Source of the DNA: Asterias rubens
Taxonomy: Eukaryota
DNA length: 64,000 bases
Direction: 5' to 3'
Assembly: GCF_902459465.1 (NCBI RefSeq)
Contig: NC_047079.1
Span: forward strand, 11,346,001 to 11,410,000
Made by a program: the position numbers and the translations under genes. The notes under the pieces are model-generated. The model ran no database searches, was not told where the DNA came from, and worked only from the letters and a program-made list of their open reading frames with translations. Below are positions 1 to 64,000 of this stretch, piece after piece (the first letter of the stretch is position 1; the number at the start of each line of letters is the position of its first letter).

Positions 1-379
1 TTGAGACTTCTCTGTGATTGTGATTTATATGCGTTGTAGAACAGGAATGTTTCATTATTATTATTATCCAAAGGCACTGGCCCCTCTTGCCCTACCCCCC
101 CCCCCCCCACCACCCACAAAAAGAAGAAGATATATACTTTTATAATAATAATTGAATAAAACTACAAATGAAGTAAACTAGATTGTCAGGTGACTCCATT
201 GCTAAAAGCTCTCCAATGTCATGTCAAGGGGGCCTGTTCAAAACAGTACACAAGAAAAAAATCCCTTAAAATCCTCAGACCCACTTGTTTTTTAAATGTT
301 TGTACTGCCTTCCAGGTTTTAGTTACTGTTCGGTTTAAGTTTACTCAATATTGTAATTTGTTTGCTTAGATCTGCTTCT

Positions 380-598
380 GGCTGGTCCAGAATTTAGGGA
401 TGGTTCATTTCCAGACTTTTTAGTGTGTTTTTATAATTGTATTGCTGTTTTTTAATTTCTTAGGTTTGTTAATGATTAATTCTTAGATTGTTCTTTTTAG
501 CCTTTTTTTCTTTGTTCTATCTATGTGAAGCGCCTTGAGCGTCTTTTAGGCGGACTTTGGCGCTATATAAGTTTTCGTTATTATTATTTTTATTATTA
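380..598 (+). mobile_element. 3' end of an L2/CR1-type LINE or LINE-tailed SINE
   Basis: TGTGAAGCGCCTTGAGCG...GGCGCTATATAAG followed by a (TTA)n tail. Family assignment is from memory. Confidence 0.45.
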
Positions 599-1199
599 AG
601 ACCCACCGGGGACCAGACGGTTGTAGTAAATAGGGCAAACCAAGTGGGACCTTGGTGGGGCTCGGCGGAGCTCTAGCCCCCACAGACTGGCGGGAACAAA
701 GAAGGGTCTGACTTTCGTTTAGCCATGAGTTCTATCGAGGCAGATAGGCATTAGCTGAGCAGAATTTGGTTTCGGCTGAGCTGTAAAACCATCTTGAAGT
801 TCCGTAAAATAGCAACGGATTTTTTTTTTTAATTATAATTATTCAAGAAAATTATCAAAATAGTTAATTTATTTCGATGAAACTTCCCTAGGAGACTCAC
901 TCTTGCTTATTTCTTTTCGAATCCTGTATAGGCATATTGACAGGGTCGATCAAATCCTGGATCTATTCACATTGCGATTAATCAAGAAACGTATCAAAAT
1001 ATTTATTTCATTTCGATGGAACCGCCCTATCAATAGGAAACTCATGAACTATGAGCTAGTTCTTTTCGATGTGTGTATTGGCACACTTAATTCAAATAAA
1101 GAATACTCACAAAATTAACAGCAGCTTTAACCTCCTCTACAGTCTCCTGATTTCTCGTTGTTTTAAGTATAACCCCACGTTAACTTGGCGAGATTTCAC

Positions 1200-1515
1200 T
1201 TCTAAGATGACCAAAGTCCACCAGTTGCAACGCCGCAACCTGTGCGCTACGTTATTGTCAACGTCTATAGGTTGGGCGAAAGTCGGGTGAATGAAAAAGA
1301 CTTGCGTTGCTCTACAACTATATTATGTTGATTCCTATCAAATAGGCCTGACGAGTTTTTAATTCTAAGATGACCAACGTCCACCAATTGCTATGCCGAA
1401 ACCTGTGCGCTACGTTGTTTTCAACGTCTGTATAGGTTGGGCGTAAGTAGGCCGAATGAAAAAGACTTGCGTTGCATGCTCTACAGCTATAATTATGTTG
1501 ATTCCTATAGGCCTA
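1200..1515. repeat. Two-copy tandem repeat, unit about 163 bp
   Basis: TCTAAGATGACCAA...ATTCCTAT occurs at 1201 and 1364. Confidence 0.85.
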
Positions 1516-3173
1516 TACTACTAGCCGTATACGTATTAATGTGATTACAGTGGTGCGTGTTTCGTGCTTAATAATAAAACTAAGAAACTGTTTAGTTATA
1601 GAGGACAGAGGACAAGATTGAAGAGCTGAAACAACTAATGACACTTTTAAGGACAGTAATACTATTAATCTTCTCTACAACAAATACTTTCGACATCAAA
1701 GTCAAGAAGAACTATATTCTTTACTGGCAAAGGAGCACGAACCTTTACACTCGTTAAAATGCCAGTGGAGAATTTTACTATTGATTCTGTTCTGAGGACC
1801 TGATACTTCCCTAAGCTAAAACCTCTTGTCGAGCTGGCCGGGATTTTGAGTCAGAAAACATATATGTTTCAATTTTATTAGGGAAACAATACACTGGTTT
1901 TTTTTTTCCTGACATAAAAAAAAATTAATGGGGCGTTTCGATGGTGATTGTGTATTGAGGGCTAATTGTTGTCTAACAGTTTTTTTTTTAAACCTCATTT
2001 CATGTCTAAGATCATGGTTATTTCTCTTCAGGGGGAAATCGCGATCTCTGGTCAATGTTCGAGAATATTCCACAAGAGGGCGCTATTTTAGGCACTCTGC
2101 TGTCGGGTAGAGTAAAATGCACGGTCACAGACTTTGAACCAAGTCTATTTTATTTTTATTTTTTATTTTATTTATTTATTTATTTTTTTTTTTTGGGGGG
2201 GGGCATTGCGAAGTGTATTATGGACACAGGCCTGATAATAACGTAAGAGGCTGGAGATAGGTCACAATGTCTCAAAGGCATTGGACACCTTTTGGTAAAC
2301 TGTCAAGACCAGTATCCTTATGGGTGTATCCCAACATAATAACAACAAATCTGTAAACATTTTGGACTCAACATTGGTCAACGAAGTTGCAAGAGAACTT
2401 GATGAAAGCAAACACACATGGTCGTTGCACAAAATGTGTGAGCGTTCAGATACAATCATAACAAAGGCTTCGGGCCTGAGGCCTTTTAATAGTTTGAGTG
2501 AGAAATTCCCTCTTTCCCAAAAACTACTTTACTTCAGAGGGAGCCGTTCCTCACAATGTTTTATATTTGCTGTCGGGTAGAATAAACTGCACGGTCACAG
2601 ACTTGAACCAAGTCTATAATATTTGTTTCTTTTTTGGGGGTGGGGGGGGAGGGGAGTGGACATTGCGAAGTGTTTATGGAACCGTCCTGATAAATCGTAA
2701 GAGGCTGGAGAAAGACTCTGCTAGGGTCGAAACGTCAGGCCATTAACTATTTGTTTGCAATGTTTTATACTACCAACGGCTCTCCATATTGCTCGTTACC
2801 AAAGTAATTATCAGTATCCAGCGCCTTTAAAGGGCAAAGTCTACTGATAAAATAAATAAATGTAAAGGTCAAGCGGCAATTCAACACAATTCTACAAATT
2901 GAACCCAGTGTGGAAGAATAAATTGTTTAATAATAATATTGTATACAATTGATTCATGTACAATGGGTGGGGTCACATTTTGTAAAGGGTCCTATTTTGT
3001 ACATGAGTGTAACAGCACTCTGCACATACCTGGTGATGTTAGTATAGATCATTTGAAACATTTTAAATAATTTGTCATTCATTCAAGGCCGTTCAGATAT
3101 GTTTGTTGAGATCTATGAATGTATTGCTGGTTCATCTTCGACTGTATAGCGGCTGATTTGCGACTGGTGAACC

Positions 3174-5871
3174 ATGGCAAAATGTCGTCAAAAAAACGAT
3201 TGTTGCAGTTGGAAGCTGATCGTAGTCTTCGCCTCGTTCAGTAACTGCCTTCTCATAGTTGGAGTAAACCACTGCACGGGAATACTCTTTGCGAGTTTCC
3301 AGAACGAGTTTAGGAGCACCACAGCGGAGACTGCGGTAATCTCTAGTATTATGACGTCGTTGTCATTCTTCGGATGTGAGAACTTTTTCAAATCAAAATT
3401 TCTTTTATTTTCTGTATTGTACAGTTTTGTCAGTGTTTAGTTGCAACACAAATCTGTGCATGTCCATTGTTTCGTCATCATTTCTTTTCTAACATGGCGG
3501 CGAGATGACGTCAGTGCAAAAGGTAAGGGCCCTCTTCGAATCATCAACGGCTTCGGCTTTGAATTGGATTCGGCTTCATGCTCCGTTCATTCGTCTGAAG
3601 CCCTATGCACGTACGCAAAGCACGCACATTGGTCAGAACGAACAACCTTTGGGCAAAGCTAGCCTGAGCCGAATCTAGAGTGGTTTTGAAAAGGGCCTAA
3701 AAGGCGCCCCTACGCTAGACTTGATTCAAGTCCCATTCTCGTGTGGGTGAGAGGTCCCTAAGCTATTACCTCAGCTTACTATGAAACAACCCGTAGCATA
3801 CAGTACAGTGCGCGCTCGCCGTCAAAATGTGCATGCGGAATAGGTTTTGGAACGCAGAGCATCACAATACAGTAGTTTCCTGGGCATCACAAACCAGTAG
3901 TTTCCTGGGGATGATGGCACGGGATTGGGACTTGAGTCAAGTCTACCCCTACGCAAGAGGTCTCATTGTAGTACGTTCTCGTGATTACACACATCGATGT
4001 AAGGATAACACCAAATAATAGTTTCGCATACACCTTTCTATCAAAATAATTTGAGAATGACTTGAATGAGTATTTTGTGGTTTTTGTTTTCTTCATAGCT
4101 ACCATTGGTGGTGCTTTGGGGAACGCTCTGGGCTGCCGTATCACCGCAATGATTGGTGGACTCTGCACCCTAATTGGCATGATAGGGGGCGCCCTTACCA
4201 GCAATATTTACTCGTTTTACGTCACAAGTGTTGTCATAGGTGAGTAAAAGCAAAGTGGTCATTGATATCTGTAATAATGATGTTTCAATGCAGAGCTTCA
4301 TTTTGTCGTTCAAAAGATGACATAATTTAGAACAGAATATAGAACGCCGCCAATAGTCTGCCACATAAAGGTTATTTTGAAAGCAGGCAATTAAAAAATT
4401 ACCAGGCGTTTCTTTACGACAAATAAAAATATTTCGTATTTTGACGTGTTTATGTAACTAATTTGGGTATTCACAATACTGTATAAATCACGATGGGGTT
4501 CCCTGTACAAAACAACCTGTCTAAGACAAACTGTGGGTGGCGCCCTGTGAAAACTTCCTCAAGATATAGACACTTTAATATAATGGTTTCCCTTAAGTAT
4601 AAGTCCAGACCGAAACTAAGAAAATAAAAATCTACAGTCTAAATAATCTGTTTGTCATTTTCAGGACTTGGCACTGGGATTCTCTTCACGCCCTCTATTG
4701 TCGTCCTTGCTCAATACTTTAATAAAGGTTACGCTCTTGCCTGTGGGTTTAGAAGCTGTGGCGTAGGAGTAGGAATGATTGTATACGGCCCATTGGTGCA
4801 AACTCTATTGGATACTTACGGTTGGAGAGGTACCATTATTATCATGGGTGCTATTTTAGCTAATACGATTGCAGCTGGGGCGATCTTTCGCCCCGTAAAA
4901 CCTCACCACAAAGTCCAGGAACAACAAGAGATGACCAAGCTAAACAGCAGAACGGTTGAAAAGTCTCCAAAGTCAAAGAAAAATTGTCTTGCTACAGCTA
5001 TTGTGAAGTTATTTCGGCTGAATTTGTTACGTTCGAGTTACCGCTTTTGCGTAGTTTGTTTCGCACACTGCACCTACGTCACTGCGTATTACTGCTTCTC
5101 AATTTACCTCGTCTCGTTTGCTACGTCATTGGGTATCCTAAACACAGATGCAGCATTCCTGTTTAGTATTTCGGGTATCACCAGCATTGTTGGGCGTCTG
5201 CTATGTGGAGTTATATGCGGAAAGTTATCTGCCCAAATGATCTACCAACTTACTATGCTCGTCTGTGGAGGTTCGATTCTCATAACTCTACTTGGTACAT
5301 ACACGTACTTTGTGCTATCAGCGGCCATTTTGGGATTCGCACTTGGGTTTTATCAGACCATTGTTTTGGTAGTAGTGCGTGACTTTGTAGGAGTGGATAA
5401 CTTTGGATCCGCAGTTGGGATGTATTCTCTATTGAGCGGTGTAGCTGGCTTGCTTGGTCCTATACTGGCAGGTAAGTAATACAGACAAAGGCATACACTC
5501 TGGTGAAATTTCAACCACTTACTGCAAACACTGATTGTATCTGGCCCTTTTTGAAACGACTGGATTTGGCTTTAGATTCTGCTCAGGCTAGCTTGGCCCC
5601 GCGGTTGTTTTGACAATATTGCGCATGCTTTGCATTTAAGCCTGAAGCCGAACCCAAAACCGTAGCCGTGGTTTCGAAAAAGGCATATTATAAATCGCTG
5701 TTCTTGTTCCCTTCATTTTTCACAGGCGCCCTCTACGATGTGAATGGGAGCTACTTCGTCCTTTTTGCTATCTTCGGTGGATTATTTTTCCTGGGATTCC
5801 TACCGACTCTCTTGTTTCCTTATCTAAAGAGGATTGAGCCAGGAATTGCCGATAACATCGTGGACAAATAA
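3174..5871 (+). CDS. Monocarboxylate transporter-like MFS protein (SLC16/MCT family), 4 exons: 3174-3375, 4099-4239, 4665-5471, 5726-5871; about 431 aa
   Basis: Exons join in phase at GT-AG sites (202+141+807+146 = 1296 nt). The protein has MCT-type motifs: WxxVFASF..., FASFQNEF, YFNKGYALACG, YGWRG, GALYDVNGSY. Twelve-TM hydrophobic pattern. Subfamily not assignable by eye. Confidence 0.9.
3716..3945. mobile_element. MITE with TAGACTTGA(T/C)TCAAGTCCC TIRs and 9-bp TSD (Mutator-like)
   Basis: TIRs at both ends and TSD CCCCTACGC at 3707-3715 and 3946-3954. Related copies at 6657-6815 (TSD GGCATATGG/GGCTAATGG) and 6875-6990 (partial). Confidence 0.85.
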
Positions 5872-7124
5872 AATCTCATTTCAAACACAGACCACTTGTC
5901 TATATTAAAACCATTGACTGTGTGTGGGTCAATGCTATTAGACACTCTACATCAAAAGACAATAATGGCTTTGGACTATTCGATATCCGTGTTCCACAGT
6001 CTGCACTATGTGTGTCTTTAGAGCTAAATAGACCTGATAACGATAGGAGTAAACAAATGTTGCAGCCCATGTAATAAAAAATGACTACCACGGAGGAATC
6101 ATTAAAGTGTGTGTGTGTGGGGGGGGGGGGGAAATTCACACCATAAAATCCAACCTCTTTCATCCAACAATCCATAAAAACCAAGTAGAAGAAGTGGAGA
6201 TGGGCAGGTCACCTACAAGGAGGTATGACAAATAGGTGGGCATCAAAACAACCAATGGGAGACTTTTGGGACGCTTGGTGGCAGCAGACTTACCAGGTAA
6301 AATCTATTGTTCTCGGTAAAGTGCGCATGCTCAGAACTACGTAAACAATGGAAGTTTACCTGTTAAGTCTGCTGCCACCTAGCGTTCCAAAGTCTCCCGG
6401 AAACCGGACAAGAAAAAGAGGGTGACAAAACAGAAGATAAAATAAGTACTTAAGAGGCATTGTATGCTTGGCAACAGACAGCTCATGATAGAGTGAAATG
6501 GAGAATTTGTGAAGAGGCTTTCCTCCTGCAGTGGAGGGAAAGAGGCTAGACAGAACTGACCACTCCAATCTCGTTTAATTGCACATAGCGCGTGCGCACT
6601 AACATTTTAGTTGGCAAGAGTAGGGGACATCGTGCTTTTTTGTAAGCGGCATATGGTAGACTTGATTCACGTCCCGTTCTCGTGCGAGAGGTCCCTAAAT
6701 AATAGTGCATGCCAACCCGAAAGGTTGGGGGACTGGCCGCGCAAAAGTTAATATTGACGTTAAGCGACGAGACTGACAATAAAAGGACTCTCACGGGGGG
6801 CTTGAGTCAAGTCTAGGCTAATGGCGGCATGACGCAGGCGCGACTGTGCGTCTGCTGAGTGCATGTAACTCTAAGTAGACTTGATTCAAGTCCCATGCTC
6901 GTGTGAGAGGTCCCTAAGCATATCACTCCCAACTTACTATTAAACAACACGTAGCATATACAGTACAGTGCGCGCTCGCCGTCAAAATGTGGTCGTTTGC
7001 AAACCAATAGGGTCAGTACGCATGCGTGAAAGTAATTAACATAATGGAAAGGGTCTATAATAGACCATTTTCGTCCCCACTCGAAAAACAACGTTCCGAG
7101 AACTATTCATTCCTACCTTCGGAG

Positions 7125-7254
7125 AGTAACTATAAATATAAGAAGGAGACTTGCGGGTATAACCATGGTGAAATATCTCTTTTGAGGGAGTGTTGACTCC
7201 GAAAAGAACCGGTGTGGTCTCGATGTTTCGAACAGTGTACTCTGCTCGTCTTCT
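7125..7254 (-). mobile_element. Short retroposed insertion carrying a truncated minimal hammerhead motif, with 12-bp TSD
   Basis: CTACCTTCGGAG at 7113-7124 and 7255-7266. The minus strand reads AGAAGA-C-GAGCAG-AGTACA-CTGTTC-GAAA-CATC-GAGACC. Confidence 0.6.
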
Positions 7255-7276
7255 CTACCTTCGGAGTTCATCTTAA

Positions 7277-7644
7277 AGGCAGTGGACACTATTGGTAATT
7301 GTCAAAGACTAGCCGTCACAGTTGGTGTATCTCAACATATGCATAAAATAAACTATTCTGTGAAAATTTGAGCTCAATCGGTCATCAAAGTTGTGAGATA
7401 ATAATGAAAGAAGAAAACACCCTTGTCACAAGAAGTTGTGTGCGTTTTATAGACCTCAAGTTCTAAACTTGAGGTCTCGAAATCAAATTCGTGGAAAATT
7501 ACTTCTTTCTCCAAAACTATGGCACTTCAGAGGGAGCGGTTTCTCACAATGTTTTATACCACCAACCTCTCCCCATTACTTGTCACCAAGAAAGCTTTTA
7601 TGCGAATAATTATTTTGAGTAATTACCAATAGTGTCCACTGCCT
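7277..7644. mobile_element. Non-autonomous TTAA-site MITE (Kolobok-type, AGG...CCT termini)
   Basis: TTAA flanks on both sides and TIR AGGCAGTGGACACTATTGGTAATT. Many relatives occur in the window, e.g. 8223-8562, 45636-46009, 61741-62129 and partial copies near 2270, 9800, 10130, 44890, 55900 and 57195. Confidence 0.8.
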
Positions 7645-7906
7645 TTAAATATTTTATTTTTGTAGCCCGTTATATCAAGAGTGGCTTTTATCCTTGACTT
7701 GTGCAAACTTTGATATTTTTCAACAAAATAATTACAACAAATCGATTACCTACCCACATATCTAGTCATTATTCAGATTTCTATATACACGTCCGATTTC
7801 AATTATATCAATTGATGCGAGAAGAGATCCCAGAGAGGCCACAATGTGAAAAGCTGTTGTAATTATATTGGTACCCGCTGAGTTGTTCTGTATATGCCTC
7901 TCTTAA

Positions 7907-8218
7907 AGTCATTGGACACTTTCGGTAAACAGTAATGTCCAAGGCCCACACTTCGTGTATCACAACTTCTATAAATAACAAACCTGTGAAAATTTAGGCT
8001 CAATCGGTCATCGGAGTCGGGAGAAGATAACGGGAAAACCCACCCTTGTTTCAGCACGTTTCGCCGTGTCATGACATGGGTTTACAATAAATCCGTAATT
8101 GATATTGGATTAATATTTCAAGATACGTCTTTCACCATTACCTTCTGAAAACCCTGTAAGTTATTTCTAAATATGTGAGCTTTTAATTTGTTTTCTGTAC
8201 CGAAAGTGTCAAATGGCT
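7907..8218. mobile_element. Second Kolobok-type MITE subfamily, sharing one TTAA with the adjacent element at 8223-8562
   Basis: TTAA-AGTCATTGGACACTTTCGGTA...TACCGAAAGTGTCAAATGGCT-TTAA. An opposite-orientation copy lies at 27736-28096 in a nucleolin intron. Confidence 0.8.
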
Positions 8219-10299
8219 TTAAAGGCAGTGTACACGTTTGGTAATTGTCAAAGACCAGTGTTCTCACTTGGTGTATCCCATCATTAGCATAAAACAACGA
8301 GCCTGTGAAAGTTTAGGCTCAATCGGTCATCGAAGTTGCGAGAAAATGATGGGGGGGAAAAACACCCTTGTTTGGACGAATTTGTGTGCTTTCAGATAAA
8401 GAATGAAAGACTTTAATATTTTAGTGAGAAATTAACTCTTCTTCTCAATGGGAGTCGTTCCCAACAACGTTTTATACTATCAACAGCTCTCCAATGCTTT
8501 GTACCAAGCCATTTTTAAAGTTAATATTTGTTTTGAGTAATTACCAAACGTGTACCTTCCCTTTAGTATTCATGCATGCCTTCATTACTCTTTGAGGCTA
8601 TAAAGCGCATGTCCGCCACCACATGAGGTTTAGAATTGTGACGTACGCATGCTTAAGAGAGGCGTACACCAAGTGAGTGCCAAAATGATTATGCAATTAC
8701 TTTATACAAATAATGAATGTTTTTGAGTGCAATGGTGCGAATATTATTTTCATGAATTGAAAGATGTTCTATTCAAATTGACTGCTTCTCGGAAGTGGTG
8801 GCCACGGACTGCCGCTGCATGGCCGGGCCACAGTTTTGTCTCTTATTTTACAATATTGTCAATTACAACGAGAAGGGAAAAAACATCTTCGTAACGGGCC
8901 ACTTCTAGACCCGCAAAATTGAGCTACTAACAAGTCTCCTGGACACTTTGTGCCAATCAGTTCTTACAGAAGTTTGAGGGACATAACCAACAGCCTAAAA
9001 CTTCAGGTCAAAACGCCATTGTTTTTCATATTATACCTTGCACAATTATACACACTCCAAAACCAATACAAAATCGTCCAATCATGTTTCATGGGTCTTT
9101 TTTTATTTTTGCACAGTGCATTTTTTAATGCCTTCCTGGCAGGCTGGCTACTACCTACACGGCTCAAAATGTAACATTAATTATTTTGTGTCAAAATTTC
9201 CATGTAAATTTATGAGTATATTAATATAACAGCTCAGCAAGTTTTGAGATGGGCCTACTGTATTAATTATTTTATTATATTCATCACAAATCAGACGAAA
9301 CAATCGCCATAAGATTGAATGTTTTTACACATCGTGCCTATATACATGAAGTCCATGCTCCGTGGCTCTTTTGTGAAAACGCAATGTCAAAGGTCACAAT
9401 AATGGTCGACACAGAAGCCCCTTTCTCACCGTTATACAAGCCTGAATAATTAGAATTTATGACCAAGTCCGTAGGCCTATTAAACATCTTTCATTTTCTC
9501 AACACATAATTGTGCAGTAATACAAAATATAGTATGTCTGCATCTATCTCTTTCTGATTTAAATATTTTTATTTTGACCTACCCGCACAAAGTAACTATT
9601 ATTCAAATCTGCGTAGTTCACCTTTGAACTTGCTGGTACATACGCGGTGTATACGACTAAGATTTTAAGGTACAACAAATTATACCAATATATTGTGACT
9701 GTAAGCAGAGACGAGCAGAGACCAGCATTGAAGTGTCGAGGTGAGTTTTAGTTTTTGAGAGAATAAATTTATTTATATCTGCTTGTGTTTACTATGTTTA
9801 AAGGGAAGGTACACGTTTGGTAATTTCATAAAATAACAAGTCTGTGAAAATTTGAGCTAAATTTGTCACCGAAGTTGCAAGAAAATGATGAGAGAAAAAA
9901 ACACCCTTGTTGGACGAATTTGTGTGCTTTCAGATAGGAATAAAATACTTCTGGCTAGAAGTCTTGTATTATTTTAGTGAGAAATTACCTCTTTCTCAAA
10001 ATCCATGCTACTTCAGAGAAAGTCGTTTCTCACAATGTTTTATACTATCAACAGCTCTCTAATGCTCGTTAACAAGTCAGTTTTTAAGTAAATATTTGTT
10101 TTGAGTCATTACCAAACATGTACCTTCTCTTTGAAGGCACTGGACACTATTGGTATTACTCAAAATATTGTTAATAGCATAAAGCTTACTTGGCTGCAAG
10201 CAATGGAGAGCAGTTGATAGTATAAAACATTGAGAGAAACGGCTCCCTCTGAAGTACGTAAAATATAACATCTGAAAGCACACAGTCGAGTGTGGATAC

Positions 10300-10790
10300 C
10301 AAGCCACTATCAATGCACTATCATGCCCAACTGGCTCTCATCAAAAAAAAATTACAATAGACTGTGGAGACCAAGTTCACAGCACACAAGCAACTATTGT
10401 GCACTCTCCCGCCCAATTAATGGCTCTTTCCACAAAATACCACATGGGATTGTGGAGACTAGTGCACAGTACACAGGCCACTATTAGTGCACTCTCATGC
10501 CAACTGGCTCTTTCCACAAAATACCACAGTAGACTGTGGAGACTAAGTTCACAGTACAAAGCCACTATTAGTGCACTATCCTGCCCAATTACTGGCTCTT
10601 TCCACAAAATACCACATGAGATTGTGGAGACTAGTTCACAGTACACAAGCCACTGTCAGTGCACTCTCCTGCCCAACTGGCTCTTTCCACAAACTACCAC
10701 ATGAGATTGTGGAGACTAGTTCACAGTGCACAAGCCACTATCAGTGCACTCTCCTGCCCAACATGGATCTTTCCACAAAATACCACGGGA
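10300..10790. repeat. Minisatellite, about 6 x 84-88 bp, in the 5' UTR intron of SLC46 copy 1 (duplicated at 17868-18355)
   Basis: GCCACTA(T/G) anchors at 10303, 10390, 10477, 10561, 10649 and 10734. Confidence 0.9.
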
Positions 10791-11209
10791 AGCTATCATA
10801 CACATAGTGCTATGAAAAGACATTGGGGTTTCCTGATATATAATACCTCTGATAAAAAACGGGTCAGAATTTACCCGGATTCCATATCCAATGGGGCCTG
10901 ACTAGTTGCCGGATCAAAATGACTCAGACAATATTGGGTTGACTAAGGGGATTTAAAGTCGGTTTCTGAGTCAGATTGACCCTTTCCGGGTCGATCATTT
11001 TGACACCATTCTCGGTTCAACCTGACCCAGAAATGGGTCAATCTGACGCGAGGTCTGTCAGTGTATAGTTTTAGTGAACAGTGCTACAGCCTATAGCCAG
11101 TGCCGTGTGTATTTATTGAAAACTACTTTGGATTTTGTCCTTTTTTTCTTCCAGACTTGATGATATTTGTTCCACCTAGAACGGGTAGAGTGCTTCATTG
11201 ACTTAAAAC

Positions 11210-14200
11210 ATGGACCAGGCATCAAATCCTTCAAGACGGTTCGCCACACCATCACTAGCCGTTTATATCTACGCGTTTATCGTGGGAGCTCAGCAAGGAG
11301 CGTTGGGTTCAGCATCACTTCAAGCAATTGAGTTTTTGGTCTCATTTGAGCTGGGGTATGAAGGCAAGAATAAAACATCGGGTGGGCCATGCTCCGGCGA
11401 GCAAGCCAACACCACCGGGAGTGACGAGGCCAACGCGTTAATTCAAGAACAGACATCTTCTGTTGCCTTCGTTGGGGCCATGCTAGGTGGCCTACCAGCG
11501 CTGTTAGTTGTTATTGTGCTTTCGACGTGGAGTGATGGCGCCCGTAGTTACAGACAGCTACGATTTGTGGCCGTTTTACCATGCATTGGAATGACCCTTT
11601 ATATGGCCGTATATGTTGTCGTTTTGGCGTTAAGACTATCGCCGTGGTTAACTCTTCTAGCATCCACTTTTATGGCGCTGGGAGGAGGGGTCTATCTCCA
11701 ATTTGCGATGATGACAAAGTATTTAATTTATGTAAATGCGGAAAGAGAGCGAGCAGTGTACATTATTTATCTGCAAATTTTGAGCTTCTCTGCGCAGGGT
11801 TTTTCACAGCTTGGCACCGGATATTTAATAGAGGGCGCTGGCTTCATAACTCCTTTCGTCATCCTCTTTTTCATTTGTCTTGGAACTACTGTCTTTGTTG
11901 CTATTTATCCACCGATAATAGAGGTAAGAACTTGGTAGTATTTAGTAATTTGAGTTTATGTGACAAGCTGGGCCCAGTTTCACAAATCCTGTTAACAAAT
12001 AAACTTGCTAAGCACAGCGGAATCTCCATAGTAGTTAGTCGTCAGTCGAGGCTGAATTTTAAAAAGCCTCCCAAGTCGTTTTCAAACAGTATAATTTATG
12101 AAGATTCAAGGCGCTCGCGGCGGCGGCCCCCTGGCCACATGTCACACACGAAAAAAGACCAGCGCGTGATATCTGGGGTCGTGCATCTGGGGGTGCCGCG
12201 TGCGCCCTGACGAAATGCTAACTAATAACAGGAATATTAGTTGCCAGCCAACACTTCATAATTTTAGTTTACTACACCGTTGCGACTGGTACCTCATTTA
12301 ATAGCAAAGAACATCTCTAGGCAATATTTTCTGCTAAACGGCTTTCATGAAATTGGGCCCGGGTCAGATAAAACACACCCTATGAATTTAGGTGACGTGT
12401 CTGGTACACGGGGGGGGGGGGGGGCTATTAAAGTCTAGTTGGTCACAAACATTGCGCCTCTGCTGCTCGTGCTTGTAACATTGGATTTGCCGGGTGCAAG
12501 GGCTGAAAGAAGTTGGGTCAGAAGAGGGCGCTTTCACTCAGACAAAAAAAGAATTGCTTAGCACAAACAAAGTTTTGCTTAGCAAATATAGGTTACAGCC
12601 AGAATACGCCATATTGCTGTATAAACAGGTACTCCCGTCATTTCATGCTTAGCAAAAAAAATTGCTTAGCGATATTTACTGAAATCGACCCTTGGTCTCT
12701 TTATCCACGCAGGCAAAGCCCACCACAGACGATCAACCCAAACGAGGAGGCGTGCTCACAATGTGTAGGGATATTCTGGCAGTGTTCAGGGATCCTGATA
12801 CTGGAGAATGCAACACCATTCTTGCGTTGTACTGTGTAAGCCTTCTCATTTACATGATGTTGACCATCTACTTCTTAATCTTGGTGCAAATCTATGTGTT
12901 GGGAACGCCCTTCTGTTGGTCACCATCTCTAATTGGTTACTTTGGTGTAGCGAAACTAGTGTCATGTGCCACAGGTAAGTAAATAAATGTAAAACTCGAA
13001 ACCTTTTTTTTTATTTATCAAGACTAGTCGAAACGTTGAGAACTCACTGAGGTAGTGCAAGTAATAACGATCCTTAGTAATAGTCCAAGCCGACTTTCTA
13101 CCTTAGCCTATAACTCATACTAAAAAAAAGAAAGATAATGTTGTAATTGAGATTAAATCATTTTAAAGCAAAGGTGGGTGTGTGAGGAACTACGTGCGCA
13201 GTCAAGGTGCCGGCAACTATAGGGCAAGCTTGAGCGGCGACCACTTTTCAACCACTAGTCAATGTTCCATGGTGATGATCTATGCATGATATACATAACT
13301 TGGTACCATGAAAAATCGCCAAATTTCTTTTTTGTTTTATGCATGAATTTTCAAGAGGTCATGCACTAGACTTGTGGACAAGTCGTTAATGGTCCCACGC
13401 GGTAAGATAGTCGAGGCTATGGCGAGATCACTGCTCTCGCGCGAACTGTTGGTTGCCGACTTCTACTCCCATGGGACCGTAGTCGTGACAGCAGTTGCAG
13501 AATACCGCCGCGGGAATCGCGGGGAGAGTCGGAACACTTTCACCGCGACAGACATTGAACGACTTGCCACAAGTCTAGTCATGCACCTACATCATGAACT
13601 GCTTCTAGAAACAAATTCGGTCGGTGAATTTTTCGTCAGAATTTTTTTCCGAACCCTTGTTCACAGCAATAAGGCATGAACTGAGGTAAGAGAAAGGTCT
13701 CGATGCCATGTACCCCTTGCATTTGGCGGTCATCTTATGTGCATGGGCGCGAAAGGCTAGCATAAGCCAAGAGTCATACACACAGCGCGTACACTTTTCC
13801 AGGGTCGACCCCAATCTGCCCGCGGTACGTTCGAAAAGCTTTGAAGTCGTTCTTGGGGCTCACCCCAGTCAGCCCCAAGTGCCCTGCTTGTGGAACGCGT
13901 CACTTGGGGGCTGGCTCGAGGTGCGCGCATGACATCCACGTCACCACGAGAGGGCGAGCGATCGTTCGATTAGCTCTTGTCGGGGCACACCCGAATGGGC
14001 ACCCAAAGATGGTGGTCAGTGACGTCATGTCAATCCCTCTACAGTACATATTGTATTTGCGTTGACTTTATGCTCTTTGTTTCAGGTCTGTTGGTTGGAG
14101 CCAAGGTCCTGAAGAGATATTTTGACGACGACATGATAATCCAGATCGGTATCTTGTCGATGCTGCTCAGCACTGTTATACCGATCTATGCTCGAACGGA

Positions 14201-16158
14201 TGCCGGATTATTTCTAAGTAAGTTCAATGTGCGCGTTCGATTTAAGCTTCTACCCCGCGCGGTGCTCACTCAGTCGGGTGAGCCCCTGACAAGAGCTCAA
14301 CAAACGATCACTCACCCTCTCGTGGTGACGTCTGCACCTCAGGCTCGCCCCCACCAAGTGACCCACTCCACAAGCAGGGCACTTGGGGCTGACCCGGGTG
14401 AGCCCCTGGAATGACGACAAAGCTCCGAACGTACCGGGGTAGTCTGGGGGTAGACCCGGGGAAGCTAATCGAACGCACCCAAAAAAGTTACTTTGACCCG
14501 CACAAGTACCAATTTACTCCGCTCCCGGGTAAATAGTTCTAAGCAATTATGACCAAGCCACAATATTTCGAGTCACTGAATTTCAGAATTAAACTTTTGT
14601 AAAACTGCTTTCAGTATTAAAAGAATTGAAAAACATTGTGAAATGTAGACCAGACATTAAAGTAGATTAAACATTCGAATGAGGTTTAATAATCTTAATA
14701 ATCATTGTTTCCCTCCAGTTGTTCTTTTTGGCTGTTTTCGTATTTTACCGGGTGCAGTCATTACAGCCAGTGTGTCCAAACATGCAAAGAAACAACATTT
14801 CGGTAAGTGTTCAAGTTTTATAATACCGTTTCAGAATAGCAAAATTCACAATTTTACACATGCATATTCGGCTAATTATCACAAACAATTGGAAAAAAAC
14901 AAGGTACAAAAATCAGAGTTTTAATTGCATCCAGATTGTTGCTACCGACTCCCTTTCTTACGTTACAAATATTATTGGTTCAAGAATATTAACGTGATAG
15001 TGTGTGAAAGAGGGAGGGGGGGGGTGGTCAGGGAGACTTTATGGTAGACTTTGGAGGGCGCCCCACTATAGCTGGTAGTTTTGGACTAACGATATTAATT
15101 TTGTTTTTATACCCATACACCGATGTGTGTATAAAGCACTGTATACAATGTACATGTACTGTGAAACAAATATCACAGGCATGTTACTCGGGTAGGAATC
15201 GAACCCATGACCCTTGCAATTCTAGAGCAGTGTCTTACCAACTAGACTACCGAGTTTTGAATCCTATGTTTTGGCAGCGGGTACCACAACAATTATAAGA
15301 AATGTTAAGGGGTAAAGAACATTAATTTTGGTTTTTACCCATACACCGATGTGTGTTAGCACTGTACACTCAGTACTTTCCCCGAATCCTGTGAACATAT
15401 CGTGTATACAAGAAAAGAGGCAGTCGCCCATTGCAGGGTAGCCCGCCATCACCTAATAGGAGGGTTAGGGTTGAACTATATGCACAATGTATGCTACTTA
15501 ATTTTGACAGACATTCGAATATAATTAACTTCTCCACCTTCAAAGCAACTTTGGTAAACCATATCTGTGTGGAAATTATTCTATTTTTTAGGGAGCTTGT
15601 TTGGCGTGACTATGGCCATAGAAAGTCTGGCAAGTTCATTAGCTCCCATTATATTCGGCTCTATCTACACACTGACTGTTGCTGATGATCCGCAGTTTGT
15701 TTTTAAACTAATGGCTGGCCTCGCGGTGATACCATCCACTCTCATCATGTAAGTAGAATGGAACCCTTGCATTGGCAACCATCTTGGATAAAATTTGTAT
15801 GCTGTTCTACATTTAAGATGGTGGTCAATGACGTCATGCGCAATTCATCTTTTAAACATCGTCATATAAATCCCCTGGCGTGAGAAAGCACCTCTTTTCC
15901 ATCACTTTGGGAGTCAGTTCTGTATAAACATTTCAACTCTCAAGATGACACACGTAGTGTGCAAGGAGTCTACATGTACGCCAGAGAAACCAAAGGTGAA
16001 GGGTCCCAAACAAACAGATATTATAATGAACTTCACCATTATCTCAAATTATTTTATTTTCTAGGTGCATACAATGCTGGAATATGACTTCGGGTGTGGC
16101 CAACTACACCGAGTACAAAGAGGGCGCCCTACTAGCTAGCTCGGGTCTGAAGAAATGA
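11210..16158 (+). CDS. SLC46/PCFT-like MFS transporter, copy 1. Coding exons 11210-11923, 12713-12974, 14086-14217, 14719-14802, 15592-15748, 16065-16158; about 480 aa
   Basis: In-phase GT-AG junctions total 1443 nt. N-terminal helix is followed by a Cys-containing luminal loop (NKTSGGPC...IQEQTS), then WSDG..R, YVLGTPFCWSPSLIGY and GSLFGVTMAIESLASSLAPIIFGSIY, all typical of SLC46. An acceptor at 11154 and a donor at 9741 suggest a non-coding first exon ending at 9740. Confidence 0.85.
11970..12360. mobile_element. MITE with GGGCCCA(A/G)TTTCA TIRs (possibly PIF/Harbinger-type)
   Basis: GGGCCCAGTTTCAC...ATGAAATTGGGCCC. Relatives near 19536-19925, 41361-41535, 52290, 56920 and 62560-62810. Confidence 0.65.
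13367..13577. mobile_element. MITE with TAGACTTGTGG TIRs and 9-bp TSD GTCATGCAC (copy at 20929-21139)
   Basis: TIR and TSD read directly from the sequence. Confidence 0.85.
14233..14478. mobile_element. MITE with GCGTTCGATT(T)AGCTTC TIRs; an inverted partial copy lies at 13799-13994
   Basis: TIRs are visible, and there is a 27-bp perfect complement between 13868-13894 and 14367-14393. Confidence 0.75.
15171..15254 (-). mobile_element. tRNA-derived SINE head (copies at 22731-22814 and 52761-52845)
   Basis: A-box-like TAGTCTAGTTGG and B-box GGTTCGATTCC, followed by a non-tRNA body. Confidence 0.75.
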
Positions 16159-18775
16159 GGGCACCCGGCGTGGCGCTAGAGTCATCACCGACAAAGTCGA
16201 GAAATGTACCAGGATTCAAGTTTCAGGGACCTTTTGGGGCCCCCCGGGATTTTCGGACTGCAAGGAGATTCCAAGATTGATAACTATCTTCAGAGCTAGA
16301 GAAGTGAATCAGAGAAAAGGTTTTCCAATCAGCGGCAGGCAGGCACAAACAAAAGGATAATTACTTGTCACCAAGAAAGGTTTTATGCGAATAATTATTT
16401 TGAGTAATTACCAATAGTGTCCACCATGCCTTTAAATATTTTATTTTTTGTAGCCCCTTATATCAAGAGTGGCTTTTATCCTTGACTTGTGCAAACTTTG
16501 ATATTTTCTAACAAAATATACACATCAAATAGAATAACCTACCCGCATATCTAGTCATTATTCAGATTTCTATACACGTCCGATTTCAATTATATCAATT
16601 GATGCGAGAAGAGATCCCAGAGAGGCCACAAGGAGAAAAAGCTGTTGTAATTATATTGGTACCCGCTGAGTTGTTCTGTATATGCCTCTCTGAAAGTCAT
16701 TGGACACTTTCAGTAAACAGTATTGTCCAAGGCCCACACTTCGTGTATCACAACTTCTATAAATAACAAACCTGTGAAAATTTAGGCTCAATCGGTCATC
16801 GGAGTCGGGAGAAGATAACGGGAAAACCCGTTTTGAGATGGGCCTACTGTATTCATTATTTTATTATGTTGATCACAAATCAGACGAAACAATCGCCATA
16901 AGATTGAATGTTTTTACACATCGTGCCTATATACATGAAGTCCATGCTCCGTGGCTCTTTTGTGAAAACGCAATGTCAAAGGTCACAATAATGGTCGACA
17001 CAGAAGCTTTTTTCTCACCGTTATACACGTCTGAATAATTAGAATTTATGACAAAGTCCGTAGGCCTATTAAACATCTTTCAGTAATAAAAAATAAAGTA
17101 TGTCTGAATCTATCTCTTTCTGATTTAAATATTTTCATTTTGACCTACCCGCACAAAGTAACTCTTATTCAAATCTGCGTAGATCACCTTTTAACTTGCT
17201 GGTACATACGCGGTGTATACGACTAAGATTTTAAGGTACAACAAATTATACCAATATATTGTGACTGTAAGCAGAGACGAGCAGAGACCTGCATTGAAGT
17301 GTCGAGGTGAGTTTTAGTTTTTGAGAGAATAAATTTATTTATATCTGCTTGTGTTTACTATGTTTAAAGGGAAGGTACACGTTTGGTAATTTCATAAAAT
17401 AACAAGTCTGTGAAAATTTGAGCTAAATTGGTCACCGAAGTTGCAAGAAAATGATGAGAGAAAAAACACCCTTGTTGGACGAATTTGTGTGCTTTCAGAT
17501 AGGAATAAAATACTTCTGGCTAGAAGTCTTGTTTTATTTTAGTGGGAAATTACCTCTTTCTCAAAATCCATGCTACTTCAGAGAAAGTCGTTTCTCACAA
17601 TGTTTTATACTATCAACAGCTCTCCAATGCTCGTTACCAAGTCAGTTTTTAAGTAAATATTTGTTTTGAGTCATTACCAAACATGTACCTTCTCTTTGAA
17701 GGCACTGGACACTATTGGTATTTACTCAAAATAATTTGTAATAGCATCAAGCTTACTTGGCTGCAAGCAATGGAGAGCAGTTGATAGTAAAAACATTGAG
17801 AGAAACGGCTCCCTCTGAAGTACGTAAAATTAAACATCTGAAAGCACACAGTCGAGTGTGGATACCAAGCCACTATCAATGCACTATCATGCCCAACTGG
17901 CTCTCATAAAAAAAAACTACAGTAGACTGTGGAGATCAAGTTCACAGCACACAAGCAACTATTAGTGCACTCTCCCGCCCAATTAATGGCTCTTTCCACA
18001 AAATACCACATGGGATTGTGGAGACTAGTGCACAGTACACAGGCCACTATTAGTGCACTCTCATGCCAACTGGCCCTTTCCACAAAATACCACAGTAGAC
18101 TGTGGAGACTAAGTTCACAGTACAAAGCCACTATTAGTGCACTATCCTGCCCAATTACTGGCTCTTTCCACAAAATACCACATGAGATTGTGAAGACTAG
18201 TTCACAGTATACAAGCCACTGTCAGTGCACTCTCCTGCCCAACTGGCTCTTTCCACAAGCTACCACATGAGATTGTGGAGACTAGTTCACAGTACAAAAG
18301 CCACTACCAGTGCACTCTCCTGCCCAACATGGATCTTTCCACAAAATACCACGGGAAGCTATCATACACATAGTGCTATGAAAAGACATTGGGGTTTCCT
18401 GATATATAATACCTCTGATAAAAAACGGGTCAGAATTTACCCGGATTCCGTATCCAATGGGGCCTGACTAGTTGCCGGATCAAAATGACTCGGACAATAT
18501 TGGGTTGACTAAGGGGATTTAAAGTCGGTTTCTGAGTCAGATTGACCCTTTCCGGGTCGATCATTTTGACACCATTCTCGGTTCAACCTGACCCAGAAAT
18601 GGGTCAATCTGACCCGAGGGTTGTCAGTGTATAGTTTTAGTGAACAGTGCTACAGCCTATAGCCAGTGCCGTGTGTATTTATTGAAAACTACTTTGGATT
18701 TTGTCCTTTTTTTCTTCCAGACTTGATGGTATTTGTTCCACCTAGAACGGGTAGAGTGCTTCATTGACTTAAAAC

Positions 18776-21700
18776 ATGGACCAGGCATCAAATCCTTCAA
18801 GACGGTTCGCCACACCATCACTAGCCGTTTATATCTACGCGTTTATCGTGGGAGCTCAGCAAGGAGCGTTTGGTTCAGCATCACTTCAAGCAATTGAGTT
18901 TTTGGTCTCATTTGAGCTGGGGTATGAAGGCAAGAATAAAACATCGGGTGGGCCATGCTCCGGCGAGCAAGCCAACACCACCGGGAGTGACGAGGCCAAC
19001 GCGTTAATTCAAGAACAGACATCTTCTGTTGCCTTCGTTGGGGGCATGCTAGGTGGCCTACCAGCGCTGTTAGTTGTTATTGTGCTTTCGACGTGGAGTG
19101 ATGGCGCCCGTAGTTACAGACAGCTACGATTTGTGGCCGTTTTACCATGCATTGGAATGACCCTTTATATGGCCGTATATGTTGTCGTTTTGGCGTTAAG
19201 ACTATCGCCGTGGTTAACTCTTCTAGCATCCACTTTTATGGCGCTGGGAGGAGGGGTCTATCTCCAATTTGCGATGATGACAAAGTATTTAATTTATGTA
19301 AATGCGGAAAGAGAGCGAGCAGTGTACATTATTTATCTGCAAATTTTGAGCTTCTCTGCGCAGGGATTTTCACAGCTTGGCACCGGATATTTAATAGAGG
19401 GCGCTGGCTTAATAACTCCTTTCGTCATCCTCTTTTTCATTTGTCTTGGAACTACTGTCTTTGTTGCTATTTATCCACCGATAATAGAGGTAAGAACTTG
19501 GTAGTATTTAGTAATTTGAGTTTATGTGACAAGCTGGGCCCAGTTTCACAAATCCTGTTAACAAATAAACTTGCTAAGCACAGCGGAATCTCCATAGTAG
19601 TTAGTCGTCAGTCGAGGCTGAATTTTAAAAAGCCTCCCAAGTCGTTTTCAAACAGTATAATTTATGAAGATTCAAGGCGCTCGCGGCGGCGGCCCCCTGG
19701 CCACATGTCACACACGAAAAAAGACCAGCGCGTGATATCTGGGGTCGTGCATCTGGGGGTGCCGCGTGCGCCCTGACGAAATGCTAACTAATAACAGGAA
19801 TATTAGTTGCCAGCCAACACTTCATAATTTTAGTTTACTACACCGTTGCGACTGGTACCTCATTTAATAGCAAAGAACATCTCTAGGCAATATTTTCTGC
19901 TAAACGGCTTTCATGAAATTGGGCCCGGGTCAGATAAAACACACCCTATGAATTTAGGTGACGTGTCTGGTACACGGGGGGGGGGGGGGGCTATTAAAGT
20001 CTAGTTGGTCACAAACATTGCGCCTCTGCTGCTCGTGCTTGTAACATTGGATTTGCCGGGTGCAAGGGCTGAAAGAAGTTGGGTCAGAAGAGGGCGCTTT
20101 CACTCAGACACAAAAAAAATTGCTTAGCACAAACAAAGTTTTGCTTAGCAAATATAGGTTACAGCCAGAATACGCCATATTGCTGTATAAACAGGTACTC
20201 CCGTCATTTCATGCTTAGCAAAAATAATTGCTTAGCGATATTTACTGAAATCGACCCTTGGTCTCTTTATCCACGCAGGCAAAGCCCACCACAGACGATC
20301 AACCCAAACGAGGAGGCGTGCTCACAATGTGTAGGGATATTCTGGCAGTGTTCAGGGATCCTGATACTGGAGAATGCAACACCATTCTTGCGTTGTACTG
20401 TGTAAGCCTTCTCATTTACACGATGTTGACCATCTACTTCTTAATCTTGGTGCAAATCTATGTGTTGGGAACGCCCTTCTGTTGGTCACCATCTCTAATT
20501 GGTTACTTTGGTGTAGCGAAACTAGTGTCATGTGCCACAGGTAAGTAAATAAATGTAAAACTCGAAACCTTTTTTTTATTTATCAAGACTAGTCGAAACG
20601 TTGAGAACTCACTGCGGTAGTGCAGGTAATAACGATCCTTAGTAATAGTCCAAGCCGACTTTCTACCTAAGCCTATAACTCATACTAAAAAAAGAAAGAT
20701 AATGTTGTAATTGAGATTAAATCATTTTAAAGCAAAGGTGGGTGTGTGAGGAACTACGTGCGCAGTCAAGGTGCCAGCAACTATAGGGCAAGCTTGAGCG
20801 GCGACCACTTTTCAACCACTAGTCAATATTCCATGGTGATGATCTATGCATGATACATAACTTGGTACCATGAAAAATCGCCAAATTTCTTTTTTGTTTT
20901 TTGCATGAATTTTCAAGAGGTCATGCACTAGACTTGTGGACAAGTCGTTAATGGTCCCACGCGGTAAGATAGTCGAGGCTATGGCGAGATCACTGCTCTC
21001 GCGCGAACTGTTGGTTGCCGACTTCTACTCCCATGGGACCGTAGTCGTGACAGCAGTTGTAGAATACCGCCGCGGGAATCGCGGGGAGAGTCGGAACACT
21101 TTCACCGCGACAGACATTGAACGACTTGCCACAAGTCTAGTCATGCACCTACATCATTAACTGCTTCTAGAAACAAATTCGGTCGGTGAATTTTTCGTCA
21201 GAATTTTTTTCCGAACCCTTGTTCACAGCAATAAGGCATGAACTGAGGTAAGAGAAAGGCCTCGATGCCATGTACCCCTTGCATTTGGCGGTCATCTTAT
21301 GTGCATGGGCGCAAAAGGCTAGCATAAGCCAAGAGTCATACACACAGCGCGTACACTTTTCCAGGGTCGACCCCAATCTGCCCGCGGTACGTTCGAAAAG
21401 CTTTGAAGTCGTTCTTGGGGCTCACCCCAGTCAGCCCCAAGTGCCCTGCTTGTGGAACGGGTCACTTGGGGGCTGGCTCGAGGTGCGCGCATGACGTCCA
21501 CGTCACCACGAGAGGGCGAGCGATCGTTCGATTAGCTCTTGTCGGGGCACACCCGAATGGGCACCCAAAGATGGTGGTCAGTGACGTCATGTCAATCCCT
21601 CTACAGTACATATTGTATTTGCGTTGACTTTATGCTCTTTGTTTCAGGTCTGTTGGTTGGAGCCACGGTCCTGAAGAGATATTTTGACGACGACATGATA

Positions 21701-23716
21701 ATCCAGATCGGCATCTTGTCGATGCTGCTCAGCACTGTTATACCGATCTATGCTCGAACGGATGCCGGATTATTTCTAAGTAAGTTCAATGTGCGCGTTC
21801 GATTTAAGCTTCTACCCCGCGCGGTGCTCACTCAGTCGGGTGAGCCCCTGACAAGAGCTCAACAAACGATCACTCACCCTCTCGTGGTGACGTCTGCACC
21901 TCAGGCCAGCCCCCACCAAGTGACCCACTCCACAAGCAGGGCACTTGGGGCTGACCCGGGTGAGCCCCTGGAATGACGACAAAGCTCCGAACGTACCGGG
22001 GTAGTCTGGGGGTAGACCCGGGGAAGCTAATCGAACGCACCCAAAAAAGTTACTTTGACCCGCACAAGAACCAGTTTACTCCGCTCCCGGGTAAATAGTT
22101 CTAAGCAATTATGACCAAGCCACAATATTTCGAGTCCACTGAATTTCAGAATTAAACTTTTGTAAAACTGCTTTCAGTAAAGAATTTAAAAACATTGTGA
22201 AATGTAGACCAGACATTAAAGTAGATTAAACATTCGAATGAGGTTTAATAATCTTAATAATCATTGTTTCCCTCCAGTTGTTCTTTTTGGCTGTTTTCGT
22301 ATTTTACCGGGTGCAGTCATTACAGCCAGTGTGTCCAAACATGCAAAGAAACAACATTTCGGTAAGTGTTCAAGTTTTATAATACCGTTTCACAATAGCA
22401 AAATTCACAATTTTACACATGCATATTCGGCTAATTATCACAAACAATTTGGAAAAAAACAAGGTACAAAAATCAGAGTTTTAATTGCATCCAGATTGTT
22501 GCTACCGACTCCCTTTCTTACGTTACAAATATTATTGGTTCAAGAATATTAACGTGATAGTGTGTGAAAGAGGGAGGGGGGGGGGGTCAGGGAGACTTTA
22601 TGGTAGACTTTGGAGGGCGCCCCACTATAGCTGGTAGTTTTGGACTAACGATATTAATTTTGTTTTTATACCCATACACCGATGTGTGTATAAAGCACTG
22701 TATACAATGTACATGTACTGTGAAAAAAATATCACAGGCATGTTACTCGGGTAGGAATCGAACCCATGACCCTTGCAATTCTAGAGCAGTGTCTTACCAA
22801 CTAGACTACCGAGTTTTGAATCCTATGCTTTGGCAGGGGGTACCACAACAATATAAGAAATGTTTAGGGGTAAATAACATTAATTTTGGTTTTTACCCAT
22901 ACACCGATGTGTGTTAGCACTGTACACTCAGTACTTTCCCCGAATCCTGTGAACATATCGTGTATACAAGAAAAGAGGCAGTCGCCCATTGCAGGGTAGC
23001 CCGCCATCACCTAATAGGAGGGTTAGGGTTGAACTATATGCCTATGTATGTTACTTAATTTTGACAGACATTCGAATATAATTAACTTCTCCACCTTCAA
23101 AGCAACTTTGGTAAACCATATCTGTGTGGAAATTATTCTATTTTTTTAGGGAGCTTGTTTGGCGTGACTATGGCCATAGAAAGTCTGGCATGTTCATTAG
23201 CTCCCATTATATTCGGCTCTATCTACACAATGACTGTTGCTGATGATCCGCAGTTTGTTTTTAAACTAATGGCTGGCCTCGCGGTGATACCATCCACTCT
23301 CATCATGTAAGTAGAATGGAACCCTTGCATTGGCAACCATCTTGGATAAAATTTGTATGCTGTTCTACATTTAAGATGGTGGTCAATGACGTCATGCGCA
23401 ATTCATCTTTTAAACATCGTCATATAAATCCCCTGGCGTAAGAAAGCACCTCTTTTCCATCACTTTGGGAGTCCGTTCTGTATAAACATTTCAACTCTCA
23501 AGATGACACACGTAGTGTGCAAGGAGTCTACATATACGCCAGAGAAACCAAAGGTGAAGGGTCCCAAACAAACAGATATTATAATGAACTTCACCATTAT
23601 CTCAAATTATTTTATTTTCTAGGTGCATACAATGCTGGAATATGACTTCGGGTGTGGCCAACTACACAGAGTACAAAGAGGGCGCCCTACTAGCTAGCTC
23701 GGGTCTAAAGAAATGA
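18776..23716 (+). CDS. SLC46/PCFT-like MFS transporter, copy 2. Coding exons 18776-19489, 20279-20540, 21648-21779, 22278-22361, 23150-23306, 23623-23716
   Basis: About 99% identical to copy 1, with all splice sites and the reading frame intact. By eye there are 11 coding substitutions. Confidence 0.8.
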
Positions 23717-25181
23717 GGGCACCCGGCGTGGCGCTAGAGTCATCACCGACAAAGTCGAGAAATGTACATGAACATGTACCAGGATTCAAGTTTCAGGGGC
23801 CTTTTGGGGCCCCTGGATTTTCGGACTGCAAGGAGATTTCAAGATTGATTTCAGAGCTAGAGAAGTGAATCAGAGAAAAGGTTTTCCAATAGGCAAGCAG
23901 GCACAAACAAAAGGATAATTTACAAACATCATGCGGCGACACCATGTACATTGTAGATAACTCTCATTTGAGTGAGCGACTGATTTTAGAATCAACAAAG
24001 ATGCTATCATCCACACCGACATTTCTCATCACTGTAATCGGTGCTAATGACGAGGGCATGACGCCCAGATATTTCATCTTCGAGAGGGCACATCCGTTAT
24101 CATGCGCCTTTAGGAAACTTTAGGGCACCAATGCCAAAGAGGTCATCCATGGCATTTATTTCACGTTTATCACTCATAGCTTATCTTGTGAACCCTCTAA
24201 AATCAGACTCCACAGAAACAGTGTACAAATGTACACTGTGTACATGAAACCCAATCAACTGTTTTGTAATTTTTAACTTTCAATTTTTTATTCTTTTTAT
24301 CAATCAAATCCTCTTGGATACGTCGATATTTATTTCACATTTTATAACAAAGTATGTACACAAATTGTTATTGTAGAGTAAAAGCAAAAAATGTAAAAGA
24401 AAAAAAACAAAATTAAAACTTATGTAAATTAAAATAAAATATAACAAAGAAGATGTTTTTAAATATCTGGTAATGGTATCGAAGTTTTCAAAGAAATTCA
24501 CTATCTTTTTAAAAAGATATACCTCAACTAAAAATAAATTTGTTATCTGGCAAAATGCACACAAGGATGCAAATTGAAGTTATAACGGGGTTTTCACAAA
24601 CATGATTGTAAATATTCCGGCTGGCACGGGATGCAAAGGCCATTCAGGTTTAATAGGTTTTAAAATAAAATTATAAAATACTTGCAAATCCATTTTCATG
24701 TATTTGTTCATCCCTAGATCGATATTGGTCAACTATAATCGAGCGTCCCGCCCAACTAGAGTATGGCAAGTTCCAACTACAAAAATGGCCATCCCAACTA
24801 TAGTTGGGCCAGTTCCAACTCCAAAATTAACATACCCAACTCGAGTTCAGCTTTGCCCAAATGGAATTGGGCTGCTTAACTTGAGTCAGACCTTGAGTAA
24901 ACTATAACGCTTTAATATGTACAATCGAGGTACTGAGTAATTGAGTTTATTATTTCACCCGATACTTGAACAAAGTGACGTGCTTGGCTTCCTCAAAACA
25001 ATCCCAAGCGCCAATGTTTTTAAATCGGGAATATTTCTACTTGCTTCCAGCGTAAAAGACTACACATCTTTATAAGCAAAAGCAACATGGCAGCACTTTA
25101 AGAATATTCTTTCTGATCTTGGGTTTGTTCCATTGCAGGGTCTTCACAGGATTAAATATTGACATGGGGAGGAGATGAGAC

Positions 25182-28100
25182 TCAGTCGAAAGTTGTTCTC
25201 TTTCCTGAAAAACCACCACCTAAAAACAAAAACAAAAGAAAATTGGGGGGAAAATGGTTAGTTTTACCATACATTTATATTCTTGGTTTATCTACTATTA
25301 TTACAGCCGTGTTTTAACAAAACAAACCGGTTTTTACACTCATTTTATCAATCACACACATATGATAGGTTCTGCATAAGTTTTTGTATTCAAATTCAAG
25401 GTGCAATACTAGCCAACGGAAACCAACAAAAAGTGTGAAATTTTTATGCTTTTTTGTGAGTGTCCTTTTAGAAATGACAATATTTTCACATTTTAACAAA
25501 CCCTTGAGTGAAACGGTTAACTGGGGTTTCACTAGGAACCGCACTGAAGTAGCTCAAAGCTCATTGTCTCTCAATGTCTGAAGATATTTCAGCTATTTTT
25601 TCAACATGAGACACGAAAAACAGTCTGAATTCAGATACAAGTTTAAGTCTCTGCAGATCCAAGTATATTGGAAAGAATGTAATGATTGGAAATATTAGGT
25701 TGCCGCAGAAAAGTTTGATTTAACAACGTTGCATGAACATTGCCAGTCATAAGGTATTGAAAAAGAAAACCATAAAAAGACTATCTTATATTCGTTACTG
25801 GTACATACCTCCACGTCCGCCACCACCACGACCTCCACGGAAACCACCTCCGCGTCCACCACCACCGCGACCTCCACGGAATCCACCACCACGTCCGCCA
25901 CCACCGCGACCTCCACGGAATCCTCCTCCTCGGCCACCACCAAAACCACCACCACGTCCACCTGGGATAAATTAAAACAAACAAAATATAATAAATGAAA
26001 TGAAAATTGAACACCTGTCGTGGGTCCTAGCGACAGGTTTATTTATAGTTAATGACTTGTTAAAAGTGGTTGAATAATCAACAAAACCCAAATTGGGATA
26101 CAGACATATACTGATTAATGTTAACTTAATTTTTTAAAATCATAACTCATGCCTAGAAGATTTGGCAACACCTTTTTACAGAAACCGATTATTAATAAAC
26201 TTTAAAATCTCTTGATTCTAGTGTTAGAAAAGTGGCATAAGATAGGCCTACATCTTTATAATAAACATGGATATATGTACCCTTCATAACAGTACACAAA
26301 TAGAAGCAAGTTTGACAAAAAGCAGTAAGTAGTGAATGTTCATTGTAGCACACAATGTTTATATGCTATGATCAGTCACAAAGTGGCAACAAAATAGCAC
26401 AAGGATGAATTGGAAAATACTTCAAACAAAAGCAGATATAACAATACAATTGAAGTCTTTGTAACATTTCATTTTACACAACAATCAAGAAGATATTCAA
26501 CATACTCAACATAAAAACTGTTTGTTTTCAGCAAACTTTCTTCTGAATCAGGGAGAGTTAAAAGCTCCGTTATCTCATACAACAAATCAAAATTAATATA
26601 CCTCAGTTTTGAATACAATGGTGTTTAATGATAGATTCACTTGTTTAAATTCAAGAAGCTTCCGAGGTGCATCTTGAATCATATTTTAAACCCAAAGGTC
26701 TCAGAAGTTGTCTTACCTCTTGGTGATCCGAAGCTTGTTCTAGCTCTAGCGTAGTCAATGGCTAGACTGTAACCATCGAGGTCTGATCCGTTCAGTTTCT
26801 CCATGGCAGCAGCTGCAGCACCCTCAGAGGCGTACTCTGCGTATGCAAACCTTTTGAAACGAAATAATCAAATAATTTAATATGTTGTGGAAACTACCAA
26901 GTTTTTTTTTACTTTTGTGAGAACTGTTTTAAGGTATAAACCGACAATAATTCATAGGTCAGAAGTCAAGTTGCTGTTCCAATACTAGACCAACAGCAAA
27001 GTCAGAGAAGCTCACACAACTCGCGCTTTCATAATATTATTGACAACAGTAAGTATCTACAAGGACAACCAACATCAAAATTCCGAAAATCCATCAACAC
27101 CTTCTTATGATCCATTTGGGTTTCGAGTATTTTGATTGATTTTCTACTGTAGGTAGCAGCCGTCGTTTTCAATTAACTCTTCCAGAGACAAAGGACGCAT
27201 TGAACCCATCTCAAGTTAGAACGAGTTACTCATCCTAACTGGAGATTGGATAAATTCTAGCATTTTTGTGAAATCAGCTGCAGGCATACCAAACTCATCA
27301 TCAATGCTTTGGCAATAAGTAATACCTTCAAATTAAATGGTTGATTCAGGACATTCTAATCTACTATCTGGGGTTTTGGTTGAAGTTACTCACCCTTTAG
27401 GCGTGTTGGTGTCTCTGTCCATTGGCATTCTCACAGAGTCAGCACCAGGGAAGTGAGATTCCAATTGACCCAGTTGAGTTTCGGATGACATTCCTCGGAT
27501 ATACAGTGTCTTCCTGTCTTTGTCTCCTATAAATAAAAGAAAAAATAAAATAAAAAATTATCTGCATTTATATGACGCCACAATCCGCCTACAAAGTTAC
27601 TCAAGTTTCTGAGTTGTGATTATAAAAATTAACTTTAAGAGAGAAGCATTTCTCCACTTGGTCTCAACAACTGATGAACATGTTGATTTGAAACATTGAT
27701 CAGAGCATACTGAACGAAACGTTTTAAGTCGTAAAAGCCATTACACACTTTCAGACCAGAAAAAAAAAAAAAAAAAATTCACAGATTTACAAATAACTTG
27801 CAGGGTTTACAGAAGGTAGTGGTAAAAGACTTCTCTTGAAATATTATTCCATGAAATGCTTTACTTTTTGAGAAAACATTAAAACATATCAATTCTCGAC
27901 AACGAGAATTACTGATTAACACACGTCATGACACGGCGAAACGTGCGGAAACAAGGGTGGGTTTTTCCGTTATTTTCTCCCGACTCCGATGTCCAATTGA
28001 GCCTAAATTTTCACAGGTTTGTCGTTTTATATATAAGTTGTGATACACGAAGTGTGGGCATTGGACAACACTGTTTACCAAAAGTGTCCACTGGCTTTAA

Positions 28101-31100
28101 CAACCATTTCTATTCAGAACCAACAGTGCTCAAAAGAGAATCTGCAAACCTCTTAGTTTAAACTTTCTTAGCTTGAGAGTCTGCAGTCCCAATTAATTAG
28201 GTGAACTCCTTGTAAAAAAAAAAGAAACAAAAAAGAAAAACAAAGATATTCTTACCTCCATCACCACCAGATCGTTTCTTGCTGAGGGCGTAGTCCAGAT
28301 TCAAGAAGGAGCTTTTCAGCTGCGAGCCTTGGAACTTCTCAAAAGCTTCCTTCGCTGAATCTTGTGTGTCAAAGTCGGCATAGGCATAACTGTAAAAAGA
28401 AGCACGCAGCACCATCAGTGTCAAATTCAGATATATTTTTTAACAAAATAAATTGTGGCGTTTGTTTTTTAAAAACCTTAACAGTAACCGCTCAGATTTG
28501 AGTGTTCACAGTGTGCCCTTGGGAGTTCTCAGTGACCGAACATCAGGCCAGTAATGCCATTTCATGTATTTGTCAGCTTTTCATAATATTCCAACCATCA
28601 ATCGGTCAATATTTCAGCAAGTTGGACTACTTAGGGAAACATTTTTGACTGGTCCCAAAGGGTTCAAACAGTCATTTGGCCAGAGGAACAATAAGCTAAA
28701 TATGCTGCAAGTGAATAGCTGGACAATGTTGGTTTGGGTTTGAGAGGGGGGGGGGATGAGCGACCCTTACTGGTAACTTACTCTGCCTTTCCAGAACCAT
28801 CTCGTCTGTTTGGTCTTCTTACTTCAATAGCTTCCATGAGTAGCTTAATATCACCTTCGGAGACATCATCTGTCAATCCCTTAATGTAAAGGGTAGTTGA
28901 CGGCTGGGTAGGTCCACGATCTAATTGAAATGAACAAATAACCATGATTTACTAAAGGTTTCACAAATTTCATGCATTGCAGGAATTTAATCAGGGCATC
29001 ATTACAGCTAAACCCTTTTGGAAACCATGGCTCTGGCTTAGTTCAGTCAGCCATCTTGAAAAATGTGTGTTTTTTGCAGCAGCTTGAAACGAACACGACA
29101 TAGCCCAAGCTGAAACAAAAGCCCAAGACCATGGTATAAAAACCTTAAGTGAGGACACTTGCCCAAACTTAAACCAGCTTTAGGTAGTTTTTAATCCTTA
29201 AAAAGTCCCAGGAATAGTCCTAATAAGGACTGTCTTTGTGCAATTAACCCCAGGCATACCAATGTGACTCAAGTTACACCAGAGGATTCACAATAGACCT
29301 TTATCACAGTGAGCCCATTTTCATTTCACTCCATTTATTTAAAACTCATTGTTAACCAAACCAAGGCCGGACAAGATAATAGTCTAGTGCCAAATTAGCG
29401 CAATGAATGTCAACATTCTTTACTTTAATGGAAACAGAGAATATGACCACGATGGTGATGGCGCGAGTAAGGTCCATTGAGCAACTTCTACTAAGATTGC
29501 AAAAAAAAGTTTGTGTTCTACGATAGCTTACCTCCACCACCTCCACCTCTCTGGTTCTTGCTCTTATCACCGACGTAATCCAAGATGACATTCCATCCAT
29601 CGACCTCAGCCCCCTGCATCTCAGACATTGCTTTCTCAACCCCGGACTCGTCAGCAAACTCAAGGTAGGCATAACTGCATCAAGAGAAAAAACAACCTAA
29701 TCATTATTCACGTTTCAAGTTTCATGAAATGTACATCTTCCTCTTTAAATTCAGACTTCATGGTGTGTACAAAGATATTATTAGAAGTTATTCTTTGGCT
29801 TTTGGAGACTTGGAACAACGCATTGAGGTGTACCGTCCAATATTCGACCGGCCTGCTTCATAGCTTTGCTAACTACTATAAACACAGCCATGCATTACAG
29901 ATGCAAGTTTAAGTCCCGAATCTTGCCCCAAACAGGCAGTTGTTAATAATGTAGTTCATCATTTACAGTCAGCCTGAACATGCGCTTGTAATTGGCCAGG
30001 CATACCAAACTTTTATAATCAGAGACAATAGACGGATTGCATACGTCATTCACCATCATCTTTGATGAAACACGCACGCATGACAGGCCATCATCAGCTA
30101 ACAATTGTGCGCAGCAGGTACATGAGCGATCGATGAAGATATGTGCAATCCATCTATAGAAAGAACATTTAAAAAATTAATGACCAATGTTTAATGACGC
30201 ACCCTCCTGGTCTGCCCTCCCTGGTCGGCATGCGCACTTCCCTGCAGCCGAACTTTGTCTTCAAAGTATCCTCAGTGGTGTCGAAGCATAGTCCCTTCAC
30301 AAAGAGAGTTCTGTTGTTGGAATCATTTCGGCCTCCTATAATTTCAGAAAAAACATGCCTGTTATAAAGTAAAATTTTTAAAATACAGCTTTTATACAAT
30401 CTTTTTTCTTTGATATCTTGGTTTTAGAACTACACCAATGAAAAATGGTAATAAGTCTGGCATCTAATACAAATCTTAATGGCTATATCAAGGCACTTCA
30501 CAACTTTCAAGTATCCTTTTTTATTCTGGGATTCCTGGTTCATTCCTCAGACTCTCTCCACCCCCTGGGGAGCAAAAGACCACAAACTGCTTCCAAAACA
30601 ATACAGTCTCAACCTTTTCAGGGGTCCATTTCACTTTGCAATAACACCCATCGGAGGTGTCTTTCTAGAAGTGTCTTTCTAAAGAACACAAGTGTCATGT
30701 CAAAAAAGTACTTGGTAATATCAAGATAAAAACAACCATAGAAGATGACTTGAATAAGGTGATTGGAATTCTAGCATTAGGTCAATCCTTAAGGATTTCT
30801 TACCAGTGCTTTGAGTATTATTTCTGGGGGTCTTCTCTCCTCTATCCTTTCCACGCTCAAGACGGAGAGCATTTCCGTTCAGTTCTTGGTGATTCAATTC
30901 CATGGCCTGCTTGAAAGCTTTGTTGGAGTGGACATCTACGTAACCAAACCTGGGAGCAAAACAGTACCAAAGTATTCATCAAAATATAGTGTTGCAAGAG
31001 TGATAGACCATGTCCAAATTGGCGACTTAAGCTACGACTGTTGCCAAGAATTTACTTTGAAGCACGACGTCAAGCAATCCAGCCTTAGCTATATATTTGT

Positions 31101-34100
31101 AAAAAAACATTATAGACATAAGAACTTACAAAAAATTTGAAAATGACGAGCCAAACTTAACAAAAGCACATTGTAAATCAAGTTTCATATGGCATTTTTG
31201 TGTCGAGGACACCAGCAAATCAGATTTTTTGTTTTTGGCATAAGATGATCTTTGTCCAATTTGTAAGGGAGAGTGTTCAGCGATTATCAGACCAAATGCC
31301 TTCAACAAATCAGCAAAGTGACTGTCTGAATGGAACAGTAACTGTTAGTGATATGGTGAAAATGTCATCACTTAATCACAAAAAAAAAAGACCAAGCCCA
31401 CATCGACCCTCTACGTAGATTTCAAATGCATCATTCCACATCTTGCTTCTTCTTACTTGTTCAATGAGTGACTTTTGGGATGCTACGTTAAAGCCATCAT
31501 TCTCATGGTCACATGCTTGGAATTAAACAATGACAATTTTGATGGCAAGTCTGCTACCACCTGGCGATGTTATTAAGTCTCTCATTGCACAACAAGCCAA
31601 AGGCCATGTTTTGTTTACATGCAATGAGGACTCCGTTCGTAGTCACAGAAAAGTGGCCATTCGAGATGGTTGAGAAATTATTGCTCTAGCACAATTCAAT
31701 GCGACAGCCTCAAAATAATCAAAGAAATGATTTGAGATGATCGTTTTGGTACTTACGGTTTGTTTGGGATGACTCTAGCATTGAAGACCTCAACACCTTG
31801 GGCGGAGAAGAATTCCTCAAGCTCCTCACTTGAAGTGCCATTAACGATACCACCGATAAAGATGGAAATGATCTCTGCAAAATCAATCAAATCAAAGTTC
31901 AGATTAGAAAATAGAAGCTGCTTGTTGTGTTTTCAAAAACTAAATATACACATTTATCTTCAGAAATAATACCAGCAACTAAATAGATAACATTTTGTCT
32001 ACAAATGATCTCAAATAAAGGGGTTAGTTGCAAATTATTTCAAACTAATTTTTGTCAGGAAGTGCAAACACGATGTTACTCATTTACACAATATAAGTAT
32101 AGTTTAACAATCAAAAGAATTAACAAGTTTAAATGATTATCACAAGCCATCAAATTATGAGAGAAAAGAGTGAGAAGCAAGATCAATGCAAAGCACACTG
32201 TCGTCCAATAAATACAATAATAGACAATGGGTATTTTGTCCTCGGAGAGCAATTGTTCTCTTACCGGATTTAACCTCCTCAGCCTGTGATTTCTTTGTCA
32301 CCTTAGCTTCTCCACCAGCCTGCTTCTTCTTCTTCATGGGAGGAGCATCATCTTCTGAAATAAAAATTTAAGACAAATATTAAATCCATCTCATCATTTC
32401 AAATCCTCTGACACGAGTTAAAAGTTTGAAGGATCCAACTGATCAACCCTCAACAGGGGTCAGTAGTTACACTTGCGATAGACAAGCTAGTCAATCAAGA
32501 AATACTGTTAATAATTATTGCGTTAATATTAACTTACCTTCTTCTTCGCTATCATCTTCTTCTTCATCACTGTCTTCCTCATCATCATCTTCCTCTTCTT
32601 CTACCTCGGCCTTCTTAGCTGCTTTCTTTGCTCCTTTAACCTTTTCAACAAGAAAAAAAAAGAAGTATGAATCAAAGGATGTCCTGAAACTGTTTCATCA
32701 CCCGTGGAATTTAAATTATAACCTCCAAGGAGCTTTTGGAACCAGTATCTTATGTACCAAGAAAGTTTGACACGAGGGCCAGACTTATTTAAGTTGGAGA
32801 AAATTACAGCATCTTTATTTTGGTAATTTCAAAAGAATTATTCAGTCATAAGTCTGAACAATCTCATCCTTGACTGCAACTTTACTCTAATCATGTTTCC
32901 CCCCCCCCCCAGATTGAATAGCATCTTAGACTGTATACATACCGGTGCCTTGGTTTCTTCTTCTTCCTCCTCATCACTGTCCTCTTCATCATCTTCGTCG
33001 CTATCATCTTCGTCGCTATCATCTTCGTCCATCTCTACTTGTTTAGGTTTAGCTGCTGCCTTGGCTCCCTTCTTAACTGGCACTTCCACCTCCTCTTCAC
33101 TATCATCCTCCTCTTCATCACTATCTTCCTCATCATCTTCATCAGAGTCCTCTTCTGGTGCAGCAGCCTTGGTGGCTTTTGCTGGGGCTACTTCCTCCTC
33201 GCTATCGTCCTCATCACTATCCTCTTCATCACTGTCCTCTTCAACCTCAACCTGTGAAAAATGAGGGGATTTTAGTCAAGGTGTGACCGGGCATGGGGTT
33301 ACTAAAAAGAAGGAATACTTCATAAAGTCCAAGGTCTGACCCACATGTTGAGCTGAATTAATAAAGTATGAAGATCTGAACATCTGACGTAACACTTCGA
33401 GGCTCGTGAATAACACCAGAGATCTGCCTTGAGACAGGCGTGTACATTCACCTTTGACCTACCCTTCTATGTCACTGCACGTTTATCAAATAATATCGTT
33501 GTTTCAAATGGAATCACTGGATATAGCAGCAGGGACCCGTCTTTATCCTTGAAGACAGGGGCCGGAGGGCCAAAGGGAGCAAGGGTCTTGACCAGACTTA
33601 CCTTTGGTGGTGGGGCCTTCTTAGCCGGTGTCTTCTTAGCAGGAGTTTTCTTAGCAGGTGTCTTCTTGGTGGCTTTGACCTGTGGGACAACCTCCATCGG
33701 TTCCTCCTCCTCACTGCTCTCCTCTTCGGAGGATTCCTGTTTCAACAAAATTCAAGTGTAACTATTTAACAGCGAACTTCCACTTGGGTCAAGAATGCAA
33801 CAGCATACCTAGAGTAACACAGGCTATCTTGGTGGTGCCACCACCTCCCCCCCCCCATGTTTCCCATAAACTTTGTCCTTGCCCTTTCAAAGATGAAGTT
33901 CCACCCATGCTTATGTAAAGGTCATGTCATGATCTGCCATTTCCATGCCCAAGTATCTACAGTCGATTCTTGTTTTAACGGCCACAAGCATTGTAAGGTT
34001 ATTATTATTATGTCAGGCATGGACACTTTCATGGGCTACCTTTTAACAATGAATGTGCCGCTTTTAAGAACAATTCTTTGGCGCATTTCTTACCTGTTTC

Positions 34101-37100
34101 TTCACAGGCTTCACCTTGGCTTCTTTCTTGCCCTTCTTGACACTGCTGTTAAGGATAACAAAAACTTCAATTAACCTTTTTTATAACAATTTATTCTGAT
34201 TAGTTCCAAAATAATATATTCAGATCATGAATTAAGGGCAGATCTGCCAAGATAAACATTATTTAGTCAGGGAGTTGTTGTAGAACAATCGGGGAAATAT
34301 ACAGAATGCCGTTTTAAATTAGAGAGATTAATCATATTTTGTTCACCAGGACATTATTTCAGTAGAATCAGTGATGATTGTCAGCTCTGATAAGGATTTG
34401 AATAACAGAACACTTCAAAGGGCACAAAGGCAATCGTCTCTGTAGCTTTGGCACTGTAACTAGTATTGATGTGGGAAACTTGTATGAAGATTTTCCTTAC
34501 ATAAGTTTTATCTTTGTTCAAGTAAAAACACATAACAAATAATTGTTGTCTAAAAATGTGTTGATAAGGTTAATGAGGTCAAGGAGAAAATCTTACGTTG
34601 GTGTTGCAACTTGGGCCTTTCCCTGTCAAAGACAAACAAAAAAAGAAAAGATATTCCATAAAACATTAGATTTAAAACTCAAATTATAATTTGCATAAAA
34701 AGAAAAGGCAATAATCATTGTTTATCAGAGCAACTTGAAACACATGACAACTTTACGATAACAATTGTACTTTATTCCGGTTATTTTTCATACACGTTTA
34801 AAATAAAATAATTAAAAACATTTAGGGAATGCTTACCTAGTGCATTTATTTTTTACAAAATGATATCTGTGGGGTGAAACTAAAAACAAACACTTGATTG
34901 TTGGTATGCGATAAAGTTGTTCATTTTCTTTGAAGATTTTGTTTCAACACAGATACTCATCAAATTTTAAGGTATCAACACTCATGAAACACGCAGATTG
35001 ACAACAAGGAATTTAAATATGGTTCAGGGTTCGACTTCACCTAGGGCTCAGACTGACCTCAAAAGAGTCAAACACCAGATTGTTCACTGTTGCCGTAGAA
35101 CAACAATCTTGTTTTTTTGTTTATTGAATTTTTTATTGTAATTAAATTTGATCTCTTGTTGGTAGTTTTATGTTTTTACTCTTTGCAGCTCGACAGCAAT
35201 TCAGCCTTCGGCTGCTATGGTTTTTGTTTTAATAAATCCTTTCAAATCAAGTTAATCAAATGATTTGATAAGACAATTTGATATAATTGGTAACTCATCT
35301 TAAGACAAATCTGAGAGTTAAGTGACGTCGACCCCCGATAACTCAACATTCCGTCACAATGTACATTTGCTAATCACTTACACCACGATCAAGCTTTCCC
35401 CTGACCAAGCCATGACTACGTCGTCAGGAACACAGGGTACCAGTCGATATATGATGTCAGCAACTCACGACAGAAGCAACCACCACTGGTAACCGGTAGC
35501 ACTCAAGTGTGATTCTAAGCACCTCTTTTTTATAGCCAAATAACTTCGTCATCTGAGAGGCCATTGTGAATGATACGTATTGAGATACAGATTTCACCAA
35601 AAATATTCTAAGTTTTGTGCTCTACATACAAAAAGATTGATTCTCTTGTTTTTCTGTTCAAATTTCTTCAAAATGTTGTTCCTGGGCCTGTCTAGTCGAG
35701 AACACAGTTTCTGAAAGTACTAGGTCAAAATGTTCAGCAGTGTAAAAATGTAAGTCCATGTCCATGAAACATCAATTAAAGCACGCGTCTTAAATCCAAT
35801 TGATTTTACAACAGTATGAAAACACTTGTGGCCAAGTAAAAATTCAGAATTGTTTTTTTTATGTTTTATTCCGATTCTTGCACATGCAGAGCAACAAAAC
35901 TAACAACATGTCTGGTGGTCTGTACCTTTTTAAGAATAAACATTTTGGAGGTGCTGATGGTTTGTGCAAAAGTAAGAAATTTGCCGCAAAATTTTCAATA
36001 AAACTACCACAAAATGGGTACAATTTTTATGCCTCTTTCACAAACAGGTTTTGCCAACCTGTGTTGTGTTTCTTTGGAATCCGAACAGGCCAACCTCGAT
36101 CTCCGCACATGTAAGTGTTTATTCCCACCTCTCTTCACCCAACATTGTGGGATTTGTAATACGCCCAACACTTTTTATTCGGCTCCGGACCACTGGTTTT
36201 CCGCCGTCCATACTTCGAATATCCTCCGCACATCAGTTCGGAATATCGAGGCACTACCCGACCGAGCTCAGTTTTTTGGAAGGTACCGCACAACATCGTT
36301 TTAACTTAATTATCTACTCAAGCTACATTTATTTTTAACAATTAGTCAAAGGGAACTCTCGTACAAATAGTATCTATATGATCCAACTTTAGCAAAACAA
36401 ATTAAAGAAATAATTAAGCCGAAATAAAAATAAATAAATAAAATGATTCTAGTTTTTTATCATGTTCAGGGACCTTTTTGGGAAAGAGAATCTAGGGAAG
36501 GCAAGCCTGTTCTGAAAATCAACAAAACTTTGTAAAATTTTCTCCAAACAAAAAAGAAAACTGAAAAACTTCACAATTTTAATTTCCAAAATGCAAAAAT
36601 GGACAAGGCTGCTCATAAAAATTACAGGAAATTACACATTTATCCTTTTGGGGACAAAACATGGCCTAGCTTTAGATTATTGCTAAGCTGTGGCACTTCA
36701 TGTGTTAATAAAGTATAATTTAATTGTTTGATTCGTCCATGATGATGTTGAAATGTACCGACCACATTTTAGGTTTTCCCGAAGAAAAGATAAAACCTAA
36801 GTTAAGTAAAATTCACTTTCTGACAAACAATGAATACTATTCTTAAAATAAATCATCAACTAGAACATCTAAAAACGAATTAAAGTTTGTATCACAAAAT
36901 TATTTCAAGTTATTGAGAAAAGTTGATTAATTTTTTGGACCACGTGGAAATCTGGACGCGCACGTGGTATCATGGCATGAGTGGGCGCACCACACAACGT
37001 GTGGAGGACGACAGGACGGCCAGCCGCCTCGCCTCATTCATTCGGTGGACCCATTTATTGAAAGAATTCCTCTTTTCACATGGTCAAAATGGTCATGAAA

Positions 37101-37164
37101 ACTGCCTTTGAAACTATCCACCATCAATACTTACCTTTGACTTCTTGGACTGCTTAACTGCCAT
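25182..37164 (-). CDS. NCL: Nucleolin, 17 coding exons: 37164-37135, 34622-34597, 34142-34094, 33736-33602, 33251-32943, 32640-32538, 32354-32265, 31874-31757, 30949-30804, 30335-30203, 29674-29532, 28920-28782, 28389-28256, 27526-27394, 26850-26717, 25961-25809, 25219-25182; about 670 aa
   Basis: All junctions are GT-AG and in phase (2013 nt). The protein has a basic N-terminus, three KTPAK CDK1-type repeats, Asp/Glu/Ser acidic tracts, four RRMs (RNP2 IFIGG/LFVKG/LYIKG/LYIRG; RNP1 FGYV/YAYL/YAYA/FAYA), an RGG/GAR domain and C-terminal GKRTTFD. Confidence 0.95.
31280..31379 (-). ncRNA. Candidate intronic box C/D snoRNA (snR13/SNORD15-like guide for LSU rRNA 2'-O-methylation)
   Basis: On the host strand: 7-bp terminal stem GTGATTA/TAATCGC, box C GTGATGA (31371-31365), D' CTGA (31313-31310), box D CTGA (31290-31287). 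The 11-nt guide AGGCATTTGGT lies directly upstream of box D and is complementary to conserved LSU GCCAAAUGCCU. Confidence 0.75.
36940..36967. promoter_or_regulatory. Two canonical E-boxes (CCACGTGG, GCACGTGG) in nucleolin intron 1; a third CACGTG lies at 37296-37301 upstream of the ATG
   Basis: CACGTG at 36941, 36961 and 37296. Binding is inferred only. Confidence 0.5.
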
Positions 37165-37845
37165 TTTTGTTTTATGAAAATTTCTTGCTACAAAACACGT
37201 CTGAATTTTTGAGGGCCGGAGAGTTTAGTTGGCACGTCTTTGCTCAGGAGTTGTTCGAAGCGAAAAGGCCGTGGAATATCAGAGAAATTATCACGCACGT
37301 GCTAAACGGTAAAAATAGTCTGGCTAACTACCCAGTTTACCACGGTTTGAGATACAGAGTTTTATGCAGAGGCGGATACAAGATATTTAAATCCCAGCAT
37401 CATCAGTATTTTATTCGCTTGACACTATTTAGGAACAAATACTTATTATTTTAAATTCAAAAAGTATTATTTGTACAATTTTAGTCAATAAAATATATTA
37501 TTTAGAGACTTTAAATTCATTTATGAAATTATCATGCATACATATTATTTTTAAAAATAGTACAAAATAAAAGAGTGATTTATTTTAGTATCAGCTGTTA
37601 CATGTTTACTTTTTTATTTTAAAGTGTTGTACCCACCTCTTGAGCTTTGAACAGTCGTCGGTTTTGGCCACGAGCCAAATGAACTTGCAACTACGCATGC
37701 GTTGTTTATCCCATTGCGAATGGCAACAAGGAAGAAAAGACTTCTGCAGTTTTTTACGAACGTGGATGAAAAGTTCTTTTGGGAAGAGCTAAATATTTAT
37801 TCCAAGTAAACTATTCTTGTGAAAGTTGTCAAAATATAACCCAAG
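37165..37845. promoter_or_regulatory. Putative bidirectional promoter shared by nucleolin and ZMYND12
   Basis: Divergent start codons lie 681 bp apart. The interval contains an E-box (37296), an NRF1-like palindrome ACGCATGCGT (37693-37702) and an RFX half-site GGCAAC (37722-37727). Confidence 0.6.
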
Positions 37846-40800
37846 ATGACGCTGAACCCTTTGGCTAATCCTAAAGGAGTCAAACTTCTTTGCGAACTGT
37901 GCCAAAAGCCAGCGTTTGTTCAGTGCACGAAATGTAGAGTGACATATTACTGGTGAGTGGAAAAGTAAAATAAAAAGTTTTTAACCAAATCCTTTGATGA
38001 CGATTTATTGTTCTTTTTACCAAAATAACACATATATTTTTTGAAGAAAAAAAAACCAGTAAACTGGTTAGCCAGTCTCTGTAGTTTTATTTTGATTTAA
38101 TTTTATTTTTATTTTTTATTTTTTTGTAATGTAATAAAACAACAACAGTCAACACTTCAAATAGTGAAATACCCTCATTTTTATTTCTCAATACAATTAC
38201 ATTTTAATCAATGAGTTGCCAACTTCCGTCTTCAATTTCTGTGTTCATTCTTTCCAATTATTTATATTTTAGTGGTGTGGAGCACCAGCAGGCAGACTGG
38301 GTCGGAATCCACGAAAAGATTTGCCAGCTCCTCATTCCCCTCCGGACTCCACATCTATCTTTTCTCTCGTCTGAAGAACAACGCAAGAAGAGGGAGCAGG
38401 ACCTAGTTCATAGACAGGTTGGACCCAAAGTCTTTCAAAGACAGGAGTTGCGATAATCATACTAACCCTCTATCCTCCCGACCGCTAGTTGGTTACGGGA
38501 GGATGTAGGGTTACGATTATCACGACTATACCTAAAAATTTGACCCAGTTACTGGGGCATTGTACTCCTTTTTGCAAAATTTGTCATAAAATCGGTCTTA
38601 CTACTACCTATCCCGTATCTGAGTACTAGCAAAAGTACTAGTTAGCTATATGACAAATTTTGAAAAAGGAGTTCAGCGCCCCAGCAACTGGGTCTAACCT
38701 AAAGTAGCATTGAATTTGAAATATACACATCTGTAAGAAAAGATACTAAATCTTCTCCGATCATACCGTCAACAGGATTCAGGAAAAGAAACGTCAATAT
38801 GGCTTTAATTTCAACACCTTTTATTTATTTACATTTTATTTTTAAATTAACGTAAGAGCTGCATGAGCTAAAGGAGGGTTTCAATTGGTTTGAGGTAATA
38901 CATTTCAATAAAGAAAATTGTTTAGTTTTTTCCATGCGAAAACTACTGTCTTGTATGCAGTAACAAAAGATTCTCTGTGGATGTAAATTCAGCTGGTTTT
39001 TTTTATTACTCACCAGAGGAACATGATTGACCTGACCAGGACCACAGGTCAGAAACTTCTCTTCGAGGGTAAACATGAGCAAGCTGTCCCGGCAGCCATG
39101 CAGTCTCTGCGCTTCAGTATTGACATCCATGGATTGGATAGCATCGAACTGGTACCCTCATATCTCATCCTAGCCGAGGCAAGCATTGGTAAGCACAATT
39201 CCAAAATTTACTTGCAGTGGACCAATCATCTGGTGGAACTCACTCCCCGGCAACATCATCGACTCCCTGTCAGTTGAGGTTTTCAGGGGAGTGGTGACTG
39301 CTCACCTATATAAGCAGCAACGAGTCTTATTTACTTGCACCTTGTACAAACGCACCCCTGCACCGCTCATGGACAAGTTGTCCCTCGGCTTTACGTCCTG
39401 TCTTATGGACCCTACCGAGTATACAAGTAGAGGTAGAAGTAGAAGTAAATGTTGGAGTTCTCAAGGCAGTCTTCAGACGGCATTGGTCTCGGCCTTGCTA
39501 TGTTATGACTCTCAACCTTAGAGACTGAGGACTCGGCCTCGAAGGGTGGGACTTGGCTACAACAATCCTGGAACCAACCACAGCAATGTGGATGTCATTA
39601 AGCACACACTGCTTTGCAGTATTTTCTGCTTAACAGCCTTATGAAATTGGGTCCCTGTTGATCAACTTTGGGAGGTCGCCTAAGAGTTATTTACATATGA
39701 GGTCCATGTCATCTTCACCCACAAACTAGTTACTTGGGGGTGTCGTGGCCGAGCGGATAAGAGCATGGAGCTCAAGTTCTGGTGGTTCATCGGAATGTGG
39801 GTTCAAATCCCGGTCGGGACACTTGTGTCCTTGAGCAAGACACTTATCCATTGCTTCTCACCACCCAGGGGTAAAATGGGTACCTGTGAGGGCAAAGACG
39901 TTTTTATGTGAATGATCAGCTTGGAGCGCGGTAACTGGCAGCACCTATGGGCTGTGTTAAAGTGCTATATCAAAGTCGAATATTATTATTATTACTTCCT
40001 ATCTTGTACAAAGTTGTAAATCTTACTTCATTTTGGTAACAGCTGAACAGGAATAAATTCCTTTTGATTTTGCATCAAGGTTTACACAAGCTATCCCAAG
40101 GCGAGGAGTACCTCGCTCAAGCCCAGTGGACAGTCCTCAAGACACCAGACTGCAGCTCGGCAATCAAGTCTAAGCTTGCACGTAATCTGGGTTTGCTGTA
40201 TGCAGCGCAGGGCAATTATGAGGAGTCTCTGAGACACTTAGCCGATGATGTAAGTGTTAATAGTAATAATAGTTATACAATATTAATGCAGGCCTGTATG
40301 CTTCGTTTTTTTAAAGGGCAAGGGCACCAAGGCATTTTCTCCTTGCTAAAGGCAAAAGGGCACCCTATGAGGAAATTGTTAATGTCTATTAGAGCCTTTC
40401 AAGGGCACCAAGGCAATGACCAGGGGGCATGGAGGCAATCGCCTGCGTTGCCTTCGTGAAGTATCAAGCCTGCTAGCGATAACACACAGTTATCATTTAG
40501 CAGGCCTGGAATTTCATCTTTGAGAGGGTAAGGCCAGTTTTGTTTTTAGAAGGGCACTTCCATTGGAAAATCTCAAAGTCTAAGGTAAACTTCTTAAAGG
40601 GGCACCAAGGCCAAGGTAAAAAGAGGCCATGCCCTAATAGTAGACCACAGGCCTGATATAGAACTTCATCTTTACCTGATGGGCATCACAAAGGCTCAAT
40701 ATTTTTATGACGGGGACGCAGAGCTATATTTGAAATATGAGACTCACAGCATATAAAGCACCTTGTTAGTGTTGCAGTTTTGAATCATTCATTTGCTTAC

Positions 40801-42573
40801 AGTAAGTGCCACAAGGTTAGCCAATTGCCTTTTCCTTTGCTCCTTCTAGCAGTGCTATGCAATGGAAAATTGCGCAGTATGCATACAACTATGAAACTGG
40901 TCCCTTGTGTTTCAACATTACAACTATGAACCTTGTATTACATTTTCTTGTTTTTTATTTCTCCATCAGATCTTCCATGCCTCTGAAGAATTTGGGACCG
41001 ATGATATTCGAACATCCGGCGGATATTTCCACATGGCTAACGTCTTCTTCCGTCAGAACCACATGGACGTTGCAGACTCGCTGTACACGAGAGTGACTGC
41101 CATTTGGCACAGTCATCTCTTGAGGATTGTGACGGCTAGAACGAGAAAGAATGATACCCAGAGTGGAATGTCATCAGCTGTTGTGGAGTTGGAAGAACGC
41201 GTAGTTGAATCTCTAGGTAAAACAAAGTTTTTGGGTTTTTTTTTTACGCAATGGAAGAGATTTTTAATGCTAGGTAGCAGCAGACTTTTGGGTGTATTTC
41301 CATTGTTTCAAAGCCTTGATGTGGGCTTTAGGCTTGAGCTTTGACTTTGGCTATGGCTCTGGGCCCAATTTCATATAGCTGTTTTAGCAGAAAATACTGA
41401 CTAGAATACTTGAGCAAGGTACCAGCCACAGTTAGTACAGTTGATGGTATTTTGGCTGGTAACCTTATTCTGGTAAGCATGATTTTGTTGTGCTTAGCAA
41501 CTTTTTGTGCTTAGCTGATCTATGAAATTCGGACCTGGATTGGGATCTGGCTTGGGCTCCATCATTTTTGAAAGTGACATTTTCGTTACAAGCCTTCAAA
41601 CAGGCGTAATGCCCTTGATCTTTGAGCCAAATCCTAAGCCTTGGTTTTGAAAACCACCATCACTCTCGGCATGCGCACATTTTCAGGAACAATGGATCTA
41701 CCCGGTTGATCTGCTGCAATCTAGTGTTCGCAAAAGTATCCCAGGTCGTTGAACTCTCTAAAAAACAGAAATTACAGTTTGGCAGTTGTGCAATAAAAGT
41801 AATAGTTTTAAATTATTTTTTTATCTTTTTTTAGATGAGGCTCAAGAAGCAGAAGCCAAGCAAGTGTTACATTCAATCCATGACATCAGAGAGCAGGTGA
41901 CCAATCAGGATGCAGCTGCCATGGCAACCGTTGGCCACGCCCTTGCTATGCTGTATTACCTATTGGACGACATTCACAAGGTAATGGTTTATTCAAGGCA
42001 TTCCTCCACCCCATACCTTAATCTACTCCCCATCAACTCTAAAATAATTCCCTTTGCAATTTTCATTCCGACATTACCTGTCAAACCTTATTATCAGTAT
42101 CTCTCTTCAATCCATGCTTGTATACTACAATCATATAAGTTTTGGGATTAGTTATTATAAAGGAAAGTGACTTGGTAAATGTTGAATAATTTGTACAAAC
42201 TGAAAATTGACAAGAGAAATATACATGTAAATGCAATAGATGGAAATTTGCATCAGGGATAAAGCAAAGAATTGTACACCAATGTGTGAAAGCACTGTGT
42301 ACTCAGTAATTTCCCGAGCTCGGTGAAAAAAAAATCACAGGCATATACAGTGTAGATGGTTTCATATTCAGTTAAAGAATGATTAGTAGAAAAGTTAAAG
42401 TTTTCTTCATTGTCTTTAAATTTTAGGCAACAGAGCTGGGGCAGAAGGCACAAACCTCAAGCGACTCAAGAGAGCACAAAGACGATGAACTTGCTGCTTG
42501 CATTATCGAGTTCAACAGTGCCCTTTATCAGCTACCGAATAAAATGAACCTCATGCCAGCAGAATATAGCTAG
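37846..42573 (+). CDS. ZMYND12: Zinc finger MYND domain-containing protein 12, 7 exons: 37846-37952, 38273-38417, 39017-39188, 40080-40249, 40970-41216, 41835-41980, 42427-42573; about 377 aa
   Basis: In-phase junctions total 1134 nt. Motifs CELCQKPAFVQCTKCRVTYYC, QQADWVGIHEKICQLLIPLRT, FEGKHEQAVPAAMQSLRF, FGTDDIRTSGGYFHMAN and DEAQEAEA match the recalled ZMYND12 sequence. Confidence 0.93.
39205..39447 (+). mobile_element. 5'-truncated CR1/L2-type LINE 3' end in ZMYND12 intron 3
   Basis: Translates to ...IIWWNSLPGNIIDSLSVEVFR..., resembling the ORF2 C-terminal WNxLP motif, and ends in an (AGTAGA)n tail. Confidence 0.6.
39736..39993 (+). mobile_element. tRNA-derived SINE with GTGTCCTTGAGCAAGACACT central domain and (TTA)n tail
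   Basis: A box TGGCCGAGCGG and B box GGTTCAAATCC. The central domain resembles widespread metazoan SINE cores. Confidence 0.8.
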
Positions 42574-44978
42574 TGCGATGTTGTCCGCCCCAACCCCCTG
42601 AATTAGTTTTGTTCCCCACCCCAAACGAAGACCGCAAGAAATAAAAATGCATTATTGCAATAATGTCGACAGGTTTTTCAGGCATTAGTGGGGGATGATA
42701 AATAGCCCACCCTATAAAAATAATGGAAGAGACCTTCCTACTTCTTTCTATAAAAATGCAACTTGAAGTGTGACTAAATAATGTATTCCGTCCAATAATG
42801 CAGACAGGTTTTGCAGGCATAAGTGGAGAAGATAAACAGCCCCCCCCCCCTATACAAATAATGGAAGAGTCCTTCCTTCTATGTACATTGTCAAAGTGCC
42901 TATCCCAGACCTCTCACCTGTCTGTCCCACTGGCCAATAAAATGAAACTTATAACTCCATTATTTTTATTTTTTGAAACACTTCACCATACAACTGTTTT
43001 TCTAAACTGGAAATTCTGAATATGCACAAAATATATTTGACCATTTCATATTAATTTTATTCTCTCAGACCTGGTGTTGATAATTTATTTACAAAATCAA
43101 TTTAAACTTAACAATTAGTGTTGTGTTACCTTTTTAATGTGCCTATTGTTTTTATTGTATAGATTGTAAATAACCATTTTTTACTTCTATAATACTATTT
43201 TGTGTTCAGATTGATCTATTTATGGAATAATATGTTTCATTCAAGTTATGTTAATGGGACAATAAATAAAGATCAATAATTAAAAAGTATATTAAAAACT
43301 AATTATTTTTGCCACGAAATTTGAAGATTGTTTGAAACAATAAAGTAATGATTCTTTCATTTGTAAAATACTGATATCGTTTCACTTGTGTATTGCTGTT
43401 GACCTGTGGAAACAAAAATAAACATAGGCTTAATTTCAAGTCTGTTTTGGCCGCACAAAAGGGCATTAGTTTTGCATCTCTGCGAACGCCATGCCAACAG
43501 CCGATCGAAGTTAGAAATGTTCACAAGCCGCAAGAGGGCGCTATTTCAGAAGCAAGCGCGTGCACCTTTTTTTCGGGCCAAAAGAAAAACGCGATCACGT
43601 CTTGACTCCCAAGTCGTCGCGGGCGCTTGTCCTTGACCTTTTATCTTTGTGGGCAAGGAGGTGGAAGCAGTGCGATTAAAACCCTTTCAATTCGTACCTT
43701 GATAAACACTGGTTGTAATTCCAAATTGATTGGAAACCGTTATACATGTTCTAGTGACTAGGGCTCTTTTCGAAACCACGGCTCCTGCTTCATCAGATTC
43801 CGCCGAGGCACTCACTCCGTTTCCAGGTGGGATGAAAGCGCAAGGCCAAGGCCCGGCTGTAAGTGCTTTACGACTTCAAGCTGATGATCACATTAAGTCA
43901 TACTGCTGTAAATATCCACTAGACTTGAATTACAATTTTGTTTACATGCAATTATGCATGAGCAATAGGCATTCTATAAAAAAAACATGTCAATTTTCTT
44001 TGTGACCTACAAACGTACGGCCACTATAATGGTCTACGTTCCCCATCACAGCAACCATTAAACCCTGAAGCATAACCGATTTGGAACCGCTTCCCCCTTG
44101 ACGCTGTTCGGCATGCATCAACTAAAAGCTTCTTAAATTTCGTCTCCCATAATAATCCGAAGGTTGCAACTCCAACAAAGATTACTTTCAAGACTAGACT
44201 AAATAGACTAAAATGGATAATAATATGTTTTCAAAGTTCGGTTCGTCGTATTTTTACTGTACATTATTGCATGCATCGACTAAAAGCTTCTTTATAGGTT
44301 TCGTCTCCCGTAAGAAAACAATAATCTGAAGGTTACTTTTAAACAATGACAACAAAGATTACCTTCAAATTTTATATTATAGACTTGAACTACTAGACAT
44401 ACAAATTCACATAATTATATTGGATTAATTGCAGTAAATTATATACAGGCATTATAATCTTATAGTCAAACTTTCAATTATTGTCAAAAAGACAAGAGTC
44501 GGTTTTACTAAGATGGTCCCAACTTATGGACTAGCTCATTGAAGGTATTAAAAACTTGAGGCTATTCTAAGTAAGAGACGAGCATGAGCAAGAACCAGGA
44601 CTCGTCTTAACTCGTCGAGATAGGAGTCTGTTTTATCTCTTTATGAAATTCAACTCCAGATATACACATACTTTTGAAATTTTGAGCTCAATCGGTCGCC
44701 ATTTGCAGATGAGACGCGGACAAAGTTTCGCACAGACGTGAACAAAGTTTTTACTCGAGTTTTTACCCAGAACTTAATATAGCAATACATTACAAGTTTT
44801 AAACGAAATGTTTGTATCGTAAAAATTCACAATCATGGTTTACACAACTCTTTTACTTTTGAACACACATACTCGACGCCCATGTTAAAGACACTGGACA
44901 CGTTTGGTAATTGCTCTTTATCAAGTAAGCGTTTATGCTAAAAATTGTTTTGAGCATTAACAAAAGTGTCCACTGCCT

Positions 44979-46824
44979 TTAACGAGCGTTGCAAGTAACC
45001 ATACGTTTCAACGCCTTACGAAAGTCAGATTTCATCGTGTAAAGAAACGGATTGAACGCACTGTTAAAATGCGACAAAAACACACAGAAGTTTATCACAT
45101 TCTGGGGAATGTTGTACACACCAAAATATATGAGGGCATCAATGAGAAAGATTGGAACCCAACTTGCAAAGAAAAACAACATGAGAAACGCAAAGAACAG
45201 AGCCGTACGCCATTCGCGTTTAATGCGTCGAAATTCGGTAGCTTTCTGGTCCTGCGAACTTTGATTCTCTCTAGTGACGTCATTAGTCGACGGCTGTTGC
45301 GTGCGTTGAGTACGGCTCTCCCTGTCTGGGTTCGACGACAGTTGCGTGCTGCGGAGACGGTTGCCTATGTCATGAACTGCCCTCATTTGTTTAAGCTATA
45401 GGTAAAACCAGAGAGAATGCTAGTTTCAAATCGATATCACTTTAATTAATGATTAATTGATTGATTTCCTTTGTCAGTACTTGATTGATGAAGGGCCACT
45501 AATTGGTAAAGAGTATTTAATTCACTGGCTATTATATAACCAAAGCAATCATTGAAAGTGTATGGGCTGTTGAACCATAATATACCAAGGACGGTGTATA
45601 TAAACCACAGAAGCACTTTAAAACAATGACATTAAAGGCAGTGGACAGTATTGGTAATTACTCGAAATAATTATTAGCATAAAACCTTACTTGGTCTTGA
45701 GTAATAATGGGGAGACGTTGGTAATAAAAATGTGAGAAACGGCTCCCTCTGAAGTGGAGTTGTCTTCGAGAAAGAAATTATTTTCCACGAATTTGATTTC
45801 GAGACCTCAGATTTAGAGGTTTAGGTCTCGAAATCAAGCACTGAAAGCACGCAACTTCGTGTGATAAGGGTGTTTTTTCTTTCATTATTATCTCGCAACT
45901 TCGTTGACCGATTGAGCTCAAATTTTCACAGGTTTGTTATTTTATGTTGCAGATACAGCAGCAAGTCAGAAGACTGGACTTCGACAATTACCAATAGTGT
46001 CCAGTGTCTTTAACAACGACTAGTGGATGAGCTTTCGTATGCGACAACTATATACATACGGGTTCTTTACAGATGCAATGAAGGGGACAAGATGACCAAG
46101 GACATTCAATAAAATACAATAAAATAACCAATGAATGAAATTAACAACAACGCAATGGAGCAGGTTATCAACAAACTTTTTTTTCATGCTGACTCACCTG
46201 TTTTCTTATGATGAGGTAGATTTGGGTGTACACAAAACACATCAGGAAAAATGGCGCCAAGATGGCCGCGAAGAAGAGAAATGTCATGTACTGTAGGCTG
46301 ACAACTTCTAGAAAGAAGCATTGAGGCTGGGAAGGGGGTCCGTTGTGCCAACCAGCCAGCATGGGGACTATGAACAAGAAAGCAACAAACCAGGCTAGGA
46401 GTGCGCCCGCTACGGCGCGTGACTTTGTGACAACCACGCAGTAACGTAACGGCCTGCTTATGGAGTAATACCTGTCCAATGTCATTGCCAAAAGAGCAAA
46501 CACCGACGCCACATCGATCATAACTAATATAGAAAGTAGAAAGAGACAAGCTGGGAAAGATCGAGGGATTCCTTGTAGGGCGATCAGGATGATTGGAATA
46601 GCAATGGCTCCCATGCAGAAATCACTCACAGCGAGCGAAATCAGGTAAATATTGGAGAGCGTGTTGCGTAAACGGGGCTCCAGTAAGTAAATTATGATCA
46701 CGGTTAAATTGCCGAATATTGCAAAGACAGCGAATACAATCTCGATGACGTAGTAAGATATCTCAGTTGTATCAGAGTCAGTGACGTCATCAACTGCAGG
46801 AGTTGAGTTTGGCAGTGTCGACAT
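44979..46824 (-). CDS. Class A GPCR, adenosine receptor-like; exons 46824-46198 and 45395-44979; about 347 aa
   Basis: Motifs GNLTV (TM1), LAVSD (TM2), DRY (TM3), CFFLEVV (ECL2), FFASWVP (TM6) and SHFNSAFNPFLY (TM7). Phase-0 intron in ICL3. First ATG at 46824 has ACCATG context and an in-frame upstream stop. Confidence 0.88.
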
Positions 46825-46826
46825 GG

Positions 46827-46999
46827 TGACGATGAGTAGAGCAAGGTGCCGAAACGTCGAAACCAATTAAGAACTCAATCCGCGATGACGATGAGTAGAG
46901 CAAGGTGCCGAAACGTCGAAACCAATTAAGAACTCAATCCGCGATGACGATGAGTAGAGCAAGGTGTCGAAACGTCGAAACCAATTAAGAACTCAATCC
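46827..46999. repeat. Three copies of a 59-bp unit immediately upstream of the GPCR ATG
   Basis: TGACGATGAGTAGAGCAAGGTGCCGAAACGTCGAAACCAATTAAGAACTCAATCCGCGA repeated about 2.9 times, with one substitution. Confidence 0.95.
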
Positions 47000-49112
47000 A
47001 CAGTATGGTGAATTGTTAATAACGCCGAAACATTAAAAGCTAAAAACCCCGGCTGATTTGCTTTACTTTCCGCCCACAGATAGTTAAAAAGGCAGAACAG
47101 CTCTTTTCAGAATTGAGAAGTCTCCCGAATTCCGAAAATCTCCTCCGCGGTATAGTAGATCTAAAACAACAGTTCTCTAAAGAACAAAATCTATCCTGGC
47201 AAGTTGAGATACACACAATGGTGTTACCGCTAGCCCAATATTTATTGATACCTCACCATGAAATGCCTACAAATCCCATAATTATTGAAATGGTTATAAT
47301 TAAAAGTCAAAGTACATGTACGCCTGCCAGACCGTCATCAGGTTTTCGTATAGAGAGACACGTTTTGCACACAAAGTTGTTCTTCAATGAATGACGATTT
47401 AGTCTTTGGTGGGTTTTTTTCTGCGAGATATTTTTGGTCTTGTCAATAAACAATTCGACTTCAAGTTAATGAATCACTGTTTATTTTTTTAAGCACGAGC
47501 CGTTCATGACAACTAGTGATGTATTTACAGTAGTCCCTTGTGACATCTTAATTAAAATCAGTCTGCAGAGTTGAGTTGCTAGAGAAAGGAATTAGAGGAA
47601 CAAAGATGTTATAATTATTTTGACATTAATATATTTGTTTCTGGGCTAACTACTGTTGATAACTACTCACACTTTGATGAATACATATTTTTTGTTGAAT
47701 TTCAAGGCTTGAGAACAAGGCCATCGTATTGTACATTCAAGTGAGTTTAAATACTAATATTGCGGGGGAAAACAGTACCACAGGGTAAGTAACACACAGT
47801 CGATATAGCATTTGATTCCATAATGCTAAGACTATTCATATTAATAGTACGAAACAGCTAAACAAATTATATTTTCAACAGTAATTATTTTCATACAATT
47901 TCTGATGATTTTGTCGCTACATAATTTTGTTTTCGATTGATTGATTGATTGGTTTGTATGAGAAGGCAAATTTAAAAAAACGTCTGAACTTAACATAATA
48001 ATTATACGCCTATATACATATACAAGCATTTGTAAAGCGCCTTTACGTCAAGATCAAAGCGCTGATAAGAGCAAAACTAATGAAACTTTCTTTCTTGAAA
48101 TCGACAAGTCTTATCGTCAAGATTACTCCAGCTCAATTCTTTAAACTCGAGACGAGATAACTGAGGGAGAAACCAATTGGAAAACCTTTTTAATCTAAAA
48201 CTATGACATGAATAATACGATACTCACAATTGATCTTTCAGAAGACAAGTCGACGTGAAATCTTCAAAAGTGTTGTTTTATGGAACACACGCGAGAGGAG
48301 TATTTACGTTGAACTGAACCTAGCGCTGAACTGGTGTACCAATTAGACGCGTATAGTCTCCTTGCTCATTAGAATGTGAACCGGAACGAAATCACTGCGC
48401 GTATTATTATTATTAGCCCATTCCAACAAAAGACTCGTTTTTTTTTTACTGTTTGCACAGTTCTAGGCCTATTGTTACAGTCATGCTTAAATCTATTTTT
48501 TTATCCAGGGGCAAAGTGTCCACAGAAAGCATCTTCTAAAGGGTCTTGAGAATTCTCTGATGGAAGTGAACTCAATTTGGTCAGCAAGGCCATGCACTGT
48601 CTTGCAAATTAGTTCGCGCCCGCTTAAAAATGAGGTTTTTGTTCACTAATTAGGTGTTCCAACAGCCCGGAACACCTCTTACTTGGACTTCATCTTTTGC
48701 GGCATGCTGGGCGTGTGCGTCATCAGATCACGAGATTACGAGCCAAAATAAAAACGTTGAAAAATAAACCAGCTTGAAGTCTTTCTTCTTTTGCTCTATT
48801 CTTAAAACTTCAAGGACTGACCTTATGTGGAACTCAATTAAGAAGAAACCATAAGAAGAAAAAAACCCCATTAAATTTATTACAAAGATTGGGGCATCAC
48901 ATGGATAGGACATAACACGACTCAGCTTGCTAAGTATGCTTTCGACAAAATTCACATCAAAAGTTACGTTCGTTTAGCTTCCCTGGGTCGACCCCCGGGG
49001 AAATAACCACGGAAAAAATGTTATTATAAAAGCGCCTTTACAAAAAAAGCTCTCAGCGCAATCTGATGATTCCCCCAAGGGTTAAGAATTCTGTGTGCCT
49101 TCGCTCTCAGCA

Positions 49113-49165
49113 GACATGGACATCAATGGGCGACATGGACATCAATGGGCGACATGGACATCAAT
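49113..49165. repeat. 19-bp tandem repeat, about 2.8 copies
   Basis: Unit GACATGGACATCAATGGGC. Confidence 0.9.
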
Positions 49166-50033
49166 TATTGAAAGACGTGCGGCCCCTTGTGCCCCTGCCC
49201 CCCCCCCCAAAAAAAAAAAAAATTACGTCTGATTGTGTGAGCAAGAACAGCAACTTCAAGCAATCTTGTGCGGGGAACTCACAATTTACCAGACCACCAG
49301 TATTAATAATGGCTTTATTTTTCACATTTATTCAATCTAGCAAGTGTTTACAAAGTCCTCCTTCGATCTTTCGAGGGGCGAGGGGAAAAGACAGTGTTCT
49401 TATCCATGAACCGACCCTCCGGCCCTCCGGCCGGACCGCCCTCCACCGGCAAGTCCGTCAAGATCGCAAAAGGATTTGCAATGCTAGGCATTTTATAATA
49501 AATATACTACCAACTTTTGCCCCCCCCCCCATCCCAAGTCACACACCCGGAGGTGCTAGCCCCTCCCCCACCATATCTCAGTCGTGGGGGGGGGGGGGGA
49601 GGGGGGAGCCACACATTACACAACATCACACTGCTTAGAAGCCATTATAGTTTACCAGTGAACAGGGCACCAGTGCACCATGTAGTTTTGTAACGAGCGA
49701 TTAAGTATTTACTATCATGCAGTTGGTGATTAAAAACTATACCCTCTGATATTTCCAATTTCTCTAAAAACGAGATGTACTTTTGGAAATAAATGTGTAT
49801 CAATTGTTCGACCCTCAAATTTCTAGTAAAAGAATGGTAAAAATTAACTAAATTAACTAAAATATTATTACTACTATTTGACATCATATACACGTTTTGG
49901 AAAACACAAAACATAGGCGATTCAATACAAAAGTTGTATAACGTAAACGAATGCACACAAATTATAAAGTTTTACGTTGAAAGTGCCGGTGATTTATCGT
50001 TTATGAGCAATTTTTAAGTAATTTTGAACAAGA

Positions 50034-53000
50034 ATGGCGTCTTTGTGTTTTGGTAAAAGCTTTCAGCTTGCTTCTAGACAGGCTGCTCTTCTATCATTTC
50101 AGGTAAGTTTATGTAATTTCTTACATTTTTGTTTTGCCGGTCCAATAATATATAATAAGATTAAGAATAATCACGTAGGCCACCTTGGAAGGAAAACTGG
50201 TTTGAATAATAATGGAGTAATTGTTTGAAAACAAAGTTATTACCAATTAGTAATATCTTTATAAAAGGATAATTTTCCGCACGTCGCCACCAATTTATCC
50301 GCCCTTAATTAACTCCAAAACCACTTTGGAGAGAAGAAGGGTTATCGCATATATGATTGATACTATTAAAACTATAATATATATACATCCAGAAAAAAAG
50401 ACAGTTTGTAAACATGTTTTTATTTGCGAACATGACAATTTGACATGCATGAATTTTTAGTTGTAAAATGATGAAGTACCTGACAGTAATAATGTTTTGT
50501 TTTTGGTGGTGTGCCCTATTTTATGAATAACAGTCGGTCCTACTACTTGCCGTCAACTCATTTTCGCGCCGTCAACTCATTAAATTTACATGAAAAATCT
50601 ATAATATAAAAAGGGGGCACGGAAGTGTTAAGTCTGGGCTAAACTACATATTTCTCATGGTTTTCGGTACAAATTCATTCACAAAATGACTTTGTGTTGA
50701 TAAAAAAAAAGTACCAATCATTGACATTTTGGGCCAAGACTAATCATTGTGAAAAAGCAAGATGGCGGTCGACAGTTTTTCGGCTTCCAGAATTTTTTTT
50801 CACGAGAAAAAAACTCATTTTTTTCCCAGAAATATGACCTAAAACTTACGCGAATGCTCTTTGAGCTGATACTTTACAGTTCTATGCTTCTTTTGTGGAT
50901 TTTTAATGTATATTGGAGGAGTTGACGGCGAGTTGACGGCGCAAGTGAGTTGACGGCGAGTTGACGGCAAGTAGTAGGACCCATAACAGTTAACAAAATA
51001 ACACTCTTCTTCTGGATGCTGGCACAGGCTAGGTACTATACTAACTATAACTTAATAAAGAAACTTATTTAAAAAGCTGGGGATCGTATTTATTCCCTGT
51101 TTTATGTGTACTTGATTTGCCCACAATACACTTATAATACAATTTAGACCCAGTAACTGGGCTGGGATGGGGCGCTGTACTCTTCTCGGTCGTAGTGCCC
51201 GTTACTGGGTCTATATCTAGAATACAATTAATTTCATTGATTTCATCTTTTTTTAGGCAACACGCTCAGCTCAAGTTGCAGCAGCCACCAAAGCAGAAGA
51301 ACGGCTAAAGAAATTCAGTATTTACAGATGGGTAAGTTAGTATTTACAGCTGAGAGATGGGTACCACTACTCCTAGAACTATGAGGTTCCTTCCGCTATC
51401 GTCTCCCTGAACTCATAGTTCTAGGAGTACCGCATTTTCAAGTCCCTAAAAACAGTCACTTTGCATGTTCAAATGCTCATGTGGCAGGAGATTCTGTGGA
51501 TTTGATTCTGTCACACCCTTCTCCCTCGGAGGTCGGTAACTATTTACATCAAAAAAGAAGCAACACATTTTAGCGCAAAGTTCACTCCCTAAAAAAGTAG
51601 TGGCCTATAACTGTATTTAGAGGAGTATTTTTATTGCAAGACAAATTTAAATTAATAAAAATATTGGTTTCTTTTCCCCAGGACCCCGATAAGGCTGGCG
51701 ACAAGCCAAGAATGCAAACATATGAAGTAGATCTTAACACGTGAGTATAATTTCTTAAGACAAATACAGTTTGTTGTTTATGTTACCTAATTATATTGCC
51801 AGTTAATTGGTTTTTCTTAGTTTTAAAGTTCACCTTATTTTAGCTTTTATCTGATATCATTAAGATGGTCCAAAAACTATAGTTGGGACAGGATATTTGA
51901 GATCCTCCAATCTTCAGTCAGGATTGTTCTAACTGTAGTTGGGATCTTCTCAACAGTTGGGATTGACCCAGCTATGGTTGAGATCAGGCAAACTACAGTT
52001 TAGATGGAGCCAACTTATTAAGTTGGTATTGGCCCAATTATAGATGGTCCACCTAACAGTAGTTTGGGGGAATATTGCAAAGTAATCATGTTTGTTTTGA
52101 CTTGTCACTCTTTCTTTAGGTGTGGCCCCATGATATTAGATGCACTGATCAAGATCAAGAACGAGATTGACCCCACATTGACCTTTCGGAGGTCGTGTCG
52201 GGAGGGCATCTGTGGGTCGTGCTCCATGAATATCAACGGAACCAACACACTGGCTTGTATATGGTAAGTCGAAATCTGGACGTATATTCTCAAATCTGGT
52301 TCTTTCCAGGGCCCAATGTCATAGACCTGCTAAGCACAAAAATATGCTTAGCATGAAATTTCTTCCTTGATAAAAATAGGTTTACCAACCAAATATCTAT
52401 TTGTTTCATATTGCTTGTTACTGGTATTCGTTGTTTGCTTGAAATTCCAGCATCGCTGTCAACTTGTAGACATTGTGAATGCTTATTCTCGATAATTATA
52501 AAATGTGAAGAAAAAAAAATGTTTTATTGTTATGATTTCAGTCGAGTGGATTCCAATCTGAAGAAGGCCATCAAGATCTACCCACTTCCCCACATGTACA
52601 TCATTAAGGATCTGGTCCCGGTAAGTCCAAGTTCATTAACACCTAACAACAATAAAAAATGCAATTATTCTTTATCCCGATGCAAAAATCCATCTATTAA
52701 ATCGTTGCAGTACCCACTGCTAACATGTAGGTTTCAAACTGCCTCTAGCTACCGGGCAATCTCGGTGGTCAAGTTGGTAAGACACTCCTCTGCAAATGCG
52801 AAGGTCCTGGGTTCGAATCCCACCAGAGTAATATGCCTATGGTTTCCTTTACAAAACTCAGAAAGCCTGACACTTCACTTGCCATTGCCTTGGTGCCCTT
52901 GAAATGCTCCAGTAGAAATTAAAAATTTCCTCAAACGGTGCCCTTTGTCAAAGAGAAAATGCATTGGTGCCCTTGCCCTTTCAAAAACGAAGCATACAGG

Positions 53001-54690
53001 CCTGACATACCATTGCTTTATACTCTAGACTCTTCTGACTTAAAACTGTTTTGTTTTTTGGTGACAGGACATGAGTAACTTCTATGCTCAATACACATCA
53101 GTGGAGCCGTATTTGAAACGCAAGGAGAAAGTGGAGTATGGCAAAGAGCAGTATATACAATCCATCGAGGACAGAGCTAAACTGGTGAGCAGGAACGCTC
53201 CAAACTTTTTATTTAACTGTATATAGAAGACGGGGGACCAACCAGAAACCATTCAAGTGAGCCAGCTGTGTTAGATGCAACAACTGTGTGCCCAATTAAC
53301 TGTGTAGATACATTCACCACAAGATAATCACACTGCAGGCTGGCATAGTTTACAGAAAATGGTCAGACAGTAGGAGGGTTGACTGTTTATTGATAGATGC
53401 AGTCACTACATGAAATCATATTGCTGGTTGGCAGCGTTTATCGCTCATTTAAAGCCACATGTTGGTGGTCAGACAGTAAGAGGGTTGACTGTGTACTGTA
53501 GTAGATGGCATTCACTGCATGATATCATATTGCAAGCTGGCATAGTTTATCATCCAAAACCACAGTGGTGATATTGAATGGTCAGACAGTAGGAGGGTTG
53601 ACTGTGTATTGATAGATACATTCACAACATAAAATCGCATTGCTGGTTGGCATAGTTTATCATCCAAAACCACAGTGGGTGATATTTAATCAGTAGGAGG
53701 GTTGACTGTTTACTGTGTTGGTGCCTTCTCCACAAGATGATATTTAGTGGTCAAATAGTAAGAGGGTTGATTGTGTACTTAAGTAGATGCATACACTGCA
53801 TGATATCATATTGCAAGCTGGCATAGTTTTTCATCCCAAACCACAGCTGGTGATATTGATTGGTCAAACAGTAGGAGGGTTAAGTGTAGTGTTAATGCAT
53901 TCTGGTCAGAGTTTTTTGTAGTTTTGTTTCTTCTCATCTTTCACCAGGACGGACTCTACGAGTGTATCCTCTGTGCTTGCTGTAGTACCTCCTGCCCAAG
54001 CTACTGGTGGCATTCTGATAAGTACCTCGGCCCAGCTGTCCTCATGCAAGCTTATCGCTGGATGATTGACAGCCGAGATCACTACCAGACAGAGCGTCTC
54101 GCTAGGATGCAAGATTCGTACTCCGTCTATAAATGCCACACCATCATGAACTGCACTAAAACGTGCCCAAAGGTAAAGCCCGGTTTATATATTAATAATA
54201 ATAAGCATTTATATAGCGCCATCTATCTAGAACACTATTCCGATGGCGCTGGAGAGGAAAAGAAAAAATCAAATAAGTTGATACAAAGGAATAAAGAGAA
54301 CGCGAATACGAAGCGAATTTTCGCACCACAGGGCTGTTTTCGCAGTGAATGTTTGTTTCCATTCACTGACAAAACAACCCTATTCCAAACAAAACAAAAT
54401 GAGTCGGGCCAAAATACTGCTTAGCAAATTTCTATGCTAAGCAAAAATTGGAATGGGCAACAGTCACAACAATGAGTCAATGAGTTAAAGTAACAGACTT
54501 CAGTTTTGTAAGTGATTCTAATCATTCCAAATACCTAGTCAGCAGATTGAAAACGTAAATTTGCGGGGCCTTGAGATTCAACTTTCTTTCTATTTGATTT
54601 CAGGGATTGAATCCAGGCAAGGCAATCGCCGAGATCAAGAAGATGTTGTCTACATTTAAGAAGAAGGACTTACAGCCTGCTAGCGCTTAG
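50034..54690 (+). CDS. SDHB: Succinate dehydrogenase iron-sulfur subunit, 8 exons: 50034-50102, 51257-51331, 51682-51740, 52120-52263, 52542-52620, 53068-53184, 53948-54172, 54604-54690; about 284 aa
   Basis: In-phase junctions total 855 nt. Fe-S motifs [31 protein letters not shown] and [18 protein letters not shown], plus an N-terminal mitochondrial presequence. Confidence 0.97.
50535..50982. mobile_element. MITE with GGTCCTACTACTTGCCGTCAACTC TIRs, subterminal CCGTCAACTC repeats and 8-bp TSD (Merlin-like)
   Basis: TSD ATAACAGT at 50527-50534 and 50983-50990. Confidence 0.8.
53300..53905. repeat. Minisatellite of about 110 bp, 5-6 copies, in SDHB intron 6
   Basis: GGTCA(G/A)ACAGTA(G/A)GAGGGTTGA anchors at about 53361, 53467, 53580, 53685, 53749 and 53862. 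Confidence 0.85.
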
Positions 54691-55141
54691 AGACGTCGCT
54701 CCGTTCGCTCCCAGACCCGACTTCAACCCGCCTCATAAGCCATTTTGAAATTATGTCGGACACCGTACTGCAGCACTATTAGGTTTGGGTAAATTTGTCT
54801 GTAGACACCCAAACTAAAATGATGTCTTTTGTAGCGCCGGAATTCACAAAAGTGCTCGTGGCTCTTGCTTCAATCAAGAAGTTCCCTCTCGGTTGTCCTC
54901 CAGCAGTGCAAAAGCTTTTATAATTTCCACCATATCTCGAAAAGGCTTATAATAGACTCTGCCCCCCCTGTCATACAGTAATACAGGATCCTCGACAATC
55001 GCAGGGTCTATTCCCTTGGTTATCATAGACCCTTTACAAATCCCTGGCTTTGGCTTTAGATTCGGCTTATGTTGGCATAGTCTCTAATGTATGTATTATA
55101 AAACACCTCTTTAAGTTACTTTTTGGAGTTGAACAAAGAAT

Positions 55142-55214
55142 TGACTAGAGTGGGATTCGAACCAACGACCTCCGGATTAACGTGCCGGCGCTCTACCAAC
55201 TGAGCTATCTAGCC
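55142..55214 (-). mobile_element. tRNA-Asn(GTT)-like SINE head or tRNA pseudogene
   Basis: Near-complete cloverleaf, but C at position 33, a mismatch in the anticodon stem and a mismatch in the T stem. It continues into a non-tRNA body. Confidence 0.65.
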
Positions 55215-57859
55215 CTATATTTGCGGTGTCCCTATTAATTTTGTCAATATCTTTGTTGGTGGGGTGCCATAATTTGTTCTATAAATTACTTACAGATACA
55301 TAACCAAGAAATGTTTAGCAGAAGAGAATGTTACATTATTACGTACACTCTGCTAGTAACAAACATTAAAACATGTAGATACAGAAAAATAGAATTCCTT
55401 AATAAATGCAAGAAGAAGTGTTTAAAAGCAGTACGAGTTGGTTGTTTTGATGAGAATTGAGTTTAACCAATTTAAGCTTGTAGCTGTGAATAAAATAGGA
55501 AATACATTGTTATTGCATATCTTCAGTGTGCTTTAATGGACCACAATGGATTTTTGAATAGGGAAATGTTTATCAGGGCCAATTATTAAAGCCTGTAAGC
55601 AAATAAATGTACTGTAAACAGCTTCATTAAAATGGGCCCAGGCCTTAAAACAGGTAAAAGGTGTGTATAACATAAGTAGGATTGGAAAAATGAGTGCTCA
55701 CGGATTTGCACTTAACTTACATTGTGTACATGTTATAAAGATTGTCGTCGTCGTTATGGAAAACTTTCCTTGAAATGGTTTTGCCGACAAACTTCAGTTT
55801 TTGAAAAATTAGTTTTAATTTCGCGGGTCTGAGACCCAATGTGTGAAACCCAATGGTTTAAAACAGCGATGGATTTTTTTCACTAATTTCTTGTGACTCT
55901 GATGACCAATTGAGCTTGAACTTTCAGAGGTTTGTTATTTTATGAACATGTTCGGTCTCTCACAAAAATGCAGATACTTGGTCTTTGACAATATTTTCAC
56001 CAATGTTACCCACATGCTTTCGATTTGGTAGGTAATTTAGTTGACAGCTGGACAGAGTCAAATATTCCAGTTAAATTTAATAATTCTATACTCTGTTTTT
56101 GGAAAGAATTCACACTGTTTTTGGAAAGAATTCACACATCCTATGTGTGCAGATTACAGTACGATAGACTACATTATCTCAGTCGACTTGGTTTTCAAAA
56201 AAATGTTCAACGTTTTATTGTGTAAACTTTAGGTTGGTTCAAATTATTTTGCAATATTTGAAAGGAATGCTGTGTACATGATGTATACAGTATTACGGAT
56301 AATAAAACAGACAATTGAAACATCAACTGTTTTTTAACTGGTCACATTTATTACAGGATTTCGGGAAATATATTTGTTGGCTTTTATTTTACATTATTGC
56401 ATTTACAACACGGCAACATGCTATGGATATTAAGTAACGCTATGCTGTCATTAAAATTACAAGCTTTCTTGAAAATTTATTTCACAAACTGCTGCTTTAA
56501 ACTAAAGTATCTCTTGTGTTATGATAATTATATTAAGTTGAAATATCCACAAGTTGATCTTTAAATAATATATAAAAAAAATTGGGGGGGGGGGGGGGAG
56601 AAACAAGTTTTTATATAGTCATGTATGATGTATTGGTTGACATCATAGAGCTATACAGCTCTATGGTTGACATGAGTACTTGAGCAGACTGTTGTTTTAT
56701 TTTACTGCTAAATGTATAAGTACGCCTTCTTTTCAGACTGCTGTTTCATGTATTGGCTATGCATACATTGCTGAAAGGCTTATTCTTCAATGTTGTCCCT
56801 ACAGCCAACGACCATTGCCGTAGCTGAAATTGTTTCCTTTGGACACAGCCAGAGATTAAATCGGATCAAGTTATTATTTGGTGAGGGTTGATAATTTCAA
56901 ATTTCCAAACTTGACGATATGGGCCTAATTTCATGGCTCTACTGACCATAGGCAAAGAACTGCCGCTTACGGCAGCGGGAAATTCCGTGGATTATGTCAA
57001 GCGTATTTCACAGGTTAGCAGGGAATGTTTGCTTGTGCGTGTGTGTACTCCACATTACTAGGCATTCTTCGCTTACGCAGCTAGCACATATTTGACGCTT
57101 GCACAGTGATCGCAAGTGCAGAATTTCGGCAGAACTGAAGCCTTATCTGAGAAAAAGTGCAGTGCGTCGCCCCATTTCCTAAACACAGTATATTAAAGAC
57201 TCTGGACACCTTTGGTAATGGTCAAAAGCCAGTCTTCTCACGTGGTGTATCTCAACATATGCACAAAATAACAAACCTATGAAAATTTGAGCTCAAGCGG
57301 ACATCGAAGTTGCGAGATAATAATGAAAGAAAAAACACTCTTGTCACGCGAAGTTGTGTGCGTTTAGATGGTTGATTTTGAGACCTCAAGTTCTAATTCT
57401 GAGATCTCAAAATCAAATTCAAGTGATAATTAAAGCTGCACATTCCAAAATTGTGTTTAATCAAAAAACTGCTTTTATTTTGCTAAATTTTTTTTAAAAA
57501 ACTAAACTAGCACCATAACGCGACATTAAATTTGTTCCAAATTGGAACAAATCATATAAAAAGAACAAACTCACATATAGAATTAATAAAGCAATTTGCA
57601 TTTTAAAATTGTCTTGCATTCATTTCACTGGCACATCTTTCTATACATTTGTACACACAAATTTACAAGAAAATATTGAGGCTTATTAATATTTACATTT
57701 AGGTTCCCTAAAATAATTTTTTTTTTTATTTGACAAATGAGACCCAATAATGGCTAGAGAAAGCGTGTCAAGTGACTGAAAACGTTAATATCAATAAGTT
57801 TCTCAGCTTTGTTTGCAACTTGACCAACATTTTGAACGGGAGTCTGCCATTCTCATGTA

Positions 57860-58590
57860 AAGTCTCTATCTATATTTCAGGAGTCACTCGCTGTTTCATG
57901 TTTTGACCCATTTCACCTGACGTCATCATCAGAAAAATCATGAGTGCGCCATACTGGTGGGCAATTTCACTGTGCGTTTTTATATATAACTCTATGCTGT
58001 GCGTTATGCAGTGAAGTGCACATTTTAGGCGACGCAGCGCTAAACTTGCCCACTAACATGGTGAGCGTGGCATCAGTCGCCGCGTGTGACGCGCGTGCAA
58101 GGGGTCAAATGGTTGACATGGTTGAAATGAGTACTTGGGCAGACTGCTGTTTCATACCTAGCTCCTAGGTTTAAGAACTTTTAAGGGCATACTGCTGTTT
58201 CATGTATGTCTGTCTCTATCTACATTTCAGGAGGCATCGCTGTTTGATGTATTGGTTGACATGAGTACTTGAGCAGACTGCTGTTTCATTTACAGCTCCA
58301 AGGTTTAAGGACTTTTCTGGAATTTTCCAAACTTACCGCTGTTTCATGTATGTCTCTACTTACATTTCAGGGAGTCACTCGCTGTTTCATGTGTCAGTTC
58401 ACATGAATACATGAGCAGACTGCTGTTTCATTTACAGTTCCTATGTTTACATACCGCTGTTTAATGTATGTCTCTACCTATATTTAAGGGAGTCACTCAC
58501 TGTTTCATGTATGGTTGACATGAGCACTTGCGCATACTGCTGTTTTATTTTACTGCTCATTCTTTTTGAGCCAGACTGCTGTTTCATGTA
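57860..58590. repeat. Higher-order repeat with GCTGTTTCAT cores in the VPS13D 3' UTR, interrupted by a MITE at 57902-58109
   Basis: More than a dozen cores in three alternating subunit types. Detached units occur at 56660-56770. The MITE has TTTGACCC/GGGTCAAA ends. Confidence 0.85.
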
Positions 58591-61500
58591 TCATCTTCAG
58601 CCACAAGTTCCAACCTTAGGATGCTATCTGAGGTATCCATCATAACTTGTTGTTTTAATTCCTCATAGCATCCCTTGGCGTAGTTGATCTGTTGAGAAAC
58701 CTGTACAAAAAACACAAAGACAAATCTTCTTAGATTTCTATCCTATTTTAATTTTTTATTCCACAGATATGCTTTTTGTAACTTAACCCATCAGGCCCAA
58801 CTGTGTGTTTACTTGGCCATAAGAAATTTTAGTAGCACATATTTGAAACATTAATTGTCATAAATATATCTTTCTGATGTAATTACACAACGCTCAAAAT
58901 AAATTTACATACTTAATAAATTTATTATTCACATCTCAAAAGGAAGAAATGTTGAACAGACTTTAGCAGCCCACAGGGCAAGTTGGAAAGCTGTATTTAC
59001 TGGCACAAAGCAGTTTTTACTAGACAGTCTACGCCGAGCTAAAATGGTCAACATTGACAGCTCCCATTTCCTACCTTTTTGGCGATTCTCTCATTATCAC
59101 AGCCAACTTTTGGTCTTTCTTTTGAGTCGTAGCGCGATGCAGAAACCCCTGCTTCTGTGTTAGCCATCTTAGTCAGCTCGGTGTAATGTTTCCCACCTAA
59201 AATATATCAAATATAAATTATCATAAAAACAAATTGTAAAGCACCAAATCTGCCTGAAAATGCAATTCAAAAGCAAGGCCCAGAGAAAACCCTTGAAGAA
59301 AAGCCGATCACATTTCAAGGTCACCTAGTTTTGGCATGGTTGGCTTGAGCGTAAAGCGCTCGCCTCTCACCAAGGTGACCTTGGTTCGATACACGGCCGG
59401 GGCCATATGTGAGTTGAGTTGTGCGTTGGTTCTCTGCTGTGCCACAAGGGTTTTCCAGACCATCCGGTTTTTCCTTCCTTGGAAAAAATCAAACACTTTT
59501 GATCTTTGGCTGTGCTCCGTGGTCATAATGGGTTGATGTGGCTGGCAGCCAAAGGGGCCCTTGCATGCCTGCTTCTTGAACCCGTTGTAGCCGCGTCCTA
59601 CGCAATTCAGCTCTTAGCTGCGAGTAAGGATGATTAGCCCCCCAAATTACTATGAATTATTTTCTTGTGGATTGTAAAACAATGTTCGAATCATGTGCTA
59701 CCAAAGTGGTCCTGTAGCATGCACTGCAGTTGGTTGCCTCCAAGTTGCCTGTAAAAACTGCCTCGTGTGACAAGGCCCCTAAAACTATAATGGTTTTCCC
59801 TAGACCTAATCAAGACTCACCATGCTGTATGTGTCTTGCGTGGAAAAGCTCAGAATGATTCACTTGCAGGACGGGGGAGAGTGGGTTATTCACAGGTAAG
59901 AAGTACGTACATTCACTTGTAATCAAGGCCTCCATGCCCTCAGTCGGACTAGAACGGAGGGTCTCCATCGAGAAAAATCTAGGGCAAACAAAGTTGAAAA
60001 ATGGGATTTGAAGCACTGTACGGCGAGGCATCAAAGTATATTTGACTTGCGGTAACACCAAGTGTATATCAACATGCTGGGAAGATTAAGCTGACAATAC
60101 TTACATGTATAATAACAAAGGAAAAGTGTTTTTGTAAGTTGTTATGTGACATGTGCACATATCTGGTTACGGCCAACATTAGAAAACTGAAAAAAGGGAT
60201 ATGTAGCCGAGTGAGAGCAGTTTGTCCATTTCTTGAAAGTATGAATAGTCTGAGCATCATTGATGTGATTTGAAAAAAAATAAAATTGTTTTAGTTTTTT
60301 ACCTTTATTGCACAAACATAACAATACATCGTGGTAAAAAAAGAGAAACGCTGAAGAGGCATGCAGGCCCACTAAATGAGGACTTGGAAAAGTGTTCAAT
60401 TCTTTTGGCCCTATTTGTGTGGTTCGTAATAGGGAATGTGAGCATCTCCCAGAAACTTGAACAGGAAATCAAAGACAAACATGTTTTATTCCTAGCGAGA
60501 CTCTGTCTAACTGGTTACCTTTCTTTGTTATTTGACGCCTCAGACAGCTTGGGTATATACTCCTGCCCTCTAGCATTGTACGGTGAGTACCGGGGAAGCA
60601 TACCAGCTGGATTGATACAGCAACGAGTCAGACGGACTCTCTGTGGTACCAGGTGACTCTCACTGACCGTAGAGCTACGGATAGCGGCCATGGTGCCTGA
60701 CGCTAGGTCCATTACACCCACGACTGGTTTGGCTACCGTGCCTATAACTCCTTTACCAAACCCCTTCACAAGCCCCTACAATATCAACAACAAAAATCAA
60801 CTAAAATGTTCTGAATGTAACTGTATTGTGTACAATCCTTTAATTAACTTCATGATTAAAAAAAAATAACAATACCTATTAAAAGTCAGATAAGCTGAGT
60901 CTTCTTTGCAGAAAATTCTGTTATTATTATCATTTTAGGATGTGTAAGTTCTATAAATTGTTTGTATATTTGTGCACAGAATCAAACAGGATTTGCTTCT
61001 TTTTTTTTATATAAGGAGCAAAAGTGAACAATAGCCCAACAGACATTGACATGGTCAATGAACGGAATGAAATTTGCATCAGACTGAAGGATCTTAAAAG
61101 AAGAACTCTGATGGGCATATCAAATGGTTCAAGAATCTCTATGTAGAACAATGAGCAAACCAACATTTTTCCTCAAACACTTTTATGGGGGGGAGGGGTA
61201 TTGAAATGGTTTGTACGCTTGTGAAAATAATGATAACTGTGACGTATCATGTATGTGATCAACATTGGAACATAATCATATGAAATGGCGCAATATGAAT
61301 GAACTCCTAAAAACAAATTTTGACAGAAGCTTTCATCAGTCACCCCTATTACCTACCTCTACTCCGTCTTCACTTATTCCCTGGTACGTCTGAGTGAAGA
61401 TGCTCGTCAGACCTCCGACCACTCCGAACGTCAACCCTTTGAGACCAGCCTTAAGGTGACTGCTACTACTACCATCGTGAGACTCTCGGATACTACTTCT

Positions 61501-63673
61501 TATCTCTTCATGCTGGTTATCCATGATCACTGTGCCAAGCGTGTTGGATAAGGAACCAGTCACCTGTATAGAATCATTGAAATAGTTTAGTTTAACCACG
61601 AAAAAAGGCCGTGCTTACCATACAGAATGATGAGATACAGAATACCAGCCAAAACTACATTAAGTTTACATCGTTGTGACTGGTGCCCCACTCAATTCTT
61701 GCTTAGAAAAGAAATTTGTTAAGCAGTATTTTCTGCTTAAAGGCAGTGGACACTATTGGTAATTACTCAAAATAATTATTAGCACAAAACCTTACTTGGT
61801 AATGAGTAATGGGGAGAGGTTGATAGTATAAAACACTGTGAGAAACGGCTCCCTCTGAAGTGAAGTAGTTTTCAAGAAAGAAGTAATTTTTCACGGACTT
61901 GATTTCGAGACCTCAGATTTAGAATTTGAGGTCTCAAAATCAAGCATCTGAAAGCACACAACTTTGTGTGACCATGGTGTGACAAGGGTGTTTTTTCTTC
62001 CACTATTATCTCACAACTTCGACGATCGATTGAGCTAAAATTTTCACAGGTTTGTTATTTTATGCATATGTTGAGATACACCAAGTGAGAAGACTGGTCT
62101 TTGTCAATTACCAATAGTGTCCTGTGTCTTTAAAAGACACAGAATACCAGCCAAAACTACATCGAGTTTACATCGTTGTGACTCGTGACCCACTCCATTC
62201 TTGCTTAGCAAAGAAATTTGTTAAGCAGTATTTTCTGCTTAACAGGCTTATGAAATTTGGCCCTGGTTGTAAGTTTTCATCGTCTCTGCTTACCTTAGCT
62301 GCAGTATTGGACATTCCATGAGTCACATTCTTTACCATTCCCGTTACGTTCCCCTCCAAGATCAACTCCTTTAATCCGTCTCGTAGATCTTGAATCAAAC
62401 CGATTGGATTCCCAAGAAAATCAACAGACCCCAAGATCTTCACAGCTTGGCTTTTCAACTCCTGGAAAAGTAAAAATTAAAACACATTTAATCAGGGGAG
62501 GTTTGCTGAAACACCGTGTGAAAACCTCTGTGGAGTAGTGCTGGTTCTAAAAAGAACTGGGCCCAATTTCATGGCTCTGCTTACCGCCGAATTCTGCGCT
62601 TACGATCACGATTCCCCGCTTAAGTGCAAGCGCTGAGTTTCTGCGCTAGCCTTGTAAGCGCAGAATACTTAGTAATGTGAAGTACGCACGCGCAGAAGCC
62701 AAAATTCGCCGCTAACCCATTAAATACGCATGCCGTAAGCACAGAGTTCCCTGCTTCCGTTAGCGCCGATTCTGTGCTTACGGTAAGCACAGCCATGAAA
62801 TTTGTCCCTGGTGGTTGACGACTAAACGTTTGGATCAATATGCATTCTTTTTCAATCAGTAAATCTGGCCTTGCTTGGCCTGCAGTTCTAGTCAAAGAGA
62901 AACAGGCTTTTCGCGGGAATTTCTTTACTAAATGCTGCAGGCTTTGCCTAGTCGTGGTTTTCCTCCTGGTTTTTTATTGCACTCCAATTGTTGTTTTTTT
63001 TCCTGTCATTCTCTGAGCGCTTTGCAACCTTAGGTAAAGGCGCTATATTAATGGTGTTATTATTACTATTTATTTTTATGCTCTGATCGCTTTCAGGAGA
63101 AACGTTGATTTGTCAACAATCGGTTCTGTTCAGAACCCACACTACTCAAAGGAGATTTTCCACACTGCGTTAGAGCAAACCTAACCCAATTATAATGCCA
63201 CCATTTAATACAATTTGTTTTTGTTGATTTGTATAAATTTAATTGCCTCACCACATATATTCTTGCTATTGAAATATGTATGATTGAAAAAAAAAAAATT
63301 GATTATAACAAGAATTTGTCTGAAAACACGATTTACAATAAAGTGTGCCCTCTACAGTCTGCCAAGCAGAGGCTATTTGTACAATGAGAGAGCTAGCAGC
63401 AAGTCTAATACTCATTTGCATACCTCAGTGTAATGCTTGATGACAGCATCCAATAAGAACTCTTGTGTCTCAAAGGGGTGGAGTCTTGTGAAAGGATCGA
63501 GGGAGACTGGGGCGTCTTCAAACTGAATCAAGAAGAGTCGTTGCTGGGTCTTCAGAGCTTTGAGGTCAGGTGGTAGCTTGGAGGATGTGAGCACGCTCAG
63601 TTTGAACTCGGTTGCGTTTAGTTTGAGCGTCTCGAAGAAGAAGCGTTTGGCTTTCTGTTCGACTGATACAGGT
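58584..63673 (-). CDS. VPS13D: VPS13D, last 7 exons: 63673-63424, 62461-62294, 61563-61353, 60774-60519, 59978-59821, 59196-59075, 58700-58584; the gene continues beyond the window
   Basis: In-phase junctions. Motifs LTSSKLPPDLKALK, LDPFTRLHPFET, ILGSVDFLGNPIG, GFGKGVIGTVAKPV, QRVRLTRCC and SQQINYAK match the VPS13D C-terminus. Confidence 0.92.
59333..59655 (+). mobile_element. tRNA-derived SINE with a V-domain-like core
   Basis: B box GGTTCGAT followed by TGTGAGTTGAGTTG...GGGTTTTCC...CCGGTTTTTCC. Confidence 0.6.
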
Positions 63674-64000
63674 CTGCAAACAGGTCAAGAATATGTAAAT
63701 TAAGAAATAAAATAATGTGTTTAAATGACATCGAAGCTATGATTTTGAACAAATTAAACATATTCTGAGATGAGTAGAAAATTAAAAATCAGAAATATAT
63801 TGAACTGTTTAGATGATGTAAGAGCTATGATTTTGAAAAACTTTAAATATTCTAAAATGGGTAGAGAGTTTGGGAGCACAGACTAGGATGAAGCCCCCCG
63901 TAACTTTCGAGTGATACATTTCAGAGGATTTACAGACTCTCTACCTCACCATGAATAGCGGACTAGGGCAGTGAGCCTGGGTCTCCCCATGGTCTAGAGG

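What the first reader, a model, noticed from the sequence alone, without database searches (positions are those of the whole stretch)
31280..31379. Box C/D snoRNA hidden in a nucleolin intron, guiding a peptidyl-transferase-region LSU rRNA site
Seen in sequence: on the host strand, a 7-bp terminal stem encloses box C GTGATGA, a D' CTGA and box D CTGA. The 11 nt just upstream of box D (AGGCAUUUGGU) pair with the conserved LSU rRNA segment GCCAAAUGCCU. Established knowledge: this segment carries yeast Am2280/Am2281 (snR13) and the vertebrate SNORD15 target. Vertebrate SNORD15 is hosted by RPS3, while vertebrate nucleolin hosts U20, U23 and U82. Inference: the D+5 rule points to the middle A (yeast A2280 equivalent), one position upstream of the SNORD15 site. 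That would mean a different host gene and possibly a methylation that vertebrates lack.
Basis: partly seen in the sequence, partly recalled or inferred. Interest (0 to 1): 0.75.

Follow-up and report, generated by a model that had tools for sequence, protein, structure and literature searches.

The report
Sea-star SNORD15-like snoRNA, shifted guide
An intron of a sea star's nucleolin gene carries a genuine small guide RNA of the ancient SNORD15/snR13 type. One extra base in its guide should move a ribosomal RNA methylation by one position compared with other echinoderms, vertebrates, flies and plants.

Summary
On the minus strand, 31379-31280 holds a 100-nt box C/D snoRNA with a 7-bp terminal stem, GUGAUGA, D' CUGA and D CUGA. 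It lies in the 807-nt intron that splits RRM1 of a nucleolin gene, and spliced RNA reads confirm that intron. The exons match 'nucleolin-like [Asterias rubens]'.

Orthologous snoRNAs sit in the nucleolin genes of Acanthaster, Strongylocentrotus (same intron) and the crinoid Anneissia (a different intron). A covariance model built from those three alone finds the window copy as its only significant hit (37.8 bits, E 2e-6).

Those three carry the guide CGAGGCAUUUGU|CUGA, matching the Rfam consensus of SNORD15 and close to those of fly Me28S-Am2589 and plant SNOR75. Under the D+5 rule this targets the third A of the LSU helix 70/71 triplet. The window copy has an inserted G and two substitutions (GAAGGCAUUUGGU|CUGA). 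Duplex stability is unchanged, but D+5 now falls on the middle A (yeast A2280).

A discrete mature RNA, the actual methylation and the sea star's own 28S sequence were not shown. It is a new member of a known kind with an unusual register shift. Earlier notes on this genome describe other intron-hosted snoRNA families, not this one.

The parts
31280..31379 (-). Whole box C/D snoRNA (100 nt)
   Evidence: Sequence read. It is the only C/D candidate in the window. It is the only significant hit of model R1, which was built from three other echinoderms (37.8 bits, E 2e-6). It is also the only stretch of the intron that aligns to the Acanthaster intron.
31373..31379 (-). 5' strand of the terminal stem (GUGAUUA)
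   Evidence: Pairs with 31286-31280. The inner 4 bp are paired in all four echinoderms, and two of those pairs change on both sides.
31365..31371 (-). Box C, GUGAUGA
   Evidence: UGAUGAC is invariant across the four echinoderms.
31321..31339 (-). Internal hairpin (ACUGUU / GACAGU, 7-nt loop) between box C and D'
   Evidence: Predicted. Acanthaster has GACUAUC/GAUAGUU at the aligned place, with a G-C to A-U change (read by eye). This rests on two species only.
31310..31313 (-). Box D', CUGA
   Evidence: CUGA is present at the aligned place in Acanthaster and Anneissia but degenerate in S. purpuratus. No conserved rRNA target was found for the sequence upstream of it.
31302..31307 (-). Degenerate box C' (UGUUGA)
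   Evidence: This is my reading. It aligns with the aauGAua segment of the SNORD15 consensus as seen in the Acanthaster hit, and with a perfect UGAUGA in the crinoid.
31291..31301 (-). Antisense guide AGGCAUUUGGU. D+5 is U at 31295. The inserted G is one of 31292/31293.
   Evidence: Alignment A1 shows the one-base insertion relative to three echinoderms, and the model alignment treats it as an insert. The best rRNA site is LSU GCCAAAUGCCU.
31287..31290 (-). Box D, CUGA
   Evidence: GUCUGA is invariant.
31280..31286 (-). 3' strand of the terminal stem (UAAUCGC)
30950..31756 (-). Host intron (807 nt, GT..AG) splitting RRM1 of nucleolin. The snoRNA lies 377 nt from the 5' splice site and 330 nt from the 3' splice site.
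   Evidence: 371 spliced RNA reads in run X28, plus spliced contigs in X20 and X4, skip exactly these 807 bases. The sequence was read.
25798..34147 (-). Host gene: nucleolin. It has N-terminal acidic runs, four RRMs each split by an intron, and a C-terminal GAR tail.
   Evidence: Stop-free segments. tblastn of the NCBI protein 'nucleolin-like isoform X1 [Asterias rubens]' maps every exon. The best non-echinoderm relatives are vertebrate nucleolins.

Best explanation
[quoted passage not shown] It is the sea-star orthologue of the guide family known as SNORD15 (vertebrates), snR13 (yeast), Me28S-Am2589 (Drosophila) and SNOR75 (plants).

Inferred from the known biology of intronic C/D snoRNAs:
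- It is transcribed as part of the nucleolin pre-mRNA.
- It is released from the spliced RRM1 intron by exonucleolytic trimming up to the snoRNP. That particle forms on the C/D kink-turn with SNU13, NOP56, NOP58 and fibrillarin.

Shown by sequence: its 11-nt guide next to box D pairs with 28S rRNA helix 70/71 (GCCAAAUGCCU).

Inferred from the D+5 ruler: fibrillarin 2'-O-methylates the rRNA nucleotide opposite the fifth guide position upstream of box D.
- In Acanthaster, Strongylocentrotus and Anneissia, and in the Rfam consensus sequences of the vertebrate, fly and plant families, that nucleotide is the third A of the AAA triplet (human A3764, yeast A2281).
[quoted passage not shown] The duplex keeps its predicted stability but slides by one, so the ruler points to the middle A (yeast A2280).

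I put about 0.9 on a real, functional SNORD15-type snoRNA. I put about 0.55-0.6 on the methyl group actually sitting on the middle A.
For: **Anatomy and chance**
- The boxes, stem and guide are as described.
- This is the only C/D candidate in 64 kb, against 0.10-0.48 expected.

**Host**
- The exons map to the protein 'nucleolin-like [Asterias rubens]'.
- The intron is confirmed by 371 spliced reads.

**Orthologues in nucleolin genes**
- Acanthaster L001:7641-7741 and S. purpuratus L002:15200-15296 lie in the same RRM1-splitting intron.
- Anneissia L003:7929-8030 lies in the intron after residue 49.
- No such element is present in the Biomphalaria or Anolis nucleolin genes.

**Family**
- Model R1, built without the window sequence, hits 31379-31277 at full length (37.8 bits, E 2e-6). 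Nothing else in the window or the two control loci scores better than E 0.4.
- The inner four pairs of the terminal stem are paired in all four species, with A-U / U-A / C-G and A-U / G-C exchanges.
- Only the snoRNA aligns between the Asterias and Acanthaster introns (E 5e-16).
- Sub-threshold Rfam matches of the orthologues show the same guide plus box D as SNORD15, snoMe28S-Am2589 and SNOR75. For Acanthaster the D'/C' module matches too.

**Target and register**
- The top-ranked site in a full rDNA unit is the helix 70/71 triplet. D+5 is position 2251 for the window copy and 2252 for the other three.
- Duplex energy is -18.2 kcal/mol against -18.3, -18.3 and -19.8.

**Close relatives**
- There are no differences inside the snoRNA in contigs or reads of three labelled organisms, while the flanking intron carries substitutions and indels.
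- The GG is present in all of them.
- A more divergent contig aligns only over 31272-31379.

**RNA**
- The intron has zero coverage except for a small hump overlapping the snoRNA.
Against: - **No discrete 100-nt RNA was shown.** The RNA-seq hump (at most 12 reads, against about 700 over the exons) covers 31100-31360. It misses the first roughly 20 nt of the snoRNA and extends 120-190 nt past its 3' end. The library is unstranded and not size-selected for small RNAs.
- **Rfam gathering thresholds are not reached.** The best hit for the window copy is snoZ103 at 32.2 bits, below its threshold of 44. SNORD15 does not match the window copy at E 10 or below.
- **The sea star's own 28S sequence was not examined.** The target comes from metagenomic eukaryotic LSU rRNAs that I picked with that very 22-mer.
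- **The D+5 rule has exceptions.** Yeast snR13 and U24 motifs direct D'+6 methylation (PMC5389607).
- **The rest of the genome could not be searched.** A paralogue with the ancestral register may exist, for example in RPS3 introns.
- **Only four species support the covariation.**
Confidence: 0.8

Rival explanations
1. It is a functional SNORD15-type snoRNA, but the methylated site is unchanged (third A), or both the middle and third A are methylated. This would happen if the ruler tolerates D+6 in this context, as it does for yeast snR13, which modifies A2280 and A2281 from one guide.
For: Yeast snR13 and U24 C'/D' motifs direct methylation six nucleotides from the box, and snR13 modifies two adjacent As (PMC5389607). 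The third-A register is conserved from plants to animals according to the Rfam consensus sequences, which suggests selection on that site.
Against: In yeast the D'+6 effect depends on an unusual D' box lacking its 5' C, with a C just upstream, plus an accessory guide. Here the guide uses the terminal, canonical CUGA preceded by U. No accessory pairing better than shuffled controls was found. In the same paper, inserting a U before the D' box moved the modified site.
Confidence: 0.22
2. It is a decaying or redundant copy. The insertion disabled the ancestral function, and another SNORD15 paralogue elsewhere in the genome (for example in RPS3 introns) does the work.
For: The guide lost two distal base pairs and gained an insertion. 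No clean mature-size RNA signal was seen. The rest of the genome could not be searched.
Against: Boxes C and D, the terminal stem and an 11-bp guide are all intact, and the duplex energy equals that of the orthologues. There are no substitutions within the snoRNA in three close relatives whose flanking intron varies, and a more divergent contig aligns only across the snoRNA. The element has been kept in this gene across all echinoderm classes sampled.
Confidence: 0.1
3. It is a chance constellation of short motifs in an AT-rich intron.
For: Boxes plus a stem alone are expected 0.1-0.5 times per window. The fold z-score is only -1.16.
Against: Orthologues sit in the same gene in three other echinoderms, an independent covariance model hits at E 2e-6, the stem shows compensatory changes, and the guide's best match is the known modified site.
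Confidence: 0.01

Closest known systems
Vertebrate SNORD15 (U15A/B; Rfam RF00067)
   Same: Both are box C/D snoRNAs whose guide lies directly upstream of the terminal box D and pairs with 28S helix 70/71 (CAAAUGCCUC). The echinoderm orthologues share GAGGCAUUUGUCUGA with the SNORD15 consensus, and Acanthaster also matches the D'/C' module upstream (model positions 107-141). SNORD15A guides A3764 (PMC5389715).
   Different: - It is 100 nt long, against a model length of 146 nt.
- It is hosted in nucleolin rather than RPS3 (PMC12667501).
- The Rfam score is far below the gathering threshold: 17.9 and 16.8 bits against 75 for the orthologues, and no hit for the window copy.
- The window copy has an extra G, so D+5 is the middle A rather than the third.
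Yeast snR13
   Same: It targets the same AAA triplet of 25S helix 70/71, and A2280 (the middle A) is methylated in yeast (PMC4174444; PMC5389607).
   Different: snR13 is an independently transcribed gene. It uses the internal D' guide with an unusual D' box (UCGA/CUCGA) and an accessory guide to modify two adjacent As. The sea-star RNA is intronic, uses a canonical terminal D box, and shows no supported accessory pairing.
Drosophila snoMe28S-Am2589 (RF00529) and plant SNOR75 (RF02539)
   Same: Their Rfam consensus sequences carry GCGAGGCAUUUGUCUGA and AAuCGAGGCAUUUGUCUGA. These match the Acanthaster, Strongylocentrotus and Anneissia guides.
   Different: All matches fall below the gathering thresholds: 23.4 and 21.8 bits against 37, and 14.4 and 17.7 against 50. 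Neither family matches the window copy at E 10 or below, because of the insertion.
Vertebrate nucleolin-hosted snoRNAs (U20/SNORD20, U23/SNORA75, U82/SNORD82)
   Same: They share the same host gene and the same principle, a snoRNA riding in a highly expressed nucleolar or ribosome-biogenesis gene. SNORD82 was re-found in the Anolis nucleolin gene at the gathering threshold.
   Different: They belong to different guide families with different targets. None was detected in the four echinoderm nucleolin genes at gathering thresholds. Conversely, no SNORD15-like guide is present in the Anolis nucleolin gene.

Membership tests
Box C/D snoRNA (class) | Box C (RUGAUGA) near the 5' end and box D (CUGA) near the 3' end | tested here: met
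   GUGAUGA at 31371-31365 and CUGA at 31290-31287. Both are invariant in four echinoderms.
Box C/D snoRNA (class) | Terminal stem that brings boxes C and D together | tested here: met
   The stem is 7 bp in the window copy. The inner 4 bp are paired in all 16 cells of the four species, and two pairs change on both sides.
Box C/D snoRNA (class) | Antisense element of at least 10 nt ending next to box D or D', complementary to a stable RNA | tested here: met
   An 11-bp duplex (10 Watson-Crick plus 1 G-U) starts at D+1 and is the top site in a full rDNA unit. dG is -18.2 kcal/mol.
Box C/D snoRNA (class) | Internal C'/D' boxes | tested here: inconclusive
   D' is a canonical CUGA, but C' is degenerate (UGUUGA) and is my own reading. 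No conserved D' target was found.
Box C/D snoRNA (class) | Accumulates as a discrete small RNA bound by fibrillarin, NOP56, NOP58 and SNU13 | tested here: inconclusive
   The only intronic RNA-seq signal overlaps the snoRNA, but it is offset toward the 3' side and weak. Protein binding cannot be tested with these tools.
SNORD15 / snR13 / Me28S-Am2589 / SNOR75 guide family | Guide pairs with LSU helix 70/71 (C)CAAAUGCCU(CG) | tested here: met
   The orthologues share the guide plus box D with the three Rfam consensus sequences.
SNORD15 / snR13 / Me28S-Am2589 / SNOR75 guide family | Score at or above the Rfam gathering threshold | tested here: not met
   None of these families matches the window copy at E 10 or below. 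The orthologues score 16.8-23.4 bits against thresholds of 37-75. Filing it under RF00067 by sequence score is therefore not justified. The case for homology rests on the shared 3' module and the shared target.
SNORD15 / snR13 / Me28S-Am2589 / SNOR75 guide family | Ruler register: D+5 opposite the third A (human A3764, yeast A2281) | tested here: not met
   In the window copy D+5 is the middle A, position 2251 of the proxy LSU. It is 2252 for Acanthaster, S. purpuratus and Anneissia. The cause is a one-base insertion.
Echinoderm nucleolin-hosted SNORD15-like snoRNA (family defined here) | Significant full-length match to a model built from other members | tested here: met
   R1, built from Acanthaster, S. 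purpuratus and Anneissia, scores 37.8 bits at E 2e-6 over model positions 1-101. It is the only significant hit in the window.
Echinoderm nucleolin-hosted SNORD15-like snoRNA (family defined here) | Sense-strand location in a nucleolin intron | tested here: met
   It occupies the RRM1-splitting intron in Asterias, Acanthaster and S. purpuratus. In Anneissia it occupies the intron after residue 49.
Nucleolin (host gene) | Acidic N-terminal runs, four RRMs and a C-terminal GAR domain, with vertebrate nucleolin as the nearest non-echinoderm relative | tested here: met
   Searches show the architecture. Searches show that vertebrate nucleolins are the best hits outside echinoderms.

The most novel reading that the evidence does not exclude
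On the lineage leading to Asterias, a ribose methylation conserved from plants to vertebrates (third A of the helix 70/71 triplet) has moved to the neighbouring A. The cause would be a single-base insertion in its only guide RNA, followed by retuning of the guide duplex. That would be a natural example of an rRNA modification site drifting by one nucleotide, and it would leave the ancestral site unmodified.
Probability: 0.35. Interest if true: 0.65.

Novelty: new member of a known kind. Interest (0 to 1): 0.5.

Why it matters
The helix 70/71 methylation cluster sits at intersubunit bridge B3. In yeast it contributes to 60S stability and translational fidelity (PMC4174444).

Suppose the predicted shift is real. 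Closely related sea stars, Asterias against Acanthaster, would then differ by one nucleotide in where a deeply conserved 2'-O-methyl group sits. That would be a ready-made natural test of two things: the D+5 ruler, and how much the exact position of a modification matters.

The work also shows that this ancient guide family is hosted by nucleolin throughout the echinoderm classes sampled, rather than by RPS3 as in mammals, and that it moved between introns of the same gene. This adds a dated case of host-gene and intron relocation.

On the practical side, the family falls below Rfam gathering thresholds in echinoderms, so searches at those thresholds will not find it.

Tried and rejected
1. 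**Rfam at gathering thresholds** finds nothing at the locus in the window or in the orthologous loci. The snoZ103 and snoR38 sub-threshold hits for the window copy match only generic box features and do not share its guide.
2. **Accessory (extra) base pairing** like that of snR13. The box-C-proximal 28 nt of each of the four snoRNAs were folded against 200 nt of LSU around the target. The energies were no better than shuffled sequences, with 12-91% of shuffles doing at least as well. Dropped.
3. **A second target for the D' guide.** No site is shared among species, and the Asterias D' guide has none. An SSU match (CUUAAAGGAAUU) appears for Acanthaster and S. purpuratus. It contains several G-U pairs, S. 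purpuratus lacks a D' box there, and the match is absent in Asterias.
4. **A relaxed scan of all nucleolin introns** gave one more C/D-like candidate at 28612-28485 on the minus strand, with box C TGATGG. It has no rRNA complement and I treat it as chance.
5. **Protein routes that failed:**
   - An exon-sized query found no homologues.
   - Isoform X2 proteins are not indexed for locus look-up. The look-up worked only after I found the X1 isoforms.
   - A fragment from another sea star (P0002) sits on a contig whose DNA could not be served.
6. **Literature searches** for echinoderm SNORD15 or nucleolin-hosted snoRNAs returned nothing relevant.
7. **Earlier scan notes** hold nothing on this locus.
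Full report
**1. What is in the sequence**

The minus strand of 31379-31280 is a 100-nt element with these parts:
- 5' stem GUGAUUA
- two spacer bases
- box C GUGAUGA
- a 51-nt spacer containing a 6-bp hairpin
- D' CUGA
- a degenerate C' (UGUUGA)
- the 11-nt guide AGGCAUUUGGU
- box D CUGA
- 3' stem UAAUCGC

I scanned for RTGATGA followed by CTGA with a terminal stem of at least 5 bp. This element was the only candidate on either strand of the 64-kb window. Dinucleotide-preserving shuffles gave 0.48 such candidates on average, or 0.10 with a 7-bp stem. The single-sequence fold is not exceptional (z = -1.16), which is usual for C/D snoRNAs.

**2. Host gene and intron**

The minus strand from about 34147 to 25798 encodes a protein with N-terminal acidic runs, four RRMs each split by an intron, and a GAR tail.
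- A profile-free search with one exon found a full-length Acanthaster nucleolin-like protein.
- Using that protein as the query recovered the NCBI protein 'nucleolin-like [Asterias rubens]'. Its sequence maps onto every exon of the window.
- The best relatives outside echinoderms are vertebrate nucleolins.
- Earlier notes of this scan had already called the genome a sea star.
- The snoRNA lies in the 807-nt GT..AG intron 31756-30950, between ...ARVIPNKP and FGYVDV... of RRM1.
- 371 spliced reads of an RNA-seq run, plus spliced contigs of two further runs, skip exactly these 807 bases.

**3. Rfam**

Nothing reaches a gathering threshold in the window except three tRNAs. At relaxed thresholds the element matches snoZ103 (32.2 bits, threshold 44) and snoR38. 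Those alignments rest on boxes and spacing and do not share its guide.

**4. Orthologues**

I obtained the longest isoforms from the protein clusters and fetched the nucleolin genes of several species.
- **Acanthaster planci** (L001): a C/D snoRNA with the same architecture at 7641-7741.
- **Strongylocentrotus purpuratus** (L002): one at 15200-15296.
- **Anneissia japonica**, a crinoid (L003): one at 7929-8030.
- **Biomphalaria** (L004) and **Anolis** (L005): no such element.

Position within the gene:
- In Acanthaster and Strongylocentrotus the snoRNA is in the same RRM1-splitting intron as in the window.
- In the crinoid it is in the intron after residue 49, 77 nt from the 3' splice site.

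Evidence that the four copies are one family:
- UGAUGAC, AGGCAUUU and GUCUGA are invariant across the four-way alignment.
- The inner four pairs of the terminal stem are formed in all four species. The innermost pair is A-U, U-A or C-G, and another is A-U or G-C.
- Between the Asterias and Acanthaster introns, the snoRNA is the only alignable stretch (E 5e-16).
- A covariance model built from the three other species alone hits 31379-31277 at full length with 37.8 bits and E 2e-6. The next hit in the window has E 0.43, and the two control loci give nothing.

**5. Which family**

- The Acanthaster copy matches positions 107-141 of the SNORD15 model locally, that is, D', C', guide and box D.
- Both the Acanthaster and the urchin copies match the guide plus box D of Drosophila snoMe28S-Am2589 and plant SNOR75.
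- All of these matches are far below the gathering thresholds.
- The printed consensus sequences show that vertebrates, flies and plants all have ...GAGGCAUUUGU directly before CUGA, as do the three other echinoderms.
- I therefore read the echinoderm RNAs as orthologues, or at least exact functional counterparts, of SNORD15. They do not pass Rfam's membership score.

**6. Target and register**

- One of them, L006, holds a complete rDNA unit by Rfam. The flanks are strongly conserved across 83 of the contigs.
- Against that unit, the best site for all four guides is GCCAAAUGCCUCG.
- The three other echinoderms form 11-12 Watson-Crick pairs from D+2, and D+5 lies opposite the third A.
- The window copy forms one G-U plus ten Watson-Crick pairs from D+1, and D+5 lies opposite the middle A.
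- The difference is a one-base G insertion plus CG-to-GA at the distal end of the guide.
- Predicted duplex energy is unchanged: -18.2 against -18.3, -18.3 and -19.8 kcal/mol.

Literature on the numbering:
- Yeast carries m5C2278, Am2280, Am2281 and Gm2288 here, in helices 70/71 of domain IV at bridge B3 (PMC4174444). That numbering makes A2280 the middle A.
- snR13 guides both As through an unusual D' box and an accessory guide (PMC5389607).
- SNORD15A guides A3764 (PMC5389715).
- Mouse Snord15a/b lie in Rps3 (PMC12667501).
- The mapping of A3764 to the third A follows from applying the D+5 rule to the SNORD15 consensus. It also fits the offset of 7 to G3771, which equals the yeast offset from A2281 to G2288.

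**7. Close relatives and the reality of the insertion**

Contigs or reads of three differently labelled organisms were laid on the intron.
- None shows a difference inside the snoRNA.
- None shows an indel at the GG.
- All show substitutions and indels in the flanking intron. One 685-nt contig shows 10 differences, with none listed inside the snoRNA.
- One run also holds a more divergent contig, with 12 differences in 108 nt and no gaps. It aligns only over 31272-31379, and its flanks are unlike the window.
- Its guide letters were not shown, so I cannot say whether it carries the insertion.

**8. Expression**

In a random-primed RNA-seq run the exons are covered about 700-fold. The intron is at zero except in two places.
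- A small hump of up to 12 reads spans 31100-31360.
- A 40-nt piece at 31525-31562 is a repeat, with loose ends on both sides in every run.

The hump overlaps the 3' 80 nt of the snoRNA and continues past its 3' end. Two short contigs of another RNA run cover 31160-31361. This could be a 5'-trimmed, 3'-extended processing intermediate, because mature 100-nt RNAs are largely lost in such libraries. It is not proof of the mature species.

**9. Verdict**

- The element is the Asterias member of an echinoderm-wide, nucleolin-hosted SNORD15-type snoRNA family.
- The new points are the host gene (nucleolin, with a change of intron between crinoids and the other classes) and a lineage-specific one-base register shift in an otherwise deeply conserved guide.
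- Three things are not shown: the mature RNA, the methylation itself, and the absence of a second copy with the ancestral register.

Noticed in passing
window 13719-15256 and 21281-22815: A segmental duplication with a period of about 7.56 kb. Identical tRNA-Ser(AGA) genes lie at 15183-15256 and 22742-22815 on the minus strand, and identical 45-mers at 13719 and 21281. The tRNAs score only 43 bits and have several non-standard pairs.
   Followed up: no
window 55142-55214 (-): A tRNA-Asn(GTT) gene, 56.4 bits.
   Followed up: no
window 31525-31562 (same intron): A stretch of about 40 nt has very high depth in all four runs laid (up to about 17,000), with unlike sequence on both sides. It is a fragment of a high-copy repeat or an abundant transcript, not part of the snoRNA.
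   Followed up: partly
window 31100-31280 (-), just 3' of the snoRNA: The only other intronic RNA-seq coverage extends 120-190 nt beyond the snoRNA's 3' end. There is no counterpart in Acanthaster, where the snoRNA ends 88 nt from the splice site. It could be a 3'-extended precursor or a stable intron fragment.
   Followed up: partly
window 28485-28612 (-), intron splitting RRM3: A weak second C/D-like candidate with box C TGATGG, box D CTGA and a 6-bp stem. No convincing rRNA complement was found. Probably chance.
   Followed up: partly
L003:7929-8030 (Anneissia japonica nucleolin): The crinoid copy lies in a different intron of nucleolin, after residue 49, 77 nt from the 3' splice site. Its C' is a perfect UGAUGA overlapping D'. 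This implies the snoRNA moved between introns of the same host gene.
   Followed up: yes
L001:7698-7708 and L002:15235-15246: In Acanthaster and S. purpuratus the sequence UUCCUUUG upstream of the D' position is complementary to SSU rRNA CUUAAAGGAAUU, over 11-12 bp including three G-U pairs. In Acanthaster D'+5 would fall on a G. The match is lost in Asterias and Anneissia.
   Followed up: partly
window 31380-31389 (-): A run of ten T residues lies directly upstream of the snoRNA's 5' stem. One related contig has one T fewer.
   Followed up: no
L005:6906-6973 (Anolis nucleolin): SNORD82 is found at the gathering threshold (54.5 bits). SNORD20 and SNORA75 are not detected at gathering thresholds in this lizard's nucleolin gene.
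   Followed up: no
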